A stretch of 64,000 nt of DNA. It comes from a virus. Taxonomy: Duplodnaviria; Heunggongvirae; Uroviricota; Caudoviricetes. Every line of letters starts with the position of its first letter. Position 1 is the first letter of the stretch. Positions 1 to 64,000 of this stretch are shown here, in pieces. Under the pieces are notes generated by a model, which was not told the DNA's origin, ran no database searches, and was given only the letters and a program-made list of their open reading frames with translations. The DNA lies in IMG/VR virus record IMGVR_UViG_2703718815_000003; one strand, written 5' to 3'. Both the position numbers and the translations under genes were made by a program.

Positions 1-896
1 AGCCGCTGTTTTTGAGCCTGCCGCAGCCGAGGCGCTCTGTCCCGCTGCCGTTTCAGAAGACCTGGCGTTCGTCTCGGACGTTTTTGCCGCCTTCGCGGAA
101 TTTCCTGCCGCCGTTGCCGAGGAAGCGGCATTACTGGCGCTCGAGGCTGCGCTCGTTTCTGATGATTTCGCTGCCTCTTTTGAGGCCGCCGCATCCCGGG
201 CTGAGGTGGCAGCTTCTGACGCCTTCGTGGTCGCGGTGGATGCAGAAGTGGCTGCAGATTTTTGTGACGCTGCAGCATTCGTTTCAGATTTTTTCGCAGC
301 AGTTGCACTCGCACTTGCGGCACTTTGTGAGGATGCCGCAGCGGATGCACTTTGAGACGCTTGAGAGGCTTTTTCTCCAGCGGCATTGGCGCTTTTTGCT
401 GCTGCGGCAGCACTGGCCGCCGCCTCACGAGCTTTGTCGCCAGCAGCATCAATCGCGTCAGTGTTATTTTTATACCACTCAACGTTTTCGTTGTGCTCGT
501 TGACGATCTGCATTAGCGGCTTAACGGTCACTTCTGTACCGTCTTCACGCTCGATTGTCACCTCATCCAGCGCAGTCAACCAACTGCGTATGGACTTGGA
601 ATCAGCCGACATACGCGACATTAGCGCAGTAAAGCGCGCGCTAAACTGTGTTAAGTCGCCTTCATAGGTCGTAATGATTCGGCACGGAACTTCAGACTGA
701 GTTTCGCCGGTATAAGGTTCTGAGAGAACAATGTTCGTATCACTGGTTACGCGCTTGATCTCATACAGCTTATTGTCGGGGCCAATGACGATCATCCCCG
801 GCAACACACCATTAGCTGTTACGTTCCAGGCTGTCCCTGCCCCAACCAGAGTATTGCTGCCCTGTGTAAATGTGATAGTACCTTCCTTGTACCACA
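1..896 (-). CDS. tail fibre protein, partial (runs off window start)
   Basis: Hand translation of minus strand from ATG at 894-896 gives MWYKEGTITFTQGSNTLVGAGTAWNV... then Ala/Ser-rich low-complexity repeats; AAGGAG about 8 nt upstream. Absent from ORF track because no stop inside window. Confidence 0.55.
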
Positions 897-990
897 TGTT
901 GAATATGCTCCTTGATTTGGCGGGCTATCCTTGCCCGCCATTAAGTAAATACTTACCTATTTTTACCGATATAAAATTTTTTTTCCACCA

Positions 991-3900
991 TCACAGACGG
1001 CCAATTCTTACTCGTAAGACGTTGTTATCGTCATAAACGTCAATCCGCTGACCATTTATAACCAATCGCCCATTGCCGCCGCTATTACCGTTGATCTCAA
1101 GCGTTCCATTTTTGCCGAACCGCCATCCAGATCTACCGCTAACAAAATTGGTAGATTGCAGATCGCCTACTTTTGCATTGGTGATTGTGCCATCCTTGAT
1201 ATACGCTCCATTCATATAGGCGATACTGTTTTCGATAACAAATGGCGTTGTGATCTTCCCGTTAACAGAGTTGACCAAACCAAACCTGTCCGCCTGAACC
1301 AAAAACTGAGATAGCCCAGTGGTGTCAATACCAAGCGCAATACCGGCAACATACTTCTGCCCTCCGCTCGTTGAAGTCTCCATTTTCAACGTCCACGCGG
1401 TTGACACTTTTTTGTTGGTATCAGCAATAGCTGTTGCCTGCTGTTGAATTGTCGCGGTATTTCCATTCACCTCTGCTTTCAGAGTATCGATTCGCCCACT
1501 CAGAGCATTATCTGCCTGCGTTCTCGCTTTCGTTTCAGTTGTGACCGCCGCGGAAATGTTGGCTGCCGTTTGAGACTCTAAGTTTGTGATTTGAGTCGCC
1601 AATGCAGCATCTTGCTCTGTACGCGTTTTCGTTTCGGTTGCTACAGCAGCTTTAATATCCTCTTTGTATTGAGAGGTCAGCTTGGTGATCTGAGACGACA
1701 ACGCCGAGTCAGCATCAGTTCGAGCCTGCGTTTCAACTGCAACGGCCGCACTAATATCTTTCGCTGTCTGTGCTTTTAAACTTGAAACCTCTTTTGTTAA
1801 AGCGGTATCACCATCTGCACGAGCCGTTGTTTCTCTGGCAAGAGACGCCTTGAGATCATTAGCTTTTGCTGTAAGAGACGTAATCTGGGTAGACAATGCA
1901 CTATCGGCATCAGTCCTTGCTTTTGTCTCTACAGCAACCGCTGCGGCAATATCAGTTCCGGTTTGTGCTCGCAGGCTGTTAATTTCTCGTGAGAGCGCCT
2001 GGTCAGCACTTGCTCTGGCCTCCTGCTCCTGAGTGATGGCAGCGGATATATCACCGTCAACCTTTGACTGAAGCTGGTTTATTTGTTTGGCTAACGCAGA
2101 GTCCCCGCTTGCTCGGGCCTCCTGCTCACTACGTATTGCAGCAGAAATATCATCATCAACCTTTGCCTGAAGTTGGGTGATCTGGCTTGCCAGAGCCGAA
2201 TCTTCCGTTGCTCGGGCTTCTTGCTCTTCCTTAATAGCTGCGACGATATCGTTGCTTACTTTCGACTCAAGCTGAGTGATCTGTGTCGTCAGAGCTTCAT
2301 CGGCAGATGTACGAGCCTCCTGCTCTGTACTAATCGCCGCGCTGATATCTCCTTCAAACTTAGATTGCAGCTGAGTGACACGCTTTGCCAACGCTTCATC
2401 GCCATCGGCACGAGCGGTGGACTCTTCCAGAATACTGGCCTTAATGTCTTCGCCAATTTCTACGCGAATTTCCTCAACCTTCGTGGCCATTGCAGACATA
2501 TCATCAGCAAAGGTTTTCTGTGTTGTTGCGATCTTCGCGTTATTGACCATCTGCTTGTGCTGGTCTTCATCTTGACGAAGAGCCAGGTCAATATTTGTTT
2601 TGGCTAACGCCTCAATGTTCGTAGTCAGTTCTGCACTGGCACGATCGACCTCTGCAACCGTCTTTTTCATTTCTTCAACGGCAGCGGAGCTTTCCTCTAC
2701 CGTTGACTGCAACACTTCCAGTTGTTTAGCGTTTGCAGCATCGCCTTCAACACGAGCCTCGCTTTCCTTAGCAATAAGAGCCGCCGCTTCATCTCTTGCA
2801 GCCTTTATTGCCTCGACTGTATTAGCGAGAGCTTTATCGTGTTCAGATACGGTGTTTTCGATTTCAACAATTGCAGCATCAGTAGCATCAATTTTTTCAA
2901 ACGCTTCATTGACCTTGTCGATCGTTGCCGAAACCTCACCTTTAAGCTCGGTTTGTGCGTTCTCCAAAGCATCGCTACGCTCGTTGAATTTTATTTCAAA
3001 ATCCGCGAGGTTATCGCTGAACTGCTTATCTAATTCAGCTATATCTTCCTTAACGTCGTTTACCGCCCCCTCCAAAGATTCGACGCTCTGGTTGATATGC
3101 TCATTTAACTCGTCAACTGCTTCTTGAGAGGCTTTGCTGTTGATGTCCTCAAGCAGAGCCTGACCAAGCTCGGAAGATGTAATTTTGCCAGTCAGGAACG
3201 ACAGTACATCGCGAGTTGTCGCCTCTGTACCCAAGTTTGAGTTCGGAGGACTTAACATACCTCGCTTGTTCGATGCTCGAACCCAGTAATACCACGTTTC
3301 GCTATCCCCAAGACCAGCATGTGTAAAGGTGGTGCTTGCAGACTCTGCGATCAGTTTCGCCGTATCCAGATTGTTGGTCTGGGATGCGTAAACATTAATG
3401 TGATCAAGGTCTACCGAATCTGGATTAACCCAATTCAGTATCACATTACGATAGTCTCCAACGGCCGTTAATGACGTTGGGGAATCCGGCGGTGTCATTG
3501 TGCCCAACACCTGATAAACGGCACTGATAATCTCTGTTTTTTTACCGTTGAATGAAACCGCATACAGCTGGAAGTCGTAGCGTCCATTCTCCGCGACATT
3601 AACGATTTCGTATTGCTCTTCGGTTACACGCGCCGATTGCCAGTTCGATACATTGTTTTCATCAGAACGTCGCCAACTGATCCAATACTCTGGAGATTTC
3701 CCTTCCCATGTTGCAGTCAGTTTTACTGACAGGTTGCCCGGGCTTGAGAGATAAGTCCCTTCAGTGATTTGCAGATTAGATGGCTTGGAGTAAGTTGGGT
3801 CCAATACCGTCGTATTCTGCGGGATCAGCGTTGCACCATTGTCGATTGCCTCATATTTAGACGGATTGTTCTCAACAGCGGTGATGTCAAAGCTACCCGG

Positions 3901-5718
3901 CGTTTCCCCCTGCGCGATGTTAACGATGCGAACGCGCATAGGTTCGAGGTCTGGTTCTGTAATAGTCCAGACGCCGTTCAAAACAGGCGTTTCAGCCGAA
4001 GACAGGGCTTTTGAAAACGTAACTTTTGTTATATTTTCGCCAGTTTCAAGAACATCGCGTTCAACGATTTTGCCTTCCTGATTCAGTATTCGAATAAAGC
4101 AGCCGCCTTTGGCTAACGACACAGGCGCATCGAGTGTGACGCTGTTTTTGGTAAACGCCACAATTCGACCTGAGTTACGTTTGCCTGCGCGATATTTGTT
4201 CTGAATCAGAACGGTTTCACCAGGCATCAGAAATGACGCGTCTAAGCCGGCAGTAAATGTAATTACATCCGACTCCATTCTGGCGGTATATAAAAGCCAC
4301 AAACCAACTCGGTGAGCCTGCCCTCGGCTTGTACAGCCAAATGCTACGACTTCTGTCTTACGTTCACCATAACGGCGCATTGCGTCCTGATCTTCAACGT
4401 ACTCGATGTTTTGCTTATAACCGTCCTCCTTGTTGTTGTAGGTTACGAGCGCAACGGATGGGCGATCTTTACGCGCAGAACCTTTATAGGTAAACAATCC
4501 ATCTTTGACGTTAGAGTTGGTAAACATCATTACCGGATCTGATGGGCTATCCTGCATGATGTTAACCATGCCACCAGCCCAAAACACCATACCGCGGAAT
4601 GCACCGGCAATATCCTGAATTAATCGGTATGCGTCCTGTCGACTGGTGATCTGCGTATTGATTGCAAAGCGTTTCTCTTTGCCACCAAAGCCATCATCGA
4701 CCTCTTCGTCACAATATCGACCAATCTGGTACAACTGGCCAAGGTCAATCATAGATTCCGACACATACTGACCAAGGCCATATCGAGCATTGGTCAGCAA
4801 ATCAAAGAGAATCCACGCGGGGTTTGAAGAAGACAACAGCTTAAAAGTGCCATCCCATACACCATCATAAGTGTTGCTGGCCTCGTTGTAGTTTGACGGC
4901 ACGCGAATTTTTAATCCACGTACCAAATACGAACGAGATGGCATGGTGCTACCAAACTGCTCAGAATTAACCTTCAGACCCACCAGCACAGAGTTTGGGT
5001 AGTTCATCGGTGTATCTACAATCTCACCTATTGAGTCCACCCATGTATCGTTATAGAGATACTGGCTGCTGTTATCATCGGTAATACGGACTACACGAAC
5101 CTTGTACGCGCGTCCAGGCTTAGGCAGCTTCAGCTCATAGCTACGGTAATAAACACCTGTCTTCTTTGCTGTTAGCTTAATGCCAACGCTTTTTTCACCT
5201 TCTGCGACCACATCTACAAATGTTGAGTCGCCATTTGCTATCTGGAACTTGTACTCAACAGTCGTACCGTTCGTGTCACCAGTTTTTTTATCTATGCTTC
5301 GCAAAGAAGGAAACTTCATGATGACACGAACCCGATCAGCTTCATCGTTATCGATTGAAACCGTTACATAATGTGTTTTTTTTAACTGGATATTGACGGA
5401 TTTAGGCGTTTCAACGAAATCAAAGCCAGACATTGGAGTCTGGTCTTGTGAACCGTCGCGAAAATCCCATGTGATTCCGCTGAAGTTGGAGGAACCGTCT
5501 TCATTTACAATCGGCAGATCGTCGATAAAAATAGATCTTGCGCCATTTACTAAGCCGCCAATTACCCCTTCCCCAAGAAGATCGAGGATAGCGGCCATTG
5601 CACGAGAATTTACGGTATCGTCGGCTTCAACCGGTGTACGGCTGGAGCTTTTGCTGCTTTTTTTACCACCCGCACCGGCAATAAACAGCGGTAGCTTTTT
5701 CTTCTTGAACTGTTCCAT
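991..5718 (-). CDS. central tail fibre / host specificity protein (lambda gpJ-like)
   Basis: About 1575 aa; position after I-like gene; long coiled-coil repeat region and distinct C-terminal domain. ORF-track start at 5724 is TTG; first ATG at 5716-5718 has AAGGA upstream. Confidence 0.8.
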   Translation of the reverse strand: MEQFKKKKLPLFIAGAGGKKSSKSSSRTPVEADDTVNSRAMAAILDLLGEGVIGGLVNGARSIFIDDLPIVNEDGSSNFSGITWDFRDGSQDQTPMSGFDFVETPKSVNIQLKKTHYVTVSIDNDEADRVRVIMKFPSLRSIDKKTGDTNGTTVEYKFQIANGDSTFVDVVAEGEKSVGIKLTAKKTGVYYRSYELKLPKPGRAYKVRVVRITDDNSSQYLYNDTWVDSIGEIVDTPMNYPNSVLVGLKVNSEQFGSTMPSRSYLVRGLKIRVPSNYNEASNTYDGVWDGTFKLLSSSNPAWILFDLLTNARYGLGQYVSESMIDLGQLYQIGRYCDEEVDDGFGGKEKRFAINTQITSRQDAYRLIQDIAGAFRGMVFWAGGMVNIMQDSPSDPVMMFTNSNVKDGLFTYKGSARKDRPSVALVTYNNKEDGYKQNIEYVEDQDAMRRYGERKTEVVAFGCTSRGQAHRVGLWLLYTARMESDVITFTAGLDASFLMPGETVLIQNKYRAGKRNSGRIVAFTKNSVTLDAPVSLAKGGCFIRILNQEGKIVERDVLETGENITKVTFSKALSSAETPVLNGVWTITEPDLEPMRVRIVNIAQGETPGSFDITAVENNPSKYEAIDNGATLIPQNTTVLDPTYSKPSNLQITEGTYLSSPGNLSVKLTATWEGKSPEYWISWRRSDENNVSNWQSARVTEEQYEIVNVAENGRYDFQLYAVSFNGKKTEIISAVYQVLGTMTPPDSPTSLTAVGDYRNVILNWVNPDSVDLDHINVYASQTNNLDTAKLIAESASTTFTHAGLGDSETWYYWVRASNKRGMLSPPNSNLGTEATTRDVLSFLTGKITSSELGQALLEDINSKASQEAVDELNEHINQSVESLEGAVNDVKEDIAELDKQFSDNLADFEIKFNERSDALENAQTELKGEVSATIDKVNEAFEKIDATDAAIVEIENTVSEHDKALANTVEAIKAARDEAAALIAKESEARVEGDAANAKQLEVLQSTVEESSAAVEEMKKTVAEVDRASAELTTNIEALAKTNIDLALRQDEDQHKQMVNNAKIATTQKTFADDMSAMATKVEEIRVEIGEDIKASILEESTARADGDEALAKRVTQLQSKFEGDISAAISTEQEARTSADEALTTQITQLESKVSNDIVAAIKEEQEARATEDSALASQITQLQAKVDDDISAAIRSEQEARASGDSALAKQINQLQSKVDGDISAAITQEQEARASADQALSREINSLRAQTGTDIAAAVAVETKARTDADSALSTQITSLTAKANDLKASLARETTARADGDTALTKEVSSLKAQTAKDISAAVAVETQARTDADSALSSQITKLTSQYKEDIKAAVATETKTRTEQDAALATQITNLESQTAANISAAVTTETKARTQADNALSGRIDTLKAEVNGNTATIQQQATAIADTNKKVSTAWTLKMETSTSGGQKYVAGIALGIDTTGLSQFLVQADRFGLVNSVNGKITTPFVIENSIAYMNGAYIKDGTITNAKVGDLQSTNFVSGRSGWRFGKNGTLEINGNSGGNGRLVINGQRIDVYDDNNVLRVRIGRL
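1480..2450 (-). repeat. intragenic tandem repeats of about 100 bp (about 34-aa coiled-coil units) inside J-like gene
   Basis: Recurring DNA units (e.g. gctcgggcctcctgctc about every 100 bp) and protein units DISAAI..EQEARA..D.AL..QI..L. Confidence 0.6.
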
Positions 5719-5735
5719 GTTCAAAAAATCCTTGT

Positions 5736-6329
5736 TTACATTAGCTGGTCAATCGTGATTGAAGAACTCACAACCTGTGAGCCAACCAGAATTTCCTCGC
5801 CATAGATAAGTTGTACTGGGTTGCCCTGGTTTTCTGTATTTTGAGGGCCGTCGAAATAATAAGAGTTCGAGTTATCTGCCTGTCTCACACTTTCGTTAGT
5901 GGCTTGCGGCGATATGATTTGTGATATGCCGCCCATCATCAGTGACAAACCGAGAGGTGCTAAAGCAGGCATCACTACCGCCGATACAACCAACAAAGCG
6001 GCCCCTACTACCGTCTGAAACCACCCAAAAGCAGATCCACCGCTTCCTCGCGGAACAGGTGTAATGCGGATTTTGGCAATGTTGTCAGACTGCCCCATCA
6101 TCTGATATTCACTTTCGTCAACAGACCACTTGTGGCCCTGTTTATTGGTGATCTGGATGTGGTAACGGTCATAGGTTTTGATATTGCGCTTCATCCATGC
6201 TTTAAACCCAGGCTTGTTGGCCTCAATTAAATCCAGAGCCTGTTTTGTATTGCGCACCTTTAGATGCCAGTGGCGGCCAAAATGTTTGGCCATAGGGCCG
6301 CCAAGCTGCACATGAACTAACTCAGACAC
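5736..6329 (-). CDS. tail assembly protein (lambda gpI-like)
   Basis: 197 aa; hydrophobic central segment, Gly/Pro-rich C-terminus; position between K-like and J-like genes. Confidence 0.55.
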   Translation of the reverse strand: MSELVHVQLGGPMAKHFGRHWHLKVRNTKQALDLIEANKPGFKAWMKRNIKTYDRYHIQITNKQGHKWSVDESEYQMMGQSDNIAKIRITPVPRGSGGSAFGWFQTVVGAALLVVSAVVMPALAPLGLSLMMGGISQIISPQATNESVRQADNSNSYYFDGPQNTENQGNPVQLIYGEEILVGSQVVSSSITIDQLM

Positions 6330-7141
6330 GTCTCATCTCCCTTGAGCAAGTCTCTGTGACGCAAGTGATGCGTCGTATGTTTCTGATACATTCCGCCGTA
6401 ATAAGCACGACAACTAAGACGGTCGATCTGGTGATGAAGAATCATTCCATCGCCGATATAAACCGCGCAGTGATCTGGCATTTTCCCGTATTGAATAAAG
6501 AAGACGTCCCCACGTTGAGGCTCTGTTCCAGGTGCAAGCCGTACCAATCCCTCGTTTCGGTAGTTCTGGTCGAGAATGTCGTTATCGCCGGTGTACCACG
6601 ATGGAATATGCAGGTGTGCGTTCGGGTTAAGCTCGACGTTAAACTCACGCTTCAAATAGTCCCGACACAACATCCAGCAATCGAATACGCCAAATACATA
6701 CGGTCTACCCAGGTATGGCATTTCGAAACCATCAGGTGTGATCACATTCATCTCGCTAAAATGGAAAGGGGCATCTCCCTCAACATTCTTGCGAATAGCC
6801 AGAATCATCCACGGAACTTCCGTCGCTTCACAGCCTGCACGATCGGCATCAGATGCTTCTGCTGATTCATCAGTATGTGAATGCCAGATTGCGATTACGT
6901 CACCTGCATCCTCTGCCGCCATAATGTCGTCAACGTGCATTACAAAAGTGTTCTGCGGGTTCTCCGAAACATTTCGCGCTTCCATAAAGCGATATTTGTC
7001 GCCATTAGTTCTCACCAGAAAGCCACACGCTTCATTAGGGTAGCGATTTATGGCGCAGAGATAGATTTGCTGCATAACATCAGAGCCAAGCTCAGGGATT
7101 GCTTTATTACCCATATCGCGTAGCTCCAATAAACCCGCCAA
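6317..7141 (-). CDS. tail tip assembly protein (lambda gpK-like; MPN/JAMM + NlpC/P60)
   Basis: JAMM-like HSHTD...S..D motif followed by NlpC/P60-like Cys...His region; domain order as in lambda K. Confidence 0.7.
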   Translation of the reverse strand: MAGLLELRDMGNKAIPELGSDVMQQIYLCAINRYPNEACGFLVRTNGDKYRFMEARNVSENPQNTFVMHVDDIMAAEDAGDVIAIWHSHTDESAEASDADRAGCEATEVPWMILAIRKNVEGDAPFHFSEMNVITPDGFEMPYLGRPYVFGVFDCWMLCRDYLKREFNVELNPNAHLHIPSWYTGDNDILDQNYRNEGLVRLAPGTEPQRGDVFFIQYGKMPDHCAVYIGDGMILHHQIDRLSCRAYYGGMYQKHTTHHLRHRDLLKGDETCLS

Positions 7142-7805
7142 AATGGATCACTCCGTTGGCAAAATAATTCCGACGCGCATTACAGGCGTCATAACGTTTT
7201 GTGCAGTAATCAGCACCAGACATAGACGTCTGCTGGTTATTTTTGTCGAAATATGGACCGGTATAGCCGCATTCTGGCCCTCGGTATTTCCACGGGCAGG
7301 TGTTTTTAATGATCTGACGATACGGCAGTTGCACCCCCATCAAATCGAACACACTGGACAATTCAAACTCGACAACCTGATGAGTTTCGAGAGTTTTCTG
7401 TTCGATAAACCACATTTCATCCGGGAAATGTTGGTTTGGATCTGCTGTTGGGTTGCCGTCTTTAAAATTAACGGCATCGAGGAAGCGAGCCAGCGTCATC
7501 TTGCGAATAATGCGGCAGCCAACAAGATCGTCGTTCGCCTGAACTTCCGCAGAGACGGTTCCGGCAAAGTTCGATACCTGAATTTTTGGACGTGGCAACG
7601 TTCCCTGGCCAGTTTTGTCAAAGCCTGATGCTTTGATTGGCCACGGCTCGTATGTCACTCCTTGCCAGACGACAGGTTGCATCAGTTCGTTTGTTCCGGC
7701 GTGGAAGAATAACTTCCCCCCTGAAGTTGTGTTCGACATATCCAGTACGAACAACTCAATGAGTGCAGAGGGAGATAAGCTCTGAATATCAGCTTTAATT
7801 CCCAT
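7107..7805 (-). CDS. minor tail protein (lambda gpL-like)
   Basis: Conserved C-terminal Cys cluster (C..C......C); start moved to ATG at 7803-7805 with AAGGATG upstream (track start is non-ATG). Confidence 0.65.
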   Translation of the reverse strand: MGIKADIQSLSPSALIELFVLDMSNTTSGGKLFFHAGTNELMQPVVWQGVTYEPWPIKASGFDKTGQGTLPRPKIQVSNFAGTVSAEVQANDDLVGCRIIRKMTLARFLDAVNFKDGNPTADPNQHFPDEMWFIEQKTLETHQVVEFELSSVFDLMGVQLPYRQIIKNTCPWKYRGPECGYTGPYFDKNNQQTSMSGADYCTKRYDACNARRNYFANGVIHFGGFIGATRYG

Positions 7806-7887
7806 TGTTTCATCCTTGAAATAAGTAGGCGCTAACATCCTGTCAGCGCCACAATGATAGTAAATTAGTACTTACTTATCTAGATAC

Positions 7888-8223
7888 TTAAGCCTCAAAT
7901 ACTTGTCTGAATGTAGCTGTTAAGACACAGTACCCCTGATATCGCTTGACCGTATGACTGTCACATACAACTACAATCCGTTTTCCTCTTGGATTAACCC
8001 AATAGAACGACTCAACGCCTGCTCGCTCAGTCAGGAAGTCATCGATTGCATTAATTTCGTTGTATGATCTGGTAAGGGTTAACGACCATTCTTCTTTAAT
8101 ACGATTAAGACCTTGAGCCTGTCGCTGCTCGTAGTCATCACCAAAATTAAGTACCGTTACATTCGGTTTTACGCTTTTTTCAGATTCGTAATCTGGATAC
8201 CAATTAAACGTTTGTCTTTCCAT
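7888..8223 (-). CDS. minor tail protein (lambda gpM-like)
   Basis: 111 aa, immediately downstream of tape measure, upstream of L-like gene. Confidence 0.5.
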   Translation of the reverse strand: MERQTFNWYPDYESEKSVKPNVTVLNFGDDYEQRQAQGLNRIKEEWSLTLTRSYNEINAIDDFLTERAGVESFYWVNPRGKRIVVVCDSHTVKRYQGYCVLTATFRQVFEA

Positions 8224-8240
8224 CTCACATCCTTGTGAGA

Positions 8241-8258
8241 CTGCCCCGGTCGGGGCAG
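8241..8258 (-). other. GC-rich hairpin between tape measure and M-like gene
   Basis: ctgccccg gt cggggcag; no T-run, so not a canonical terminator. Confidence 0.3.
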
Positions 8259-8265
8259 TCGATAG

Positions 8266-11200
8266 TTAGTTACGTTGAGTGTTTGGGTTGAGTGATCCGC
8301 CAGGGCGTTTCTCTTGAGCGATAGTCTCAAGCGCGATTGCTTTCATCCGTTGAGCGGCATTGTTCCATATGCTTTCTGTATCGCCGGATTCAGTTGTGCT
8401 ACCGTCACTATGGACGTTGATCTCAATTGATACCGGAGAAAGAACATTTCCTCCTCCACTCATACCATCGGTACTGAGCGTTACAGGGATTGTTCGACCA
8501 TCAGGCAATGGAACATACGCCTCATTCATATCGCCTTCCCCAAACAACGCCAATTGAGGTGAGTTGGCGATACCGCCTTTCTGGTATGCCCGGAGCGGGA
8601 TCACGCCGTCTTTTCCGAATATGCCACCATTTGCAAAATTCGGAATTGCAGGAATACCATTCGTGCCATCGGCAGCAGAACTGGTCAGATTGTTGAACCC
8701 GGAAGTTGAGCCAGAAGAACCGGACATCAATCCATCGAATCCACCACCAGCCCATACTGAAACCAACCCAGATGCAACTGTCGCGCCGAAATTCAACCAC
8801 TTATTACCAGAGCCGGAAGCATTAGCTCCAAGCATTGCAAACGCGGCAGACAGAGCACCGGTAACAGAGCTGAGGTTCTGCATCGAGAAGATGGAATCCT
8901 TCACTGCTTTTGTCTCAGCATCTTTGGCTTCGGTGCTATCAAATAGCCCTGATACCCAGCTACCAATCGCATTTGTTGCTGTGCCAATTGCGCTGGTGGT
9001 CTGCTGTGTCGTTTGCCCCAATCCAGTTACCGAACTGGACGTCTCCTTCGTGGCTTCTCCTACCGACTTGTCGCCGTTAACAGTGTTGCCCATTCGTACC
9101 CCTTGATTGGCAACGGCGGAAGCAACCCCGGTCAGCAAATTACCACTCTGTGAACTACCAGCTGCGGTGGTTCCCATCCCCAACATGTTCATTAGAGGCA
9201 GCGTGATCTGCGACTTCACGACCATATTGGTGATATCTTTCAAAATGGACTGAGATAGGCTGGAGAAGCTCATCTTCCCGTTAATAACGAAATCAGTCAG
9301 GACATCAGTTAAGCCACTAAACAAATCAGTCCAGGTGCTTTCGATCTGCTCTGCCAGGTTTTCGTATTCCAGTGCCAACTTCTGCGTCGCAGTCCCTGTC
9401 TCTTTAATGAGCGCGGTATTGCCAGCAGCAATAAGTTGATTGATTTTCTTTGTATAAAGCGCCACGACTTTAGGATCAGACGCCTTATCACGAAGTTCTA
9501 TCAACGCTTTGAGATTGCGGTTGTAGGTGTCTTCGAAATCAGCAACTTTCTCTTCGCGAGACGGCGTATAGCCAGCACTAATAATGGAATCCGCCTCCGG
9601 TGCCCAAGTGGAGATCATCTGCTCAACATTGCGGCGATTAAACATCTCGCGATATTCAGGTGTCGCATTTTTGAGGTCTTCAAGACGTTTTTTCGCCTTG
9701 TCGATCATCTCTTGAGTGATGAACTCGTTAGGAACCGCATTAGCCAAATCTGTCAGCGATTTCGTTGTATCGCGAAGAGACTGATCAAACGATACCGTAG
9801 CCTTAGAGCTTTCACCCATTTGCCCCATAAGCTGATCGGCTTTGTCCAGAGCCTTCTGGTATCCGGCTGCCAGTTTCTGTTGCGCTGCCTGTTCCTTCTT
9901 GGCCGCACGCTGCGAGGCGTTAGCTGATCGTTGGGCTGCTTTCTCGGCTGCTGCTGCATCCTGTTCACGAGCTTTAGTCAGTGCGGCAATGGCTGCGGCA
10001 CGCTCTTCATCGCTCATTTTCTCCAGAGAGCTGGCGCTGGATGCTTTCTGCAAATTAAGCTGCGTCTTGAGTTGTTTAGGCCCAATAATCGGCTTACCTT
10101 CGAAGTCCATCATCGGAGTGCCGTCAGGCAAAGTACGTTGATAAGTCGCAGAATCCATCTGGTTTCGCATATATTGCGCCAGCGCCTTCTGAGCTGCTTT
10201 ATCAGTTGTACCTAACCCAAGAACAGTCCCCTGGTTTGACATTACGCCCTTACCAGTTTTGGCCGCGTTATCTCTCTCGAACTCTGCCTGAGTCAGTTCC
10301 TGAGCAACGGTTTCCAAATGCTCCTGATAACCACGAATACTGCCTTGAAGTTTCTGGATCTGCTCGGTATTTCCATCTTTTTTGGCTTTTTCAAGCTGAT
10401 CATTAAGAGTCGCTATTTGCTTCTCGGTCGCATTCTTACGAGAAGAAAGTGAATCAACCAGTTTTTGCGCAGGCTCCAGATAGCTTTTGTTTACCGTTTC
10501 ACGTAACGGTGCCAATAGTTTGTTCTTTTCGTCATCAGAAAGTGAATCGTCATCATTGATTTTTTGGATCTTCTCCAGAGCCTCTTGACGAGCTTTAGCG
10601 AATGTTGCCGCAAAGTCTCTATTCTCTTCCCGTATTTTCTCTATCTGTGATTCTGCCGCATCTTTTGCAAGACGTTTGGCTACAGCAATGTCTCCGCGTT
10701 CAATTGCCCCAGTAGTTTTATCGCGTTTCTTACGAAGGTCATTTAGCTCATTTTCTATACGCTTACGTTCATCCTGATTAATCTTTACTGTAGTTCCGGC
10801 CATACCCGGCCCATAAACCACCTTTTCGCCAGATTTTAACTCTTGTTCCTTTTGCGTGATTTGTTGCTCAAGACGCGCTTTATACTCCGCCATCTGTGCA
10901 CGTTTGGCCGCTGTCATCGCTTCTGGTATTTTCCTAATCTCGTCAACGACCTTTGAAGTTTCGCTGCGGAGCATGGTCATGTACGTGATTAGGCCAGCAA
11001 CAGCTACAGTGGCAACTGTAAATGCTGCCCCTATAGGGTTTGCTGCAATGAACGCCGTTAATCCAGCAAAAGCGCCTTTAAGCCCCGTAATCTCCCCACG
11101 GATGGCGAAAATAAGAGAGGGGATCGGAGCCAGCCCCATACGTGCCGCACGATTGAATCGAGTTACTGCTGTAGCGCCGAGGTTAAATGGAGTCTGTATG

Positions 11201-12864
11201 GCGGTCGCCATCGTGGCAAAGGTGCTAACCATCTGGCTCCCAGCGCCAACTACCCCCATGATCCCTGCTCGCATCAGTTTGAACGCAACCATCGCGGCCA
11301 CGACCTTACCGAGATTAATTACCAGCTCTTGGTTCTTTGCTAACCATTGAGCAAGCTGACGCAACCCATCGATTGCCGTTGTTAACCCCGAACCTAAAGA
11401 ATTGGCAAACGAAATCCCTTCGGCGCTATTCATGATTGAAGCCAGTTCTTTCATCCCCTTCGATAGAGAATCCAGATATCCGGCCTGACCAACCCGATCA
11501 GCAAATAACGTGAATGACGTCTGAAGTTGCGCCAGCGCACCTGTGTAGGTTTGCATCATGTCTTTCGCTGCGTTCTCATTCTCCGCACGCAGACCAACAA
11601 ACATCAGAGACAACGCCTGTTTTGCCTCAACCGTACCGCTGGCAACGGCTTTAGTCAGTTCCCCCATAGTGATGCCTGCGGCGTCTGCCATTGCCTGCAT
11701 CGCGTTAGGAACGGCTTCACCTAATTGCTGACGTAGCTCTTCCATTGACACAACGCCCTTACCGGACATCTGCTGAACGGCCACAGCCGCACGTTTCAAC
11801 AGCTCACTATCACCACCAAAACGAGCAACGGAGTCCACCAGCGCCTTCAGAGAACCATCGGTTGGATCTAAGCCAGCAGAACGAAACTTCACGAAGGAGT
11901 CTGTTAACGCCTGCATCGCGAACGGCGCATTTTGAGCCATGTCTACGATGTACTTCATGTCATCGGCGGCAGCCTGGCCAGGGTTGGACTTCTCCTTATT
12001 CAACCCTCGAAGCATCACCCGCATACGTTCCATTTCGGCCGCAGCTTCAACAATAGGCTTCTGCCACCCAAACATGATGTCAGTAACCGTTCTGGCTGCA
12101 TCTCCGATCTCGCCAAGCAGGAAAATGTTGCCACGAAGGCCAGAGAACATACCTCCTTCGTTACTTTTACCGCTATGGCCAGAAGCGCCGCTACGCCGCC
12201 CGCTACCACCATCGCCACTTCCAGATGTACGAACGCGTACCGGCTTGCTAATCAGTTGCTGACGTCCGATAACTTCGTCCATCTGCTCACGAACCTTTTT
12301 CAGTCCCTCGGCAGCCTGACTCGTTGTGACACCCCAATTACTGAGTCGCTTCGTCGTGGTATTAAGGCGCGTATTCATGCCACTCACGGACGCAGAGGCT
12401 TCTTTGACCTCCGTACCAAAGCGGCTTGCGCTTTTGCTTGCATAGGTCGCCCAATCAGAGAAATCATTTAGCTCTGATTGCACTTTACGTAATGACGCGG
12501 TGAGTTTATCTACTGAAGAAGCTGTCGTATCGACGCGCTCAATCAGGGCTTTAAGACCAGAATTGAGGTTGGTGATGTTGCCACGCATTTTACGCGTAGC
12601 ATCTGAAGCAAGCTCAAAACCGGCAGCTACATCCTGTAGTTTATCTGCCGTAGAATCGAGCTTGCTTTCCAGAACGCCAATGATACGGGCGACCGAACCC
12701 AAAGAGCGTTCAAAGGTTTGGATTTTTTGAGCAGGCTTTGTTACCTGCTCACCAAATCGAGTAAGCAGTTTCCCCGCACGATCGATTGACGCTGTAAACT
12801 GTTTGTCTTCCAGCGACAGGATAAACTCTACGTTTTGTGACATTCCCTGGTCATCCTCTGCCAA
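8266..12864 (-). CDS. tail tape measure protein
   Basis: 1532 aa, coiled-coil rich with central hydrophobic segments and Gly-rich C-terminus; sits between G/GT chaperones and distal tail genes. Confidence 0.85.
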   Translation of the reverse strand: MAEDDQGMSQNVEFILSLEDKQFTASIDRAGKLLTRFGEQVTKPAQKIQTFERSLGSVARIIGVLESKLDSTADKLQDVAAGFELASDATRKMRGNITNLNSGLKALIERVDTTASSVDKLTASLRKVQSELNDFSDWATYASKSASRFGTEVKEASASVSGMNTRLNTTTKRLSNWGVTTSQAAEGLKKVREQMDEVIGRQQLISKPVRVRTSGSGDGGSGRRSGASGHSGKSNEGGMFSGLRGNIFLLGEIGDAARTVTDIMFGWQKPIVEAAAEMERMRVMLRGLNKEKSNPGQAAADDMKYIVDMAQNAPFAMQALTDSFVKFRSAGLDPTDGSLKALVDSVARFGGDSELLKRAAVAVQQMSGKGVVSMEELRQQLGEAVPNAMQAMADAAGITMGELTKAVASGTVEAKQALSLMFVGLRAENENAAKDMMQTYTGALAQLQTSFTLFADRVGQAGYLDSLSKGMKELASIMNSAEGISFANSLGSGLTTAIDGLRQLAQWLAKNQELVINLGKVVAAMVAFKLMRAGIMGVVGAGSQMVSTFATMATAIQTPFNLGATAVTRFNRAARMGLAPIPSLIFAIRGEITGLKGAFAGLTAFIAANPIGAAFTVATVAVAGLITYMTMLRSETSKVVDEIRKIPEAMTAAKRAQMAEYKARLEQQITQKEQELKSGEKVVYGPGMAGTTVKINQDERKRIENELNDLRKKRDKTTGAIERGDIAVAKRLAKDAAESQIEKIREENRDFAATFAKARQEALEKIQKINDDDSLSDDEKNKLLAPLRETVNKSYLEPAQKLVDSLSSRKNATEKQIATLNDQLEKAKKDGNTEQIQKLQGSIRGYQEHLETVAQELTQAEFERDNAAKTGKGVMSNQGTVLGLGTTDKAAQKALAQYMRNQMDSATYQRTLPDGTPMMDFEGKPIIGPKQLKTQLNLQKASSASSLEKMSDEERAAAIAALTKAREQDAAAAEKAAQRSANASQRAAKKEQAAQQKLAAGYQKALDKADQLMGQMGESSKATVSFDQSLRDTTKSLTDLANAVPNEFITQEMIDKAKKRLEDLKNATPEYREMFNRRNVEQMISTWAPEADSIISAGYTPSREEKVADFEDTYNRNLKALIELRDKASDPKVVALYTKKINQLIAAGNTALIKETGTATQKLALEYENLAEQIESTWTDLFSGLTDVLTDFVINGKMSFSSLSQSILKDITNMVVKSQITLPLMNMLGMGTTAAGSSQSGNLLTGVASAVANQGVRMGNTVNGDKSVGEATKETSSSVTGLGQTTQQTTSAIGTATNAIGSWVSGLFDSTEAKDAETKAVKDSIFSMQNLSSVTGALSAAFAMLGANASGSGNKWLNFGATVASGLVSVWAGGGFDGLMSGSSGSTSGFNNLTSSAADGTNGIPAIPNFANGGIFGKDGVIPLRAYQKGGIANSPQLALFGEGDMNEAYVPLPDGRTIPVTLSTDGMSGGGNVLSPVSIEINVHSDGSTTESGDTESIWNNAAQRMKAIALETIAQEKRPGGSLNPNTQRN

Positions 12865-13210
12865 ATATTTGCATCAGTTGCTCTTTGGCGTCAGGGTCTG
12901 CCTTATCCTGGCTTGGATCGTAGACTTTATCTGTTACGACAGGTCTTCCAATCCTGAGTTGCAAACCCTCCATGAACGCCTTCACAGCCTCGCCATCCGC
13001 CTGGGACGCACGAGCGACTTGTAAGTTGCGGACATCCTCTTCCGCACGCAGACGGTCTATATTGCGACTGAGCATCCAGAACATCGTGAGAGGAACGTTC
13101 AGTAGCTCTAATGGCGACACGGCGTAGTGAGCAACTACACGACTGAAATAGAATCCAAGATCTATTGAGACGGTCCTTGTCCCGGATTCATCGCGGGAAA
13201 TTACTTTGCC
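12851..13210 (-). CDS. tail assembly chaperone extension (GT-like, predicted -1 frameshift product)
   Basis: ORF 12851-13120 is in the -1 frame relative to G; I translated the -1 frame from 13237 down to 13120 by hand and found no stop. Candidate slip site GCA AAG UAA at the G stop. Confidence 0.4.
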   Translation of the reverse strand, partial: GKVISRDESGTRTVSIDLGFYFSRVVAHYAVSPLELLNVPLTMFWMLSRNIDRLRAEEDVRNLQVARASQADGEAVKAFMEGLQLRIGRPVVTDKVYDPSQDKADPDAKEQLMQIFGRG

Positions 13211-13518
13211 CCTTCGCCAGCCGCTTTTTCGTTTTCTTCATCAATCACTTCCATAGCGAAGGTGAAGATCTGCTGGAGTTGCGGAACAGTCAGTTTTTCA
13301 AGAACTTCGTCAGGTACTGAAGGGATAACCTTACGAACCAGATCTGCATAAGCTGTCACTTGCTCAACAGGAGACATGTTCATGAGATCTTTGCCTTCCA
13401 TCTGCTTGATGGAAACAAAGAGGCCGACGGTCATTTCAACGATGGGATATTCTTTGCCACCAAATTTGATGCTTTTTTTCGGCGGCAGAATGGAGTCGAG
13501 ATCGAGTAATTTGGTCAT
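13201..13518 (-). CDS. tail assembly chaperone (lambda gpG-like)
   Basis: 105 aa acidic protein directly upstream of tape measure; AAGGA upstream of ATG. Confidence 0.6.
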   Translation of the reverse strand: MTKLLDLDSILPPKKSIKFGGKEYPIVEMTVGLFVSIKQMEGKDLMNMSPVEQVTAYADLVRKVIPSVPDEVLEKLTVPQLQQIFTFAMEVIDEENEKAAGEGAK

Positions 13519-13544
13519 GGTTTAAATCCTTTTAAACTCATACA

Positions 13545-13564
13545 GAGGCCCATCCATGGGCCTC
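13545..13564 (-). terminator. hairpin downstream of major tail protein gene (partial terminator)
   Basis: 8-bp stem gaggccca/tgggcctc; weak T tract on minus strand. Confidence 0.4.
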
Positions 13565-13579
13565 TTGGGTTATCACAAT

Positions 13580-14326
13580 TTAGCTTGCGGCAGTTACAGA
13601 GACGGCTTTGGTCGCCTTCTTGGCACCGTCATTAGTTGTGAAGGTGATATTGGCTGAACCGACAGCTTTACCAGTTACCAGTCCGTTCTGATCTACGGTC
13701 GCTTTATCAGTCGCATCAGAGCTCCACACGCCAGTCTTATTGGTTGCATCGGCCGGGGTGAAGGTTGCGCTCAATTGAACTTTAGTGCCCACTTTTACGG
13801 TCGGTGAAGACGGGGTCAGCGTGACGCTCTCAACCGGCTTTGGGAGGCTCATTTTCCCCAACACGCCAGCGTCGTCCGGGTAAGCGGAAAACTCAACTGA
13901 GAACACGCGAACGTCGTCAGACTGGTAGGTCATGGTGAAGTTACCCGCGGTTGCTGCTTTAGGGATGGTCAGAACATAATCCGTCGCATCCTGCGGGGTC
14001 AGCACCAACTCTTTCGCAACGTCGATCAGGTTCACTCCCTGCGCAGACGTGATGGTTACGGTATCTTCGCCAGAACTCAGCGTGGAACCTGGCATCAGAT
14101 CGACCATGTTTTTCAACACGGATTCAGCCAGCGGCGCAGTAATGGTGATGTTGCGGCCCTGGATCAGCTCGGAGATCGTGGTCTGGCCCAGCTGGTCTAC
14201 GGTCACTTTCAGCGTTTCGGTTGCGATTTCAACCTGAACACCACCTTTGGTGTAACCCAAATCCACACCACCAAACGACACCTTACAGGCACCAAGTTTG
14301 ATGTTTTTTACATGGGTATTAGACAT
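13580..14326 (-). CDS. major tail protein with C-terminal Ig-like (Big_2-type) domain
   Basis: C-terminal segment resembles the repeats of the decoration protein (TVKVGTKVQLSATFTPADATNK...WSS....ATVDQNGLVTG); start set to ATG 14324-14326 with AAGGAG upstream. Confidence 0.7.
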   Translation of the reverse strand: MSNTHVKNIKLGACKVSFGGVDLGYTKGGVQVEIATETLKVTVDQLGQTTISELIQGRNITITAPLAESVLKNMVDLMPGSTLSSGEDTVTITSAQGVNLIDVAKELVLTPQDATDYVLTIPKAATAGNFTMTYQSDDVRVFSVEFSAYPDDAGVLGKMSLPKPVESVTLTPSSPTVKVGTKVQLSATFTPADATNKTGVWSSDATDKATVDQNGLVTGKAVGSANITFTTNDGAKKATKAVSVTAAS

Positions 14327-14400
14327 TGATGGAAAACTCCTTTTTCCGTTAATTCTACGCATTCATTGCGCTAATAGTAAGTATATACTTACCAATTGAG

Positions 14401-14784
14401 TTAATTCAATAAATAGCCAGCAAATTCAACAGGAATGCCTGCTTCTATTAATGCCCCATCATTTTTGGGATAAATGATTGGCATCGCCATCGGTCGTACC
14501 AGTCGAAAATAAACACCACCAGATTCCGTTTCCTCTACTGGAAACATCTCAATGATTTTATTGGCTTTCTCAACCGTCGTAGTAATTGACGAACCACGCA
14601 CAATTATTGTGAATGATTCGTGGTAAAAGCCCTGTAGCTCATGATCGATGCTGATACCGGTATTTGGGTTAATAAGCAGGACGCCAGATTTCACATTGGC
14701 AGGCAAGTAGTGACAGAAAATGTCAGTCCCGACCGTGCCAATCTTTGCCTTCTGCATCAAACTTGCAAACGCTTCAATAAACAC
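14401..14784 (-). CDS. tail terminator / tail completion protein (candidate)
   Basis: Position immediately upstream of major tail gene. Start uncertain: GTG at 14782-14784 with GAGGT upstream overlaps the preceding stop; alternative ATG at 14757. Confidence 0.4.
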   Translation of the reverse strand: MFIEAFASLMQKAKIGTVGTDIFCHYLPANVKSGVLLINPNTGISIDHELQGFYHESFTIIVRGSSITTTVEKANKIIEMFPVEETESGGVYFRLVRPMAMPIIYPKNDGALIEAGIPVEFAGYLLN

Positions 14785-14785
14785 A

Positions 14786-15259
14786 TTAACCTCTCGTAAA
14801 ACCGGCTTTTCTGGCAGCCTCAAGAATCGCTTCTGAGAACTGCTTCTCGCTAATTTCCACCGCTCTTTCCAGAAAGTGTGGCCCAACACGAGGTTTAACA
14901 CCGGCAATTGGTGGGTTTGTCACGTTCTTCATTCGAGAAAGATAACCGAGTCGGTATTTACCCAGCTCCATGTACTTAGCATAGTCACCGACTTCTACGC
15001 CCGGATGCCCCTGACGTGGTTTTGCTCCAGACACAGAAAGCTCAATGCGCAGCCCTGAATAACCTTCTTTAATCACCCTGGCAAAGATGGCTGTCTCCAG
15101 AGATCCGGTTTCCAGCGGGGCCATTGCACGGCTGAGACGCTCAACCAAACGCGCCAGCTTTTCCATGTCCCGAATAAGATATCGCTTAAATGCTTTCTGG
15201 CTGTTGTTGAGTCGATTCACCGCACGTTTGAACTGATGCGCATCGTATTTCAGACCCAT
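14786..15259 (-). CDS. head-tail joining / neck protein (candidate)
   Basis: 157 aa, located between head and tail modules. Confidence 0.4.
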   Translation of the reverse strand: MGLKYDAHQFKRAVNRLNNSQKAFKRYLIRDMEKLARLVERLSRAMAPLETGSLETAIFARVIKEGYSGLRIELSVSGAKPRQGHPGVEVGDYAKYMELGKYRLGYLSRMKNVTNPPIAGVKPRVGPHFLERAVEISEKQFSEAILEAARKAGFTRG

Positions 15260-15594
15260 ATATTCGCCCCCACTTCAAGATGCCCTGGTCTTCCTCGTAG
15301 CCCCCAGCGGCGATGAACACTGGACACCTTTAATTTTTGACCTTCAAGGATCAGCACATCATCAAGTTGTACAGCCGCTTCTAAAGGGACAACTAACACA
15401 GCATCAAACAGCTCCAGACTCGCCTTACCACGACTACCAGAGCTATCAGCACGAACTGACGATTTCTCATTACTCTGTTCGAACTTAACCACGCCGACAT
15501 TCGTCTTCCTGACGAATTGTAATTGCGCCTCGCCGTAAACGTTCTTTGCGCCAAAGCGGTAGATCGCAATTTCTGTTTGCCACGAAATATTCAT
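15250..15594 (-). CDS. head-tail adaptor (candidate)
   Basis: Track ORF 15250-15690 overlaps upstream gene; start set to internal ATG 15592-15594. Confidence 0.35.
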   Translation of the reverse strand: MNISWQTEIAIYRFGAKNVYGEAQLQFVRKTNVGVVKFEQSNEKSSVRADSSGSRGKASLELFDAVLVVPLEAAVQLDDVLILEGQKLKVSSVHRRWGLRGRPGHLEVGANIWV

Positions 15595-15673
15595 GCTCTC
15601 TCTCTGTTGTTGTCGGTCGCTCTCATTACTGGCCAAAAACCCTTTCGACCAAAAGTAAATAATGCGACTGGCG

Positions 15674-16507
15674 TTACGCACGGCGAACAATCATACGGTT
15701 GTTGATGTAACTGACCAGCAAGCGCCAGGTACTGCGAGCCACATGAACGTTTGCAGCTTTACCGGTACGGTACATGTTGGTTGTTTCACCGATTGACTCT
15801 GACAAAATGCCATCCTCTCGTGCTGCGGCAACATCATTGCCATTTGCGATCTCACACGCTTCGTTGACAACGGCAAGCATCAACGCTTCTTTGAAGTAGT
15901 CAGGGAACTCTTCAAACTTCTCTTGCGTCATCTTTTCCCAATCGACTAAATCATGCCGGTACGCTCCATCTGCTCCCCACGGAATGTCATACACATTCAG
16001 CATATTTTGAGGGCGATCGTATCGGTCAAAGTCGATACGTAGAATTTTGCGGATTGAGAACGGTAAAGTTTTAATTCGTCTGGTAGCCTCAATGAGACGC
16101 TTGCGCATTAAGCCTTCACCATCCGACAGCAAAGTGTCCCCATTCAGCATATCGATCGCCTGCATTTGAGCATCAGCGACAGTTGCAAACGACTGTTCTG
16201 GTATCGACAGTTCAAAACTATTCAGCAGAACATACATTTGCCGCTCTTCATGCGTCAGACCCGATGCAACAGCCTTCACAATGACGTACCGCAGATCGCG
16301 TTCTTTCTCAGAGAGCTGGTTATATTCAGCCGACACGACAACCGGAATCGACATTTGACCGCTGGTAATTTCTAGCGGCTCGCCATCAACGAGAATAGCC
16401 CCGGTGCTGTCCTTTACTGTGTAGGTAGCAGATTCGATATCCAGCACGTTGAAGGCAAATGAAAGGGAAACAGCTTCACCGCTACGATACGAGTCGATCT
16501 GCGCCAT
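15674..16507 (-). CDS. hypothetical structural protein (head completion region)
   Basis: 277-aa ORF in late operon; no recognisable motif. Confidence 0.4.
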   Translation of the reverse strand: MAQIDSYRSGEAVSLSFAFNVLDIESATYTVKDSTGAILVDGEPLEITSGQMSIPVVVSAEYNQLSEKERDLRYVIVKAVASGLTHEERQMYVLLNSFELSIPEQSFATVADAQMQAIDMLNGDTLLSDGEGLMRKRLIEATRRIKTLPFSIRKILRIDFDRYDRPQNMLNVYDIPWGADGAYRHDLVDWEKMTQEKFEEFPDYFKEALMLAVVNEACEIANGNDVAAAREDGILSESIGETTNMYRTGKAANVHVARSTWRLLVSYINNRMIVRRA

Positions 16508-16941
16508 TACTCACCGCCTTGTGCTTTCAGGATGCCTTCAATCATCTCGACAATTCCTTTCGCTTTGACACCAACCTGATTACCAATCACACGTAGACCG
16601 GCAATGCCTTCATTGTCTGCAATTGACTCCAACTCTTCTCGTGTGAAAGTCTGGATCTGTTTGGCCGGTTCATCTGGTGTCCCACGTTTCATTGGCACAA
16701 TGTCAGGTGCTGCTGGCTCGGTAATCAGGTCTGCGGTCAACTCGCCACGATCACTGTATGCGGCAGACGGAGAAACATTTTTGCCCTCGACTGTTGATGC
16801 TCGCATTGAGGCACAAATCCTTTGCTGATCGATAAAAGGCAACTCCGCTACGGACACCCCGTTCTCGAACTGAACGCCGCACAACATTCCCGAATAACCG
16901 GAAAATTGCGGTTCTAATAAAACAATTTTTGCTGGTTTCAT
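16507..16941 (-). CDS. hypothetical structural protein
   Basis: 144-aa ORF, translationally coupled to downstream gene. Confidence 0.4.
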   Translation of the reverse strand: MKPAKIVLLEPQFSGYSGMLCGVQFENGVSVAELPFIDQQRICASMRASTVEGKNVSPSAAYSDRGELTADLITEPAAPDIVPMKRGTPDEPAKQIQTFTREELESIADNEGIAGLRVIGNQVGVKAKGIVEMIEGILKAQGGE

Positions 16942-16959
16942 AACGCATTCTCTCTACAT

Positions 16960-16977
16960 GGGCGGCTTTCGCCGCCC
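16960..16977 (-). other. GC hairpin between decoration gene and next gene
   Basis: gggcggc tttc gccgccc 7-bp GC stem. Confidence 0.35.
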
Positions 16978-16985
16978 AATATTGA

Positions 16986-17906
16986 TTATTCCTGTGCAGC
17001 AGTGACTTCTACGGTCGCTGTCGCTTTGTGGCTACCATCTTGGGTAGTAACCTCGATTGTGGCAGTACCAGCCGCAACGCCAGTTACAACACCGGTTTCG
17101 CTATCCACCGTTGCAAATTCGGTATTTTTGGATTCCCAAGTAACGGTTTTATTTGTTGCTCCTGCCGGCTCGACATTTGCTGTCAGCTGAACAGTTTTGT
17201 TTGCCTCAACGGTTGTGCTATTTGGGTCGATTTCGACGCCGGTAACAGCCACAACAGGCGCAGTTACTTCCACCGTTGCAGTTGCCTTTTTGCTACCATC
17301 TTGGGAAACGATCTCAATCGTCGCAGTGCCAACTTCTACACCAGTAACGTTCCCGCTCTGGTCTACCGTTGCCTTATCTTCATTTTTGGAAGACCAGGTA
17401 ACAGCCTTATTCGTCGCATTTGACGGCTGAACATTCGCTTTCAGACTGACTGATTTCCCTTTCTCAACAGAGGTTGAGTCTGGCGTTACCGTTACGGATT
17501 GAACGGCTACCGTATTTACGGTGACTTCCACTGAAGCGGAAAGCTGGGTTTCCTGATCAGTTGCAGTAATTTTTACTTTGCCTGGTGCTACGCCAGTTAC
17601 TAATCCAGTGCCGTTAACGGTTGCAATTTGATCATTGGCTGACTTCCAGGTGAATGAACTGGCACTCTTACCCATACTAATACCTGCACTAAGTTGAACA
17701 GTTTTCCCAACCAAAACTGACGGTGAAGCCGGGGTTATGTTTACGGATTGGGAGATGGGAACCGCCTGCAAACAAGCAGATAGCTGACTTTGTTGCCGCT
17801 CGGTTAAAGGTTCATCGGAGATAGAATTGGTAAATCCGGCGCGGCACATATGCCCCGTAAAATCCGAAAATGCCTCTTCCGTAATCTTCATCTTTTGTTC
17901 TGGCAT
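16986..17906 (-). CDS. head decoration protein with three tandem Ig-like (Big_2-type) domains
   Basis: Three repeats of ..V.V.P.S..V..GK.V.L.A.V.P..ATNK.VTW.S.......ATVD..G.VTG...G.A.I. Confidence 0.6.
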   Translation of the reverse strand: MPEQKMKITEEAFSDFTGHMCRAGFTNSISDEPLTERQQSQLSACLQAVPISQSVNITPASPSVLVGKTVQLSAGISMGKSASSFTWKSANDQIATVNGTGLVTGVAPGKVKITATDQETQLSASVEVTVNTVAVQSVTVTPDSTSVEKGKSVSLKANVQPSNATNKAVTWSSKNEDKATVDQSGNVTGVEVGTATIEIVSQDGSKKATATVEVTAPVVAVTGVEIDPNSTTVEANKTVQLTANVEPAGATNKTVTWESKNTEFATVDSETGVVTGVAAGTATIEVTTQDGSHKATATVEVTAAQE

Positions 17907-17921
17907 TTCTCGCTCCTACAA

Positions 17922-17948
17922 AAAGGGTGGGCGTATAGCCCACCCTTT
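17922..17948 (-). terminator. intrinsic terminator after capsid gene
   Basis: aaagggtgggc gtata gcccaccctt hairpin followed by TTTTT on minus strand, then AGGAG and the decoration-gene ATG. Confidence 0.6.
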
Positions 17949-17979
17949 AACATAGATAATTACTTATCTACTTCACTGA

Positions 17980-18855
17980 TTAAATTTTTACATTGGTCAG
18001 TGCAGCGATAGCCTTATCGTGCTTATTCGCCAGAGAGCAGTACCACTTCACACGGGTACGTACTGCGTCTTTGTTCTGTACAGTACCAATGTTTTCAACA
18101 ACGATACCTGCGTTGTCGCCGCCATACAGACCAGTAACGCCGTTCTCTTCTGACAGATGCAGGCAGTAGATGCTTGCTTTGCCAGAATCGGTCGGGATGA
18201 AGTCGTTGATGATGAACGGAACGCCGTTATGACACAGCATCGGACGACCGAAGTTCTCCATCATGATTTCAGACGGACCTACGTTTACTGTACGCAGCAG
18301 CGCACGGTAAGCACGCAGGTGCTCTGAACGCATCATGATGCAGTCAGCACCAAGATCTTTCACCGCATCGACCAGTTCGTCGAACATAGAGAAAGTCATA
18401 GATGCACCGGCGATATCGATCTTCTGATCTGCGTGCATCAGGCGTGGAATGCCGTCAAACGCCTTGTTGTTGGAGCTGGAGTCACCCAAAATCAGGTTGC
18501 GACGGAACGCACGAGCCAGACCTTTAACTTTCTGACGAACCTGAATAGCCAACTGGTTATTGGTGTCGGCCATAGTGGTTGCCAGGAATTTATCAACGTC
18601 TACGTCACCAGCCAGAATACGCAGTTTCGCAACGCATTCTTCGAAGGTTGCTGCACCTTCAGGGATGGTGTCGTTAACGTCGATGAAGGTAGCTTCACTC
18701 AGCGTTTTTTCACGGTTGTACAGATATGCCTTTGAATTAATTTTCATAAAAGGCAGGATGGCAAACAGGTCATCGCGATCGATGATAGTTTCGATCACAC
18801 CCTGTTCAAGTTCGTTGTTAGACAGCTTTTCAGCTTCTTCACGCAGTAATGGCAT
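17980..18855 (-). CDS. major capsid protein (candidate)
   Basis: 291 aa, between scaffold and decoration genes, followed by strong terminator. Confidence 0.6.
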   Translation of the reverse strand: MPLLREEAEKLSNNELEQGVIETIIDRDDLFAILPFMKINSKAYLYNREKTLSEATFIDVNDTIPEGAATFEECVAKLRILAGDVDVDKFLATTMADTNNQLAIQVRQKVKGLARAFRRNLILGDSSSNNKAFDGIPRLMHADQKIDIAGASMTFSMFDELVDAVKDLGADCIMMRSEHLRAYRALLRTVNVGPSEIMMENFGRPMLCHNGVPFIINDFIPTDSGKASIYCLHLSEENGVTGLYGGDNAGIVVENIGTVQNKDAVRTRVKWYCSLANKHDKAIAALTNVKI

Positions 18856-18880
18856 CTATCAATTCCCTTTGATTTAGATG

Positions 18881-19768
18881 TTACTTAAGTCCAATTTTCC
18901 CCAGACCGGAGGCCAACTTATCCATAGTCGACTTGTTCTTCGGTTGGGATATTGTGTAGGTCGATTTGGAATGTGAGCCTACACCCTGCTTGGCTTCGCT
19001 ACGCATCAATGCGTCAGCTTCCGGATCTGCCCGCACAATGCGTTCAATCGCGGATTCAAACGGCAACGGCTTACCTTCACCGTCAACCAGAACAGCTCGT
19101 TCTTTGTGACCTGCCGGTTTGTCATAACCCACTACGCTACCGTCTTCACCCACTTCAAAATGAGAACCGTAGATCACGCGGGCTTTTGCCGGGGTCATCA
19201 GAACTTTGTCACGTAGGAAGAGAGAGTTACTGAAGGAAGCGCCCACGGTCATCTCGACTAATTGAGATTTCAGTGATGCGTTTTCACTTTCCAGTGCTGC
19301 ATAACGTTCGTCACGCTGTGCCAGCTCTGCCTGGTGTGCTTCGATCATCTGTTTTTTAACAGCATCGAACTCACCACGACGCTCCAGTTCAGCTTGCTCC
19401 GCCTCACGACGTGCGTTTTCTGCGGCCTGTTCAGCTTCTAAAAGCTGGCGAGCACGAGCCGGATCGATATCACCGTACTGAGCAAGCTGATCGGCCAATG
19501 TGCGCTCTTTCTCTTTGCGCTTCATGTTCTCTTTCAGCAGTTCAGCACCAGCTTTCTTGGTTTTGCGAAGTTCGACCAGTAACTCTTCATGAGTCATGCC
19601 AGCGTATTCGTCATCACCCTTCGGCTGCTCTTTTTGTTCACCCTGTTTGTCAGGATCTTGTGTACTCTGCTCATTATCAGCAGCTACACCGCCAGCGCCT
19701 CCACGCTCATGCGCTTCAGCAACATCCATCAGACCACGACGGGCCAAAAGCATTTGCCACAGTTGCAT
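18881..19768 (-). CDS. scaffolding protein (candidate)
   Basis: 295 aa, highly charged N-terminal coiled coil (EAEQAAENARREAEQAELERR); between portal and capsid. Confidence 0.5.
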   Translation of the reverse strand: MQLWQMLLARRGLMDVAEAHERGGAGGVAADNEQSTQDPDKQGEQKEQPKGDDEYAGMTHEELLVELRKTKKAGAELLKENMKRKEKERTLADQLAQYGDIDPARARQLLEAEQAAENARREAEQAELERRGEFDAVKKQMIEAHQAELAQRDERYAALESENASLKSQLVEMTVGASFSNSLFLRDKVLMTPAKARVIYGSHFEVGEDGSVVGYDKPAGHKERAVLVDGEGKPLPFESAIERIVRADPEADALMRSEAKQGVGSHSKSTYTISQPKNKSTMDKLASGLGKIGLK

Positions 19769-19789
19769 AAAAATTCCCTTTGTTACTTA

Positions 19790-21364
19790 TCACTCGTTCT
19801 CTTGAGTAGATGAGTCCCCATTCCCTCGGGGTTGATCTTGCCCGCTTTCTTGGGCTGCGCCTTGATCATAAGTAAGTACTGACTTATTTTCAAGGGTATT
19901 TAGATCATTTTTTGGCGGAAAATTCAAGAGATCTTTATCAAATTCCTTCTTCATCGCCTCAGTGATGTTCGGGAAAATCTTCTCAATCAGCATTTCCATC
20001 TGGTGACGACGTACAGAGTCCGGTGCCTGAAGTAACGACAGTTTCTCGGCAACAGAAAATTCATCAGTAAGGCCACGAATATCGAAACTTTCTGGATACG
20101 CAATTAATGAGTGGTCTTCGTCCAGATCTACCCCCCTCCATTTCGCAACCAGTTGCATGATTTGACGTTCTGCCCTTTCCAGACGTTCTGCTTTTGTGAC
20201 AAGCAAGCTATTTACACGCTGGAAGTCATACATTTTTGCGGCACCAGATGAATTATCTATTCCCTGTGCGTTGTCCTGCTTCGTTCGCTCACCAGCTACA
20301 CCAACTGAATGGTAGATTTCGTTAATCACCGTTTTAATCGTAGTGATGATCATCTGAGCTTGTTTCGGGTCTGGTGACAGATAAAACGGCTGGTTTCCAC
20401 CTTCAGAATCGTAGGTGAAGACTCGTTTTGTACCCATTTCAAGCACTTTAGTGTGGTTTTCATCGCCAGGTAAAAGCGATTGTACCGGTATGGCCAACTG
20501 GCTAAATGTCTGATCCTGAATAATGGCATCAAGGTTTGAAAGATAGTTTGCAACCGCACGATCCAGATAAGCGATATCATCGATTAACGATGGGCTGAAA
20601 TACGGTGATTCGCTTTCTCCAATACAATCAACAGGAAACACCGGAACTACGCCGAGATTATGCGCACCGCTATCCTCTAAAATAACTTTTGCCTGACGGC
20701 GACCTGCTCCACCAGCGCCCTTCTTCACTTCCTCACGGAACAGATACCACTCGTTTTGTGTCCACAGACGATAACGTTGGTATTCCTGACCTGTAGAAGT
20801 AAAAGGATCTGCGTCATCACGAGCGACTTCCACAATTAACGCCCACAACATATTCCCGTCGTCGTCCCATGCCACATCCAGCATTTGCTGAGGTGAAATC
20901 CAGTAGGCGTAGGCGCGAGCATCTTTCTTTTTCTCGTCAGCTACTGACTCAACATCACCACTCATCGTGCTATCGACAACAACCCATATGCGACCGTAAA
21001 TAGACGACTGCAAATCAATAGCGGCCATAAATGAGTCAATAGAGGCATTCTGGCGGGTCGCACGTTTCCAGAAATTGCGGATCTGCTCTGGAGCCTCTTC
21101 AATATTTCTATGAATGTCTTCTTTAAAGAGATATTTGTTGATGAGGTTTACCACCTCACGAGTGTGGTTGAAGCGATAAGCACGCTCAACTCGCTCCTTA
21201 AACTCCTGATCTCCCTCTTTAAAGTAACGAAAGATATTGTCAGTAAACCAACCACGCCCGCCAGCGTAGGTGCTGGCGAGGAAGTCCCAATGTTCTTTTT
21301 TCTTTTCGTATTCCGGGTGGCGTCGCGCCACCAGATCCTTAATTTGTTTGTCGTTCAATTCCAT
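19790..21364 (-). CDS. portal protein
   Basis: 524 aa immediately downstream of large terminase; acidic C-terminal tail. Confidence 0.75.
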   Translation of the reverse strand: MELNDKQIKDLVARRHPEYEKKKEHWDFLASTYAGGRGWFTDNIFRYFKEGDQEFKERVERAYRFNHTREVVNLINKYLFKEDIHRNIEEAPEQIRNFWKRATRQNASIDSFMAAIDLQSSIYGRIWVVVDSTMSGDVESVADEKKKDARAYAYWISPQQMLDVAWDDDGNMLWALIVEVARDDADPFTSTGQEYQRYRLWTQNEWYLFREEVKKGAGGAGRRQAKVILEDSGAHNLGVVPVFPVDCIGESESPYFSPSLIDDIAYLDRAVANYLSNLDAIIQDQTFSQLAIPVQSLLPGDENHTKVLEMGTKRVFTYDSEGGNQPFYLSPDPKQAQMIITTIKTVINEIYHSVGVAGERTKQDNAQGIDNSSGAAKMYDFQRVNSLLVTKAERLERAERQIMQLVAKWRGVDLDEDHSLIAYPESFDIRGLTDEFSVAEKLSLLQAPDSVRRHQMEMLIEKIFPNITEAMKKEFDKDLLNFPPKNDLNTLENKSVLTYDQGAAQESGQDQPRGNGDSSTQENE

Positions 21365-21390
21365 TTGAATAACCTTAGATAATTACTTAC

Positions 21391-22647
21391 CTACCTAGAG
21401 CCACCAAGAATAACACGGTTTTTGACTGGATACCTACGATGTACTGGATAGCCCAATGCGTCTGCACTATGCTCAATGCCACCTGTCTTATCCATATCTC
21501 GTGTTCCAGGCTTGTAGATGACTTTTTCCAGTGAATCAATCAAATGCTTGCACTTCGGATCGATATACAGCCGGATATCTCCAGATGCGGTCATCAGCAT
21601 TCGGTTAACAGCATTAACACGATCCGCAATTGGCGGGTGCTTTTTCGAATAATCGACACGTAAGAATCCCTTCTCTTTGAATATGTCGACGTCAGACTCC
21701 CCGCGAGCATGTTGGCGATAAGCACCTGCCGGATCTGGAAATACCGTTATCTGTGATTTCCAGCGCCAGAAGCGTCTCTCAAGCTCATCACAAACCTCTG
21801 CCGTGTTAGAGGAAAAGAGCACCAATTCATCAATTGCCCATAGCTCACCATTTGGCTGAGGTTGCAAAATTACTGAAGACATCGGGTCAATGTTGAAGTC
21901 CTGCCCTACCCATATAGGCAACCGAGGGTTGAACTGAAGCGGTTTTACATGCACGTTACGATCGAACGGGTAGTAAACGCGCCCGGACATGTTCTCAAAG
22001 CTCGCCAGGTACTCCTGAGCGAACGATTTGGGGTCCATATCGTTCTTAGCAGCTTCAATTTCCGCCGTAGGTACAAACGGAGAATCGGCAGTTACAAACT
22101 GCCAGCTCTTCCACTGTCCCTTTCTTTGCAGCTCTACGTTCTGGCCTATAGTCCACAGTTTGTGAAATTCCGAGAAGCCTTTTGGCGTACCAATGATCAG
22201 CGCACCGCCGCGTGTCGATGAAAGAGTAGGTCGTAACACCTTGTACCAGGTGTCAGCCTTCATATCCTGAAATTCATCAAGCACTACAAAATGCAACGCT
22301 ACGCCGCGCAGAGTGTCAGGCTTATCAGCACCTTTGAGGGCGATCTCCGAACCGTTCTTCAACACGATTGTCATCGTGGTGTCGTTCTTTTTCCTAACCC
22401 ACTTACGAGGCAGAACTTCCTGTAGATCGTCCCACAAAATCTGGCGAGCCATCTGGTAAGTAGGAGCGACATACCAGACTCTTTGCTTTTTTTCCTTTGC
22501 CGCCGCACGAATAATAGTGGAGATCGACAACCGGGATTTTCCCCAGCGTCGACCAGCACAAACAACTTTAAATCGATGCGGAGACTGGAAGACTTTCATC
22601 TGTCCAGAATGCAGTTGCACAAGACTGAGCGAGGACGGGATTGCCAT
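21391..22647 (-). CDS. terminase large subunit
   Basis: Walker A CAGRRWGKS near N-terminus, Walker B VVLDEFQ, C-terminal nuclease-like region with conserved Asp residues. Confidence 0.85.
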   Translation of the reverse strand: MAIPSSLSLVQLHSGQMKVFQSPHRFKVVCAGRRWGKSRLSISTIIRAAAKEKKQRVWYVAPTYQMARQILWDDLQEVLPRKWVRKKNDTTMTIVLKNGSEIALKGADKPDTLRGVALHFVVLDEFQDMKADTWYKVLRPTLSSTRGGALIIGTPKGFSEFHKLWTIGQNVELQRKGQWKSWQFVTADSPFVPTAEIEAAKNDMDPKSFAQEYLASFENMSGRVYYPFDRNVHVKPLQFNPRLPIWVGQDFNIDPMSSVILQPQPNGELWAIDELVLFSSNTAEVCDELERRFWRWKSQITVFPDPAGAYRQHARGESDVDIFKEKGFLRVDYSKKHPPIADRVNAVNRMLMTASGDIRLYIDPKCKHLIDSLEKVIYKPGTRDMDKTGGIEHSADALGYPVHRRYPVKNRVILGGSR

Positions 22648-23279
22648 TATTCGTCCTCCCCTTCACTTCCATCATCTGTCGCATCAAATTCGCTTAGAGC
22701 TTCTTCTTCCAACGTCTCAAGCAATTCGTCATCGATGATTTCAGGCTCGTCGTCTTCCTGACGTAATTTCGCCACCTGGGAAGGCGTAAGCTCACCAAAT
22801 ACCAGGTTCGGAATTTCTTCCTCGTCATTTTCCGCATGATCCATGCCCAATGCTTTGGACGAAACTTCAAAGCATTTTGCAAGGGTATTACTGGCTCTCT
22901 GTAAGCTCTTGAGAGAATCCTCAATCGCCCCTAAAGGCTTACCCTCACGTTTGGCCGTAGTGACTTCGACCATCACCATCTGCCCCAACGCATACGCCCA
23001 GCCGTCATAACGTGTACGACGTTCTTCTATCTTTTCCGCACGGGCTTTAGCGCGAAGCTCTGCGTCAGATTTAAGAGACTCACGAACCATCTTCCCAACA
23101 GAGTCCGCGCCTTTCTCTAATCCTCGCTTTTTGAAATGTCTGGAGAGTGTTTCACGACGAATGCCGTACTCTTCCTCCAGCTTTGAGAGTGTATATTCGC
23201 CTGACGTCCATTTGGCTTCAGCTTCGGCCCACTCCGCTGGTGTCAGGCGAGTTTTTACCTCGTCTTTTTCGACCGTCAT
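22647..23279 (-). CDS. terminase small subunit (candidate)
   Basis: N-terminal HTH-like LSKLEEEYGIRRETLSRHFKKRG, acidic C-terminus; stop overlaps large-terminase start. Confidence 0.6.
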   Translation of the reverse strand: MTVEKDEVKTRLTPAEWAEAEAKWTSGEYTLSKLEEEYGIRRETLSRHFKKRGLEKGADSVGKMVRESLKSDAELRAKARAEKIEERRTRYDGWAYALGQMVMVEVTTAKREGKPLGAIEDSLKSLQRASNTLAKCFEVSSKALGMDHAENDEEEIPNLVFGELTPSQVAKLRQEDDEPEIIDDELLETLEEEALSEFDATDDGSEGEDE

Positions 23280-23374
23280 AGATCCCTCTAAAACACACAG
23301 AGCGCGTCCATGCGCTCTAAAACAACTTGTTTACTGCATCTGCTAACCAACTTGTTTTCTGGGGTGTTTAATTA

Positions 23375-23473
23375 GGTCTGGGCATGTCTTACTAAGCCTG
23401 CTTCCGTATATATTTAATAAGTTACTTATTATTTATATATACAGAAGCAGGTCTTTAAATAAGCTCCCAGACC
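23375..23473. repeat. about 100-bp imperfect inverted repeat; second copy at 54684-54775
   Basis: Arms ggtctggg...cctgcttccgtatatat around an AT-rich centre. Confidence 0.5.
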
Positions 23474-23475
23474 GA

Positions 23476-23742
23476 TTACATCACCAGTAACTTCGCTTTG
23501 GCTCGACCTAAAGTGGTTAACCCAAGAGTCCGGCGGTGATAGCGATTGTCACTGCGTTGGCGCGTATGCCCTTTCTCCACCAGCCCCTTTTTTATCAGAG
23601 CGCGAATTGAGAACTGGATACTTTGCTTGGTTGTCTTGTACGGCAAAACTTCAAGCAATTCGTCCAGATCAAGTAGATGACCTCGCTCATAACCGAGATT
23701 GAGCGTTTTGATGATGTCCTTTTGTTTGTCGGTTAACGTCAT
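23476..23742 (-). CDS. small basic DNA-binding protein (wHTH/RHH-like, candidate regulator or antitoxin)
   Basis: 88 aa, basic C-terminus; last gene of accessory operon, 10 nt after GNAT stop. Confidence 0.4.
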   Translation of the reverse strand: MTLTDKQKDIIKTLNLGYERGHLLDLDELLEVLPYKTTKQSIQFSIRALIKKGLVEKGHTRQRSDNRYHRRTLGLTTLGRAKAKLLVM

Positions 23743-23751
23743 GGCAAATCC

Positions 23752-24642
23752 TTATGCCGGTAAAGCAATTTCTAACGGTTTATCCAAAGGTTGTTTGTCG
23801 AATGCCAGCAGTGGCAACGTGTCAGGCAGTCGACGGCCAAAGTCAGGGTTTCGGTACACACCATACAACGGAGACGTAAAGCTCAGGTTGTGAATGTCCT
23901 TGAGCAGCTTCACAATGCTGGCCTCGTCCACCAGACTGTCGGCAATGTCCTGAATCGTCGTGCCACGATTCCGCCCAGCTTTTGCCAGGGAACTGTTCTT
24001 GTGGTAGTCCGCCACCAGATCACGCAGTGCACGGCGACGACGAGACTCGCTCATTGCGAACAACTCTTTGACGATCGCCTCGTTATCACCCGGGTCGGAA
24101 CGGAAATGGCGCTGGAATACACGCAGTGCACTTTCATAGCTCTTCGGTCGCTCAGGGCGGATGAACTTAAACCCTGCTTTCATGGCGAAGGGATTGTATT
24201 TGCTCATCGAGGACTGGATCTCAATGATTGGCCGGTCATGCATCCTGCTAACCAGGTTAATCATTCGATAAGAGACGCCTACGCCACGATACTGAGTATC
24301 CACAACTGAGCGACTGATCACCGCAAAGTTGTTATTCACGTACCGACCCCAGTACTGGTTAGCCACGGTGGTATTAGTGGTTGGTTTCAACTTAGGAAAC
24401 ATGCGGTGGCGAGGTGCCAGCAGTAGTTTCGGGTAAGCCATAACCACGACGCCCACCAGACGGTCATCAAGTTCGCAGCGATAGTAAGTTGGCGCGAAAG
24501 GTTTGCCGTCTGTTTTGTAGTGAAGCGACTTAAGAGCGTACCAGTCCTCTACAGTTCCCTTTGTGACAGTCATTCGCTCCAGAAAGTCCAGATGACGCGG
24601 AAACTCTTCAGGGCGGTAGCGTTTAATGATGATGTCCGTCAT
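23752..24642 (-). CDS. GNAT-family acetyltransferase-like protein with N- and C-terminal extensions
   Basis: Motif VVDTQYRGVGVSYRMINLV resembles the GNAT acetyl-CoA motif (Q/R-x-x-G-x-G/A); start overlaps ATPase stop. Confidence 0.5.
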   Translation of the reverse strand: MTDIIIKRYRPEEFPRHLDFLERMTVTKGTVEDWYALKSLHYKTDGKPFAPTYYRCELDDRLVGVVVMAYPKLLLAPRHRMFPKLKPTTNTTVANQYWGRYVNNNFAVISRSVVDTQYRGVGVSYRMINLVSRMHDRPIIEIQSSMSKYNPFAMKAGFKFIRPERPKSYESALRVFQRHFRSDPGDNEAIVKELFAMSESRRRRALRDLVADYHKNSSLAKAGRNRGTTIQDIADSLVDEASIVKLLKDIHNLSFTSPLYGVYRNPDFGRRLPDTLPLLAFDKQPLDKPLEIALPA

Positions 24643-25304
24643 GAATGGACCTCATCATGACTACCATTGTGATATTCCACCTTCACGCGTTCTTTGTAGT
24701 GCTTGGTGATCTGCATATCCGGGCGCAGCGCGTTCTTCAGGTCTTCGTGAGTCGTCGCCACCATTACCGTCGCACCAACCTTTCGAGCGGCACGCTGGAG
24801 GTTAGATGCCACAACCTGAGCGGTTACACGGTCGAGAACAGCGCCGAACTCGTCAGCAGCCCACACTTTAGCGCCTGACTCAATCAGTTTGGCAATCTTG
24901 AGACGATATTTCTGACCGTCTGACATTTCAGAAGGCTTGCGAACAAACAGATATGCATCGTTCAGACCAGCCATAGATAACAACCCAAGCGCATCACTGG
25001 TAGTTTTGCCCAGTTGGTCAATGACGTTAACCTCATTATCGAAGGTAAAATCATCGATGGAGGCCACAGATAGCCCTTCATCCTTCATCTGGTGTTGCAG
25101 CTCGCGCAGCACAACGGATTTGCCGGAACCGGATTGGCCGGTAATGTACACCACATCGCCCTGCTTCACTTCCAGCTCCAGATTGTCGTAAAGCGTCCAC
25201 TCTTTTTCGTCCAGGCCAAGCCCGAACGACTCAGCGATTTCCAACGTGCGCGTGGTTTTATTTACGCGTGTCTGAAACGATACGTTGATGATGTATTTGC
25301 TCAT
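24639..25304 (-). CDS. ABC-type P-loop ATPase (stand-alone nucleotide-binding domain)
   Basis: Walker A GQSGSGKS, signature-like SDGQKYRL, Walker B VWAADEFGAVLD; 221 aa with no transmembrane partner nearby. Confidence 0.6.
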   Translation of the reverse strand: MSKYIINVSFQTRVNKTTRTLEIAESFGLGLDEKEWTLYDNLELEVKQGDVVYITGQSGSGKSVVLRELQHQMKDEGLSVASIDDFTFDNEVNVIDQLGKTTSDALGLLSMAGLNDAYLFVRKPSEMSDGQKYRLKIAKLIESGAKVWAADEFGAVLDRVTAQVVASNLQRAARKVGATVMVATTHEDLKNALRPDMQITKHYKERVKVEYHNGSHDEVHS

Positions 25305-25969
25305 GCAGCCATCTCCCCGGAAGAGATCTTCTCCGCATATGCCACAAATGCGTCTACCCCGCTTTCTCCCGTCATTTCTTCCATGTGGGCAAGCAAATCA
25401 CCAACAACAATGGCAGAGCCAGCAGGGAGCGTTTTAAAGCCCAATACGTCGACAACACGTACTTCTTCCGCTGCAACTTCACGACTGATCTCGGTGTGTT
25501 CATCCTTCTGTCGTTTAGTTTCTTCGCCAAGATCGATAACTAGCGAGTCGGTGTCCATTTCTTCTGTCATGCTGCCAACGAGAACATTCAACTCACGCTC
25601 TTCAAAGCCGAAAACCTCGATATCGTCCAGAACAAGCGACTCAAGCTCTTTCTGTAGCTTAATTGCATCGTAATCAATGCTGGCAAGTCGGTTATCTTCA
25701 AGGCGCTTCGCACGAATCTCGTCATCACTGAGATCATCGCGAACAATAACCGGTACGCGCTCAAGTCCAGCAAAAATTGCAGCCTCACGGCGGCCGTGGC
25801 CAGTAATAATTACGTCGTTCTTATCGACCGTAATTGGCTGGTCAAATCCGCGCTTTTTAATGGCTGCGGCTAGATCTCGGATCTGCTGTTCATCATGCTT
25901 TTTGGCATTCATCTCATAGGGAATAAGATCTGCCGGGTCGCGATATACGATTTCAAACTTTTTGGTCAT
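25301..25969 (-). CDS. ParB/Srx-fold (ParB N-terminal domain) protein 1
   Basis: GHGRREAA matches ParB box II (GERRxRA); start ATG 25967-25969 overlaps upstream stop (TAATG). Confidence 0.7.
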   Translation of the reverse strand: MTKKFEIVYRDPADLIPYEMNAKKHDEQQIRDLAAAIKKRGFDQPITVDKNDVIITGHGRREAAIFAGLERVPVIVRDDLSDDEIRAKRLEDNRLASIDYDAIKLQKELESLVLDDIEVFGFEERELNVLVGSMTEEMDTDSLVIDLGEETKRQKDEHTEISREVAAEEVRVVDVLGFKTLPAGSAIVVGDLLAHMEEMTGESGVDAFVAYAEKISSGEMAA

Positions 25970-26649
25970 TACATACGCTCCTTGTAGTAGTCGACCAGCC
26001 ACACCAGAGCCTCACCAGCGTTCTCCATTTCATTACCGGTGTTAATAGCCTGCTCTTTGATGATGTTTTTTATGGTTTCTGCAACGCGATCTGACGCATC
26101 GAAAGTTACTTTGAAGCGCATGGTCTGATGTTCCGCCCCCACACGTTCGGTTTTCTCTCGTTTGTCGGTATCGACAGGCTCATCACTACCACGAGACAAC
26201 GCCTCCAGTGCTTCAAGGTCGATTGCCGCCTCTTTTGCTATAACCATCGAGATTTCGTCGTCATACGGGGCGATTTCAGACAGTTGATAGTCAAGTTCTG
26301 ACTGAATTTCTTCAATGAAGCGTTGCAATGCGATTTGGTCGTCTTCACCGTATCGCTCGTTGTCCACCAGTGACATCTGTTTAGCTACGACATCGCTAAT
26401 TTTGCCCACAGAAAGCACTGGAACCGTTGAAATTCCTTGCTCAATAGCGGCACGCCAGCGATGTTCGCCGCCGAGGATTTCAAAAAATCCATCTTCAAGT
26501 TCACGAGCCAAAATTGGCTTAAAAAAGCCCAATTTTTCGATAGAACCTTTCAGTTTTTCAAAATTCTGCGCACCAACCGAATTGGTGTTCCAGGTATTCG
26601 GGCGAAGGTTGGCAACATCAACCTGCAAAATCGTGATTTTTACATCCAT
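25969..26649 (-). CDS. ParB/Srx-fold (ParB N-terminal domain) protein 2
   Basis: LGGEHRWRAA matches ParB box II; first ATG at 26647-26649 (track start is GTG). Confidence 0.7.
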   Translation of the reverse strand: MDVKITILQVDVANLRPNTWNTNSVGAQNFEKLKGSIEKLGFFKPILARELEDGFFEILGGEHRWRAAIEQGISTVPVLSVGKISDVVAKQMSLVDNERYGEDDQIALQRFIEEIQSELDYQLSEIAPYDDEISMVIAKEAAIDLEALEALSRGSDEPVDTDKREKTERVGAEHQTMRFKVTFDASDRVAETIKNIIKEQAINTGNEMENAGEALVWLVDYYKERM

Positions 26650-26666
26650 TTTATTGCTACAATCCA

Positions 26667-26694
26667 CTAAGTAATCACTTACTTACTATAATAG
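26667..26694. promoter_or_regulatory. palindromic TAAGTA...TACTTA motif in divergent promoter region
   Basis: ctaagtaatcacttacttactataatag between the divergent ParB operon and helicase gene. Confidence 0.4.
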
Positions 26695-26731
26695 CCAAAT
26701 AACATACAAAAGGCACTAAGGAAAGAGGTTT

Positions 26732-28291
26732 ATGACTGTTCGGATTGTATCTAACGCAGTTAATGCGCTTATTTCTGGCGCAGATGACAAGGTAAAGCAA
26801 CTGGTGCAACAGATGTTGAGCTACGAAGTCGAGACTGGCGACTGGAAGGGCACAAGCACAATGTTCAACTGGAGTAAAAACTCGTTCCCTGCAGGCTTTG
26901 CCAAGCCTGTAGCGGCGAACTTGAACAAGGCGGGCATCAAATGTGTTCATATCCGCAAAGACAAAGCCCCGGCGCTTGGAAAACCAAATCCGGCGGTTAA
27001 CCCATTCCCATACAATCCTGATTATGCGTATCAGGATCAGACTGTGGAAACACTGGTTCGAGAGGGAATGATGATTGCGCAGATCGCTACTGGTGGCGGG
27101 AAATCTAATGTTGCCTGCAAAGCAGCTGCACGTATCGGTCGAATGACATTATTTTTAACAACCCGCTCTGTTCTGATGTTTCAAATGGCCGAAAACTTCC
27201 AGAGATCCATCGACTACCGCGCCAAAAATGGCGAACCGTGGTTAAAAGACCAAAAGGTTGGAGTCATTGGCTCGGGTGAGTTCCAGGTATCACGACATAT
27301 CAACGTCGCTACAGTTCAAACTCTTGCAAGTTTCCTTGAAGAACCACCACGCGATGCAACACCAGATAAAAAGAGCTACCACCTCAAACGTCGGGAGCTA
27401 GTGAAACGCTTCCTTTCAAGTGTGTCTCTGCTTATTCTGGAAGAAGCGCATGAGTCTTCAGGCTCTAATTTCTATGACATTGCCAGATTATGTGTGAACG
27501 CAGACTATCGTCTGGCGCTTACGGCCACGCCGTTCATGAAGGATTCTACAGAAGCCAACATGCGTCTGATGGCTGTGGCCGGTCGAATTGAAATTAAAGT
27601 CACAGAAAAGTACCTGATTGATCGAGGCATTCTGGCAAAACCGTACTTCCTTTATCATAAAGTTGCTTACAAGCCAGACGAGGTCAGAATCAAGGCGGAA
27701 CTTGCCAACAAACACCTTAATTTTAGAGTAGGTATGAGCACAGCCTACCAAAAGGCTTATCAGTTGGGGATCGTGTATAATTTGGGACGTAATGAGGCCA
27801 TTGTTCGCGAAGCATTGCTCTATAAGCAACATTCTCTCAATTGTATGACTCTGGTTCGTCTTAAACGCCACGGGCAAATCCTGATGGAAATGATGAAAGA
27901 GTCCGGCCTTAGAGTTGACTTCATTTATGGGGAATCGAACCAGTCGACAAGGCAAGCAAAGCTGAACAGTTTAGCGTCTGGTGAAATAGATGTTTTAATA
28001 GGCTCGACTATTCTGGATGTTGGTGTTGATGTGCCAAGCGTTGGTGCGGTCATTCTTGCTGGTGGTGGGAAAGCAGAAGTTGAAATGAGACAGCGTGTCG
28101 GTCGTGGCTTACGAGCCAAGAAGAATCAGGCAAACGTGTGTTTTATCACTGATTTCATTGACATTAGCAACAAATACCTGTTGTCTCACTCTTATGAGCG
28201 AAAACACATCATCGACACCACACCTGGCTTTGCAGAAGGTGTATTGCCTATTGATGGCGCATTCGATTTTGGAGTTCTGAAACGAGATTAG
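26732..28291 (+). CDS. SF2 DEAD/DEAH-box helicase
   Basis: Walker A ATGGGKS, DEAH-like LILEEAHE, motif III TATP, motif VI-like QRVGRGLR; AGGAAAGAGG upstream. Confidence 0.8.
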   Translation: MTVRIVSNAVNALISGADDKVKQLVQQMLSYEVETGDWKGTSTMFNWSKNSFPAGFAKPVAANLNKAGIKCVHIRKDKAPALGKPNPAVNPFPYNPDYAYQDQTVETLVREGMMIAQIATGGGKSNVACKAAARIGRMTLFLTTRSVLMFQMAENFQRSIDYRAKNGEPWLKDQKVGVIGSGEFQVSRHINVATVQTLASFLEEPPRDATPDKKSYHLKRRELVKRFLSSVSLLILEEAHESSGSNFYDIARLCVNADYRLALTATPFMKDSTEANMRLMAVAGRIEIKVTEKYLIDRGILAKPYFLYHKVAYKPDEVRIKAELANKHLNFRVGMSTAYQKAYQLGIVYNLGRNEAIVREALLYKQHSLNCMTLVRLKRHGQILMEMMKESGLRVDFIYGESNQSTRQAKLNSLASGEIDVLIGSTILDVGVDVPSVGAVILAGGGKAEVEMRQRVGRGLRAKKNQANVCFITDFIDISNKYLLSHSYERKHIIDTTPGFAEGVLPIDGAFDFGVLKRD

Positions 28292-28293
28292 TT

Positions 28294-28572
28294 ATGAGCG
28301 AAAAGAAAACAACTTATTGCCAAGTGGCATTGTCTGATAAGGCCAATGAAAAACTTGGAAAATTTCAAATAAAACTCAAAGAGAAAAAAATCAAGATGTC
28401 TAAAGCTGAAGTTATCAATGCCATTCTGGAGACGATGACTATGGCTGAATTTGACAAAGTCACATCTGCTGTTGGGGTTTCCGCTAAGACGCGTGAGAAA
28501 ATCATGCGCATCTATGAAAACTCCAATATGACAAAAAAAGATTTAGAGGAAATACTGAGCAGGTTGCCGTAA
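28294..28572 (+). CDS. hypothetical small protein
   Basis: 92-aa Lys-rich ORF directly after helicase. Confidence 0.4.
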   Translation: MSEKKTTYCQVALSDKANEKLGKFQIKLKEKKIKMSKAEVINAILETMTMAEFDKVTSAVGVSAKTREKIMRIYENSNMTKKDLEEILSRLP

Positions 28573-28637
28573 CATTTCATATTTACCCCCTATCTACTAA
28601 TTCTATGATGTGCTCACTTGTTAGAAAGGAGCACATC

Positions 28638-29204
28638 ATGAGTTGGTTAAAAGAATTATCATTTGTTGACACCACTGGCGCTAAGAAAAATCATTCTTTC
28701 TGGAAAGTCAGCGATCCTTCTGATTTTCTTGTTGGCGCTAATGCTGCTTTTGAATTGCTTAACTTTTATCAACGTTATCCTGAAATGAAACACAGTCCAC
28801 TCCTGTACAGAATAACAAACGATATGAATAGGTCTGGTTTATTATCAAGTGAGTCAGCGAAAGGCTTTTTTAGCAAAATAACGCCACACATATCATTCGA
28901 TGCTGCAAACGAAATTGATTATCTATCCACGAAACCTCAAGAACAATTGTCTGTACCACCTGAGAAAAAAGAAAGACGAATTGCCAGCATTGAAAATATA
29001 TCGAAAGAGCTTCGCACAACAACGTTGAGGCTGCTGAACTTTCTTACGCTACTAAATTGGATAGATGATCAAACATTGATTCCATCAACCGATGCGTTGG
29101 ATAACAGAGTCCTTAGGCTGAACAAAAAATCGCAATTTGGTTTTGTGTTCACCAAAAAAGGTGAAGATTTAATCAAAAGAAAATATAGATTATTGAATGA
29201 TTAA
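28638..29204 (+). CDS. hypothetical protein (AT-rich cargo)
   Basis: Start set to ATG 28638 with AAAGGAG upstream; low-GC region. Confidence 0.5.
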   Translation: MSWLKELSFVDTTGAKKNHSFWKVSDPSDFLVGANAAFELLNFYQRYPEMKHSPLLYRITNDMNRSGLLSSESAKGFFSKITPHISFDAANEIDYLSTKPQEQLSVPPEKKERRIASIENISKELRTTTLRLLNFLTLLNWIDDQTLIPSTDALDNRVLRLNKKSQFGFVFTKKGEDLIKRKYRLLND

Positions 29205-29210
29205 TAGTCT

Positions 29211-29256
29211 ACATGCAGGTGTATGAGAGCACCTGCATGTGACATTCATCACATTT
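29211..29256 (+). terminator. intrinsic terminator
   Basis: 10-bp stem acatgcaggt/acctgcatgt followed by TTTTTT. Confidence 0.5.
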
Positions 29257-29349
29257 TTTGAAGCACACACCTCCGGCTGAAAAAATTTCTTGATTGGCTG
29301 AACGATATTTGTAGGCTTTTCAATTGATAACTAAGGTCGGATACTGCAG

Positions 29350-29838
29350 ATGAGTATTTCTATAAACAAAATAATTAACTCTTTACGACATAAAATATCA
29401 CATGGAAAAGATGTTCTTTTTAAAGAAAAATATTATCTATTCAACTTAGAGCCGTACAAATGTACAAAATTTTATATCACTCGGAACCGTAAATATTCAG
29501 TTTCAATCACAAAAGACATGAAGAAAATCTCTTCAGAAGAGTACTTCATATCACATATTTATATCTACCCATTTAAATTAGAACCATTAAATATAATTCT
29601 TCCTACAATAAAAGGGGTTGAACTTGAAGGTTATACTTTAAGCTCTAACTTTAATGATATGGGTGTACAAAAACCAGGGACAAGGTCATACTACGCCTAC
29701 AAAGTAAAATGCAATAACTACAACGCACTTAACATGCTAATCAGCAAACTTGAAACGGAGATAGTCGAAGGAAATCTAAATGATGATCATGAAAAATTAG
29801 AACAAATAGAAAAACTTAGAAAGTGTGATGTTAAATAA
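29350..29838 (+). CDS. hypothetical protein (AT-rich cargo)
   Basis: 162-aa ORF in low-GC island. Confidence 0.45.
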   Translation: MSISINKIINSLRHKISHGKDVLFKEKYYLFNLEPYKCTKFYITRNRKYSVSITKDMKKISSEEYFISHIYIYPFKLEPLNIILPTIKGVELEGYTLSSNFNDMGVQKPGTRSYYAYKVKCNNYNALNMLISKLETEIVEGNLNDDHEKLEQIEKLRKCDVK

Positions 29839-30453
29839 TTGGATTATCATGATATGAAAATGAAACTTTCGTTACTCCTTGCTTGTATATACCTCCCGGC
29901 GTTTTCCGCCAACGCATTATCAGATTTCGTCTATGACATGCAAAAAACGTACAGCATGTTTACCTCCGAAGACGTAGTAGAATACAAATCACGAGGTCTG
30001 AATCAGCCAGTTTGGTTCAGATTCTCAGACAACGCAGAAGAAACAATACTTAATGGAGGAAAAGAAAGATTACGGTTGCAAATTAACGGGACCGCTGTAC
30101 CAGAAAACGTTAATGTAAGCTCTGACGAAGCCATGAAGCCATCTGGAATTGTTTTAGAAGTTCAAGACGGCACACTTTACTGTGATGAAATGGCTACAAC
30201 AGGTTGCCAAGTAAACATTAGGGTTGGCAATGAAGAGCCTATCGTTACTTACGCCAAGGCTGAAGGGAATACAAGTGGAAAGGTATTGTTTATCGATGAA
30301 AATATCTCAAAACGTATCGTTCGTGACATACAGAAAACAGCTAACTCTAAATCCGTCGATAAAAAAATCTATGTTGAGGTTCCCTTCTTTGTCGTTGGTA
30401 ACAAAGAATTTAAATTTGGGTTGCTGAAAACACCTCTAAGAGTATCAGAATGA
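29839..30453 (+). CDS. predicted secreted protein
   Basis: N-terminal signal-peptide-like MKMKLSLLLACIYLPAFSANA; exact start uncertain (ATGs at 29839, 29854, 29860). Confidence 0.5.
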   Translation: MDYHDMKMKLSLLLACIYLPAFSANALSDFVYDMQKTYSMFTSEDVVEYKSRGLNQPVWFRFSDNAEETILNGGKERLRLQINGTAVPENVNVSSDEAMKPSGIVLEVQDGTLYCDEMATTGCQVNIRVGNEEPIVTYAKAEGNTSGKVLFIDENISKRIVRDIQKTANSKSVDKKIYVEVPFFVVGNKEFKFGLLKTPLRVSE

Positions 30454-30974
30454 GAACATTGGACATCACCTACGGCATACCGGCTGAAGTCTGGCCGCGA
30501 GACTACGAACATGCTGAGAACATACTTATGTTCTGGCGGAAGAACAACATTCCTGTAAGAGTCACGCTTGAAGACGGTCAGGTGTTTTGCATGTACGTTC
30601 AGGGGACAATGCCTTCACGCAATAAGCTAGATTTATGCCCGATTCCATATGATAAAGAAAATCGTATAAGACTCCCACTTGAGCGCATTAGCACAATTGA
30701 ATCAGGTGTAATCGATGGCATTGCTCGCGAGTTCAAAGGTAGGCTAACAATACATCCAGACTATGTTGACAATCAGCCATCACGCCGTGACTTTTTTGCG
30801 ATATGTCGCAAGGCTTATCAAAACGACCAATCTATAAGGGTCTACATGACAGACGGTCGTGAAATAGAAGGGGTGTCAAGAGGCGTTGATGCTTGCCAGG
30901 TCACTCTTAAGTTAGAAGACGGCAGAAAAATACTTGTTTTCTTCGATTGGGTTGAACGAATCCTTCCATTTTAA
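30450..30974 (+). CDS. hypothetical protein
   Basis: 174-aa ORF overlapping previous stop. Confidence 0.5.
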   Translation: MRTLDITYGIPAEVWPRDYEHAENILMFWRKNNIPVRVTLEDGQVFCMYVQGTMPSRNKLDLCPIPYDKENRIRLPLERISTIESGVIDGIAREFKGRLTIHPDYVDNQPSRRDFFAICRKAYQNDQSIRVYMTDGREIEGVSRGVDACQVTLKLEDGRKILVFFDWVERILPF

Positions 30975-31165
30975 ATCTATAAGGGTAATAACCGGCTAAG
31001 TCCGGTTATTATTTTACATGCCATTCATTTAAAACTCTTTCAATGCCACCCCGTATAAATATATAAGGTTAAAGGCCCGAATTGATTATTTATTTAGGGA
31101 ACACCTTCGACGATCTCGCTTTTATTTCTAGGACTTTCATCCCTGCAGAAAATTTAAAAAAACAC

Positions 31166-31194
31166 TTGCAATCTTTTTTCACGTATTGATAATT
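31166..31194 (+). promoter_or_regulatory. sigma70-like promoter
   Basis: TTGCAA - 17 nt - ATAATT upstream of the 31269 gene. Confidence 0.4.
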
Positions 31195-31268
31195 GAACTC
31201 GTCGAAAGCGAGCTGGCTAACGACAGTAAAAAATAAATTCATTTTAATTTTTCGTAAGGATGTCCATC

Positions 31269-31919
31269 ATGGCTAACATTATCATTTCTAAAAAGTCCAT
31301 CATTGAAGCTGCTGCCATTGTATCCGACGAGCTGCGCGAAAAAGCAGATCTGGCAACTCAAACATATAACGAACATTATAAAAATGGTACGCACACAAAA
31401 GCAGACAAAGCAAATATGCAAGCTGCAACCACCAAACTTGCTTACTTCATCAACAACGTCGTAAACGCAGTAGAAGACGAAAAATTATGCTCTGTTTTCT
31501 ACTATGCGATCAAAGCAAGTAAACAAGCGCCAGAAGTATTTTTCCGTGATGCAATGACTAATAGTTATTCACTGGAAAAACTGGTTTATCTGGTTAAATC
31601 CATTAAAGCTGGTAAATGTGTTTATTCCGTCGCTGATATGTCAGGATCTCGTGTGTTCGCTTTAATCGATATGATTAACGACGAGATCGACACGTTCACC
31701 AATGGCGCTGTTTTCGATTTAATGAATGAAGCTAAAAAAGCGTGCGAAATTAAATTGGACGCTGGCTATACTCAAGCCAACCAGCTTATCAATCTTTGCG
31801 AACGTCTTGGACTTGTTGAGAAAGTCAAAGGAATGGGAAGCGCAAAAGCTGGTACGCAGCAATATCGCTTTATTAAAAATGATTTCTATAACTATCTGGC
31901 TGATGCTTTCAAAGCGTAA
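31269..31919 (+). CDS. hypothetical protein
   Basis: AAGGA 8 nt upstream of ATG 31269; 216 aa. Confidence 0.55.
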   Translation: MANIIISKKSIIEAAAIVSDELREKADLATQTYNEHYKNGTHTKADKANMQAATTKLAYFINNVVNAVEDEKLCSVFYYAIKASKQAPEVFFRDAMTNSYSLEKLVYLVKSIKAGKCVYSVADMSGSRVFALIDMINDEIDTFTNGAVFDLMNEAKKACEIKLDAGYTQANQLINLCERLGLVEKVKGMGSAKAGTQQYRFIKNDFYNYLADAFKA

Positions 31920-31932
31920 TTAATGGAATCTG

Positions 31933-31953
31933 GCGCCCACTATGGGCGCTTTT
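31933..31953 (+). terminator. intrinsic terminator (GCGCCCA cta TGGGCGC + TTTT)
   Basis: Perfect 7-bp GC stem followed by T-run. Confidence 0.6.
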
Positions 31954-31966
31954 AAGGAGCTTAATC

Positions 31967-32197
31967 ATGTTTATTCTTATCGCTGGCGTTAACGTGCGCA
32001 ATGAATATTTTGTTAATCGCATCGCTGGGATCGCTGGTTACGCTGGGCGCGCAGTCGAGCTTATAGATGAAACGACGCGCAAAATTGACTTATTGAGCGA
32101 CCAGGAGCGAAAAAAAGCAGACGTGAATGACGCTGATATATTTTTAATGTTAAAAGCGTTTGTAGAAATGGGATTTGAAATCAGTTTACATAAATAA
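31967..32197 (+). CDS. hypothetical small protein
   Basis: AAGGAG 7 nt upstream; 76 aa; bracketed by two identical terminator hairpins. Confidence 0.5.
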   Translation: MFILIAGVNVRNEYFVNRIAGIAGYAGRAVELIDETTRKIDLLSDQERKKADVNDADIFLMLKAFVEMGFEISLHK

Positions 32198-32203
32198 AAT
32201 CGA

Positions 32204-32226
32204 GCGCCCACTATGGGCGCTTTTTT
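32204..32226 (+). terminator. intrinsic terminator, same hairpin as 31933
   Basis: GCGCCCA cta TGGGCGC + TTTTTT. Confidence 0.6.
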
Positions 32227-32229
32227 CGT

Positions 32230-32680
32230 TTCCAATACTCCCACCATAACGCGCCATCATTAGCGCGTTTTTTATTGTCTTTGACTCACACCAACAACAT
32301 AAAAATAAGCGCCAAAATAACGCCATAGACGCGCTTTTATATCCTTACCAGTACATACCCATTACTTAGCGCATTAACGCGCTTAAATCGCGTTATATTG
32401 CGTTATGGTGTATGGTTAATCATTGGTTTTTATTCTTGCTATGTGATCCGCGTTTAATTGTCGGCGCGGATCGGCATTTTGTTTTGTTCCGTATCCGCTC
32501 GCGTATTATGTGCGCGTGATTTTTCACATAATCACACCACTTAATCACATATGTGATTACGCTACGAAAGAAATCTGGATGTCTCAGGCGACGAAAGTCA
32601 TCATAATTTTCCCCGCTCACCTGTCCGACAACCGCTGGTTGGATTCCACCAGCTTCCCGATGTTTTTTCTATATAAAGGC
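32230..32680. other. structured non-coding region with multiple GCGC-based hairpins and palindrome atcacatatgtgat
   Basis: No convincing ORF; several short inverted repeats (aacgcgcc..gcgcgtt, gatccgcg..cgcggatc). Confidence 0.4.
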
Positions 32681-32810
32681 GAATGCAGCCGTTTCCCGAA
32701 AAAATCCTGGCCGTTTCCCGTCGGCTCATGAATGCGTTCCTCGCCGTTTCTGAAAATTTCCCTGCGGCAGCTGGTGGCTATAGAGAAAGGGCCGTTTCTG
32801 GCCCTCTTCT
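32680..32810. repeat. iteron-like direct repeats, cluster 1 (core GCCGTTTCC/GCCGTTTCT)
   Basis: At least 4 copies: cagccgtttcccgaaaaa, ggccgtttcccgtcgg, cgccgtttctgaaaat, ggccgtttctggcc. Confidence 0.5.
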
Positions 32811-32813
32811 CAG

Positions 32814-33296
32814 TTACACGCCATCAAGGATGTGGATGCGGTTGCTTGCGTATACATTCAGCATAAAGTTAGCGCAAAACAGTTTCCATGTGTCAACGCC
32901 AGCGGTATACGTAATGTTTTTGCATTTAATCGCATTGTTGGCGATCCGCATCCCCTGCGATACTGCTTCATCGTCGGAAAATTTGAACGACGATTGAGTT
33001 TTAATCCAGACAGAAATCTGCGTAGCGAACTCAATCAGCTTGGACTGGCAGAATCGCCCGGAGCGCACCGGAAAGACGAACGTTCCGAACCCAGAATTTA
33101 CCACATACGCTTTCTCAAATACCCGCGAGTAACGACGATTGCCAATGATGTCGCGTGCAATAATGCATTTTTCTTGTGCTGACAGTTCTACCGTCTCATT
33201 GTCGCGCCATGCACCAAGTACTCGTTTTTCAATGTCAGAGAACGTTACAGCGATATTGCCATGTGCGGGTGCGTTTACAGTAGCGATAAAATTCAT
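32814..33296 (-). CDS. hypothetical protein
   Basis: 160 aa; ATG preceded by early promoter/operator motif and AGGA. Confidence 0.5.
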   Translation of the reverse strand: MNFIATVNAPAHGNIAVTFSDIEKRVLGAWRDNETVELSAQEKCIIARDIIGNRRYSRVFEKAYVVNSGFGTFVFPVRSGRFCQSKLIEFATQISVWIKTQSSFKFSDDEAVSQGMRIANNAIKCKNITYTAGVDTWKLFCANFMLNVYASNRIHILDGV

Positions 33297-33302
33297 GATT
33301 AA

Positions 33303-33345
33303 TTCCTTATCGTAAATAACAAATTGTTTTCTTGTTGGTGTTAAT
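33303..33345 (-). promoter_or_regulatory. early promoter/operator motif (GATAAT..CACCAAC.AGAAAACAA.TTGTT)
   Basis: Minus-sense cgataattaacaccaacaagaaaacaatttgttatt about 20 nt upstream of ATG. Confidence 0.45.
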
Positions 33346-33500
33346 TATCGTTGTACGAATAAGGCGTCAAAGTGGAAAGTTGCGGTAGCCGGACGGGAAC
33401 AGGTGGGTTTGTCGGTTGCCTGGAGGTAAGAGGTTGGTGTTTTTAGCCTGCGGGAAACAGGATGGTCATTTAAGGCCACCAGCATTGGTGGCCTTAATCT

Positions 33501-33782
33501 TTAGTGGAGCAGACCGATGTCGATGGTATCCCCTGAATCATCCACACGGATCATCAGCATGGCAAAGGCGTTTAGTGGATAGCTTGCGTGCCATTCAGGG
33601 AAGCGGTCATCTCGCATGAAGTCGGCAATGTCGTAAACGCATCCCTCAAAGTGGAAGAATCGCGTGCTTACCTGCTCGTCATAATCCACATGATCCATTT
33701 CTTGCTGTTCTGTTTCCGGCAAGTCCAGCCATGATTCAAGGAATACATTTTGTGCTTTAGGGGTAATGGTGAAATCAGTCAT
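33501..33782 (-). CDS. hypothetical acidic protein
   Basis: Start set to ATG 33780-33782 with GAGGA upstream; motif copy upstream at about 33795-33835. Confidence 0.5.
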   Translation of the reverse strand: MTDFTITPKAQNVFLESWLDLPETEQQEMDHVDYDEQVSTRFFHFEGCVYDIADFMRDDRFPEWHASYPLNAFAMLMIRVDDSGDTIDIGLLH

Positions 33783-34117
33783 GAGCATATCCTCACTGCG
33801 TAAACATATTGTTTTCTTGTTGGTGTAATTATCGCAGTGTAGATAAGGCATAAAAGAAGTTAATACAGGCTGAATACACAAGAAAGGTTCTGGAAGTTGA
33901 TAGCCAGGTTTCAAACTAACCTTCGGTTATTAAAAGTCATTTAAGACCACCAATGCTGGTGGCCTTAATAATTATCGCCCGATTACGCTAAGGATCTTTT
34001 CCTCAACTGATTTGTTGTTGCGACTAAACTGCCTTGCGTATCTGATGACAGAAGAGGCGTTTCGCTTTCTGACCATCTCGGCTCTCTCCTTCAGGCGTTT
34101 CTTGAAATCGCCCATAT

Positions 34118-34492
34118 TTACCACCAGGCGCAGAAGGTCAGTCTGTTATTGTGAAAGTCGTGGTTCTTAATCAGATCTTCCACAAGCTCTTTCAACTCCC
34201 CCACATCATGCCAGTAACCTTCATCGTACTCCTGACTGCCGAAGAAAAAACCTTCCCGGGTAGGCAAGTACTCTTCGCAATTACTTTCGTTTATGTGCAT
34301 CAAATGAGCCTTCAGAAAACAAATGTCATTCATCGTTAATTCTAAAAGCTCACAATTTTCGACTTCACCTACGTTGCGCTCCATCCACCCAACGAGCGCA
34401 TTGAACTTACGGAAGTAAGCAACCTGCTTTCTGGATGCCTCGTTATTCAGATCGTTTTTAGGCTGTGTCTCGATATAGATATCAAGTCCCAT
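34118..34492 (-). CDS. hypothetical protein
   Basis: Start ATG 34490-34492 with AAGGA upstream. Confidence 0.5.
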   Translation of the reverse strand: MGLDIYIETQPKNDLNNEASRKQVAYFRKFNALVGWMERNVGEVENCELLELTMNDICFLKAHLMHINESNCEEYLPTREGFFFGSQEYDEGYWHDVGELKELVEDLIKNHDFHNNRLTFCAWW

Positions 34493-34609
34493 GATGGTTT
34501 CCTTATTAAGTTGCTTCAGTGAAATCATTTTCACAAATCAGATAAGGCAGAAAACAAATTGTTATCGGGCATAAGAAAATGGCGCGGTTTACGCGCCATT
34601 CAAAGAGGA

Positions 34610-35005
34610 TTAAGCGAATACGCTTTCAGGGATTAAGGTGTCAGCAGGAATGCCAGAGGTAATGCGCAGGCCGTACTGACCAATCCAGGTAGTGTTGGTA
34701 TTCAGGTTGGAGGCGAATACGGTGTTAACCATATTCATCATGGTTTCAAACACCTCTTCATCAACCTGGCGGAAGTAGTTCTCGATTTTCAGCAGCAGCG
34801 GGTCAGTTGCATCGAGAATGGACTGGTATTGAGTCGCGTACTCGCCGCCGGAGGCATCACCTTTACGCACGATCGTACTGGCCTGGACTTCGGCACCAGT
34901 TTCGGTGTTGTGCGTAACAACGGTGATTTTTGCCACATTCTTACCTTCGGCGGTTTCAGAGGCATAGTAAACATCAACTGTCAGTTTTTCGCGTTTAACG
35001 GTCAT
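34610..35005 (-). CDS. hypothetical protein
   Basis: Start ATG 35003-35005 with GGAGAG upstream; 131 aa. Confidence 0.5.
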   Translation of the reverse strand: MTVKREKLTVDVYYASETAEGKNVAKITVVTHNTETGAEVQASTIVRKGDASGGEYATQYQSILDATDPLLLKIENYFRQVDEEVFETMMNMVNTVFASNLNTNTTWIGQYGLRITSGIPADTLIPESVFA

Positions 35006-35131
35006 TTCACTCTCCGTAGTGTTTTGGTTATTTTTATATTCTATGATAGTAAGTATGTACTTACAATACAAAAAAGCCCCGTAAGGATGGCGGGGCTGTC
35101 GTACTGTCGACTAATTGCCACTTGCACATTA

Positions 35132-35443
35132 TCAGGCTATTGCCATCACTGATGCTCTCTGAATCTCTTGCTGGGCCACGCGGTTAACTTCCATCAAAGC
35201 CAGTTCGAGCTGATGTTCCGGCCACATTCTTTGAAATGCCACCCAGCCTTTTCCACGCTGGCGACGAACATTCATTACATAACGAGTAAAGGTGTTTTTA
35301 TCGAAAGATACCGCTGTTTCACGGAACAGACGAATAGAGGTTCCATTGGCAACGATGTCCAGCAAAGTTAATTGAGCAACCAGCGCAGGCTTCTCTTTTC
35401 TCTTCTGGTCTTTGTCCAGACCAAGAACCAATGATTTTTTCAT
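35132..35443 (-). CDS. hypothetical basic protein
   Basis: Start ATG at 35443 downstream of motif gagaaaacaagttgtttacggag. Confidence 0.5.
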   Translation of the reverse strand: MKKSLVLGLDKDQKRKEKPALVAQLTLLDIVANGTSIRLFRETAVSFDKNTFTRYVMNVRRQRGKGWVAFQRMWPEHQLELALMEVNRVAQQEIQRASVMAIA

Positions 35444-35596
35444 TACAACTCCGTAAACAACTTGTTTTCTCAATGGCGTAAATAATACCAGTAAGAAAAC
35501 GGCTACAAAGCATATTGATCAGGCGCATGAGCGATATGCAGGTTCTTCCCTGCGGCTATAGAGAAATTAAGCCAGCAATGCTGGCTTTGGTTGGGG

Positions 35597-35926
35597 TTAC
35601 TCGAATACTTCAAGAAACTCCTGAACGTCCCAATGCTGGACGAGGTGAAGATAGACCTTAGAAATCACGTCATTTTCGCTATCGCATGTGAAGTAGTACT
35701 TCTGGCTGCGGTTGTATGTGTCCACACAAAATTCGCTCATATCCATAAAGTCAGCATCTTCACCCATGTCGCAAATCATCAAAGCAGGTGCGTCATCACG
35801 AGTCATCAGCTCAAGCACCCACCGCGAATTGATCAGAGTGGAAGACCAACCTTCTAACTCATAAAACTGATCAAACTCTTTTTGAGTTAATTTCTTGATT
35901 TGGTTGATGTCGATATTTGCAAACAT
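35597..35926 (-). CDS. hypothetical acidic protein
   Basis: ATG 35924-35926 with AAGGA; motif aacaagttgttt immediately upstream (track start is TTG). Confidence 0.5.
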   Translation of the reverse strand: MFANIDINQIKKLTQKEFDQFYELEGWSSTLINSRWVLELMTRDDAPALMICDMGEDADFMDMSEFCVDTYNRSQKYYFTCDSENDVISKVYLHLVQHWDVQEFLEVFE

Positions 35927-36279
35927 AAAGCAATCCTTAAACAACTTGTTTTCTCGTTGGTGTTATTATCGCAATAACGCACAGGCGAAAAAGGATTTTA
36001 TTCCGGTGAATGTTGTTTTGGCAGTGAGTTTTCAGGTTCAGTATCGAGTACACTTTTTACATTATTCTGATTTAGTGGCCGAAGGTGGCTGGTGGCAGAG
36101 TAATCCTCTCCCCAAAAACCTACTGAAATCGATTGTGCCCCGTTGGCTGTCTGGCACAATTACGCTGTAGCTGGGCATTCAGAGGGAATCCAGCGGTAAG
36201 CAAGTCCGCCTACGTGAGCGCCTCTCTTCTTCCCGCACATTACAGGTGGGTAGCCGCAACTCTCCCTCTCGCTATACCG

Positions 36280-36430
36280 GTACGCCGCCGTTCCTGAACC
36301 GGCATCGAGCCTTCTCCCGAAATCCACACAGGCAACTCGACCGTTTCCCTGAAAACCTCCAGCCGTTCCCCGAAGGCAACCCAGCCGTTTCTGTAGCGGG
36401 ATGCAACCTTTTCCCTGTATGGACCGAAGG
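36280..36430. repeat. iteron-like direct repeats, cluster 2
   Basis: gccgttcctgaacc, gaccgtttccctgaaaa, agccgttccccgaagg, agccgtttctgtagc, aaccttttccctg. Confidence 0.5.
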
Positions 36431-36599
36431 CTGACCGTAGGGGTTTTACGGGGGATAAAATCAGGAGTTGAATAAATACGAAAAAGGAGGCGACACCCCT
36501 CCTTCCCTCCCCACTTATACATACCTGGCTTCTTCGCTATACATGTTGTGTTTTATCTGTCTCAACCTCTCTATAGGCGTTAATGCTCACTCCTTCCAG

Positions 36600-37330
36600 A
36601 ATGTTCTATACGGCGACTATTTCTGTTGGTGAATTGGGTGTGTTGTTCTCTCTGTCGGTGTATGTGGTTTCGTTCGTTTTGCGGTGGTTCTTCTATGGGG
36701 TGTTCTCGTCGTTTTGGTGATTGTTCTTCTCCGTGTATGGAGTAATGGCAGGTGGGCGATTCCTTTCGTTGTTGTGTTTGAGTTGTTTGTCTGGAGTGTG
36801 TGAAAGGCTTTTGTAGTTATTCGTGTATTGGGTAATGGCATTTCCCGTGATTGTTATGTTTCGTGTCTTTTGGGATTGAGAGAATCCTTGCGGTTACAGG
36901 CTTCGTTGGGGTTTCAGTGATTCTGGTGTTTCTTCGCTGTTTGGGGAATGGCGTGTCGTGGGTATCGCGCGTATGAATGTTTTCGGATTGCCTGTGAAAG
37001 TTAGGTTGGTTGTCCGGTAGCCTGGGGAGAAGAGGTGGGTTGTTTTTGGAAATGGCATGTGTGTTATTTAGTTGTTTTGTTATGCCTGAAAATAAGTTGT
37101 TTATATGGTTGTGTAACGCAACGGGAGCGATTTTGAGCGTGTGTTTTTGTTGGTAGTGTGTTGGGTCGTCTGTGGTGAAAATTGGACGCTGTGGCGCTGT
37201 CTGCTGCGTAGAGTTGCGGGTATAAGAAGTGATGTGTGAAAACGTCAATTTTTTAGACCAAATCGGGTGAAAGCGTTGACGTTTCGTTGATCTGTTATTT
37301 AGTTGTTTTCTTATTTGTATAAACAACCAT
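36600..37330. repeat. GT-skewed (plus strand) degenerate tandem repeat tract, unit about 90-100 bp
   Basis: Plus strand almost entirely G+T; units end in g(a/g)gtaATGGCA / ggaaATGGCA at about 36743, 36833, 36943, 37043. Confidence 0.5.
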
Positions 37331-37436
37331 AACCTATTGATATTTAAGGGTATGATTGCAGGTATGGAAGGGGAGTAGTGGCGATCAACGGATTCTTATA
37401 GAAAAGAATCAAATTGTGACCGCCATTATCAATGTT

Positions 37437-38171
37437 TTACATAGTTTTGTTTAGCAGAGAGAGAATTTCATCACTAATTTCACTCGCCTGTTTGATAGCC
37501 AATGCAGTTACCTCTTCTATGGTTGGTGACTGTTGATGCTCATGTTTGGTTTCAGTTATGACAATGTGTTCTTCACCTGAATTTGCGCATAGTGCCGCAT
37601 TGACGATAAGGTTTGAGTAAGAATTTAGCAGAGCACTGTTGATGAACGCTTTCACGGTATTACTGTCTGCACCAAATACATCTTTTCTGACCGCTTCAGC
37701 CTCACAGCGAACCCCTGCAGCAACATCGTGAAGAACATGTATGGCCTTGGAGCTTGTTTGTTCACAGTACTCAATCATTATTGTCGAATTGTTCTGTTCA
37801 ACAAACGATCTGATGCCTGACGATTCACCCATAGCATCGAAGGCAGCATGACCCGCACTGGTAGAGATATCTTCATAGAGTTCTTCATCGCTATCTTTTT
37901 CTTCAGGTGTCGAGGTGTCTTCATCGTCGTAATAGATATTGCCTTTAATCAGTGTCTTGGACACTTGATATAAACAATAAGAAACGAGATTTAAGCATTG
38001 GATTTTAGCTGTATTGTCCTTTGTCGCCTCGCTCTTCAGTTCTTTCGCTTCTTCAGTAAGGCTGTTGATAAGACTTTGTATTTTTTCCAACGCGTTAGGC
38101 GCACACTCCGCGTTGTCCATAAAGAATTTATAACCAGTCCCAGGGATTTCTAAACTTTTCAACTTTTTCAT
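37437..38171 (-). CDS. hypothetical protein
   Basis: 244-aa ORF. Confidence 0.5.
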   Translation of the reverse strand: MKKLKSLEIPGTGYKFFMDNAECAPNALEKIQSLINSLTEEAKELKSEATKDNTAKIQCLNLVSYCLYQVSKTLIKGNIYYDDEDTSTPEEKDSDEELYEDISTSAGHAAFDAMGESSGIRSFVEQNNSTIMIEYCEQTSSKAIHVLHDVAAGVRCEAEAVRKDVFGADSNTVKAFINSALLNSYSNLIVNAALCANSGEEHIVITETKHEHQQSPTIEEVTALAIKQASEISDEILSLLNKTM

Positions 38172-38216
38172 TTCTTTGATAATCCTAAAAACAAACTACC
38201 AATGCTTTAATATCTG

Positions 38217-38516
38217 TTACCAGTTCCAGCACTCAAGCCCTTCAACGACCGGCGCACCACAATCAAAATGTACAGAGTCAAAGCCTACATCAAGTACTTT
38301 CTGAATGTTAGCAATCGCGCCTTCGGATATACCATATCGACGCAAGTCGTCTTTCCAGACATCATTCTGTAACCCGGCGTGAACAATACAACCGCCATCA
38401 ATTTGTGAAACCCAATCCAGCTCATTGCTTGCGATCATGAATCGGCGAGCATCTTCCTCTGATGTATGAGATGAACTGATCAATGCCACCTGGTAGGCTT
38501 GGGTAATGTTCAACAT
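38217..38516 (-). CDS. hypothetical protein
   Basis: 99-aa ORF; two copies of early motif upstream/downstream (38520-38600). Confidence 0.5.
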   Translation of the reverse strand: MLNITQAYQVALISSSHTSEEDARRFMIASNELDWVSQIDGGCIVHAGLQNDVWKDDLRRYGISEGAIANIQKVLDVGFDSVHFDCGAPVVEGLECWNW

Positions 38517-38677
38517 TTCAACTACTCCAAAACAAGTTGTTTTCTTATGTGGCTTATTATCTCAATCAACAAAAGGTAGAAAACAAATTGTTTTAGGGCT
38601 TGTGTAAATCAGGAGGGATTGTGTCTATATGAAAATGCCCAGCGTGTTGCCGGGCATTGTGAAAAATGGTTGTTTAG

Positions 38678-40711
38678 TTACTTAACTTGGTGGCCTGGTT
38701 TAGCACCAGCATCCGGGCTTAACAGGAAGATATCTTTTCCGCCAGGGCCAGCAGCCATCACCATGCCTTCGGAGATACCGAAGCGCATTTTACGCGGTGC
38801 CAGGTTAGCCACCATAATGGTGTGACGACCAATCAGTGCCTGTGGGTCTGGATAAGCAGAACGGATGCCTGAGAAGACATTGCGTTTTTCACCGCCGAGA
38901 TCCAGCGTCAGGCGCAGCAGTTTGTCAGAACCTTCAACAAACTCTGCGTTTTCGATCAGTGCCACGCGCAGGTCAACTTTGGCAAAGTCGTCAAAGGTGA
39001 TGGTTTCCTGAATCGGGTCGTCTGCCAGCGGGCCAGTAACTGGCGCGGCAGCTGCTTTCACTTCTTCTTTGGATGCTTCCACCAGTGCTTCAACCTGCTT
39101 CATATCGATGCGGTTATACAGTGCCTTGAACGGATTCACTTTATGGCCCAGCAGCGGTTGCTGGATACCATCCCAGGTCAGTTCTGTATTCAGGAATGCT
39201 TCTGCACGTTCAGTCAGTTTCGGCAGTACCGGCTTCAGGTACGTCATCAGCACGCGGAACAGGTTAATGCCCATAGAGCAAATCGCCTGCAGATCGGCAT
39301 CGCGTCCTTCCTGCTTCGCCACCACCCACGGAGCCTGTTCATCGACATAGCGGTTAGCCAGGTCAGCCAATGCCATGATTTCACGGATAGCTTTACCAAA
39401 TTCACGGCTTTCCCATGCTTCGCCAATCACTTCAGCGGCATCAGTAAAGGTTTTGTACAGTTGCGGGTCAGCCAGTTCGCTTGCCAGCACGCCGTCAAAA
39501 CGCTTGTTGATAAAGCCTGCATTACGGGAGGCCAGGTTAACCACTTTGTTCACGATATCGGCATTCACGCGCTGAACGAAATCCTCCAGGTTGAGATCGA
39601 TATCATCAATGCGCGAAGAGAGTTTCGCAGTGTAGTAGTAACGCAGGCTGTCAGCGTCAAAATGATTCAGCCAGGTGCTGGCTTTAATAAAGGTGCCGCG
39701 AGACTTGGACATCTTCGCGCCGTTCACCGTCACATAGCCGTGAACAAACAGGTTGGTCGGCTTGCGGAAGTTGCTGCCTTCCAGCATGGCAGGCCAGAAC
39801 AGGCTGTGGAAGTAAACAATATCTTTACCGATGAAGTGGTACAGCTCGGCGGTGGAGTCTTTCTTCCAGTATTCATCGAAGCTGGTGGTATCGCCGCGCT
39901 TGTCGCACAGATTCTTGAAGGAACCCATGTAGCCAATCGGCGCGTCCAGCCAGACGTAGAAATATTTGCCCGGCGCGTTCGGAATTTCAAAACCGAAGTA
40001 GGGCGCATCTCGGGAGATATCCCACTGTTGCAGGCCGGATTCAAACCATTCCTGCATTTTGTTCGCCACCTGCTCCTGCAACGCGCCGCTGCGGGTCCAT
40101 GCCTGCAACATTTCGCTGAAAGAAGGCAGATCAAAGAAGAAGTGTTCGGAATCACGCATTACCGGGGTAGCGCCAGAAACCACCGATTTCGGCTCGATCA
40201 ATTCAGTCGGGCTATATGTTGCGCCGCAGACTTCACAGTTATCGCCGTATTGATCTGGCGCTTTACATTTCGGGCAGGTGCCTTTTACAAAACGATCCGG
40301 CAGGAACATGCCTTTTTCCGGGTCGTACAACTGAGAGATAGTGCGGTTTTTAATAAAACCGTTCTCTTTCAGGCGAGTATAGATAAGCTCAGACAACTGA
40401 CGGTTCTCTTCGCTGTGCGTCGAGTGATAGTTGTCATAGCTGATGTTAAAGCCTGCGAAATCAGTCTGGTGTTCCTGACTCATTTCGCCAATCATCTGCT
40501 CCGGTGTGATACCAAGCTGCTGTGCTTTCAGCATGATCGGCGTACCGTGGGCATCGTCGGCACAGATGAAATTAACCTCGTGGCCGCGCATTCGCTGGTA
40601 ACGAACCCAGACATCAGCCTGGATGTGCTCCAGCATATGGCCGAGGTGGATTGAGCCGTTAGCGTACGGCAGCGCGCACGTCACCAGAATTTTCTTCGCG
40701 ACTTGGGTCAT
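38678..40711 (-). CDS. metG: methionyl-tRNA synthetase (host-type MetG)
   Basis: 677 aa from [26 protein letters not shown]; class I motifs SIHLGH and KMSKS, CPKC/CEVC zinc knuckle, C-terminal tRNA-binding domain. Matches enterobacterial MetG as I recall it, not verified by search. Confidence 0.95.
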
Positions 40712-40868
40712 AGTAGGCATTACTTCTTTGTAGTGAAAAGGGGCTTGATAGTAACAAAATGGCCTTATGTCTGCCATGTGATAACAGCATTTCTCATAAA
40801 TGATTAAATGTCGTAGCTGGAGTACACTACAAGGCGACAATTGCGCAAATTAAAATAAAGGAGACGGG

Positions 40869-41969
40869 ATGAGCGAGTCCAAATCGCCGGATGCCCTGAG
40901 AGCAATGGTAGCCGGTACGCTGGCTAATTTTCAGCACCCAACCCTGAAACACAACCTGACTACGCTTAAAGCGTTACACCATGTTGCGTTGATGGATGAC
41001 ACACTGCATGTCGAACTAATCATGCCTTTCGTGTGGAATAAGCCTTTTGAAGACCTGAAAGAGCAATGTAGTGGTGATCTGCTCCGTATCACTGGCGCAA
41101 AGGCTATTGACTGGAAGCTGTCGTACAACATTGCCACGCTTAAGCGCGTCAAAAACCAACCAGGCATTAATGGCGTTAAGAACATTATCGCCGTCAGCTC
41201 AGGCAAGGGCGGCGTGGGTAAATCCTCCACGGCGGTAAACCTGGCACTGGCGTTGGCTGCTGAAGGTGCGAAAGTTGGTATTTTGGATGCCGATATCTAT
41301 GGTCCATCAATTCCAACCATGCTGGGCGCGGAAAACCAACGTCCAACCTCACCTGACGGTACTCACATGGCACCTATCATGTCTCATGGCCTGGCAACCA
41401 ACTCTATTGGTTATCTGGTCACCGACGACAATGCAATGGTGTGGCGTGGACCGATGGCGAGCAAGGCGTTAATGCAGATGTTGCAGGAAACATTGTGGCC
41501 TGATCTGGACTATCTTGTTCTCGATATGCCGCCGGGCACTGGTGATATTCAGTTGACGCTGGCGCAGAACATTCCTGTAACTGGTGCTGTTGTGGTAACT
41601 ACGCCGCAAGACATCGCGCTGATCGATGCGAAGAAAGGCATTGTGATGTTCGAAAAAGTCGAAGTGCCGGTACTTGGTATCGTCGAAAACATGAGTGTGC
41701 ATATTTGCAGTAACTGCGGTCATCACGAGCCAATTTTTGGCACCGGTGGCGCAGAGAAACTGGCCGAGAAATACAACACGCAGTTGTTAGGCCAAATGCC
41801 ACTTCATATCTCTCTTCGTGAAGATCTGGATAACGGAACACCAACCGTTATTAGTCGTCCAGATAGTGAATTTACGGCTATTTATCGTGACCTCGCAGAT
41901 CGCGTTGCTGCCCAAATGTATTGGCAAGGTGAAGTAATACCTGGCGAAATCGCATTCCGCGCAGTGTGA
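40869..41969 (+). CDS. apbC: Fe-S cluster carrier ATPase ApbC/Mrp
   Basis: Mrp/NBP35 P-loop SSGKGGVGKS and CSNCGH motif; divergent from metG as in enterobacterial chromosomes. Confidence 0.95.
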   Translation: MSESKSPDALRAMVAGTLANFQHPTLKHNLTTLKALHHVALMDDTLHVELIMPFVWNKPFEDLKEQCSGDLLRITGAKAIDWKLSYNIATLKRVKNQPGINGVKNIIAVSSGKGGVGKSSTAVNLALALAAEGAKVGILDADIYGPSIPTMLGAENQRPTSPDGTHMAPIMSHGLATNSIGYLVTDDNAMVWRGPMASKALMQMLQETLWPDLDYLVLDMPPGTGDIQLTLAQNIPVTGAVVVTTPQDIALIDAKKGIVMFEKVEVPVLGIVENMSVHICSNCGHHEPIFGTGGAEKLAEKYNTQLLGQMPLHISLREDLDNGTPTVISRPDSEFTAIYRDLADRVAAQMYWQGEVIPGEIAFRAV

Positions 41970-41970
41970 T

Positions 41971-41994
41971 AAAAAGGCGGTGCATTGCACCGCC
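41971..41994. terminator. hairpin terminator between apbC and UmuD'-like gene
   Basis: ggcggtgca t tgcaccgcc with A-run on plus strand (T-run on minus). Confidence 0.5.
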
Positions 41995-42006
41995 TAATCA
42001 GTTCTC

Positions 42007-42396
42007 CTACATCACGGGACAATCATCAAACTCGCCACTTCTTGCGTCGTTGATAATGTGAGTGATCACACCAAACACGGCATTGCTGCCCGTGCATCCA
42101 TCGTCATCCTTTGGCAATGCTTCCTTCTTACCGGTTCTTAAATCCTCCAGATGCTGACGTGGGTACTTCCGGTATCTTTTTACGCGATATTCCCCATCCA
42201 GAGCGCATACAAGCAGAGAACCATCAACCGGGGTAAGTGAGGAATCGACCACCAGCAATGCACCCTGTAATATTCCCTCACGATGATGACTATCAGCTGC
42301 CCTCATGAAGTAGGTCGCTGAAGGATGTCTAATTATCTGCTGATCAAGAGAAATACGGCTCTCAGCATAATCCGCCGCAGGAGAAGGGAAGCCCAT
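42007..42396 (-). CDS. UmuD'-like S24 peptidase-fold protein (pre-truncated UmuD homologue)
   Basis: Starts MGFPSPAADYAE...HPSATYF, i.e. at the UmuD segment after the RecA-cleavage site; Ser (AADSH) and Lys (VKRYRK) positions retained; no umuC partner; AGAGG RBS. Confidence 0.75.
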   Translation of the reverse strand: MGFPSPAADYAESRISLDQQIIRHPSATYFMRAADSHHREGILQGALLVVDSSLTPVDGSLLVCALDGEYRVKRYRKYPRQHLEDLRTGKKEALPKDDDGCTGSNAVFGVITHIINDARSGEFDDCPVM

Positions 42397-42412
42397 AATA
42401 CTCGCCTCTTAA

Positions 42413-42432
42413 TACTGTATACACATACAGTA
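42413..42432. promoter_or_regulatory. LexA (SOS) box
   Basis: TACTGTATACACATACAGTA, perfect CTGT-N8-ACAG, about 17 bp upstream of UmuD'-like start. Confidence 0.75.
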
Positions 42433-42728
42433 TATATTGAAGCTATATATTTTTGAACTCTATCTCTTAAAAAAGATGTTAATAAGATGCTAACTATTGA
42501 AAGGCATAAATATATACAATTCAAACAAACGTTATTTTTAACAAATTTTTTCTTCCCATTGACTTTTTCGAACGCCTTGTCCGGTCTAAAGTGCGCAGAA
42601 GTCACTTTTTCCTTCCTGAGTTATCCACAGGCTTATGCACTTGCATGAAAAATCTATTCACACTATCTTAATTCGCAAGACACTGATGTTGCAGTATTGA
42701 GGGTATGTTGGGTTAAAAATAGACATTA

Positions 42729-42758
42729 AAAAGCCCAGTTGACTAGGCTGGGCTTTTT
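42729..42758. terminator. bidirectional intrinsic terminator
   Basis: aaaagcccag ttgactagg ctgggcttttt. Confidence 0.55.
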
Positions 42759-43058
42759 AAAAGGAAACAGAGTTTGCGGCTCTGTTCCTGAGCCATAAGT
42801 ATCTGGCGACTGAATTAAGATTAACCGAATGTACTGGATTCATCAAGAAAGGTTGAGTGGTCATACCAGGTAATAATGACCATTTACTAAACATCGTTGT
42901 TCTCAAAGAAGATTTAAGTCCAGGTTTTTGGTGACTCTAAAACCTTACCTTAACTCGAAATCGTGCCGTAAGTATCTGGCGACTACAGATATTGCAACTG
43001 CAAAGGCAAGCCCAAAGGTATTTGCAGCTAGGCGCGATAAAACTAAGTGAGGCCTGTT

Positions 43059-43142
43059 ATGGTTAACTTACTGTTCAAAATCGTGCCGCCGATGTTCGCG
43101 ATTATCAAAGCGATCATTGAGTACGTAAACCAGCGTCCATAA
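43059..43142 (+). CDS. small hydrophobic peptide (27 aa)
   Basis: MVNLLFKIVPPMFAIIKAIIEYVNQRP; GTGAGG 6 nt upstream of ATG; hairpin terminator follows; below ORF-track threshold. Confidence 0.35.
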   Translation: MVNLLFKIVPPMFAIIKAIIEYVNQRP

Positions 43143-43155
43143 CGCTAGTTGCTAC

Positions 43156-43180
43156 AGGCCCCATCAAGAGCATGGGGCCT
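43156..43180. terminator. hairpin terminator
   Basis: aggccccat caagagc atggggcct 9-bp stem. Confidence 0.5.
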
Positions 43181-43197
43181 CTTTATCGTACTATTGC

Positions 43198-43824
43198 TTA
43201 TTTTTTACGGACTGAGTTGTTCACTGCTCTGGCAATCTTCTCCCGCAATTGCTGCGTTCCGTGGTACTGAACCGCAATATCTCTCAACTCGTTCACCAGT
43301 TCTCGAATCTGGTGATCTTTAAGCTCATTATTTGGGTGATTGGTAACAACTCTGGTTAATTCACCCTTGTCTTTTGCTCTTACGTATGCAGCTCTTGTGC
43401 ATTCGACCCATGTATTACCGCCTACATTAACTTCGTAGATTAGGCTGGACTTATCTGTCAATTCGGAACAAATACGGGCCGTGGTCTGGCAACTAGAGCA
43501 TTCGCAGTTATCGCGGAAACCGTGATCTACCGGTCGAGAAAGAGGTTTAACTTTTTCATCCAACTTCATCACAGCATCGTGATAAGCGTTCCAGCCGTCA
43601 TCTTTACCAAGTTGATAAATCTCTGAAGGCTCCATGTAGTCTATATCGCAACCTTCTTCATCCGATCTATCTGGTCGCTTCCCTGGTAATCGCTCATAAA
43701 AACGATTTCTGTCTCGACGTTCGGCTCTCAGTGCTAACGCAAGAAGTTGCTCAAGCGAGGTATTTGCACCAGCAATAATTTTATTGAGAATATCTTCTGT
43801 GAGATCTTTCGCTACCGTGCTCAT
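43198..43824 (-). CDS. hypothetical protein
   Basis: 208-aa ORF with Cys cluster CECSSC. Confidence 0.5.
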   Translation of the reverse strand: MSTVAKDLTEDILNKIIAGANTSLEQLLALALRAERRDRNRFYERLPGKRPDRSDEEGCDIDYMEPSEIYQLGKDDGWNAYHDAVMKLDEKVKPLSRPVDHGFRDNCECSSCQTTARICSELTDKSSLIYEVNVGGNTWVECTRAAYVRAKDKGELTRVVTNHPNNELKDHQIRELVNELRDIAVQYHGTQQLREKIARAVNNSVRKK

Positions 43825-44204
43825 TTATCTCTCTCAGTATGTTGCGATGGCGTAAATTTGACGACATCAAATATTTTGGATGGCATCAACTTTATCCGCG
43901 AGCTTAGTTCGGCTCTTCTCTGTAATGCGGTTAATAATGTTTTCGTTCTGACGCCTTCGTGTATCCTCATCCCTGGCACAAGAACTACATCGCAGGGGAG
44001 ATGCTCAGGTGACAAATCATTTTGGGCATCGCTAATCAGTCGTGTAATCTCTCTTTCAAGCCGACCGCCTAGCTCTGTTTTAGTGCAATGTTCTGACCAA
44101 TCGCCAGCCTCAAGCAGCGCGAGAATGCTTAAAATATCGTCCAATAGATCAGTGGTATTATCGACTTCCTTCTGAAACTCACCGGCTACTGATTTATGCA
44201 TCAT
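43821..44204 (-). CDS. hypothetical protein
   Basis: 127-aa ORF, overlapping stop/start with neighbours. Confidence 0.5.
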   Translation of the reverse strand: MMHKSVAGEFQKEVDNTTDLLDDILSILALLEAGDWSEHCTKTELGGRLEREITRLISDAQNDLSPEHLPCDVVLVPGMRIHEGVRTKTLLTALQRRAELSSRIKLMPSKIFDVVKFTPSQHTERDK

Positions 44205-44854
44205 TCGTCATCCTCATCCGAGTCATCCTCATCACAGGATGAGAGTAGTGGGTTAGTCATTCGCCCTACTTGAGTGGCGTAGCCACGCCGACAGAGATTG
44301 CGCAGCACACTGTATATTTCGAACATCTCGGTTCGTTCATCGCCAACATCAAGCTCAGATGCTATAGCGTGGCATTCAGTCGCGAGAGCCGATATTTTCT
44401 GAAATAACTCTGCATTATTCACTGTTCGACTCCTGCGGCGTTCTGGTAGTGGCATCCAGTGTGTGACATTGCTAATCAGACCATATTCATTAGTTTGAGG
44501 ATGGTTGCCGTTAGCGTCTCCGTATTTAAGACTCTCCATAAAGCCATAATGCCTATCACCATTAACGCTCACAAAGCCGTAATAAGCAGGTATAACGCCG
44601 ATCTCACACGTAACCAGTAAAGGAAAACTAGTTCTCCAATTTAGCTCGCCAATTACAGGCATTCGCTCACTACAGCTTATCCAACCATCCTTAGATGCGG
44701 CTGTATTGGCATAGGCCTTACGGTGCTTCTGTAGCTCTGCTGCAATCGCTCTCACGACTTCAACTGGTGCTCTTGCAGCAAACTCAATGTTGGTGATCAG
44801 CTCATTAAGATATTTCTCGCTTGGGTAGCATTTCTTATTGTTAACGGTGGTCAT
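44201..44854 (-). CDS. hypothetical phage protein (DUF551-like C-terminus?)
   Basis: C-terminal THWMPLP motif reminiscent of DUF551 prophage proteins; acidic tail. Confidence 0.45.
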   Translation of the reverse strand: MTTVNNKKCYPSEKYLNELITNIEFAARAPVEVVRAIAAELQKHRKAYANTAASKDGWISCSERMPVIGELNWRTSFPLLVTCEIGVIPAYYGFVSVNGDRHYGFMESLKYGDANGNHPQTNEYGLISNVTHWMPLPERRRSRTVNNAELFQKISALATECHAIASELDVGDERTEMFEIYSVLRNLCRRGYATQVGRMTNPLLSSCDEDDSDEDDE

Positions 44855-45039
44855 TAGGCAGCTCTCTCAACAACAAGCAATTCGTCGTAGTCATAATCAG
44901 TTTCGGAACCATCCGTACCGAACAGAGTCACTTTGTCATTTTCCATCCAAAAAGATTTAACCGCACATTGTTGACCTTTAGATGTTATGAGCACATCACC
45001 AGGGATTACGTCTTCAGCGCGAACCTCTAGTGTTCTCAT
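44854..45039 (-). CDS. hypothetical small protein
   Basis: 61-aa ORF coupled to neighbours. Confidence 0.35.
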   Translation of the reverse strand: MRTLEVRAEDVIPGDVLITSKGQQCAVKSFWMENDKVTLFGTDGSETDYDYDELLVVERAA

Positions 45040-45566
45040 CGTGCTGCCCCCTCTTTGGTGAAAATGCCTGCTGCAATGCTGTTTATGATGCTGTCAGTGC
45101 ATGGAGTAGAAAGCTGGGCATCTCCAGCAATTTTCATGACCTCAACATCCGCATATCGAATACCGAGGTGTATCAGACCGGCTATACCTGACTTAAGTCG
45201 AACATTTTCCATAAACAGATCTTTTTCCCGCTGTTTAGCGCCTTCCAACTCCATCGACAATTTTTCCAACTGCTCTTTATGCTTCTTGTATTCCTGATAC
45301 GCGTGCCAAGACTGACCTTTGCGCACACTATCAGTGATATCAGCAACCTGCTCTGGTGTTAGCGTGGTCAGTGGCTGTGCTGGAAAAATCATCACTTGCC
45401 CGGCATCCCAATCAAAACCCGCCTGAATTGACTGAACCTCAACTGATGGTGTTGAACCGATGCGACCAGGCGAATGAACAACGATCGTTACATCCATATC
45501 GCGACGATGGCTGTGGTTGTTGGACAAAATACGATTCACCAACTCAGAAAATTTGGAAAATTTCAT
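45036..45566 (-). CDS. hypothetical protein
   Basis: Start set to MKFSKF ATG at 45566 overlapping upstream stop. Confidence 0.45.
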
Positions 45567-45886
45567 GCTGATCCCTCTTTCTCTCCCCGGATAATTCTGT
45601 TGCACACATCCACACACTCGTCGCAGATGAAAACGGCGTCCCCAGCAATTAACTTTTTGACGGCGTACTGGGATTTGTTGCAGAAGCTGCAACAAAGTGT
45701 TCGCCTGACTGATAAGGATGGAGCGCCAGATGTCAGCCGCTCCATATCGTTCTTGCGACGCAATATCACACGGCTGAACTCAACCAGTTTCTCCGGGGAT
45801 ATATCCTCCTCCGTAGCAAGCGCCTCTAATCGTTCGAGTATGTGGAAGGCTTTTTCCTGGGTAATTGCAGAATGCGATGTGGTCAT
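45563..45886 (-). CDS. protein with ClpX-type N-terminal zinc-binding domain (ZBD)
   Basis: C-terminal [36 protein letters not shown] closely resembles the ClpX N-terminal C4 zinc finger; no AAA+ module. Confidence 0.6.
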
Positions 45887-45887
45887 C

Positions 45888-46490
45888 TCACTCTCCTTTG
45901 ATGCGAATGCCAGCGGCGCGGGAATCATTCCATCGCTTTACTTCTTCACGAATTACGTCAATGCATTCTTTCGAATCCATTAGGTAATCTTCATCAAAAA
46001 GACGTTCCTGTTCGTTTTCTATCGCAACAATGATTGCTTCAACTAACTTTTGTGCCTGAGAATCACTTTCTAACTCTGCTATGCGCTTACTCCCATCCGA
46101 GATAACACCTTCGTAATATTCACGCTGTTCGTTGAGTTTTGATTTTGTCTCCTCAAGCTCAACACGCAGCTTCTCAAGCGTTAGGACCATCTCTACGTTC
46201 TCCTGCTCAAGACGTCGGATGTGTTGCTGTCTTTTATCCAGTTCGTCCAGCAGTGCAATCACATCGGGATCACTAGCATCAACTACTGTTACGCGTGATT
46301 TTTCATAATGTTCGTCTGCAAAAGTACGCCCTATCTTAAAATATCCGTCATCACCCTCACCGGAACAGGCATAAACAACATGTGCTCCAGATATGCGCTG
46401 TATTGACATTTCCTCGCCACAAACAGAGCATTTAGGCGCTGGTTTTGGTGAATAACGTTCACGTAACGTCAGGTAGTAAATCTCATTCAC
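45888..46490 (-). CDS. zinc-ribbon + coiled-coil protein
   Basis: CSVCGEE...C motif then long coiled coil. Confidence 0.5.
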
Positions 46491-46942
46491 TGTTTATTTC
46501 CTTTGCGAAGCTCAGCGGCGAAGGCTACTGCGTGATCATGATGTTCAAGTGTGTATGCGCACTCAGCAAACATCTCCACGCCCTGCGCACGTACTTCAGC
46601 CAGAAAAGCATCGGTGGCTGGAGTCTCCGTTAATTCGCTAACCCAATTATCTCCGTGTTCCTCGGCACACATCGCATCGAATGCTCGCTCAGATTCTTTC
46701 AGGGCTGCATTCTCCGCCGCTAATGCGTCTCTTTGCGCCCGCAACTTCTCAATTTCGGCAGCCATGTAGTAACCAACCATAGCGAAGACGGCAAAAGAGT
46801 TGTCTGCCTCATCAGGCGACACTGAGGCCATTAGCAGGCCATCGTAAAAATCGTGACTCCCATTGGTGATCGCCACCGCATAGGAGTCGTGGTTCTCGCG
46901 CTTGTGAATGAGAACTACGGGATTTTCGATTTTGTTACTCAT
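46487..46942 (-). CDS. hypothetical protein
   Basis: 151-aa ORF. Confidence 0.5.
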   Translation of the reverse strand: MSNKIENPVVLIHKRENHDSYAVAITNGSHDFYDGLLMASVSPDEADNSFAVFAMVGYYMAAEIEKLRAQRDALAAENAALKESERAFDAMCAEEHGDNWVSELTETPATDAFLAEVRAQGVEMFAECAYTLEHHDHAVAFAAELRKGNKQ

Positions 46943-47080
46943 GTGTTTTTCTCTTCTTTGCTGTTACATAAGCACTACCAAGTGCTGGTTTATTTTCACA
47001 AATAAGAAAAGGTAGAAAACAATTTATTTAAGGCCATAAGTTATGGCCTTTATTTATTCATGCAGAAGGATTTGTAGCGC

Positions 47081-47461
47081 CTAATTGCCGGATAAAATGG
47101 GTTGAGGTGCTTGCCAGTAAGCTCCACCGTCCCATGTGAACCCCATGCGAATAAGAGTGTTTATTGCGGCTTTGGTAGACTCTGATTCGACACTGACTTT
47201 TCGAAACTCTTGAACCTCTTTCGCCAACCTGTATGTAATTGTGCAGGGGACGATTGCAGCCCAGCCTTTCTCATGACTGTTAATGACCATCTGGATGTGA
47301 CCATCCAGAATAGGTTGATTAGGCATGTTATTGAAAATGTCTGCCTGTTTTTGAATGTGAAGAAAAAGCCTTGCCAGTGCCATTTGCTCACTACGAGACA
47401 AGGGATTATCAAGAGGACTTTTTGCAAAAGCGGCTATACGCTGTGCATCAATGCCAAACAT
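47081..47461 (-). CDS. hypothetical protein
   Basis: 126-aa ORF. Confidence 0.45.
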   Translation of the reverse strand: MFGIDAQRIAAFAKSPLDNPLSRSEQMALARLFLHIQKQADIFNNMPNQPILDGHIQMVINSHEKGWAAIVPCTITYRLAKEVQEFRKVSVESESTKAAINTLIRMGFTWDGGAYWQAPQPILSGN

Positions 47462-48165
47462 CAGCGCACCTCACCATCTTTATGGCTGGAGTTAACTTCC
47501 GCCATTAAATGTCTGACGTAATCGACAAGAGAGCCACCTGGTGGAATCTGGCATTCCTCAACTAACTGGAAGTAGATATCCGCTGCATTACGTGTATTAC
47601 TACCCTCGCATATTCTTTCTTCCCGAAGTGCATGAAGCTCGCTGATCAAACGGTCACACTCTCCGTTACGCTGATCCACAACGGCCTCAAGCTCTGCGAC
47701 GCGTTCACCTGGCGTCTTACCTTCTTTGCGTTGGATGGTAACGACGAAATCGCCAATTGCAGGGACGTTGTAATCCAGCTCAAGGTAGTTTTTGGCACCG
47801 CTGCGGACGAACTCACCCGCGAACATGGTGGCGAACATCGCAGAGGCCACTTCGCCGTTGAAAAGTGACTCCAGATCTAACGGAGTCCCGGCAGCAAGAG
47901 CCTCTTTTGCTGTATCCATTGCATCCATGAACCGATCAAACTCACTAGCGCGCTTTTCCAGGTCTTTCCATTGCTCGCTCCAACGTTTGGCAACGAAGTC
48001 TATGAATGTTTTCGCGGATTCATCAAAATTCCCCTCAAACTTAACGATGCCTTTATCAATAATGATCTGGCCTACCGCATCCTCTGCATAACCTTTCAAT
48101 GTAAACTTGAAAGGAAAATCAGAATGGCCTGTGACGTTAAAATGCTCTAACTGGAGGTTGTTCAT
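47461..48165 (-). CDS. hypothetical protein
   Basis: 234-aa ORF. Confidence 0.5.
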   Translation of the reverse strand: MNNLQLEHFNVTGHSDFPFKFTLKGYAEDAVGQIIIDKGIVKFEGNFDESAKTFIDFVAKRWSEQWKDLEKRASEFDRFMDAMDTAKEALAAGTPLDLESLFNGEVASAMFATMFAGEFVRSGAKNYLELDYNVPAIGDFVVTIQRKEGKTPGERVAELEAVVDQRNGECDRLISELHALREERICEGSNTRNAADIYFQLVEECQIPPGGSLVDYVRHLMAEVNSSHKDGEVR

Positions 48166-48226
48166 GTGTTTTTCTCTTATCGTTTAGTTACTACATTCTT
48201 ACACAAATTAAGTAAGTATTTACCTA

Positions 48227-49912
48227 TCATTTAACGCATTTGAAAACGTATACGCTGACTGTGATCCCTGTGTCTTCAAACTCGTTGGTAAACGACTTCC
48301 CTCTGGCATAAACGTAATTATCCATCGTCATCCAGTCCAGTATTGGCGCAGTGCCCGGCAATACTGCTACAAGACGCCCGCCGACTTTCAGATGCCCCAG
48401 CGCAGCCAGCGTGTGCTCTCTATGACGACCAAGCGAGTACGGCGGGTTCATAACGATTTTGTCGAACTGATAACCTGCGTTGTCCTCAGACCACTTTATG
48501 AAGTCGCAGCAAATCGTGTTCGTATACCCTTTTCCAAGCAGGATATCAGCGAAGAGAGGTGCGATTTCTATGCAGGTAACATCTTCCAGATCGGCGTTAA
48601 TATAGGCCAGAAGATCCCCACGTCCGGCTTGAGGCTCCAGCAGCTTCTCACCAGGCTTCAATTCAGTGGCTCTGGCAACGTACTCAGCAATCAAGCGTGG
48701 GGTAGGGTAGAACTGGTGTGATTTTGTATCCGGTATTAAACCGGTAGCCACAATCGTATTTAGCGTATGGCCGATGTCATACGGGAACTGCCAGTGCTTT
48801 TTCTCCTGCACGCCGCCAATGAAGCTCAGTGTGCGCTCAAGCTCTTCCACCTGCGACTTCTGGAGAGCTGAATCAGAGAAGTACCATACGCCTTTGTCTT
48901 TGCTCAATCGCCCGTCACGAAGCGCAGTGCGAACCGGCACGGAGATCGTCTTCTGGATTAACCCGAACTGCTTTGGTGCCCGTGTTTTTGGCGCAGTTCG
49001 GCATGGCGCGGGGATTGCAGCAGGCATACTGTAAGCCAGCACCTCATTCAACTTCCAGGCCACGTCAGGATGTATTTCAAAGTGAACGTTGCCGTTCTTG
49101 AACATCTTCACGCGCATCAGATTTCCATCGACGTTCATCCAGTCACCGGTCTGGCAGTCGTTTGCTCGATACGCAGCTGATAGCACCTCAGCAGTGCGGT
49201 TGATGGTAATAAATTCTTTGTGCGCGAAGAAATGAAGCAAGACACGCAGATCGTCGATGTAGTCCTCTTTGCGATAGTTCACGCTAACGCTGTCCCGCCA
49301 GAAATCAGAAATGCAGTCAGCGATTATCAGACGCTCGCTGAAACCGTTTGTCTTATTTGTCTTGTGCGCAGGACTCAGCGCCTTAAACAAGCCATACACG
49401 CGCTCAGAGAGATATTTGTGCCTGTCATTCAGCAAATTAAGCATCGTGGGTATGACCGTTTCTGCTTTGAACTCCGGTACACCAACGAACTCTTTAACCT
49501 TCATCTGGTAGCCGGTTCTGTCAGTTTTGATGACTTCCTGTTTGCCCTCTATAAACTGCTCGCGCCACTCATCTCGACGGGAAGCTGGCATGATCAGCAA
49601 AACGTTAGTCATGTCCGTGACCTTCCTCCAGTACTCGGCCCAAATATTCTGTTTCACCCATTCCAGATCGACTTTATCCAACCAACCTCGATTTAAACGC
49701 GAGCGATCTTCATCTGGTCGATGGTTTAGTCTCAGCAGGCGATTAATCATGTTGTGGCGTTCGTCGCCATAAACGAAGTCGTGAACCTGATACATGAAGG
49801 CGATCTCTTTCTCGCACTCGGCCACAATTTCGTGGATGACGTTCATTTCCTGCCGATAGTCGATAGCAGTGTTTGAGTTGGCATCGTCGATGATGGAAAG
49901 GGCTGTATTCAT
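48227..49912 (-). CDS. DNA methyltransferase (N6A/N4C type) with large N-terminal domain
   Basis: C-terminal AdoMet motif LEPQAGRGDL followed by catalytic MNPPYS. Confidence 0.65.
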   Translation of the reverse strand: MNTALSIIDDANSNTAIDYRQEMNVIHEIVAECEKEIAFMYQVHDFVYGDERHNMINRLLRLNHRPDEDRSRLNRGWLDKVDLEWVKQNIWAEYWRKVTDMTNVLLIMPASRRDEWREQFIEGKQEVIKTDRTGYQMKVKEFVGVPEFKAETVIPTMLNLLNDRHKYLSERVYGLFKALSPAHKTNKTNGFSERLIIADCISDFWRDSVSVNYRKEDYIDDLRVLLHFFAHKEFITINRTAEVLSAAYRANDCQTGDWMNVDGNLMRVKMFKNGNVHFEIHPDVAWKLNEVLAYSMPAAIPAPCRTAPKTRAPKQFGLIQKTISVPVRTALRDGRLSKDKGVWYFSDSALQKSQVEELERTLSFIGGVQEKKHWQFPYDIGHTLNTIVATGLIPDTKSHQFYPTPRLIAEYVARATELKPGEKLLEPQAGRGDLLAYINADLEDVTCIEIAPLFADILLGKGYTNTICCDFIKWSEDNAGYQFDKIVMNPPYSLGRHREHTLAALGHLKVGGRLVAVLPGTAPILDWMTMDNYVYARGKSFTNEFEDTGITVSVYVFKCVK

Positions 49913-50015
49913 AATTGCACCATTAAGAAGTGATTTGTTTAATGGTGCAATTATTTCAAAAATGAAAAGGTACTAAATAGAAATAAACAGGCAATCCTTC
50001 AAATAAAGGCATTGG

Positions 50016-50687
50016 CTAATCATACTTGGAGGTATTTATCACCAGAATTTTGTTTGTATAAATCTTCTTAATATCCCATGTGACATTACCGGAATACCAT
50101 TGACCGTTATATACTTGGTTTCCAGTTGCACCTGTCATTGTTACATAGACAGGTCTGTCGTAATCGGTTCGTCTATAGTTATATACTCCAACCATAGCAG
50201 GCATTACCGCACATGGATACCCCATATCTATTGTAAATTGAGGGTCAGAAATAGTGATAAGTTTCGCATCAAGGGGCATCATCTCACCGTGATACACCAT
50301 TGCGCCTGCGCTGTTATACATGGCAATGCCATAGCCAGAATGTGGTAACACCATATCAGAAAAAGCATAAACTGTTATTGTTCCGGGGCTACCATTTACC
50401 TGATGCAATCTGAGAGCATTGTATCCGTTACTATGCTCATGAATAAACATCATGTTCGCCTTATTACTGCTTTTTATGAAAAAAAAACATGATTTGTTTG
50501 ATGGGATTGATGTTTGAAAAACAGAACCTTTAGATGTAGACATTGTCCCTTTATTAATCAGATTTTGCGGAGTAAATTCTGGACTCATCCACAAACTTCC
50601 ATCTGATTGAGTAATTGACATCCCGAACATAATTATCCCCAGTATGTGTATATGTAAGAACCAAGCCCCGTATATAAATTTGACCAA
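50016..50687 (-). CDS. hypothetical protein (low-GC cargo); possibly one disrupted gene with 50633-50914
   Basis: Two ORFs overlap by about 55 nt in different frames. Confidence 0.35.
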   Translation of the reverse strand: MVKFIYGAWFLHIHILGIIMFGMSITQSDGSLWMSPEFTPQNLINKGTMSTSKGSVFQTSIPSNKSCFFFIKSSNKANMMFIHEHSNGYNALRLHQVNGSPGTITVYAFSDMVLPHSGYGIAMYNSAGAMVYHGEMMPLDAKLITISDPQFTIDMGYPCAVMPAMVGVYNYRRTDYDRPVYVTMTGATGNQVYNGQWYSGNVTWDIKKIYTNKILVINTSKYD

Positions 50688-50914
50688 CTAACCGTATTTC
50701 CATTAATAGTAACATTTGGAACAGGTAAATTGATGTAGTTGTCGTTGTTAAGAGGCATTAATGACCACACGGCATGTAGTGATTTACCCGGTGGCGGATT
50801 AGAGTACGTCTTAGAGCCTGATGACGCCGTAAATCGATCAAGAAAAAAAATAGGTGTAAGGAAGCCAGTAACGTTAATTCCTTTATTGTTGTAAATCCCT
50901 GTACCGTATGACAT
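50633..50914 (-). CDS. hypothetical protein / N-terminal fragment
   Basis: 93-aa ORF overlapping 50016-50687. Confidence 0.3.
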   Translation of the reverse strand: MSYGTGIYNNKGINVTGFLTPIFFLDRFTASSGSKTYSNPPPGKSLHAVWSLMPLNNDNYINLPVPNVTINGNTVSWSNLYTGLGSYIYTYWG

Positions 50915-50968
50915 TTTTCACCCTTGTTTTTATCAACACAATATGGCCGATCATGCGGCCATATCAGA

Positions 50969-51538
50969 TCAATTAGAGCTTTGAAAGACTTTGTGTGGTT
51001 GTGTTGCGAGGTTATGTCGATGGCTTAACTCACGCATCATGTCTTCAAGCCGACTCTTTGTGTCGTCGAGTTGGTCGGCCATTGCTCCCAAAAGCTGACG
51101 AACGGCCATCGGATCATCGCTGTTTAGTGATGGCATTTTATAACCCGCCTGAGAAGACATAAGATTGAACGCAGACATCAACATCGTTAGAGAGGATTTA
51201 AGCCCAGCAATTTCACGATCTTTGCTGGCAATAATCGCCTCACTCTTGTTAGTGTCATCAGTTCGTTGAGTCTCGCTCACCATATCCAAAGTCGCCTGCA
51301 ACTTATCAGCGCGCTCTTTTTCAGCAAGATAATGAACACCGAAATGATGTGCTAAAGCTACAACCTGAGTTGGCTCTTCAAAGGTGGACTCAAAATTAAG
51401 TGCTGTAACCACTCTCTCAAATATGGAAACGTCTTCTATTCCTCGAAGAATGGCTAACATTTTGACCAGTTCATTAGCATCCATTTCTTCGAATAAGGCG
51501 TTTTGTTCATCAGCTATCGCTTTGCATTTCTTGCACAT
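50969..51538 (-). CDS. hypothetical protein
   Basis: 189 aa; early motif gccaataagaaaacaacttgtttaagc upstream. Confidence 0.5.
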   Translation of the reverse strand: MCKKCKAIADEQNALFEEMDANELVKMLAILRGIEDVSIFERVVTALNFESTFEEPTQVVALAHHFGVHYLAEKERADKLQATLDMVSETQRTDDTNKSEAIIASKDREIAGLKSSLTMLMSAFNLMSSQAGYKMPSLNSDDPMAVRQLLGAMADQLDDTKSRLEDMMRELSHRHNLATQPHKVFQSSN

Positions 51539-51677
51539 GTGTTTTTCCTAATGCTTAAACAAGTTGTTTTCTTATTGGCTTTATTGTGATGTGGCATAAA
51601 AGGGGAGCAAGCTAAACGTAAAGGTGCAAACTCTCTATTTCGGTCAACGAAACACAAGGGCCATTTGGCCCTTGTCA

Positions 51678-51836
51678 TTAACACGTTGCTTTACGGACTA
51701 GCGGATAAGCGAAGTAGATCGCCAGACCAATGAGGACGCCATCAGAAATGACAGACATCATCTTTCCCGTAAAATCCACCAACACCGCCATCACCAGAAG
51801 AGCAATGACGATCACAAGCCGGAATCTCTCAAGCAT
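51678..51836 (-). CDS. small membrane protein (52 aa)
   Basis: Hand translation MLERFRLVIVIALLVMAVLVDFTGKMMSVISDGVLIGLAIYFAYPLVRKATC; below ORF-track threshold. Confidence 0.3.
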   Translation of the reverse strand: MLERFRLVIVIALLVMAVLVDFTGKMMSVISDGVLIGLAIYFAYPLVRKATC

Positions 51837-52261
51837 TAGAGATAAGCATCCAGTGACAACTGAAGCGCCTGGGCGATCTTTTTCAGTGCCTGCTCTTCTT
51901 GTTCACCAATGCCGTCCTGATCGGCAATATCAAGGCACAGACACAGAACATCGACCGCCTCTGGAGTACCCGCAATATCAGACAGCTCACGAATAGCCTG
52001 TGCATTAGCAGAACGAGGGGACGCTTCGTAACGAGCACGGATATTGGCGCTCATTTGGGCAATTTCACCAGCAAACGGAGAAAACGCAGGCAGAGCTGCA
52101 ATTGTCTTCTCAAGAATGGCAATTTCTTTTGCGTCACATGTGCCGTCGGCATAGGAGATCATGTACGCGCCCCACACGGTGGCCTCAACCGCATCACGGT
52201 TCTCCATTTTTTTGACTTCGATAACAGCTTTACGAGTTTTCTTTTTGAAGAAACCTAACAT
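51836..52261 (-). CDS. hypothetical protein
   Basis: 141 aa; early motif upstream. Confidence 0.5.
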   Translation of the reverse strand: MLGFFKKKTRKAVIEVKKMENRDAVEATVWGAYMISYADGTCDAKEIAILEKTIAALPAFSPFAGEIAQMSANIRARYEASPRSANAQAIRELSDIAGTPEAVDVLCLCLDIADQDGIGEQEEQALKKIAQALQLSLDAYL

Positions 52262-52354
52262 GTGCTTTCCTTTTATTATTTGTCAAAACAAGTTGTTTTC
52301 TAATTACATAAATTGCTTACGCAGAGATGGTCAATGCATATGCACTAACAGCCG

Positions 52355-52543
52355 TCAGAAATAACCAAGTACCGAACCAACTGGAAAAACAAAAATCCCA
52401 ACTACACGAGCCAAGGTCATGCCAGCCTGAAACTGGAGATCGCCAGAGCAAACAAGTTTTATAATGTTCGATACCCAACCGGCGGCCATAAGGGCAAGAA
52501 TTGCCAGCCAAATTTTTCCAAAGTGATTTGAAAACCAGTTCAT
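52355..52543 (-). CDS. small membrane protein
   Basis: 62 aa with two hydrophobic segments. Confidence 0.4.
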   Translation of the reverse strand: MNWFSNHFGKIWLAILALMAAGWVSNIIKLVCSGDLQFQAGMTLARVVGIFVFPVGSVLGYF

Positions 52544-52552
52544 ACAACCGCC

Positions 52553-53047
52553 TTAGTCACAGCATGATCCTGAGTAACTGGATGAACTTGAGGTATCGCA
52601 TCCACCGCCATCCCATCCAGAGTGACAGGACGCTCCACTGGAGTGGTGGTAATTGTCGTCGACGAAGGTGTGGTGATGGATGAATCCGGCATCAAAAGGC
52701 TCTGACCGGCTGGAACGGCTACCGTCGCCAGTGAAACTATAATGAGAACGTAGGCCATTGGTTTCAGCCTCTTTCTTTGAAAATTTTCCATTCGAACTGT
52801 CCTTGTTGTTTTTCTCCTTCACTAAAGGCCGTGCATTTTTCGCTTCGCGTGAAGAGCCAGAGGCAACAATCGCCCCCACGTTCGCAACAACTGACGCTTG
52901 ATTATCTAAACGTTCATTCAGCAACCGAACGGTAGTCTCTAGTTCTTCAAGGCGTGACATAACACGACCGCTAAATAATTCGGCCAAAATTTGACGTAAA
53001 GAACGAGGGCGTTTAGTTACAGAAGTGAAATAGGTTTGACGTGCCAT
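52553..53047 (-). CDS. hypothetical protein; C-terminal half low-complexity, alternative embedded ORF 52540-52791
   Basis: N-terminal coiled coil; second half Ser/Gly/His-rich; embedded out-of-frame ORF has a hydrophobic N-terminus. Confidence 0.35.
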   Translation of the reverse strand: MARQTYFTSVTKRPRSLRQILAELFSGRVMSRLEELETTVRLLNERLDNQASVVANVGAIVASGSSREAKNARPLVKEKNNKDSSNGKFSKKEAETNGLRSHYSFTGDGSRSSRSEPFDAGFIHHHTFVDDNYHHSSGASCHSGWDGGGCDTSSSSSYSGSCCD

Positions 53048-53195
53048 GTGGACTCCATCCAGTGTCAGAAAGAGTTGCGGCTGGCGATTGCCAGCCGCCT
53101 TTCTCGTTCCATCCTGGAACTGTGTCTTACCGACACATTGTCATCCTGACGCCGATAAGATACATGATTTAAAATGATAGGTAAACACTTACTTA

Positions 53196-53786
53196 CTATT
53201 TATTATAAACAAAACCAATATCTTTCTTGTGAGGCATATCTGCTGCTGAAAAAGCTGCGATCTTCGCGAGTCGATCACATATTTCATTTTCACGATGCCC
53301 GGCGTGACCTTTAACCCACTTCCAGCGAACATTATGTCGACTTGCGGCCTCATCCAGACGCTTCCACAGATCAACATTCTTTACCGGTTTTTTGTCAGAA
53401 GTCATCCATCCATTGCGTTTCCACCATTTCATCCACTGTGTCATGCCGTTTTTCAGATACTGGCTATCAGAGTGCAAAATAACGTTGCATGGATATTTCA
53501 AACGCTCCAGCCCGATAAGTGCCCCCATCATCTCCATGCGGTTATTGGTGGTGCTATGAAAACCATCTGAGAACTCGCGTTCCTCACCACGATACTGGAG
53601 AACTATACCGTAACCGCCCGGGCCACCCGGATTTTTAAGGCAAGAGCCATCACTGAAGATTTTCACGGTTTTAAGCTGGGGATTGAACTCTACGACAGGC
53701 GTTGTGGAATTGGTGCGGGGAGAATTTTTGTTTTTGGCTTTTTTGCGAGTTTTTTCTTGCGATCGGGCTGGTGTCTTCGTCGTCAT
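53196..53786 (-). CDS. rnhA: ribonuclease H (RnhA-like)
   Basis: RNase H1-like motifs [37 protein letters not shown]; start ATG 53786 with AGGAG. Confidence 0.8.
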
Positions 53787-53879
53787 ATAAACTCCTGAAT
53801 CAAGCGCCGCGCCGATTTTTTTTCCTCGCGCGTGCGCACACGCGTGCGTGTTAATAATTATTAAAATAAACAAATTACT

Positions 53880-54370
53880 TCCCAGAACAGGTTTTTATAA
53901 ACCTGAACTGAACGAACGAAGTGAGTGAAGTTCACCTCGAACGAAGTGAGAGGTTGTCTTTTCAGGTAATACTCTCCCAGGGAGGTGAGTATAAAAATCC
54001 CTCACCAACCTGGTCGTTTCATAACCTGAAAAGTTATGGTCTAAGTCTACTGCCAGCTTAGACTTGGGAAGTTATGGATGACAGCACCCCAGAACCGAGA
54101 TCTTCCCACACTTTATGAAGGGGAGTACTGGATTCAACCTCTCGAAACACCCCAGACTCGACAATCATAAAGTGACCCTTGTCTCCGCTCACTTTGGTTC
54201 CCCCTTCCCCGACACCTAAACGGCACCAGTTCTACGCTGGTAGTGAGCTTTTTTAAACCTGACGCCAGTGACGCTTACCCCCACCCATCAGGTCGAGTCT
54301 CCAGTCTACGACTGGAAACTATCAGATCTTAGCACTTACAATTCACTTTATGAATAGTTTGTACTTATCT
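53880..54370. other. about 500-bp non-coding region with direct repeats and hairpins
   Basis: cgaacgaagtgag x2, aagttatgg x2, hairpin ctaagtctactgccagcttagacttgg; no convincing ORF. Confidence 0.4.
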
Positions 54371-54371
54371 A

Positions 54372-54602
54372 TCATTGTGATTGATTATTTTCTCTACCAT
54401 GTAGTTGAACATTCAAGGCAAACACCTCATTGATCAACTCACCTAAAAGCTGTTCAACAAGTTCGCGATGCTCGCCAAGATGCAAGCACTTAATTGCCCA
54501 TTCGTACAAGTTGAAAGCCTGCTCACGATCTTTCATCATTTCACGAGCCTGGGCCAGAAAATCGCTCTCTACGAGCGCAACGACATTAGTCGGGTATGAC
54601 AT
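54372..54602 (-). CDS. hypothetical small protein
   Basis: Start ATG 54602 with AAGGA upstream. Confidence 0.45.
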   Translation of the reverse strand: MSYPTNVVALVESDFLAQAREMMKDREQAFNLYEWAIKCLHLGEHRELVEQLLGELINEVFALNVQLHGRENNQSQ

Positions 54603-54683
54603 GTTGGTTTCCTTAAAGTGGTTCATAAAATCGATTTTAAAGCGTCTGGGAAGGGGTTCTAGTGGATTCTGTAGTGATGTTCA

Positions 54684-54775
54684 GGTCTGGAGTCTCTGAT
54701 ACAAAACAGCCTGCTTCCGTATATTAATAATTAATATGTAGTTATTTATATATACAGAAGCAGGCTAATTACAGA
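54684..54775. repeat. second copy of the imperfect inverted repeat seen at 23375-23473
   Basis: Shares ggtctgg...agcctgcttccgtatat...atatatacagaagcagg. Confidence 0.5.
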
Positions 54776-54787
54776 CGCCAGAACAAA

Positions 54788-55381
54788 CTAAGCAGCCTTC
54801 TTTGATGGTCTTTTTTTCCTGATCACATTCGCAGGATCATACCCTCCCAGACTTTTCATGACGTCCAAAGGGATCTTGCTTATAGAGTGCCCAGCGTCCT
54901 GACAGAATCCTCGAAAAACAACGAGCATACTGCCACCTGGGTTGATGTTTACTTCTACCTGACCCAGATTGACGTCAGGCTCGACAAACGCTACGCGGCC
55001 ACCAGACAGAATAATCGTCTCATTCGCACACTCTGTTGCACGCTCATACCACTTTGTATCTAGGGATTGAGGAATTAGCATCACTGTTGTAACTCCGCGA
55101 GCCTGCTCACGTATAGCCGCATCAATCCAGGGGGAGATTTTGGAGTAGGGTGGATTGAGGAAGGCAATTGTACCTGGCTGTCCCCATTCAGATTTCAAAG
55201 CATCACGCTCAACGCCTATGAAATTAGGCAGCTTTGCATTGTCCTTGTTGCAGGCAACGTCAACATCAAATGTCACTCCAAGATAACGTTGAATGGCAGA
55301 AAACAGCCAGTCAGGTGTTCTCCAGAGGTCACGAAGAGAGTTGTCGCGCTTTCGCTGTTTGATTTTTTCGGCTGCAATCAT
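54788..55381 (-). CDS. phage-type N6-adenine DNA methyltransferase (Dam-like)
   Basis: WRTPDWLF N-terminus and FLNPPYS catalytic motif. Confidence 0.8.
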   Translation of the reverse strand: MIAAEKIKQRKRDNSLRDLWRTPDWLFSAIQRYLGVTFDVDVACNKDNAKLPNFIGVERDALKSEWGQPGTIAFLNPPYSKISPWIDAAIREQARGVTTVMLIPQSLDTKWYERATECANETIILSGGRVAFVEPDVNLGQVEVNINPGGSMLVVFRGFCQDAGHSISKIPLDVMKSLGGYDPANVIRKKRPSKKAA

Positions 55382-55564
55382 CTTCTTTCTCGATAGGTAA
55401 GTAAATACCTATTTTTGCATTTGATTTTATGTCTGGCAATCAAATAAAACGCGCCAGAAATGCAAACGAGAAGCTCTCTGGCGCGTTTTTGTGGTGCTGG
55501 GTATGTGATTGGCTTACCCAGCACTATAAAGCTCTCTATGGGCTTTATTTTCAGTAGGGGAACG

Positions 55565-56374
55565 TCATCCAATAGTGTACTCCGCGACAAACTTCTTAAC
55601 GATCGGTGATTCTTCGTTCAATGTTAGATTTCCACCGTCTCTAACGGCAATTCCTGTCGCTGGAAATACAGCCATCATTTGCCCAGCCTGAGTTGACGCA
55701 GTGTTAAGCGGATACGGTTTTTCTGGATTGCTCATTAAAGCAATCTTAATACTATTACTTGTAGCCTTCTTTTCTGTGAGAAGGTGTCTCATGGAAATTA
55801 CCGTGTAAACACTAATATCTGGACCTCCGCTAAACCAATTAAGAAGGTTTAATATCTTATCCTTTGCTTTGACAGGCGCGTTATCGTAAGCGTCTAAAAA
55901 AATATCTTTCTCTAAACCCGCTTTATTGAAAAACGCATCATCTTTATCACTTAGAGCAAAACGAGGACCTCTTGCAGTACGCGCTTTTTTATTTGTGTTG
56001 CTATCATTTGACTGTTGAACTTTTAATTCATCATTAATCTCAACACACCCTTCAACCTCGATGATCCCCAACTGTTCTGGTTCGTTTTCGGCAGCTTCAC
56101 CACTTTCAGCGTTAATTACGTTTATAGGCTCATGCGCTAACTCCAACTCATTTAAAGCTGAGCTGAAATCACCTGCTTTTTCTTCATTGAACAGTTCTTC
56201 GGCAACATCATCAGAACTCATGGCTACGCCAGCATCTAGGCCGAGCAGCAGATCGTCAATATCATCAGTATTTTCAACCTGTGCAGCTTTTTTTACTGGT
56301 TCATCAAGTGATTGCAACATGGCTGCCAGCTCGTCCAGATCATCATTTGTCATTACATTTTCAACCGAACTCAT
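55565..56374 (-). CDS. hypothetical acidic protein
   Basis: 269 aa, very acidic N-terminal half; AGGAG RBS. Confidence 0.5.
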   Translation of the reverse strand: MSSVENVMTNDDLDELAAMLQSLDEPVKKAAQVENTDDIDDLLLGLDAGVAMSSDDVAEELFNEEKAGDFSSALNELELAHEPINVINAESGEAAENEPEQLGIIEVEGCVEINDELKVQQSNDSNTNKKARTARGPRFALSDKDDAFFNKAGLEKDIFLDAYDNAPVKAKDKILNLLNWFSGGPDISVYTVISMRHLLTEKKATSNSIKIALMSNPEKPYPLNTASTQAGQMMAVFPATGIAVRDGGNLTLNEESPIVKKFVAEYTIG

Positions 56375-56532
56375 GTAAGTCTCCTTCTGTTTGGTTACAT
56401 TTGCGTTTCGATGGCTACATTTTGACTAAACCTATCAGGCGGAAAAGTATTAAATACAGGCAGGAAATGATTGAAAGGCGACTGTTCTTTAAAAGAAAGC
56501 CTACTTTAAACTTTTTAAAGTAGGCTTTTGTT

Positions 56533-57090
56533 TTACACAATTTCAGAGGGTAATTTAAAAAATCCGTACTTATTACGTGCCTTAAAGAAGCATTGCATCA
56601 TTAAGTTTGTGTCATATAAGGCACTATGTGCTTTGGCATGATCGTATATAAAGCCAAGAGAGAAGGCCAACTCTTCAAGGCGGGGACGTTTACCGTCTTC
56701 TGTGGCCCACAATCCCGATAACATAGTATCTATAACAGGAACTTCTGGCAGTCTTACTCCATACCCTGAAAACTCGTGTCGAATAAATGGTATATCAAAT
56801 GCTTCGCCGTTATGAGCAACCCACACACTACATGCCCCCATATAAGCGCCAATTTCGCTGGCATGATTTGACAACAAAGGTTCAGCTGCGAGCTGTTCCA
56901 ATGAAATGCCATGAACGGCTTGAGCTTTCGGATCTATGTTTCTGCGAGGGTTAAAACGCATCTCCAGACTATCAATATGTCTCTGTGTCTCCAGTTCATA
57001 GCGGGTAATTGCGATTTCAATAATTTTATGACCAGCAAGGAAATCCAGTCCCGTAGACTCGATATCGATGCCTGCAACAATCGTTGTCAT
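56533..57090 (-). CDS. DnaQ-like 3'-5' exonuclease (DEDDh)
   Basis: Exo I DIESTG, Exo II HNGEAFD, Exo III H....YD. Confidence 0.75.
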   Translation of the reverse strand: MTTIVAGIDIESTGLDFLAGHKIIEIAITRYELETQRHIDSLEMRFNPRRNIDPKAQAVHGISLEQLAAEPLLSNHASEIGAYMGACSVWVAHNGEAFDIPFIRHEFSGYGVRLPEVPVIDTMLSGLWATEDGKRPRLEELAFSLGFIYDHAKAHSALYDTNLMMQCFFKARNKYGFFKLPSEIV

Positions 57091-57099
57091 CAGAACTCC

Positions 57100-57519
57100 T
57101 TACAACTTCTTAGCGCCCTTAAGTAGTGCGCTACGTACAAATTGAGCCGCTTTTTTCAAAGTTTCTTCACTGGTTTCACAGACAATCGGATCTTTCCACT
57201 TACCTGACACAGTGTTGAGAATATTGATTTGGTTGCTATCCAGACAAACAGAGATATAAAGCACCGTGCCACCAGCCAGCATCAAATGCATAGGAAACAG
57301 AGGCTTTTTACTGCCTTCACTGAACTGAGACATGGCGATGTTAATGGCTTCACCCACTTGTGTACCAACAAGCCCCTGCGCAGTTTCGAATATGGCACGA
57401 ATAGCCAGACGAGCCTCTCGATCGCTCATAAGCGACCGGGAATGTTCGTCCGCTACACGAATCAAAGCCTCTGTTGTTTTCCGATCCAGTTCATCTTCAA
57501 GCAACATTTCACTAAACAT
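57100..57519 (-). CDS. hypothetical protein
   Basis: 139-aa ORF. Confidence 0.5.
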   Translation of the reverse strand: MFSEMLLEDELDRKTTEALIRVADEHSRSLMSDREARLAIRAIFETAQGLVGTQVGEAINIAMSQFSEGSKKPLFPMHLMLAGGTVLYISVCLDSNQINILNTVSGKWKDPIVCETSEETLKKAAQFVRSALLKGAKKL

Positions 57520-57580
57520 TTTTTATCCTTAACCCATTTTGAGAGTTTTATTGTCGCAATGTCGAAGAGGCGAACAATTT

Positions 57581-58225
57581 CTAATGAACGGTCACTCGGC
57601 CACAGAACCGGTTTTCTATCTTTTCTACAGCGTTATCTAGCATTCTCATCACTGATCTGGCTCTTGCTTCAACCGTGCGATATCGGTTGGAAACGACGAA
57701 GGTTTGCAGATCTCCCCTTTGCGGATGCAGGTGAATTTTTGTCAGTTCCCCGCACATCAACGCATCAATACGAGCGACATACAGACGGTCTAATGATGCT
57801 CGTTGTGATCGCAAGTAATCTCGCTCTGAGAGAGCGACTCCCGGGCGTAAGCCAGCAATGGCGTTAAAGTTTGAAATAGCAGTTTTGTGGCAAAACTTTT
57901 CGATATCGAGGGCTAACTCAATACACCGATCTTCATTTGTATGGCCGACCAAATCCAACGTGTAGGCCATAACATCAGCAGGTGTGCGATCGATAACAAA
58001 GCCTTCAACACCACGCGTAAGTAGCTCTATATGCTTTGCTATTTCCATTTGAATCTGAAGCCGCTCATATAGAGGCATAGAATCACCTACTCGAACACCG
58101 AGGCGGCTCATCAAACTTCCGACACCAGCATCCACGTAAGGGATTCCGTAATGTTTGTCGATATATTTAGCCAGGGTTGTTTTCCCACTGCCCTGAGCAC
58201 CAGTGATCCCAATCCGGTAATCCAT
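57581..58225 (-). CDS. P-loop kinase (candidate dNMP/nucleoside kinase)
   Basis: Walker A GAQGSGKTT near N-terminus; location in nucleotide-metabolism module. Confidence 0.55.
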   Translation of the reverse strand: MDYRIGITGAQGSGKTTLAKYIDKHYGIPYVDAGVGSLMSRLGVRVGDSMPLYERLQIQMEIAKHIELLTRGVEGFVIDRTPADVMAYTLDLVGHTNEDRCIELALDIEKFCHKTAISNFNAIAGLRPGVALSERDYLRSQRASLDRLYVARIDALMCGELTKIHLHPQRGDLQTFVVSNRYRTVEARARSVMRMLDNAVEKIENRFCGRVTVH

Positions 58226-58701
58226 TACGACCTTCTGTATACGATCTGCGAAAAGCCAGGCTCTTCCTCGCTGGCTCGTTGGGTATAAGCTGTTTCAACA
58301 GGCACAAAGCCTAAATTACGCATCATGCTTGCCGGGAAGAATGCATCGGCGTTTGGCACATCAACGCCGATGTGGGAGAGCCAAATCTCTTCAACATGCG
58401 GCATGAATAGCGAGTAAATTTGTTCCCCGCCAATCACCCACACAGGCTCTGGTAATCGCAACACATCATCCACACCAGCAGGGTAGAATCCATTTGGTAC
58501 AAAGCCATGAGAGCGCGTCAAAACGAGGTTATGACGCTCTGGAAGAGGGCGTTTGAGACTTTCCATCGTTTTACGCCCCATAACGACAGTGGCGTTTTTG
58601 GTGAGTCTCTTAAATAGCTTCAGATCGGTAGAACAACGCCAGGGGAGTTCATTCGCTATGCCGATCTCATAGTTACGGCCAACAGCAGCGATCATCTTCA
58701 T
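58225..58701 (-). CDS. frd: dihydrofolate reductase
   Basis: MKMIAAVGRNYEIGIANELPW N-terminus and VVMGRKT, VIGG motifs; 158 aa. Confidence 0.85.
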   Translation of the reverse strand: MKMIAAVGRNYEIGIANELPWRCSTDLKLFKRLTKNATVVMGRKTMESLKRPLPERHNLVLTRSHGFVPNGFYPAGVDDVLRLPEPVWVIGGEQIYSLFMPHVEEIWLSHIGVDVPNADAFFPASMMRNLGFVPVETAYTQRASEEEPGFSQIVYRRS

Positions 58702-59111
58702 TTGCTCACCTCATAGATGACCGGTCGATGGTGAGAGTCGGCTAAAGCGGCACGGAGTCGAGGATCGTGCACCAGCGCAGCGATAAGCAGATCGCCTTTA
58801 TGCTCCGCTAATGTGCGCTTAATATGCTTCTCATAACTGGTGCCATTCGGTACGAGATGAAGCCAGTCATAATCAACGCCAAAATCTTTCAGCCATCGTT
58901 TAGTTGGCGCTTCAAGAGTTTCAGAGCGGCTACTGATAAGCACCACTTCAGCCCCTGAGCGAGCAAAACCACGCAACATACGGCTGGTGGGGAAAATGAG
59001 TTCATCACCGGCAATGAGCTGGCCTGCATCCGCGTCAGATACTGATTTACGATGGCTGGCATTTGCCAGCACACCTTCAATTTCGCATAAGACATACATA
59101 CCTCTTGCCAT
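58698..59111 (-). CDS. hypothetical protein (possible nucleotidase/phosphatase)
   Basis: Function guessed only from position between thymidylate synthase and DHFR; start uncertain. Confidence 0.35.
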   Translation of the reverse strand: MARGMYVLCEIEGVLANASHRKSVSDADAGQLIAGDELIFPTSRMLRGFARSGAEVVLISSRSETLEAPTKRWLKDFGVDYDWLHLVPNGTSYEKHIKRTLAEHKGDLLIAALVHDPRLRAALADSHHRPVIYEVSK

Positions 59112-59112
59112 A

Positions 59113-60243
59113 TCACACCGCCACTGGAACCTTGATCCACGATAGAGGGTCATAGCCAAGAATTAAAACCTCGTCCCATTTGAAATCATCCAACTCTGAC
59201 CATTCATGAGGGAAAATAACGACCGGATCTGAATGCTCTGGAGCCTGTCGTTTCATTAGCTCACACACACCTTCCATGTGGTTGTTGTACAAATGCACGT
59301 CAAAGCCAAAATGCACAAATGCACCGGCCATGTGACCCGTAATCTTCGCGAGAAAATGAGTGAGAATGCCATAGCCAGCAATATTGAATGGCATACCAAC
59401 AAAAGTGTCTACGCTACGCTGTACGAGGCAGGAGTTGAGGATGCGTTTGGGGATTCCAAGTTCATCCAGTTCAGCTTCAGTAACACTGCCGTCCATCTCC
59501 AGATCGTATAGCATCTTGGTGTAGATAGACTCGTAACCGAGGCGACTGTGTTGAAGACCAATGTCAGTTGCCATCGTTAAACGGGTTTCAAAATCCAGCT
59601 CACGACTCCACAAAGAGAAGACAAAGTGGCAAGGTGGCAGTTTCATATCCTCAAGCTCGCCTACGTTCCATGCGTTAAGCATGATGCGACGATCGGTAGG
59701 GTTCGTGCGCAGTGTATCGACAATACGCTGTAGCTGATCGATTTCACGGGACAGCACTACGCGATCTTCACTGATACCCAGGTATCCCTCGACTTTGTAC
59801 CCGCGTTCACGGAAAGTAGCGATCTTGCTCAGATATTCACTATGGCTCACGATGCGGGTATCTTCCCATCGACGCCACTGCTTACCGTAAACCGGCCCCA
59901 AATCGCCATTCTCATCGGCCCATGCATCCCAAATCTTAACGCCGTTATCCTTGAGAAATTGGATGTTGCCCGTGCCTTTCAGATACCACTCAAGTTCGAC
60001 AAGCAGTGGCTTAAGATTTACCGCCTTTCCAGAAATAAGCGGCACAGTCCCACCAGTAAGCATGTAGTAAGAGGGAACGTAGCAGGTGCTTAAAGTACCA
60101 GTGCCTGTGCGATCATCAGCCTGCACGCCGCTTTTAAGCACCGTCTCAATAACTTTTGCATACGATGCGTTTGTTACCTGACCGTTCGTATGCTCACGAT
60201 TCAAAAGGAGTGACACAAAAACCTCACAAAGATAAGTAACCAC
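59113..60243 (-). CDS. thyA: thymidylate synthase (ThyA family, with insertions)
   Basis: DRTGTGT, GDLGPVYGKQWR, LPPCH active-site motif; track start is GTG, true start may be GTG at 60216 (GAGG upstream). Confidence 0.9.
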   Translation of the reverse strand: MVTYLCEVFVSLLLNREHTNGQVTNASYAKVIETVLKSGVQADDRTGTGTLSTCYVPSYYMLTGGTVPLISGKAVNLKPLLVELEWYLKGTGNIQFLKDNGVKIWDAWADENGDLGPVYGKQWRRWEDTRIVSHSEYLSKIATFRERGYKVEGYLGISEDRVVLSREIDQLQRIVDTLRTNPTDRRIMLNAWNVGELEDMKLPPCHFVFSLWSRELDFETRLTMATDIGLQHSRLGYESIYTKMLYDLEMDGSVTEAELDELGIPKRILNSCLVQRSVDTFVGMPFNIAGYGILTHFLAKITGHMAGAFVHFGFDVHLYNNHMEGVCELMKRQAPEHSDPVVIFPHEWSELDDFKWDEVLILGYDPLSWIKVPVAV

Positions 60244-60386
60244 TTATTAATTACGTGAGTTTACATTTATTGAGAGAACAAGACCAGACAGATAAAAAAA
60301 TGGTGGCCATAGGCCACCAAAACGAATAGTCATTCCAGAGTTTTATTACGCATGTTAAATATACACAGATAGATAACTACCTACAA

Positions 60387-61259
60387 TTATTTTTTGATCA
60401 TTCCGTACATTGCTGAGGCTTTAGCTTGCTCAACAAAGGAGGATAAATCGACATCACTATAGGTTGGAGACTTCAGAATCTTTCCATCGGAAATTCGAAA
60501 ACCGATCATCTTATCGGTGCCATCAGCATGGCGGAATCCCAGATCTGAAGAGTCGTATTTGCAGTTGGCCACAGCCTGGCGACGTTCCTCAACATCAGCA
60601 GGCCATAATTTTGTCATGTTAGACCGATGAATTTCGCCAACCAGCTCGACGACATTGATACCGAGGAAATCAGCCAGTCGATAAGTCATCATGCACGCCA
60701 CATAGATTTTGTTCATTACACGGCGCAGTTCCTGAATCAGCTCAGAATCCTTAACAGTCTTCTTCTCAAGTTTATCTGCCAGCTCTTCGAGCATACATGA
60801 CGCCTCACGAGCTTCCTGAAATGGCATTGCCATATCATCGAAAACAGTGTTACCGGGCACAAAAATTGTCTGCATAAAGCGATCAATGCTCTGTTCCTGC
60901 GTGTAATAGGTCATGCCGGTAGAAATACCACCTTTGATGGAGACCATCGTACCAACACCAACGTATAAAAAGTCGGCCATTGCATCCAGCAGTTGCTCAA
61001 TATCCCCATTCATTGCGGCTGGAATACCTTCCACTACAGCTTCTTCATGAATCAGGCTTGCACGGAGACGAAGCAGCTCTGGTGTCGGCATAACGCGTCT
61101 CGGATGCTGGAAGAGTTCATGAAACTGATCGACCATCTTGTAAATACTTTCAGTGGCTACACCATGGCCTTCATGCAACTCATATGGTTCTGGCTTAAAT
61201 CCAATGAGTCGATCGGTGGCAAGTTTCAGGTGGTCAGTCAGTTTGGTAAAGTTCATGCT
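60387..61259 (-). CDS. all-alpha NTP pyrophosphohydrolase-like protein (MazG/dimeric dUTPase-like, candidate)
   Basis: Two helical segments with E..EE...D/E patterns (LIHEEAVVEG..IEQLLDAMAD; VELVGEIHRSN); start set to MNFTK ATG at 61259. Confidence 0.4.
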   Translation of the reverse strand, partial: SMNFTKLTDHLKLATDRLIGFKPEPYELHEGHGVATESIYKMVDQFHELFQHPRRVMPTPELLRLRASLIHEEAVVEGIPAAMNGDIEQLLDAMADFLYVGVGTMVSIKGGISTGMTYYTQEQSIDRFMQTIFVPGNTVFDDMAMPFQEAREASCMLEELADKLEKKTVKDSELIQELRRVMNKIYVACMMTYRLADFLGINVVELVGEIHRSNMTKLWPADVEERRQAVANCKYDSSDLGFRHADGTDKMIGFRISDGKILKSPTYSDVDLSSFVEQAKASAMYGMIKK

Positions 61260-61333
61260 AGTTTTGTTCCTTCTTAATTCTTGTGATCCATTGTGGCCCA
61301 GCGTTGCCAGGCCACATAATGCTTTGTATCGGT

Positions 61334-62476
61334 TTACAGGTCTGCAAACTGGCTTAGAGAAGCCTTGTCCACGGTAGAATCGATCTGACCTACCAGATAT
61401 GTGCTTTGCTCTGCCTCTTGTGGTGCAATTTGCAGTGTGTCGGTTAACAACCACTTGTTCATCCAGACCAGCGGATCTGTGGTAACTTCTGGAAATAAAG
61501 CCTTCAGGCCAAGACGATTCATAGCCAGATTGGTGCGGTATTTTACATAGGTCTTCAGAATATCCGCGTTTAAACCAATCATCGAACCGTCTTTGAAGAG
61601 ATAGTCTGCCCAGTTCATTTCTTGTTCGGCGACTGATTTCATGGTGTCGTAAATGACGTTTTCTTCATCAGCAGCAATCTCTTTCCACAATAAACCTTCG
61701 CGACCGGTACGCATGAAGCGGATCATGCGTTCAGTTCCTTCGCAATGCAGAGCTTCATCACGGGCAATAAAGCGCATAATTTTGGTGTTACCCTCAAGCA
61801 ACTTCCGTTCGCCAAAGGCAAACGTACATGCAAAACTTACATAGAAACGGATCGCCTCAAGCGCATTAATGGACACCAACGTGCGGAAAAGCTGACGGTG
61901 CAAAGGGTATGGCTCCCAGCCATATTCATTTACGTACAGACGTTCAAACTCTTTCTCACCTAACGACTGGCGCTCGCAGGTCATCCCATAAAGCCTGTCA
62001 TATTCAGCAGAGATACTGATCGCTCGGTTGATGATTTCTTCATCCGTAACAATACCGTCAAAAACAATGCTCGGATCGTCCACCATGCCACGAATAATGT
62101 GGGTGTAGCTGCGGCTATGGATAGTCTCAGAGAAAGACCATGTTTCAACCCACGTTTCCAGTTCAGGAATAGAGATAAGCGGCAGCAGCGTTGCATTTGG
62201 GCTACGTCCCTGAACTGAATCGAGTAACGTTTGATAACGGAGATTGCTCAGAAAAATGTGACGTTCGTGGTCCCGCAGCTTCGTGTTGAAGTCGATACGA
62301 TCGCTCGAAATATCAACTTCTTCCGGCCGCCAGAAGAAAGACAATTGACGTTCAATCAACTTTTCAAAATCACGGTATTTTTGCTGATCGTAACGTGCCA
62401 CGTTGACAGATTGTCCGAGGAACATAGGCTCTTTGGTTGCATCATTAGCACCCAAACGGAACGTTGAATATGACAT
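61334..62476 (-). CDS. nrdB: ribonucleotide reductase small subunit
   Basis: Class Ia R2 features (FFWRPEEVD, iron-ligand E/H pairs); diverged from host type. Confidence 0.9.
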
Positions 62477-62489
62477 GTGTTTTTCCTTT

Positions 62490-62540
62490 TTCTTTTTTGG
62501 TGCGTTTAAACAAGTTGTTATCTTATGTGTTTAAACAAGG
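62490..62540 (-). promoter_or_regulatory. early promoter/operator motif upstream of nrdB
   Basis: Minus-sense taagataacaacttgtttaaacgcacc about 25 nt upstream of nrdB ATG. Confidence 0.45.
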
Positions 62541-62557
62541 CTTACAAATCAAAGAGA

Positions 62558-62576
62558 AGGTGGGGATATCCCCCAC
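62558..62576 (-). terminator. intrinsic terminator after nrdA
   Basis: ggtgggg atatc ccccacc followed by T-rich ttctctttgattt on minus strand. Confidence 0.55.
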
Positions 62577-62582
62577 CATATG

Positions 62583-64000
62583 TCAGATTTTGCAGGCTCC
62601 GTCGCACTCATCTTCTGGCTCGACGGCTACAGCTTGCGTCAGTGGATTATGCGGTTCGTCGTCATCACGCTTTCCTGCCCCATCTCTGGTGTTGTGGTAG
62701 TAAAGCGTTTTAACTCCCATCTTGTAGGCGAGAAGCAAATCTGACAGTAGCGTCATCATTGGGACTTTATCGCCTTCAAAGCGAGAAGGGTCATAGTTGG
62801 TATTGGCTGAAATAGCCTGGTCAAAGAACTTCTGGATGATCGCCACCTTTGTCAGATAGCCGCGGTTGTCCGGCATATCCCACAGGTATTCATACTGTTC
62901 CTTCAGTTTTTCAAACTCAGGCACGACCATCTTAACGATGCCGTCCTTAGAAGATTTCACCGACACCAGGCCACGAGGCGGTTCGATGCCGTTGGTGGAA
63001 TTAGTGATCTGGCTGGAAGTCTCGCATGGCATTTGTGCCGTCAGTGTGGAGTTGCGAAGGCCGTATTTTGCAATACGTTCACGCAGTTCTTCCCACGGCA
63101 TCTTTAACTCAAAGTTGGTTTCGCCACTTTCGTCTAATGAAGAACGGTAATGGTCGATCGGCAACTGACCAATTGCGTACTTGGTCTGCTCAAACCAGTC
63201 ACACTCACCTTTTGCTTCAGCAAGTCGGCAGCTGGCATCAAGAAGGTAATACTGGATAGCTTCGAACGTTTCATGCACCAGTTTATTGCCAGCGGTATCA
63301 GAATAACGAACGCCATTCTTTGCCAGGTAATAAGCAAAGTTGGTTACACCAATTCCCAAGCTACGACGAGCTTTGGCAGGCACTTCGGCTGCCTCCATCG
63401 GATAGTCTTGATAATCCAGTAACGAATCCAGTGCAGCAACGGCATAGAACGCCACCTCTTTAAGAGACTCCAGTGAACGGATGGCTCCGAGGTTAAAAGC
63501 GGATAAAGTGCATAGCGCGATCTCACCGTTCGGGTCGTCGGTAAATGCCAGTGGACGAGTGGGTAGAGTGATCTCCATGCACAGGTTTGACTGGCGAACA
63601 GGTGCAAGAGCAGGAATGAAAGCGCCATGCTCGTTAATATGATCTACGTTCGCAATATAAATTCGGCCCGTGGACGCTCGTTCCTGCATCAGAGATGAGA
63701 ACAGCTCAATGGCAGGTACTGACTTCTTGCGAATTGAATCATCGGCTTCGTATTTATGGTACAGCTTTTCAAACAGCTCCTGGTCTGTGAAGAAGGCTTC
63801 GTACATATCAGGCACATCATGCGGGCTGAACAGAGTGATGTTCTCGCTTCTGACGAGTCGACGGTACATTAGACGGTTACTCATGACGCCGTAATCAAGA
63901 TGGCGAACGCGGTTTTCATCAATACCACGGTTATTTTTCACCACCAGCAGACTTTCAACTTCAAGATGCCAGATCGGGTAAAACGCTGTTGCTGCGCCAC
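62583..64000 (-). CDS. nrdA: ribonucleotide reductase large subunit, C-terminal part (gene continues beyond window end)
   Basis: Class Ia R1 motifs (NLCMEI, CTLSAFNLG, PCETSSQ, C-terminal CDGACKI); frame stays open to the window edge. Confidence 0.9.
   Translation of the reverse strand, partial: GAATAFYPIWHLEVESLLVVKNNRGIDENRVRHLDYGVMSNRLMYRRLVRSENITLFSPHDVPDMYEAFFTDQELFEKLYHKYEADDSIRKKSVPAIELFSSLMQERASTGRIYIANVDHINEHGAFIPALAPVRQSNLCMEITLPTRPLAFTDDPNGEIALCTLSAFNLGAIRSLESLKEVAFYAVAALDSLLDYQDYPMEAAEVPAKARRSLGIGVTNFAYYLAKNGVRYSDTAGNKLVHETFEAIQYYLLDASCRLAEAKGECDWFEQTKYAIGQLPIDHYRSSLDESGETNFELKMPWEELRERIAKYGLRNSTLTAQMPCETSSQITNSTNGIEPPRGLVSVKSSKDGIVKMVVPEFEKLKEQYEYLWDMPDNRGYLTKVAIIQKFFDQAISANTNYDPSRFEGDKVPMMTLLSDLLLAYKMGVKTLYYHNTRDGAGKRDDDEPHNPLTQAVAVEPEDECDGACKI

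Follow-up and report, generated by a model that had tools for sequence, protein, structure and literature searches.

The 64,000-nt stretch of DNA that we analyzed (hereafter the window) belongs to an E. coli SSU5/pHCM2-type phage-plasmid and contains, between a small open reading frame (ORF) and an RNase HI gene, an interval of about 500 bp that had been predicted to hold no plausible ORF. Our analysis agrees, since no ORF in the interval is conserved and the longest ones are 30-46 aa. The local genes are all encoded on the minus strand. The upstream ORF encodes a helical 76-aa protein (54372..54602, minus strand; phrog_5343), and the downstream gene encodes an RNase HI with a basic N-terminal extension (53196..53789, minus strand; Pfam RNase_H, E = 9e-45). 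We place the functional unit at ~53864-54354 on the minus strand, which corrects the originally noted 53880-54370 and leaves the RNase HI gene outside. Based on conservation, covariation, and RNA-seq of the related phage Cyrano, this unit is predicted to give rise to a non-coding transcript of ~455 nt (type A; 53864..54320, minus strand), with its exact ends and promoter use inferred from promoter and terminator features. The interval is 97-99% identical to that of the SSU5-like phages CMS-2020a, PhiR41_1, and Cyrano (97% across the interval for Cyrano, whose host is E. coli LF82) and 88% identical to that of SSU5.

The interval is better conserved than the genes around it. In 50-nt windows over 53901-54300, identity to six relatives from Salmonella, Klebsiella, and Enterobacter was 74-100% and mostly 90-100%, compared with 56-90% for the RNase H, small-ORF, and Dam genes of the same relatives. 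Copies of the RNA within the main clade are 88-100% identical, compared with 60-90% for the flanking genes, although part of this high conservation could result from recent recombination between lineages rather than from purifying selection. A sister clade (L163-L167), which was found via the upstream ORF, is 69% identical. Among PLSDB plasmids, 687 carry the type A RNA; these come from Klebsiella, Escherichia, Enterobacter, Citrobacter, Cronobacter, and Salmonella, serovar Typhi among them, and the element is present in 232 of 5,426 complete E. coli genomes (4.3%). In the database records, among them Cyrano and many PLSDB entries, it is either unannotated or labelled "hypothetical protein".

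The boundaries of the conserved block are sharp, with variable cargo in the downstream slot. The predicted placement beside RNase H holds in this window but does not hold generally, with RNase H being only one of several alternative downstream neighbors. Its place is taken by betT in Enterobacter pEh65_1 and by LysR and MFS genes in Buttiauxella, and the sister clade has an unrelated ORF there. Since the downstream gene varies in this manner, the RNA is not a leader of RNase H. The 76-aa ORF, in contrast, is a constant upstream partner, with tblastn detecting it in 728 PLSDB records compared with 687 for the type A RNA and 30 for a second RNA type, type B. A Rop/Rom-like function for this partner was considered and rejected because the protein belongs to no Pfam family, its PHROG family has no assigned function, and its AlphaFold model (four helices, pLDDT 72) has no structural match in PDB or BFVD. 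A PADLOC search of the neighboring genes matched only an orphan Dam methylase and a DEDDh exonuclease, with no defense or toxin family among them.

Published RNA-seq data for Cyrano in E. coli LF82 cover the interval through CYRAN_81, a 135-nt "ORF" annotated in its middle (PMC9928086), and so answer the question of RNA-seq coverage posed in the original prediction: a transcript is present over the interval in this relative. In LB, CYRAN_81 was expressed 12-fold over the prophage background, and across five conditions its log2 fpkm values were 6.8-10.35, compared with 2.3-5.8 for CYRAN_79, CYRAN_80, and CYRAN_82 (PMC9928086). The center of the interval is therefore 10-35 times more abundant than both of its neighbors, and both the level and the pattern of CYRAN_81 are those of the prophage repressor CYRAN_45 (PMC9928086). 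The data set is strand-resolved according to the Fig 7 legend of that study, which does not state whether its gene counts are strand-specific (PMC9928086). The RNA accumulates in the dormant plasmid-prophage state. The 44-aa ORF of CYRAN_81 is frameshifted or truncated in 13 of the 55 distinct copies, including the Klebsiella lineage, and no ORF begins and ends at matching positions in the two clades. Judged by this lack of a kept reading frame, the interval appears to be non-coding.

The interval folds into a structured RNA on the minus strand. Among the 55 distinct main-clade copies, 99.6% of the 6,928 pair cells are standard pairs and 12 pairs change on both sides, values that were reached in none of 500 shuffles. 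When the main and sister clades were considered jointly, the helix list derived from RNAalifold comprised 95 pairs in 15 helices with 96.9% of cells paired, and 27 pairs carried compensatory changes compared with at most 4 when pairing partners were slid. The covariation score was 0.359, compared with at most 0.113 with partners slid by 1-3 columns. Many one-sided changes, A/G or C/U, are accommodated solely by G-U pairing, which identifies the minus strand as the strand that folds. Main-clade cells are 99.85% paired for the minus strand and 87.8% for the plus strand (96.9% versus 84.0% with the sister clade), and the minus-strand fold was better by 12-29 kcal/mol in all 9 lineages tested. The several stable hairpins of the original prediction are also borne out by folding energy on both strands: for a 461-nt stretch, the folding energy is -170.5 kcal/mol for the minus strand (z = -5.2) and -141.1 kcal/mol for the plus strand (z = -4.5), and in neither case did any of 100 shuffles reach as low an energy. 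Main-clade copies do not differ in the 3' third of the RNA, and support for the helices located there comes solely from comparison with the sister clade.

The fold consists of about 14 helices, from a 5' hairpin to a terminal hairpin, all given here on the minus strand. The 5'-terminal hairpin H1 (UUUCCAGUC-GUA-GACUGGAGA, 54298..54318) varies in stem sequence while the hairpin itself is kept: at least 9 unrelated stem sequences occupy this one position across lineages, each of them folding at -4 to -19 kcal/mol, and pairs 30:51 and 33:48 (alignment A3) take the CG, UA, AU, and GC types. H2 (ACCUGAUGGGUGG / UCACUGGCGUCAGGU, 54257..54293), whose 5' arm is G-rich, has 3 pairs in which both partners differ in 11 sequences of the Klebsiella lineage (AU to GC, CG to UA, and AU to GC), with further compensation in the sister clade (helix 1). 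It is followed by the P3 domain (54188..54247; helix 2), in which CUCACU / AGUGAG closes an inner hairpin and a GGGGAAGGGGGAA run; comparison of the clades shows compensatory changes at 3 of its 6 pairs, with pairing in 98% of cells. In the P4-P6 domain (54109..54174; helices 5-8), CACUUUAUGA / UCAUAAAGUG closes two inner helices and 5 pairs are changed on both sides, with poorer support for the inner helices (83-92% of cells paired). P7 (UGGGAAG / CUUCCCA) and its inner hairpin P7a (GGGUG / CAUCC) span 54065..54108 (helices 9-10), contain 3 and 2 compensatory pairs, respectively, and are both paired in 100% of cells. An alternative closure of CUUCCCA with the 3'-terminal UGGGAAG was dropped because only 78% of it is paired in the sister clade, where it shows no compensation.

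The P8 hairpin (GUCUAAGCUG / UAGACUUAGAC, 54039..54063; helix 11) has 5 compensatory pairs out of 10 with 100% of cells paired, and its pair 313:335 changes from CG to UA within the main clade. P9 (CAUAACU / GGUUAUG, 54020..54038; helix 12), which carries one copy of the 9-mer AAGTTATGG, has a single compensatory pair. A competing long-range pairing, UUUUCAGG / CCUGAAAA (54031-54024 with 53965-53958), is likewise compatible with the aligned sequences, since the A-U to U-A swap in the sister clade fits it as well. Competing pairings are thus seen in places, namely P9 versus this long-range helix and the two UGGGAAG copies. P10 (CCAGGUUGGUGAGG / CUCACCUCCCUGG, 53977..54013; helix 13) has 2 compensatory pairs with 100% of cells paired. 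The invariant core ACAACCUCUCACUnCGUUCGAGG (53935..53957) comprises the P11 stem CCUC / GAGG, an 11-nt loop, and the first copy of a direct repeat; it is identical in both clades and is the longest stretch that does not differ between them. Finally, P12 (UGAACU / AGUUCA, 53904..53934; helix 15) holds the second repeat copy in its loop, has 3 compensatory pairs out of 6 with 100% of cells paired, and lacks 7 nt of the loop in the sister clade. Two helices of the first RNAalifold model, GAGC-GAGA / UCUC-GUUC and CGAGGUGA / UCACUUCG, were dropped because they are not kept in the sister clade.

The direct repeats that had drawn attention to the interval are real but minor features. The exact-repeat search recovered the expected 13-mer CGAACGAAGTGAG (plus strand; CUCACUUCGUUCG in its RNA-strand form) as two exact copies 25 nt apart (53913-53925 and 53938-53950), a coincidence for which we estimate ~0.002 occurrences by chance in 500 nt. 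No third copy was found in the 64-kb window when 2 mismatches were allowed. The 9-mer AAGTTATGG is also present twice, as claimed (54031-54039 and 54069-54077), but ~0.5 such 9-mer pairs are expected by chance, so this pair is not significant by itself. One copy of the 13-mer lies in the most conserved hairpin and the other in a loop, the latter copy being specific to the main clade, with 7 nt of it deleted in the sister clade.

A predicted promoter precedes the RNA at an unchanged position in every lineage. On the minus strand, an extended -10 element, TGcTAAGAT (54326..54334), would place the transcription start at ~54320, and a -35-like hexamer, TTCATA (54349..54354), is read 17 nt 5' of the -10 element; the corresponding position in other lineages reads TTTAAA or TTTACA, with a spacer of 16-17 nt (alignment A1). 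In nearly all of 32 upstream variants (195 copies), a TAnnAT motif occurs 7-9 nt 5' of the hairpin, mostly with a preceding TGn (TAAGAT, TAAAAT, TACAAT, TAACAT, TAATAT, and TAGAAT), and the -10 columns are conserved within an otherwise variable spacer. This sigma-70-like promoter position lies between the stop of the 76-aa ORF and the RNA. At the other end, a terminator-like structure (53864..53910, minus strand; inverted repeat I9) consists of CAGUUCAGGUUU-AUAA-AAACCUGUUCUG, GGGAAGUAA, and the U-rich tract UUUGUUUAUUUU (53875-53864). A long imperfect hairpin followed by a U-tract is common to the folds of 16 3'-end variants; the stem of this hairpin is CAGGG / CCCUG in one lineage, and the U-tract is weak in one Klebsiella lineage. 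Both elements are predicted at the level of consensus and were called by neither automated scan: the -35-like hexamer falls under the 9-of-12 threshold of the consensus promoter scan, and a simple terminator scan made no call at the 3' hairpin and U-tract. On the plus strand, the sole promoter-like site (54313-54342) falls within the variable spacer and is directed away from the RNA, and no conserved promoter on this strand was found inside the RNA.

The same slot is occupied by the type B RNA, with the same gene architecture, in 30 Klebsiella plasmids. Type B has its own compensatory changes, but nhmmer found no match between the two types, and a covariance model of the type A core found nothing in type B with default filters and a best E of 1.7 with the filters off. 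By these comparisons of sequence and structure, types A and B are not detectably related.

The Rfam check proposed in the original prediction matched no family, yet the RNA is transcribed in Cyrano. A search of 53000-55500 on both strands with the 4,227 models of Rfam 15 at E = 10 returned only mir-375 inside the interval, at E = 7.9 and 15 bits compared with a gathering score of 46.7, which we attribute to chance. The syntenic type B loci gave nothing relevant in Rfam, and ARAGORN detected no tRNA or tmRNA in the whole window. Of the two absences that had been named as counting against a non-coding RNA, the lack of a covariance-model hit was thus found and the lack of a transcript was not; because the transcript exists, the missing Rfam model reflects novelty rather than the lack of an RNA. 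The proposal of a non-coding RNA is strongly supported by conservation, compensatory pairs, a positioned promoter with a covarying 5' hairpin, and a discrete, abundant transcript. More generally, the interval has the attributes of an independent bacterial non-coding RNA gene, namely a promoter, a terminator, a conserved structure, and a transcript in a 97%-identical relative, with its ends being predicted. In the literature that we searched on SSU5, pHCM2, and phage-plasmid non-coding RNAs, this RNA is not described. A 2026 preprint on heteroresistance linked to phage-plasmids deals with another family, and a paper on a Klebsiella SSU5-like plasmid contains no transcriptome.

Several known RNAs resemble this one in part. 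The P1/P7 c4 antisense RNA and the P4 CI RNA are structured lysogeny RNAs located in gene blocks of lytic orientation, with heteroimmune alleles between relatives; they measure ~70-80 nt, arise by processing of a leader, and base-pair with repeats located in their own transcript. Like them, the RNA described here is a structured RNA made by a plasmid prophage in lysogeny; unlike them, it is ~455 nt long, a roughly six-fold difference in size, and has its own promoter. A search of the complete Rfam library, in which a c4 model should be present, gave no match to an immunity RNA of this kind. RNAIII of Staphylococcus aureus is ~500 nt long, with about 14 hairpins and pyrimidine-rich conserved loops able to pair with ribosome-binding sites. 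The size class, the ~14 hairpins, and the pyrimidine-rich conserved loops recur here as a resemblance only, since there is no similarity in sequence or model and no embedded peptide gene, and the carrier is an Enterobacteriaceae phage-plasmid. ROOL, GOLLD, OLE, raiA, and HEARO are large structured Rfam RNAs, often phage-borne, that were found by covariation before their function. Our RNA is similarly highly structured, and its conservation and covariation likewise came before function, but it is smaller than ROOL or GOLLD and restricted to one phage-plasmid group. Type III toxin-antitoxin systems combine a ToxI-like RNA of tandem ~36-nt repeats with a terminator and a gene for a toxin endoribonuclease. 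An RNA of this kind was rejected because the interval has only two 13-nt repeats 25 nt apart, the second of them is partly deleted in the sister clade, and the downstream gene varies.

Potential targets inside the plasmid did not stand out. Shared 11-mers within the plasmid were at chance level (12 found versus 14 expected), and the best Watson-Crick plus G-U complementary runs in the ~110-kb plasmid scored 43, 42, and 39, compared with 45, 42, and 38 for shuffled RNA. Accordingly, no operator-like complement or complementary target repeat in the plasmid exceeded the shuffled controls.

Taken together, it is very probable that the interval is an independent minus-strand gene for a structured non-coding RNA of an SSU5/pHCM2-type phage-plasmid. 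Our best explanation of the whole, to which we assign a probability of roughly 60%, is that this ~455-nt RNA most likely serves the lysogenic state in trans, as a regulatory or binding RNA. Transcription would begin at a constitutive sigma-70-type promoter just past the stop of the 76-aa ORF, at the base of a protective 5' hairpin; the RNA would then fold into its ~14 helices, end at the long hairpin and U-tract ahead of the next gene, and build up while the element is a plasmid prophage, where its invariant single-stranded parts, P11 (ACAACCUCUCACUnCGUUCGAGG) foremost among them, would pair with a partner or be bound by one. Action in trans has about even odds in our judgment and, like a role for the core hairpin, is a guess; that the RNA acts through P11 by base pairing is a tentative proposal with lower odds. 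Action as a DNA site or as the leader of one gene is less likely.

The RNA might instead be a specificity determinant or part of a ribonucleoprotein, either working with the 76-aa protein or existing as interchangeable immunity, exclusion, or incompatibility alleles (types A, A2, and B). An RNA gene invariably accompanies the small ORF (728 ORFs, 687 type A, and 30 type B), type B shares the architecture without detectable similarity and with its own compensatory changes, and RNA expression tracks the repressor, all of which would suit this idea. Nevertheless, we consider it unlikely, since the 76-aa protein has no recognizable RNA-binding fold or family, its mRNA is 10-35 times scarcer than the RNA, the allele type simply tracks overall lineage divergence, and the plasmid search yielded no target or operator-like complement. 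Its fullest version, to which we give equally little credence, is that the fixed locus after the 76-aa ORF carries interchangeable large RNAs (A/A2 and B) as specificity determinants of an undescribed RNA-based plasmid-prophage function, with P11 as the recognition element; candidate functions would be immunity or exclusion, control of copy number or of lysis-lysogeny, and an RNA decoy against a host defense or RNA-binding protein. Alternatively, the transcript could act in cis, as a long leader or attenuator gating downstream read-through or as a stable 3' UTR processed from the small-ORF mRNA. Lambda 6S and StxS are short by-products of a late promoter with Q antitermination, and like them the RNA appears to combine a promoter active in lysogeny, a stop before the downstream genes, and accumulation; unlike them, it is ~455 nt long and under structural selection, with no antiterminator context seen. 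StxS is reported to be an early-terminated transcript that accumulates from a constitutive prophage promoter active in lysogeny (PMC7547250); transcripts of this kind are thus known, and both the orientation shared with the whole gene block and the terminator-like 3' end just ahead of the next gene would fit. However, Enterobacter, Buttiauxella, and the sister clade all keep the RNA despite a different downstream gene, selection on ~455 nt and 14 helices goes far beyond the needs of an attenuator, a promoter is positioned between the ORF stop and the RNA, and the ORF mRNA is much scarcer than the RNA, which makes action in cis quite unlikely.

ColE1 RNA II is a ~500-nt structured pre-primer with G-runs, for which RNase H is the processing enzyme. 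The interval likewise specifies a ~500-nt structured transcript with G-runs (GGGUGGGGG and GGGGAAGGGGGAA), and in most lineages it lies directly upstream of the RNase HI gene within a DNA-metabolism block, such that an R-loop of the ColE1 RNA II or T4 type might prime or activate lytic replication with the help of the adjacent RNase H, or the direct repeat might provide initiator-binding sites. We regard this as very unlikely. Three lineages keep the RNA without RNase H, which is therefore dispensable for keeping it; no gene of the antisense RNA I type was found, with the sole plus-strand promoter-like site pointing outward; and the element, which relies on a DnaE and primase of its own for replication, also encodes a ligase and has its plasmid replicon typed elsewhere (IncFIB). 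In addition, the sister clade lacks the second repeat copy, substitutions keep G-U-containing RNA helices rather than DNA motifs, and the RNA is abundant in lysogeny and not only in lytic growth. The origin that the original prediction offered as one option is likewise without support, given the inconstant RNase H neighbor, the element's own DnaE and primase, the lack of further 13-mer copies in the window, and a cumulative GC skew with no turning point near 54 kb, although skew is a weak test. A double-stranded DNA site for recombination, packaging, or partition would be in keeping with the sharp block boundaries and variable downstream cargo, and a small protein encoded by CYRAN_81 with the hypothetical protein annotated in Cyrano and many PLSDB records. 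Both are largely refuted and have very little probability left: compensatory, strand-specific substitutions are unexpected for duplex DNA, the location is not at the ends of the SSU5 record, and the 44-aa frame, broken in 13 of 55 distinct copies, belongs to no ORF common to both clades.

A trans-acting RNA of the lysogenic state, our preferred reading, would bear on a group of elements that is common in clinical Enterobacteriaceae and whose lysogeny control is poorly understood. SSU5/pHCM2-type elements are reported to spread resistance genes (PMC9600943). An RNA that is large, strongly constrained, and as abundant as the repressor in the plasmid state is an obvious candidate for a regulator; current annotation misses or mislabels it, and the locus provides two clades, a structure backed by covariation, and another RNA type in the same slot. 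If the RNA only stabilizes or terminates transcripts, its interest would be local; if it truly controls immunity, copy number, or host physiology, it would represent a new type of large phage-plasmid regulatory RNA.

In metagenomes, an exact-pattern scan with the invariant 23-mer recovered 56 SSU5-like loci and 4 unrelated motif-only matches. The latter, in one viral-like contig and three peat contigs, were judged to be chance matches; in the peat contigs, the motif is antisense to a Shine-Dalgarno/ATG region.

Together with the sequence around it, the non-coding interval (window 53864-54354, minus strand) shares 97-99% identity with the Escherichia phages CMS-2020a, PhiR41_1 and Cyrano and 88% with Salmonella phage SSU5, so that, by sequence comparison, the window belongs to an E. 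coli phage-plasmid of the SSU5/pHCM2 type. All genes surrounding the interval lie on the minus strand, in the transcription order 3'-5' exonuclease, hypothetical gene, Dam methylase (54788-55381), 76-aa ORF (54372-54602), non-coding interval and RNase HI (53196-53789). The 76-aa ORF, directly upstream of the interval, has a predicted four-helix product for which no family or structural match was found, and among the neighbours, defence-family matches were limited to the orphan Dam methylase and a DEDDh exonuclease. The original prediction, which described a non-coding stretch of about 500 bp with repeats and hairpins and without a plausible ORF, stands as an observation: interval ORFs do not exceed 46 aa, folding is far better than that of dinucleotide shuffles (minus strand, z = -5.2; plus strand, z = -4.5), and two exact copies of the 13-mer CGAACGAAGTGAG are present (53913-53925 and 53938-53950), with no further copy anywhere in the window even when two mismatches are allowed. 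The 9-mer AAGTTATGG is also present twice in the interval as described, although in 500 nt a repeated 9-mer is close to what chance alone would give.

Across 53901-54300, most 50-nt windows share 90-100% identity with six Salmonella, Klebsiella and Enterobacter relatives, compared with 56-90% for the RNase H, small-ORF and Dam genes of the same relatives, suggesting that the interval is more strongly constrained than the adjoining genes. The edges of the conserved block are sharp (~53872 and 54297). By scanning viral, genomic and metagenomic contigs for exact patterns, drawing on the PLSDB plasmid collection and running a protein search with the upstream ORF, we collected 195 copies comprising 104 distinct full-length sequences. 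RNAalifold predicted 126 pairs from 55 distinct main-clade copies; 99.6% of the 6,928 pair cells were standard, both sides had changed in 12 pairs, and none of 500 shuffles reached these pairing values.

The decisive material for the fold came from a sister clade (A2; L163-L167), in which the upstream ORF retains 61-64% protein identity and the intergenic region aligns over the whole element at ~69% identity. When a curated structure of 95 pairs in 15 helices was tested on a nine-sequence alignment, 96.9% of cells were paired, 27 pairs carried compensatory changes, and the covariation score was 0.359, whereas sliding the 3' partners by 1-3 columns gave no more than 0.113; on four of five measures, 0/500 shuffles reached the observed values. 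Helices H2, P3, P7, P7a, P8, P10 and P12 each contain 2-5 compensatory pairs, with pairing of 98-100% in all but H2, where an alignment gap in the sister clade lowers it to 89%. The interval is an RNA, folded from the minus strand. The same pairs are 97-99.9% standard on that strand but only 84-88% when read as plus, because the minus-strand RNA alone accommodates many of the G-U pairs and one-sided A/G or C/U changes. In each of the nine lineages tested, minus-strand folding is also the more stable, by 12-29 kcal/mol.

A -10-like hexamer (TAAGAT, TAAAAT, TACAAT, TAACAT, TAATAT or TAGAAT, with TGn upstream in most) lies 7-9 nt before the 5' hairpin in nearly all of the 32 upstream variants found among the 195 copies, and this hairpin, whose sequence is wholly different in at least nine lineages, keeps its folding in every one. 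In the window, the minus-strand elements are a -35-like TTCATA (54354-54349), a TG (54334-54333), the -10 (54331-54326) and a predicted start at ~54320, at the base of hairpin H1 (54318-54298). The 3' end has a long imperfect minus-strand hairpin (53910-53883), extendable to ACUUC/GAAGU, and then a run rich in U (53875-53864); one lineage shows covariation in the stem, and one Klebsiella lineage has a weak U-tract. Since simple consensus scans of the window called neither promoter nor terminator, we infer both ends from these patterns, which point to the RNA having a promoter and a terminator of its own. Separately, a plus-strand promoter-like site (54313-54342, TGGAAA-18-TACAAT) overlaps the 5' hairpin within the lineage-variable spacer and faces the small ORF, antisense to it.

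Cyrano, in E. coli LF82, carries the interval at 97% identity, with a 135-nt "hypothetical protein", CYRAN_81, annotated in its middle (window 54058-54192, minus). According to a published re-analysis of GSE154648, CYRAN_81, at 12 times the prophage background, belongs to a small set of Cyrano loci that the lysogen expresses (PMC9928086); these data are strand-resolved, while the strand-specificity of the gene counts is not given in the paper. Over five conditions, its log2 fpkm was 6.8-10.35, with the same pattern as the prophage repressor CYRAN_45 (6.4-10.35), compared with 2.3-5.8 for the Dam gene, small ORF and RNase H (PMC9928086). Because the 44-aa frame of CYRAN_81 is broken in 13/55 distinct copies and no ORF common to both clades was found, the transcript is non-coding. 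Taken together, the data show a discrete, structured and abundantly expressed RNA of the plasmid-prophage state. Of the options in the original prediction, a non-coding RNA is the one borne out by constraint, covariation and transcript abundance in a relative, and we put the probability of a structured RNA gene at roughly 90%. Two other short "hypothetical" loci, CYRAN_43 and CYRAN_40, are very strongly expressed in the lysogen, 723-fold and 15-fold above background (PMC9928086, Table 1), and could likewise be RNAs missed by annotation, or else small toxin genes.

The window's RNA (type A) is present in 687 PLSDB plasmids from Klebsiella, Escherichia, Enterobacter, Salmonella (including one Typhi plasmid), Citrobacter, Cronobacter and others, and in 232 of 5,426 complete E. 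coli genomes, nearly always plasmid-borne and with no RefSeq annotation at its locus. Since carriers are widespread in clinical Enterobacteriaceae and the locus can be tested at once, we consider its interest moderate to high. In 30 Klebsiella plasmids, such as Klebsiella oxytoca pCAV1099-111 (L083, 3226-3745; also L084, L086-L090 and L168-L170), the same slot after the small ORF holds a candidate second structured RNA of ~480-520 nt (type B). Its architecture is the same as that of type A: the ORF stop is directly followed by a promoter-like site, the 5' hairpin covaries, the 3' end has a stem with U7, and both sides have changed in 17 pairs (seven sequences). Neither nhmmer nor R1, a covariance model built on the type A core with the best support, detected similarity between the two.

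Searches for known families gave no Rfam, tRNA or tmRNA match, whereas the transcript is present in the Cyrano RNA-seq data. The RNA fails every family test run, and we found no description of it in the literature searched. The P1/P7 and P4 immunity RNAs share a similar life-style, but this RNA is six times larger and lacks a detectable target; RNAIII-type regulators are alike in size and hairpin count, and ROOL and GOLLD are likewise large, conserved phage-borne RNAs without a function. We rate it as a new family of a known general kind, the prophage-encoded structured non-coding RNAs, with unusual size and conservation.

There is an even chance that the RNA acts in trans. Our guess is a regulatory or binding RNA whose action would be mediated by stretches that are unpaired and invariant, most of all by the P11 hairpin, which is rich in pyrimidines, although base-pairing through P11 itself is a tentative proposal. 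As no complementary target above chance was found within the plasmid, the partner would be a host-side RNA or a protein. The RNA always lies 3' of the 76-aa ORF (728 PLSDB plasmids with the ORF, 687 with type A and 30 with type B); that it is a specificity element, or forms a ribonucleoprotein with the small ORF, ranks first among the alternatives, though we think it unlikely. Slightly less probable is a cis-acting leader or processed 3' UTR. The neighbouring RNase H gene varies: Enterobacter has betT in its position (L004), Buttiauxella has LysR and MFS cargo, and the sister clade an unrelated ORF, which argues against both an RNase H leader and an RNase H-dependent primer. The origin option of the original prediction, here an R-loop or origin element, is improbable given this inconstancy, the lack of a GC-skew switch at the locus, the DnaE, primase and ligase encoded by the phage-plasmid and a replicon typed elsewhere. 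A DNA site or peptide gene comes last and is very improbable.

The longest stretch invariant in both clades, ACAACCUCUCACUnCGUUCGAGG (53957-53935, P11), folds into a 4-bp stem and an 11-nt loop. It holds the first 13-mer copy (53938-53950); the second lies in the P12 loop, where the sister clade has lost part of it. The invariant 23-mer also occurs in four unrelated metagenome contigs (L185, L206, L219 and L220), in three peat contigs as the antisense of a Shine-Dalgarno/ATG region and in L185 as an 8-bp hairpin upstream of a gene; we judged these occurrences to be chance, but a GAGAGG ribosome-binding site is complementary to the motif.

In a Buttiauxella gaviniae contig (L080, 4830-6188), the RNA is reduced to its 3' 335 nt, with the end of a metallophosphoesterase gene replacing the 5' third and LysR and MFS transporter cargo downstream, so that the slot 3' of the RNA, which holds betT in L004, looks like a cargo-insertion hot spot. 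Between the U-tract and the RNase H start, an alternating pyrimidine-purine, partly palindromic tract, cgcgcgtgcgcacacgcgtgcgtg (53822-53848), which gave a spurious HCV stem-loop match in Rfam, could be Z-DNA-prone or an operator; other lineages have similar ACACGCACGCGUGCGC tracts 3' of the RNA. A long inverted repeat rich in AT, GCCTGCTTC ... GAAGCAGGC (54708-54766), sits between the Dam gene and the small ORF; it gave several spurious microRNA-like Rfam matches and is probably a terminator or regulatory hairpin. Elsewhere in the window, a full-length methionyl-tRNA synthetase gene (38678-40840, minus) adjoins a gene for an Mrp/ApbC-type ParA-like NTPase (40869-41969, plus), and the pair (38678-41969) looks like host-chromosome cargo on the phage-plasmid.

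Follow-up and report, generated by a model that had tools for sequence, protein, structure and literature searches.

The 64,000-nucleotide stretch of viral DNA analyzed here (the window) carries at positions 56533 to 64000 a block of deoxynucleotide genes of the kind found in large virulent phages, and the question is what type of element such a block came from. The original prediction had suggested a large phage-plasmid from the mosaic of these genes with a lambda-like tail, a LexA-controlled UmuD'-like gene, ParB-like proteins, and iterons. The source is very probably an SSU5/pHCM2-type phage-plasmid of the Escherichia coli lineage of Cyrano (pLF82) and pECOH89-like plasmids, that is, a temperate lambda-tailed siphovirus whose lysogenic form is a circular IncFIB-type plasmid of low copy number, with 56533 to 64000 as its deoxynucleotide-supply block. 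Since the block is nearly identical to that of a known phage-plasmid of this type, the guess was right, and the element, nearly identical to phage Cyrano/pLF82, had already been described and is not new.

At the nucleotide level, the identity of the block was 99.1% with Escherichia phage Cyrano (pLF82; OV696614), 98.3 to 98.8% with phages CMS-2020a and PhiR41_1, and 99.6% with pCTX (NZ_CP047004), a pECOH89-like E. coli IncFIB plasmid of 112 kb. Salmonella phage SSU5 matched at 75.5% identity with 100% of the query covered. In PLSDB, 685 plasmid records matched the block (top match, 99.6%), 671 of them non-mobilizable, and the best matches were circular, non-mobilizable IncFIB plasmids of about 106 to 121 kb. 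A survey of 5,426 complete E. coli genomes located the block in 233, with 241 of its 243 places on plasmids and 2 on chromosomes. The entire window was colinear with positions 41697 to 104859 of pCTX at 94 to 99.6% identity, with three short differing segments (window positions 28576-29853, 37434-38217, and 45237-46740), and it is without the ISKox3 insertion that adjoins humD in pCTX. Gene identities, synteny, and the replicon type of the relatives are direct observations. Outside the window-equivalent part, pCTX carries repA, a ParA-like ATPase, an integrase, dnaE, a DnaB-like helicase, a ligase, and GrxA. A replication origin, repA, and partition and lysis genes were absent from the 64-kb window, and the plasmid nature of the source copy is therefore deduced from near-identity to its relatives and not directly from its sequence.

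A strictly virulent large phage of the T4, T5, or jumbo type, in which the nucleotide genes merely reflect a virulent lifestyle, has almost no probability as the source. Thousands of large virulent phages encode ribonucleotide reductase (RNR), ThyA, and dihydrofolate reductase (DHFR), at least 5,000 phage records contain an NrdB homologue, and the expanded ThyA fold is nearest to jumbo-phage thymidylate synthases (TS). However, matches at the DNA level were limited to SSU5-type phages and plasmids of about 110 kb, and the nearest phage NrdB outside the SSU5 group is at most about 50% identical among the matches listed. A LexA-controlled humD lies in the window, the relatives have genes for RepA, ParA, and an integrase, and Cyrano is a stable episome (PMC9928086). 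The best matches were IncFIB plasmids and the phages Cyrano, CMS-2020a, PhiR41_1, and SSU5, the opposite of exclusive similarity to strictly virulent phages devoid of plasmid and lysogeny functions. The virulent reading is already refuted by the phage, PLSDB, and complete-genome matches.

Host-type metG and apbC genes are also present in the window, in the same humD-apbC-metG arrangement as in Cyrano. If they marked chromosomal DNA, the source could be an integrated prophage or genomic island, with which the integrase of the relatives would agree. This is very unlikely, as phage-plasmid genes lie on both sides of metG-apbC, arranged as in the plasmids and Cyrano, and the pair is closer to 216 plasmid copies (95 to 99% identity) than to the chromosomal copy of E. 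coli (about 90 to 91%). The nucleotide block itself was chromosomal in just the two places mentioned above.

The SSU5 supergroup is a defined group of IncFIB phage-plasmids that are predicted siphoviruses, and SSU5 itself was obtained as an infectious phage (PMC7969092). Cyrano/pLF82, from AIEC strain LF82, is an episome with about 5.5 copies for each chromosome; qPCR detected its virions, TEM showed a matching siphovirus, and ciprofloxacin induced it 39-fold (PMC9928086). By analogy with this 99%-identical phage, the source element would be episomal, inducible, and virion forming. A phage-derived cryptic plasmid without virion production was long assumed for the S. Typhi plasmid pHCM2, and under this reading the block would serve plasmid replication or host benefit; many group members are recorded as plasmids only, and the present element is known from its sequence, with lysis, replication, and repressor genes outside the window. 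We nevertheless consider this reading unlikely, because the tail (J, K, L, and M), capsid, portal, and terminase open reading frames (ORFs) are intact and equal in length to those of pCTX, and the length of the tape-measure ORF differs by no more than a few codons from that given for Cyrano (1,525 amino acids; PMC9928086). Furthermore, the tested block is 99% identical to that of a phage that produces particles and responds to ciprofloxacin, and the infectious SSU5 belongs to the same group.

Features of the deoxynucleotide block and of its context in the window
Feature	Position	Strand	Evidence or remark
Lambda-type tail tip and tape measure (gpJ, gpI-like, gpK, gpL, gpM, TMP)	991..12837	-	PF09327, PF24801, PF00877+PF14464, PF05100, PF05939, PF09718; colinear plasmid annotation
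Major capsid protein, portal, large terminase	17980..22647	-	Colinear plasmid annotation; ORF lengths equal those of relatives
Two adjacent proteins with ParB N-terminal domain only	25301-25969, 25969-26649	-	PF02195, 35 and 50 bits
humD, UmuD'-like, starting at post-cleavage Gly	42007..42396	-	NF051876, 219.8 bits (cut-off 120)
LexA box, near-consensus	42413-42432	-	TACTGTATGTGTATACAGTA; 16 nt upstream of humD ATG
DEDDh 3'-5' exonuclease, DnaQ/RNase T family, 185 aa	56533..57090	-	PF00929, 79 bits; phrog_192, 4e-51
139-aa protein, function not assigned	57100..57519	-	phrog_5373 only
P-loop nucleoside/nucleotide kinase-fold protein, 214 aa	57581..58225	-	AAA_28, 38.8 bits; phrog_2107 'thymidylate kinase', 4.8e-10
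DHFR, DfrA51 type	58225..58701	-	PF00186, 119 bits; NF047324, 338.2 bits (cut-off 322)
HAD-superfamily protein resembling PNKP phosphatase domain, 137 aa	58698..59111	-	PF25109, 23.3 bits, below cut-off 27.6; phrog_415, 1.7e-8
thyA, thymidylate synthase, 367 aa	59113..60216	-	PF00303, 262 bits, the match being interrupted by two insertions
Intrinsic terminator between MazG-like gene and thyA	60301..60319	-	TGGTGGCCTATGGCCACCA then T7
MazG/DR2231-like all-alpha NTP pyrophosphohydrolase, 289 aa	60387..61256	-	PF01503, 35 bits (cut-off 21); phrog_671, 9e-48
nrdB, class Ia RNR beta subunit	61334..62476	-	NF006576, 609 bits (cut-off 346)
17-bp palindrome upstream of nrdB	62506..62522	.	GATAACAA-C-TTGTTTAA on transcribed strand
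G+C-rich hairpin directly after nrdA stop codon	62559..62577	-	Terminator-like or attenuating structure
nrdA, class Ia RNR alpha subunit	62583..64000	-	PF02867, 356 bits; NF006578, 817.7 bits (cut-off 813)

Several of the features named in the original prediction could be verified outside the block. The HumD profile match (220 versus 120 bits) together with the near-consensus LexA box bears out a LexA-controlled UmuD'-like gene, and the lambda-like tail is real: gpJ, gpK, gpL, and gpM all have homologues, and the tape-measure protein has the lambda C-terminal domain. The ParB-like proteins exist, but as a plasmid function they are weak: only the ParB N-terminal domain is present, the pair lies beside the terminase genes, upstream of these and of two ABC-like ATPases, and nucleases and fusions of ParB with a methyltransferase are among its PHROGs and PADLOC relatives. 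Iterons were not found as a tandem array anywhere in the 64-kb window, whose only short repeat family is a dispersed 17-bp palindrome. In pCTX, repA has RepA iterons of the ATCCACTATAGAGAG type on its flanks, spaced at 21 bp and outside the part matching the window, and in the relatives repA, its iterons, and parA all lie beyond the window-equivalent region. The features as originally described were thus partly confirmed, whereas the phage-plasmid conclusion is supported and is independent of the ParB-like and iteron arguments. The SSU5_pHCM2 group (Salmonella phage SSU5 and S. Typhi plasmid pHCM2), within the SSU5 supergroup, has the window's lambda-type tail, its ParB_N pair and ABC-like ATPases, and its helicase neighborhood, and SSU5 also has the dispersed promoter/operator palindrome. 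Unlike in the window, metG, apbC, and humD are not annotated in SSU5.

The block consists of nine co-directional genes on the minus strand, transcribed in the order nrdA (truncated where the window ends), nrdB, the MazG/DR2231-like gene, thyA, the HAD/PNKP-like gene, the DHFR gene, the kinase-fold gene, the gene for a 139-amino-acid protein, and the DEDDh exonuclease gene. Profile and structure matches agreed with the gene content described earlier (exonuclease, kinase, DHFR, ThyA with insertions, pyrophosphohydrolase, nrdB, and nrdA); the 139-amino-acid and HAD/PNKP-like genes had gone unmentioned. Order and lengths of all nine are conserved in SSU5, at 72 to 90% amino acid identity. Cyrano has exactly the DHFR and NrdB sequences of the window, and the other block proteins differ at 0 to 6 residues.

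The window includes only the 3' part of nrdA (471 C-terminal codons out of about 771); the remainder lies beyond its end, and the full gene has 2,316 nucleotides in pCTX, Cyrano, and SSU5. NrdB is 60% identical to E. coli NrdB. The MazG-like protein, which matched a family labeled 'nucleotide pyrophosphohydrolase' (phrog_671), has an internal insertion of ~75 amino acids and aligned weakly, in two segments, with DR2231, a MazG-like NTP pyrophosphohydrolase of Deinococcus (E about 0.002). Its start as annotated in the relatives is an internal ATG (MNFTKL) and not the GTG of the longest ORF. ThyA carries two insertions (about residues 119 to 156 and 205 to 260) and aligned to bacterial TS structures in three blocks, with the invariant residues catalytic Cys196, Arg176/177, Arg267, Ser268, Asp270, Asn278, His308, and Tyr310 present. 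Both insertions are folded in the AF2 model (pLDDT, 91.8), whose top viral structural matches (TMq, 0.82 to 0.86) were expanded jumbo-phage TS, for example that of 201phi2-1. The HAD-like protein matched the Pnkp1 structure 4xrp (E, 1.9e-5) with a D-to-E change at both catalytic positions; its motif I is ExE (CEIEGVL) instead of DxD, and the same motif is found in SSU5. Because Glu replaces both catalytic Asp residues, the protein may not be a phosphatase.

The start of the kinase-fold gene overlaps the DHFR stop codon (ATGA). In Foldseek, its AF2 model (pLDDT, 87.8) best matched human TMPK, Mycoplasma mycoides dAK, and Drosophila dNK (TM, 0.55 to 0.65), and similar scores were obtained with TMPK, dNK, adenylate kinase, and NadR-type kinases. 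Among the matches listed, the longest contigs with full-length homologues were mostly about 100 to 113 kb. The 139-amino-acid protein gave zero matches in Pfam and NCBIfam profile searches and is conserved in SSU5 at 72% identity. The exonuclease displays DIESTG, NGEAFD, and HSALYD motifs and matched a family labeled 'DNA polymerase exonuclease subunit' (phrog_192), and it failed every Pol III epsilon equivalog cut-off by far (71 versus 196 bits).

The DHFR shares 90.5% identity with SSU5 DfrA51 and 100% with the Cyrano enzyme, and it carries A6, I13, D26, and S48, residues named in PMC12217456. SSU5 dfrA51 expressed from pET21b or pACYC184 increased the trimethoprim MIC to 256 to 512 mg/L (PMC12217456). 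This result and the score above the NCBIfam DfrA51 cut-off would fit a block that is mainly lysogenic-conversion cargo for trimethoprim resistance and not a lytic-replication function. We regard this as decidedly unlikely, since strain LF82, with an identical DHFR on the multicopy Cyrano, still has a trimethoprim MIC of 0.125 µg/mL. In addition, dfr belongs to a unit running from thyA to the kinase gene, with translational coupling and with synteny throughout the group, and not to an integron or IS-flanked cassette, and none of CYRAN_69-77 is on the list of Cyrano genes expressed in lysogeny (PMC9928086). The absence of the module from that list and the low MIC of LF82 suggest that the nucleotide block is silent in lysogeny, a timing of expression that we infer from Cyrano.

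The 17-bp palindrome lies ~30 nucleotides upstream of the nrdB ATG. It had 21 matches in the window versus 0.27 expected and was the sole short repeat family found there, and it is kept in the SSU5 nrdA-nrdB spacer though the DNA is only about 75% identical. SSU5 also has an equivalent of the hairpin after nrdA. By its sequence, the copy upstream of nrdB is a putative member of a dispersed promoter/operator cassette. With boundaries at the hairpin after nrdA and the strong terminator after the MazG-like gene, the block would comprise at least three transcription units, namely one ending with nrdA, one of nrdB and the mazG-like gene, and one from thyA through the exonuclease gene. nrdB would have its own sigma70-like promoter bearing the dispersed palindromic operator of the element.

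After SOS-linked induction, the phage-plasmid would replicate with its own replisome, with DnaE, a DnaB-like helicase, primase, and ligase encoded outside the window and the DEDDh exonuclease as the likely proofreader. NrdAB would reduce NDPs to dNDPs, with a glutaredoxin gene elsewhere on the element. The MazG/DR2231-like enzyme probably hydrolyzes dUTP or other non-canonical NTPs, its putative substrates; hydrolysis of dUTP would give dUMP and exclude uracil from DNA. The dUMP would then be methylated to dTMP by the expanded ThyA, with tetrahydrofolate regenerated by the DfrA51-type DHFR. The kinase-fold protein, whose translation is coupled to that of the DHFR, is probably a kinase for dTMP, other d(N)MPs, or deoxynucleosides. 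For the kinase, MazG-like, and HAD-like proteins, the substrates are predicted ones.

The element resembles phage P1 as a plasmid prophage with a pre-truncated UmuD' homologue preceded by a LexA box. HumD is known as a P1 gene, and the TciA/TciB-like proteins annotated in Cyrano are a further parallel. The C1 operators of P1 are regulatory operators scattered around its genome, and the dispersed 17-bp palindrome may be their counterpart. However, P1 is a myovirus without an RNR/ThyA/DHFR block and has zero DNA similarity to the window, and the parallel is functional only. The deoxynucleotide gene sets of virulent phages (T4 nrdAB-td-frd-gene 1, T5, and jumbo phages) have the same repertoire of RNR, TS, DHFR, nucleotide kinase, and NTP pyrophosphohydrolase, and jumbo-phage TS models superpose on the ThyA insertions. 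Unlike these virulent carriers, the carrier of the present block is a temperate plasmid prophage, and T4-like phage NrdB proteins reach at most about 50% identity to its NrdB (among the matches listed), less than E. coli NrdB.

The best matches of the nucleotide block were SSU5-type phages and IncFIB plasmids and not exclusively strictly virulent phages, in agreement with the original prediction of a large phage-plasmid. This block, nine minus-strand genes for dNTP synthesis, was 75.5% identical at the nucleotide level over 100% of its length to Salmonella phage SSU5. All nine genes are syntenic in SSU5 with equal lengths and 72 to 90% amino acid identity. Identity of the block was 99.1% to Escherichia phage Cyrano (pLF82, the phage-plasmid of strain LF82) and 98.3 to 98.8% to CMS-2020a and PhiR41_1. 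In PLSDB, 685 plasmids from Klebsiella, Escherichia, Enterobacter, Salmonella, Citrobacter, and other genera matched the block (top identity, 99.6%), of which 671 are predicted to be non-mobilizable. Among complete E. coli genomes, 233 of 5426 (~4%) carried the block at 243 places, 241 on plasmids and 2 chromosomal.

The entire 64-kb window was colinear with positions 41697 to 104859 of pCTX (NZ_CP047004), a 112-kb circular E. coli IncFIB plasmid and typed member of the group. According to the pCTX annotation, the window encodes tail fibres, a lambda-type tail, the head, and terminase. It also holds a ParB_N pair next to ABC-like ATPases, a helicase, numerous small ORFs, metG-apbC, an S24 peptidase gene, a Dam methylase, and the nucleotide block. 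Beyond the window, pCTX carries repA, dnaE, and genes for a ParA-like ATPase, an integrase, a DnaB-like helicase, a ligase, and a glutaredoxin. The IncFIB-type RepA/iteron and ParA-like module lies outside the 64-kb window, and it is carried by both pCTX and SSU5. The siphovirus structural module is complete in the window, with Pfam matches for terminase, portal, capsid, tape measure, and lambda-type tail tip, and its structural ORFs are intact with lengths that agree with those of relatives. The lambda-like tail proposed earlier was confirmed by these matches.

Among sets of related phage-plasmids, the SSU5 supergroup as defined by Pfeifer et al. (PMC7969092) is the largest; most of it is IncFIB, and its members are predicted siphoviruses. 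Cyrano is episomal in LF82 at 5.5 copies per chromosome; its DNase-protected genomes exceeded contamination 32-fold, a siphovirus was observed whose tail measured 259 nm, and Cyrano was induced 39-fold by ciprofloxacin and 3-fold by trimethoprim (PMC9928086). The element is unexceptional within this well-described, already known group, and what looked like an odd mosaic becomes routine annotation once the window is recognised as an SSU5-type phage-plasmid. Some novelty remains, limited to the promoter/operator cassette and the probable silence of dfrA51 described below. SSU5-type phage-plasmids are frequent in clinical Enterobacterales and may carry ESBL genes; blaCTX-M-55 is present on pCTX.

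The plasmid-like features named in the original prediction fared unevenly. The LexA-controlled UmuD'-like gene was confirmed as humD (HumD NF051876, 219.8 bits against a cut-off of 120), with a LexA box close to consensus located 16 nt before its ATG; the protein begins MGFPSPAADY, that is, at the post-cleavage Gly. The ParB-like proteins do contain a ParB domain, but only the N-terminal one (PF02195 was the sole domain detected), whereas a partition ParB would also have an HTH centromere-binding domain and be encoded beside a ParA ATPase and a parS site. The pair adjoins ABC-like ATPases and terminase genes, fusions of ParB with methyltransferases and nucleases are among its nearest families, and the ParA-like gene of relatives sits elsewhere on the element. 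Domain content and neighbourhood led us to reject a partition role, and these proteins are poor evidence for plasmid partition. Together with an ABC-type ATPase and a 296-aa protein similar to an "ABC ATPase subunit," the two ParB_N-only proteins form a conserved cluster of four genes immediately upstream of the terminase genes, which SSU5 and Cyrano share. This cluster may function in DNA packaging or modification. When the ParB_N, ABC, helicase, and DUF4942 neighbours were scanned with PADLOC, the similarities were no more than generic ones to methyltransferases, helicases, and ATPases. The iterons did not hold up, as scans for tandem and direct repeats across the full window revealed no array of the iteron-origin type (clustered direct repeats of ~17 to 22 bp with regular spacing beside a rep gene). 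True RepA iterons flank repA in pCTX, in the part of that plasmid beyond the window. The repeats present in the window are dispersed palindromes beside promoters.

Coordinates of features in the window and in the related plasmid pCTX
Feature	Position	Strand	Remark
nrdA	64000-62583	-	C-terminal 471 codons only; gene exits window end
G+C-rich hairpin	between nrdA and nrdB	-	
nrdB	62476-61334	-	
MazG-like gene	61256-60387	-	
Strong intrinsic terminator	60319-60301	-	After MazG-like gene
thyA	60216-59113	-	
HAD-like ORF	59111-58698	-	137 aa
DHFR gene	58701-58225	-	
P-loop (kinase-fold) protein	58225-57581	-	214 aa
Unknown protein	57519-57100	-	139 aa
DEDDh exonuclease	57090-56533	-	
Palindrome centres (~15 sites)	23326, 23351, 28313, 33323, 33808, 34558, 35461, 35945, 37096, 38536, 38587, 47023, 51563, 52292, 62514		
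ParB_N/ABC cluster	23752-26649	-	Four genes
humD	42007-42396		
metG	38678-40840	-	
apbC/mrp	40869-41969	+	
FljA-like gene	30450-30974	+	
Segment missing from pCTX	45237-46740		1.5 kb
121-aa protein	45563-45928		Only ClpX C4 zinc finger PF06689, residues 79-114
Ead/Ea22-like protein	45888-46490		Within 45237-46740
AT-rich segment	28576-29853		GC ~0.37; no pCTX counterpart
ORFs in AT-rich segment	28605-29204, 29350-29838		Match only unknown-function PHROG families
gpJ-like tail tip gene	991-5718		
Tandem repeats	1978-2373		Four copies of 99 nt (33 codons)
repA of pCTX	pCTX 1-1056		Flanked by iterons
AAA ATPase of pCTX	pCTX 35126-35794		Corresponds to ParA-like SSU5_033

Each gene assignment made earlier within the block was upheld by profile searches, although the HAD-like ORF and the 139-aa ORF had been overlooked. 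The junctions between the nine genes are short or overlapping. The longest MazG-like ORF has an upstream GTG start that overlaps nrdB, and all annotated relatives use an internal ATG. Rfam (at gathering thresholds) and ARAGORN detected no structured RNA and no tRNA in the window. Scanning the block for standard sigma70 promoters was uninformative (4 matches, versus 12.5 in shuffled sequence). Within the searchable literature, no SSU5/pHCM2 paper was found that describes the block.

Both ribonucleotide reductase subunits matched the NCBIfam class Ia equivalogs, NrdB with 609 bits (cut-off, 346) and the NrdA fragment with 817.7 bits (cut-off, 813). NrdB was 60% identical to E. coli NrdB but at most ~50% identical to NrdB of T4-like phages. 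An origin from T4-like phages was rejected on this ground, and the ribonucleotide reductase looks, from sequence, as if it had been acquired long ago from an enterobacterial host. The exonuclease matched RNase_T with 79 bits, and its best match to a Pol III epsilon model reached 71 bits, short of the 196 needed at the DnaQ equivalog level. It consists of a 185-aa DEDDh domain without the alpha-binding C-terminal segment. On these matches its assignment goes no further than the RNase_T/DnaQ superfamily, with a putative proofreading-like role.

The MazG-like protein matched PRA-PH (PF01503, 35.3 bits; cut-off, 21.3), and EExxE and DxxAD motifs were read in its translation. It resembles DR2231, a MazG-like NTP pyrophosphohydrolase of Deinococcus, weakly and in two separate parts, which suggests that it may hydrolyse dUTP and thereby supply ThyA. 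The HAD-like protein aligned with the phosphatase domain of Pnkp1, but Glu occupies both catalytic Asp positions, and motif I reads ExE (CEIEGVL) rather than DxD. The SSU5 protein has the same ExE motif, and the HAD-like protein may be inactive or altered in activity. For the 214-aa P-loop protein, a nucleoside/nucleotide kinase fold is supported by a structural model (pLDDT, 87.8) that resembles thymidylate kinases, deoxynucleoside kinases, adenylate kinases, and NadR at TM scores of 0.5 to 0.65. The fold search did not separate these four, and a PDB sequence search matched the P-loop alone. Full-length homologues were mostly associated with longest listed contigs of ~100 to 113 kb. The gene is translationally coupled to the DHFR gene through an ATGA overlap, which favours a dTMP or dNMP kinase as our best guess.

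The thymidylate synthase (PF00303, 262 bits) contains insertions, as had been noted earlier. A three-block alignment to bacterial TS structures placed them at residues ~119 to 156 and ~205 to 260. Residues C196, R176/R177, R267, S268, D270, N278, H308, and Y310 were all invariant in the alignment of homologues; the catalytic Cys and the dUMP-binding Arg, Ser, and Asp are present, and the pyrimidine-specificity position is Asn, not Asp. Both insertions are common to ThyA proteins of 356 to 378 aa on contigs of ~100 to 120 kb from Escherichia, Salmonella, Klebsiella, Enterobacter, Raoultella, Morganella, Providencia, and Xenorhabdus, and they also occur in some remoter metagenomic proteins. In the AlphaFold model (pLDDT, 91.8) both insertions are confidently folded, and the closest viral structures are the expanded TS of jumbo phages, such as 201phi2-1 (TMq, 0.82 to 0.86). 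Damage or an intein was rejected as the source of the insertions, given the folding, the invariant catalytic residues, and the jumbo phage resemblance. Because the insertions are folded as modelled and like those of jumbo phages, we take them to mark a phage-type TS variant. In the Cyrano record (OV696614), CYRAN_72 is annotated as "ThyX"; this label is wrong, since the protein is of the ThyA type (PF00303).

From established pathway knowledge, the block probably works in the following order. NrdAB would produce dNDPs, the MazG-like enzyme would clear dUTP or aberrant NTPs, ThyA and DHFR would run the thymidylate cycle, and the kinase-fold protein would phosphorylate its product. The DEDDh exonuclease would probably serve as proofreader for the element's own DnaE.

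The DHFR (PF00186, 119 bits) scored 338.2 bits against the DfrA51 model NF047324 (cut-off, 322) and was 90.5% identical to SSU5 DfrA51 and 100% identical to the Cyrano DHFR. The residues A6, I13, D26, and S48, named for DfrA51 in PMC12217456, were all found in its translation. Current pipelines will flag it as the resistance gene dfrA51. Cloned dfrA51 gave trimethoprim MICs of 256 to 512 mg/liter, with the gene in expression or cloning vectors (PMC12217456). For LF82, which has the identical DHFR on Cyrano, the trimethoprim MIC reported in the literature is 0.125 µg/ml. None of the Cyrano genes CYRAN_69 to CYRAN_77 is among those reported to be expressed in LF82 lysogens (PMC9928086). Together with the susceptibility of LF82, this argues that the nucleotide block is a lytic-phase function that is silent in lysogeny. 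Resistance calls from the dfrA51 genotype alone may be wrong for such isolates, because an identical DHFR coexists with full trimethoprim susceptibility in LF82.

A 17-bp palindrome, GAAAACAA-N-TTGTTTTC, had 21 matches in the window versus 0.27 expected, and SSU5 has 19 sites versus 0.1 expected. After GAAAACAA-N, the right arm can also be written TTGTTTAa or TTGTTT(T/A)(C/A). The palindrome is set in a conserved promoter-like cassette of ~60 nt directly upstream of minus-strand genes. When the 21 sites were aligned in the direction of transcription, the consensus order was a -35-like TTGAC, gCCTTtT, a -10 GATAAT, tAACACCAACAA, and the palindrome, followed by 10 to 25 nt with a Shine-Dalgarno sequence and then ATG. 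At some promoters a second palindrome lies over the -35 region. One palindrome is located in the nrdA-nrdB spacer, upstream of nrdB, and is kept in SSU5, where palindromes are also found upstream of terS-like, parA-like, and dnaB-like genes. A role as an RNA hairpin was judged unlikely, as the arms are one base apart and the half-sites are conserved in sequence, not covarying. The cassette is most simply read as a sigma70-type promoter family with a common predicted operator immediately after the start site, and the palindrome is likely a common operator of the element. It is probably also what had been taken for iterons.

It is possible, if somewhat doubtful, that the cassette represents an undescribed central regulatory circuit, in which one element-encoded DNA-binding protein would control most transcription units, including the dNTP supply genes; DfrA51 would then be silent in lysogens as a corollary. 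Under such common control, the dispersed palindrome would parallel the C1 operators that are scattered over the P1 genome. The DNA-binding protein may be a CYRAN_45-type repressor or the FljA-like protein. No description of the palindrome was found in the searchable literature, a search far from exhaustive. If common control is true, DfrA51, now catalogued as a resistance gene, would be phenotypically silent in lysogens. The conserved cassette offers a handle on the switch between plasmid and phage life in SSU5-type elements.

The FljA-like protein is full length ("repressor of phase-1 flagellin," PF03614, E value of 9e-81). Its gene runs opposite to most others and is kept in SSU5 as SSU5_121; the protein could affect host flagellin expression or regulate the element. 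The metG and apbC/mrp genes are host type and divergent, as on the E. coli chromosome. The pair is ~90 to 91% identical to the E. coli chromosomal copy and conserved at 95 to 99% on 216 E. coli plasmid copies, and no metG-apbC is annotated in SSU5. CYRAN_99, annotated as "MinD" in Cyrano, is an ApbC/Mrp homologue and was reported to be expressed in lysogeny. Two segments of the window, one encoding the 121-aa and Ead/Ea22-like proteins and the other AT rich, are absent from pCTX. The four tandem repeats lie inside the gpJ-like tail tip gene and are 62 to 72% identical to the first copy.
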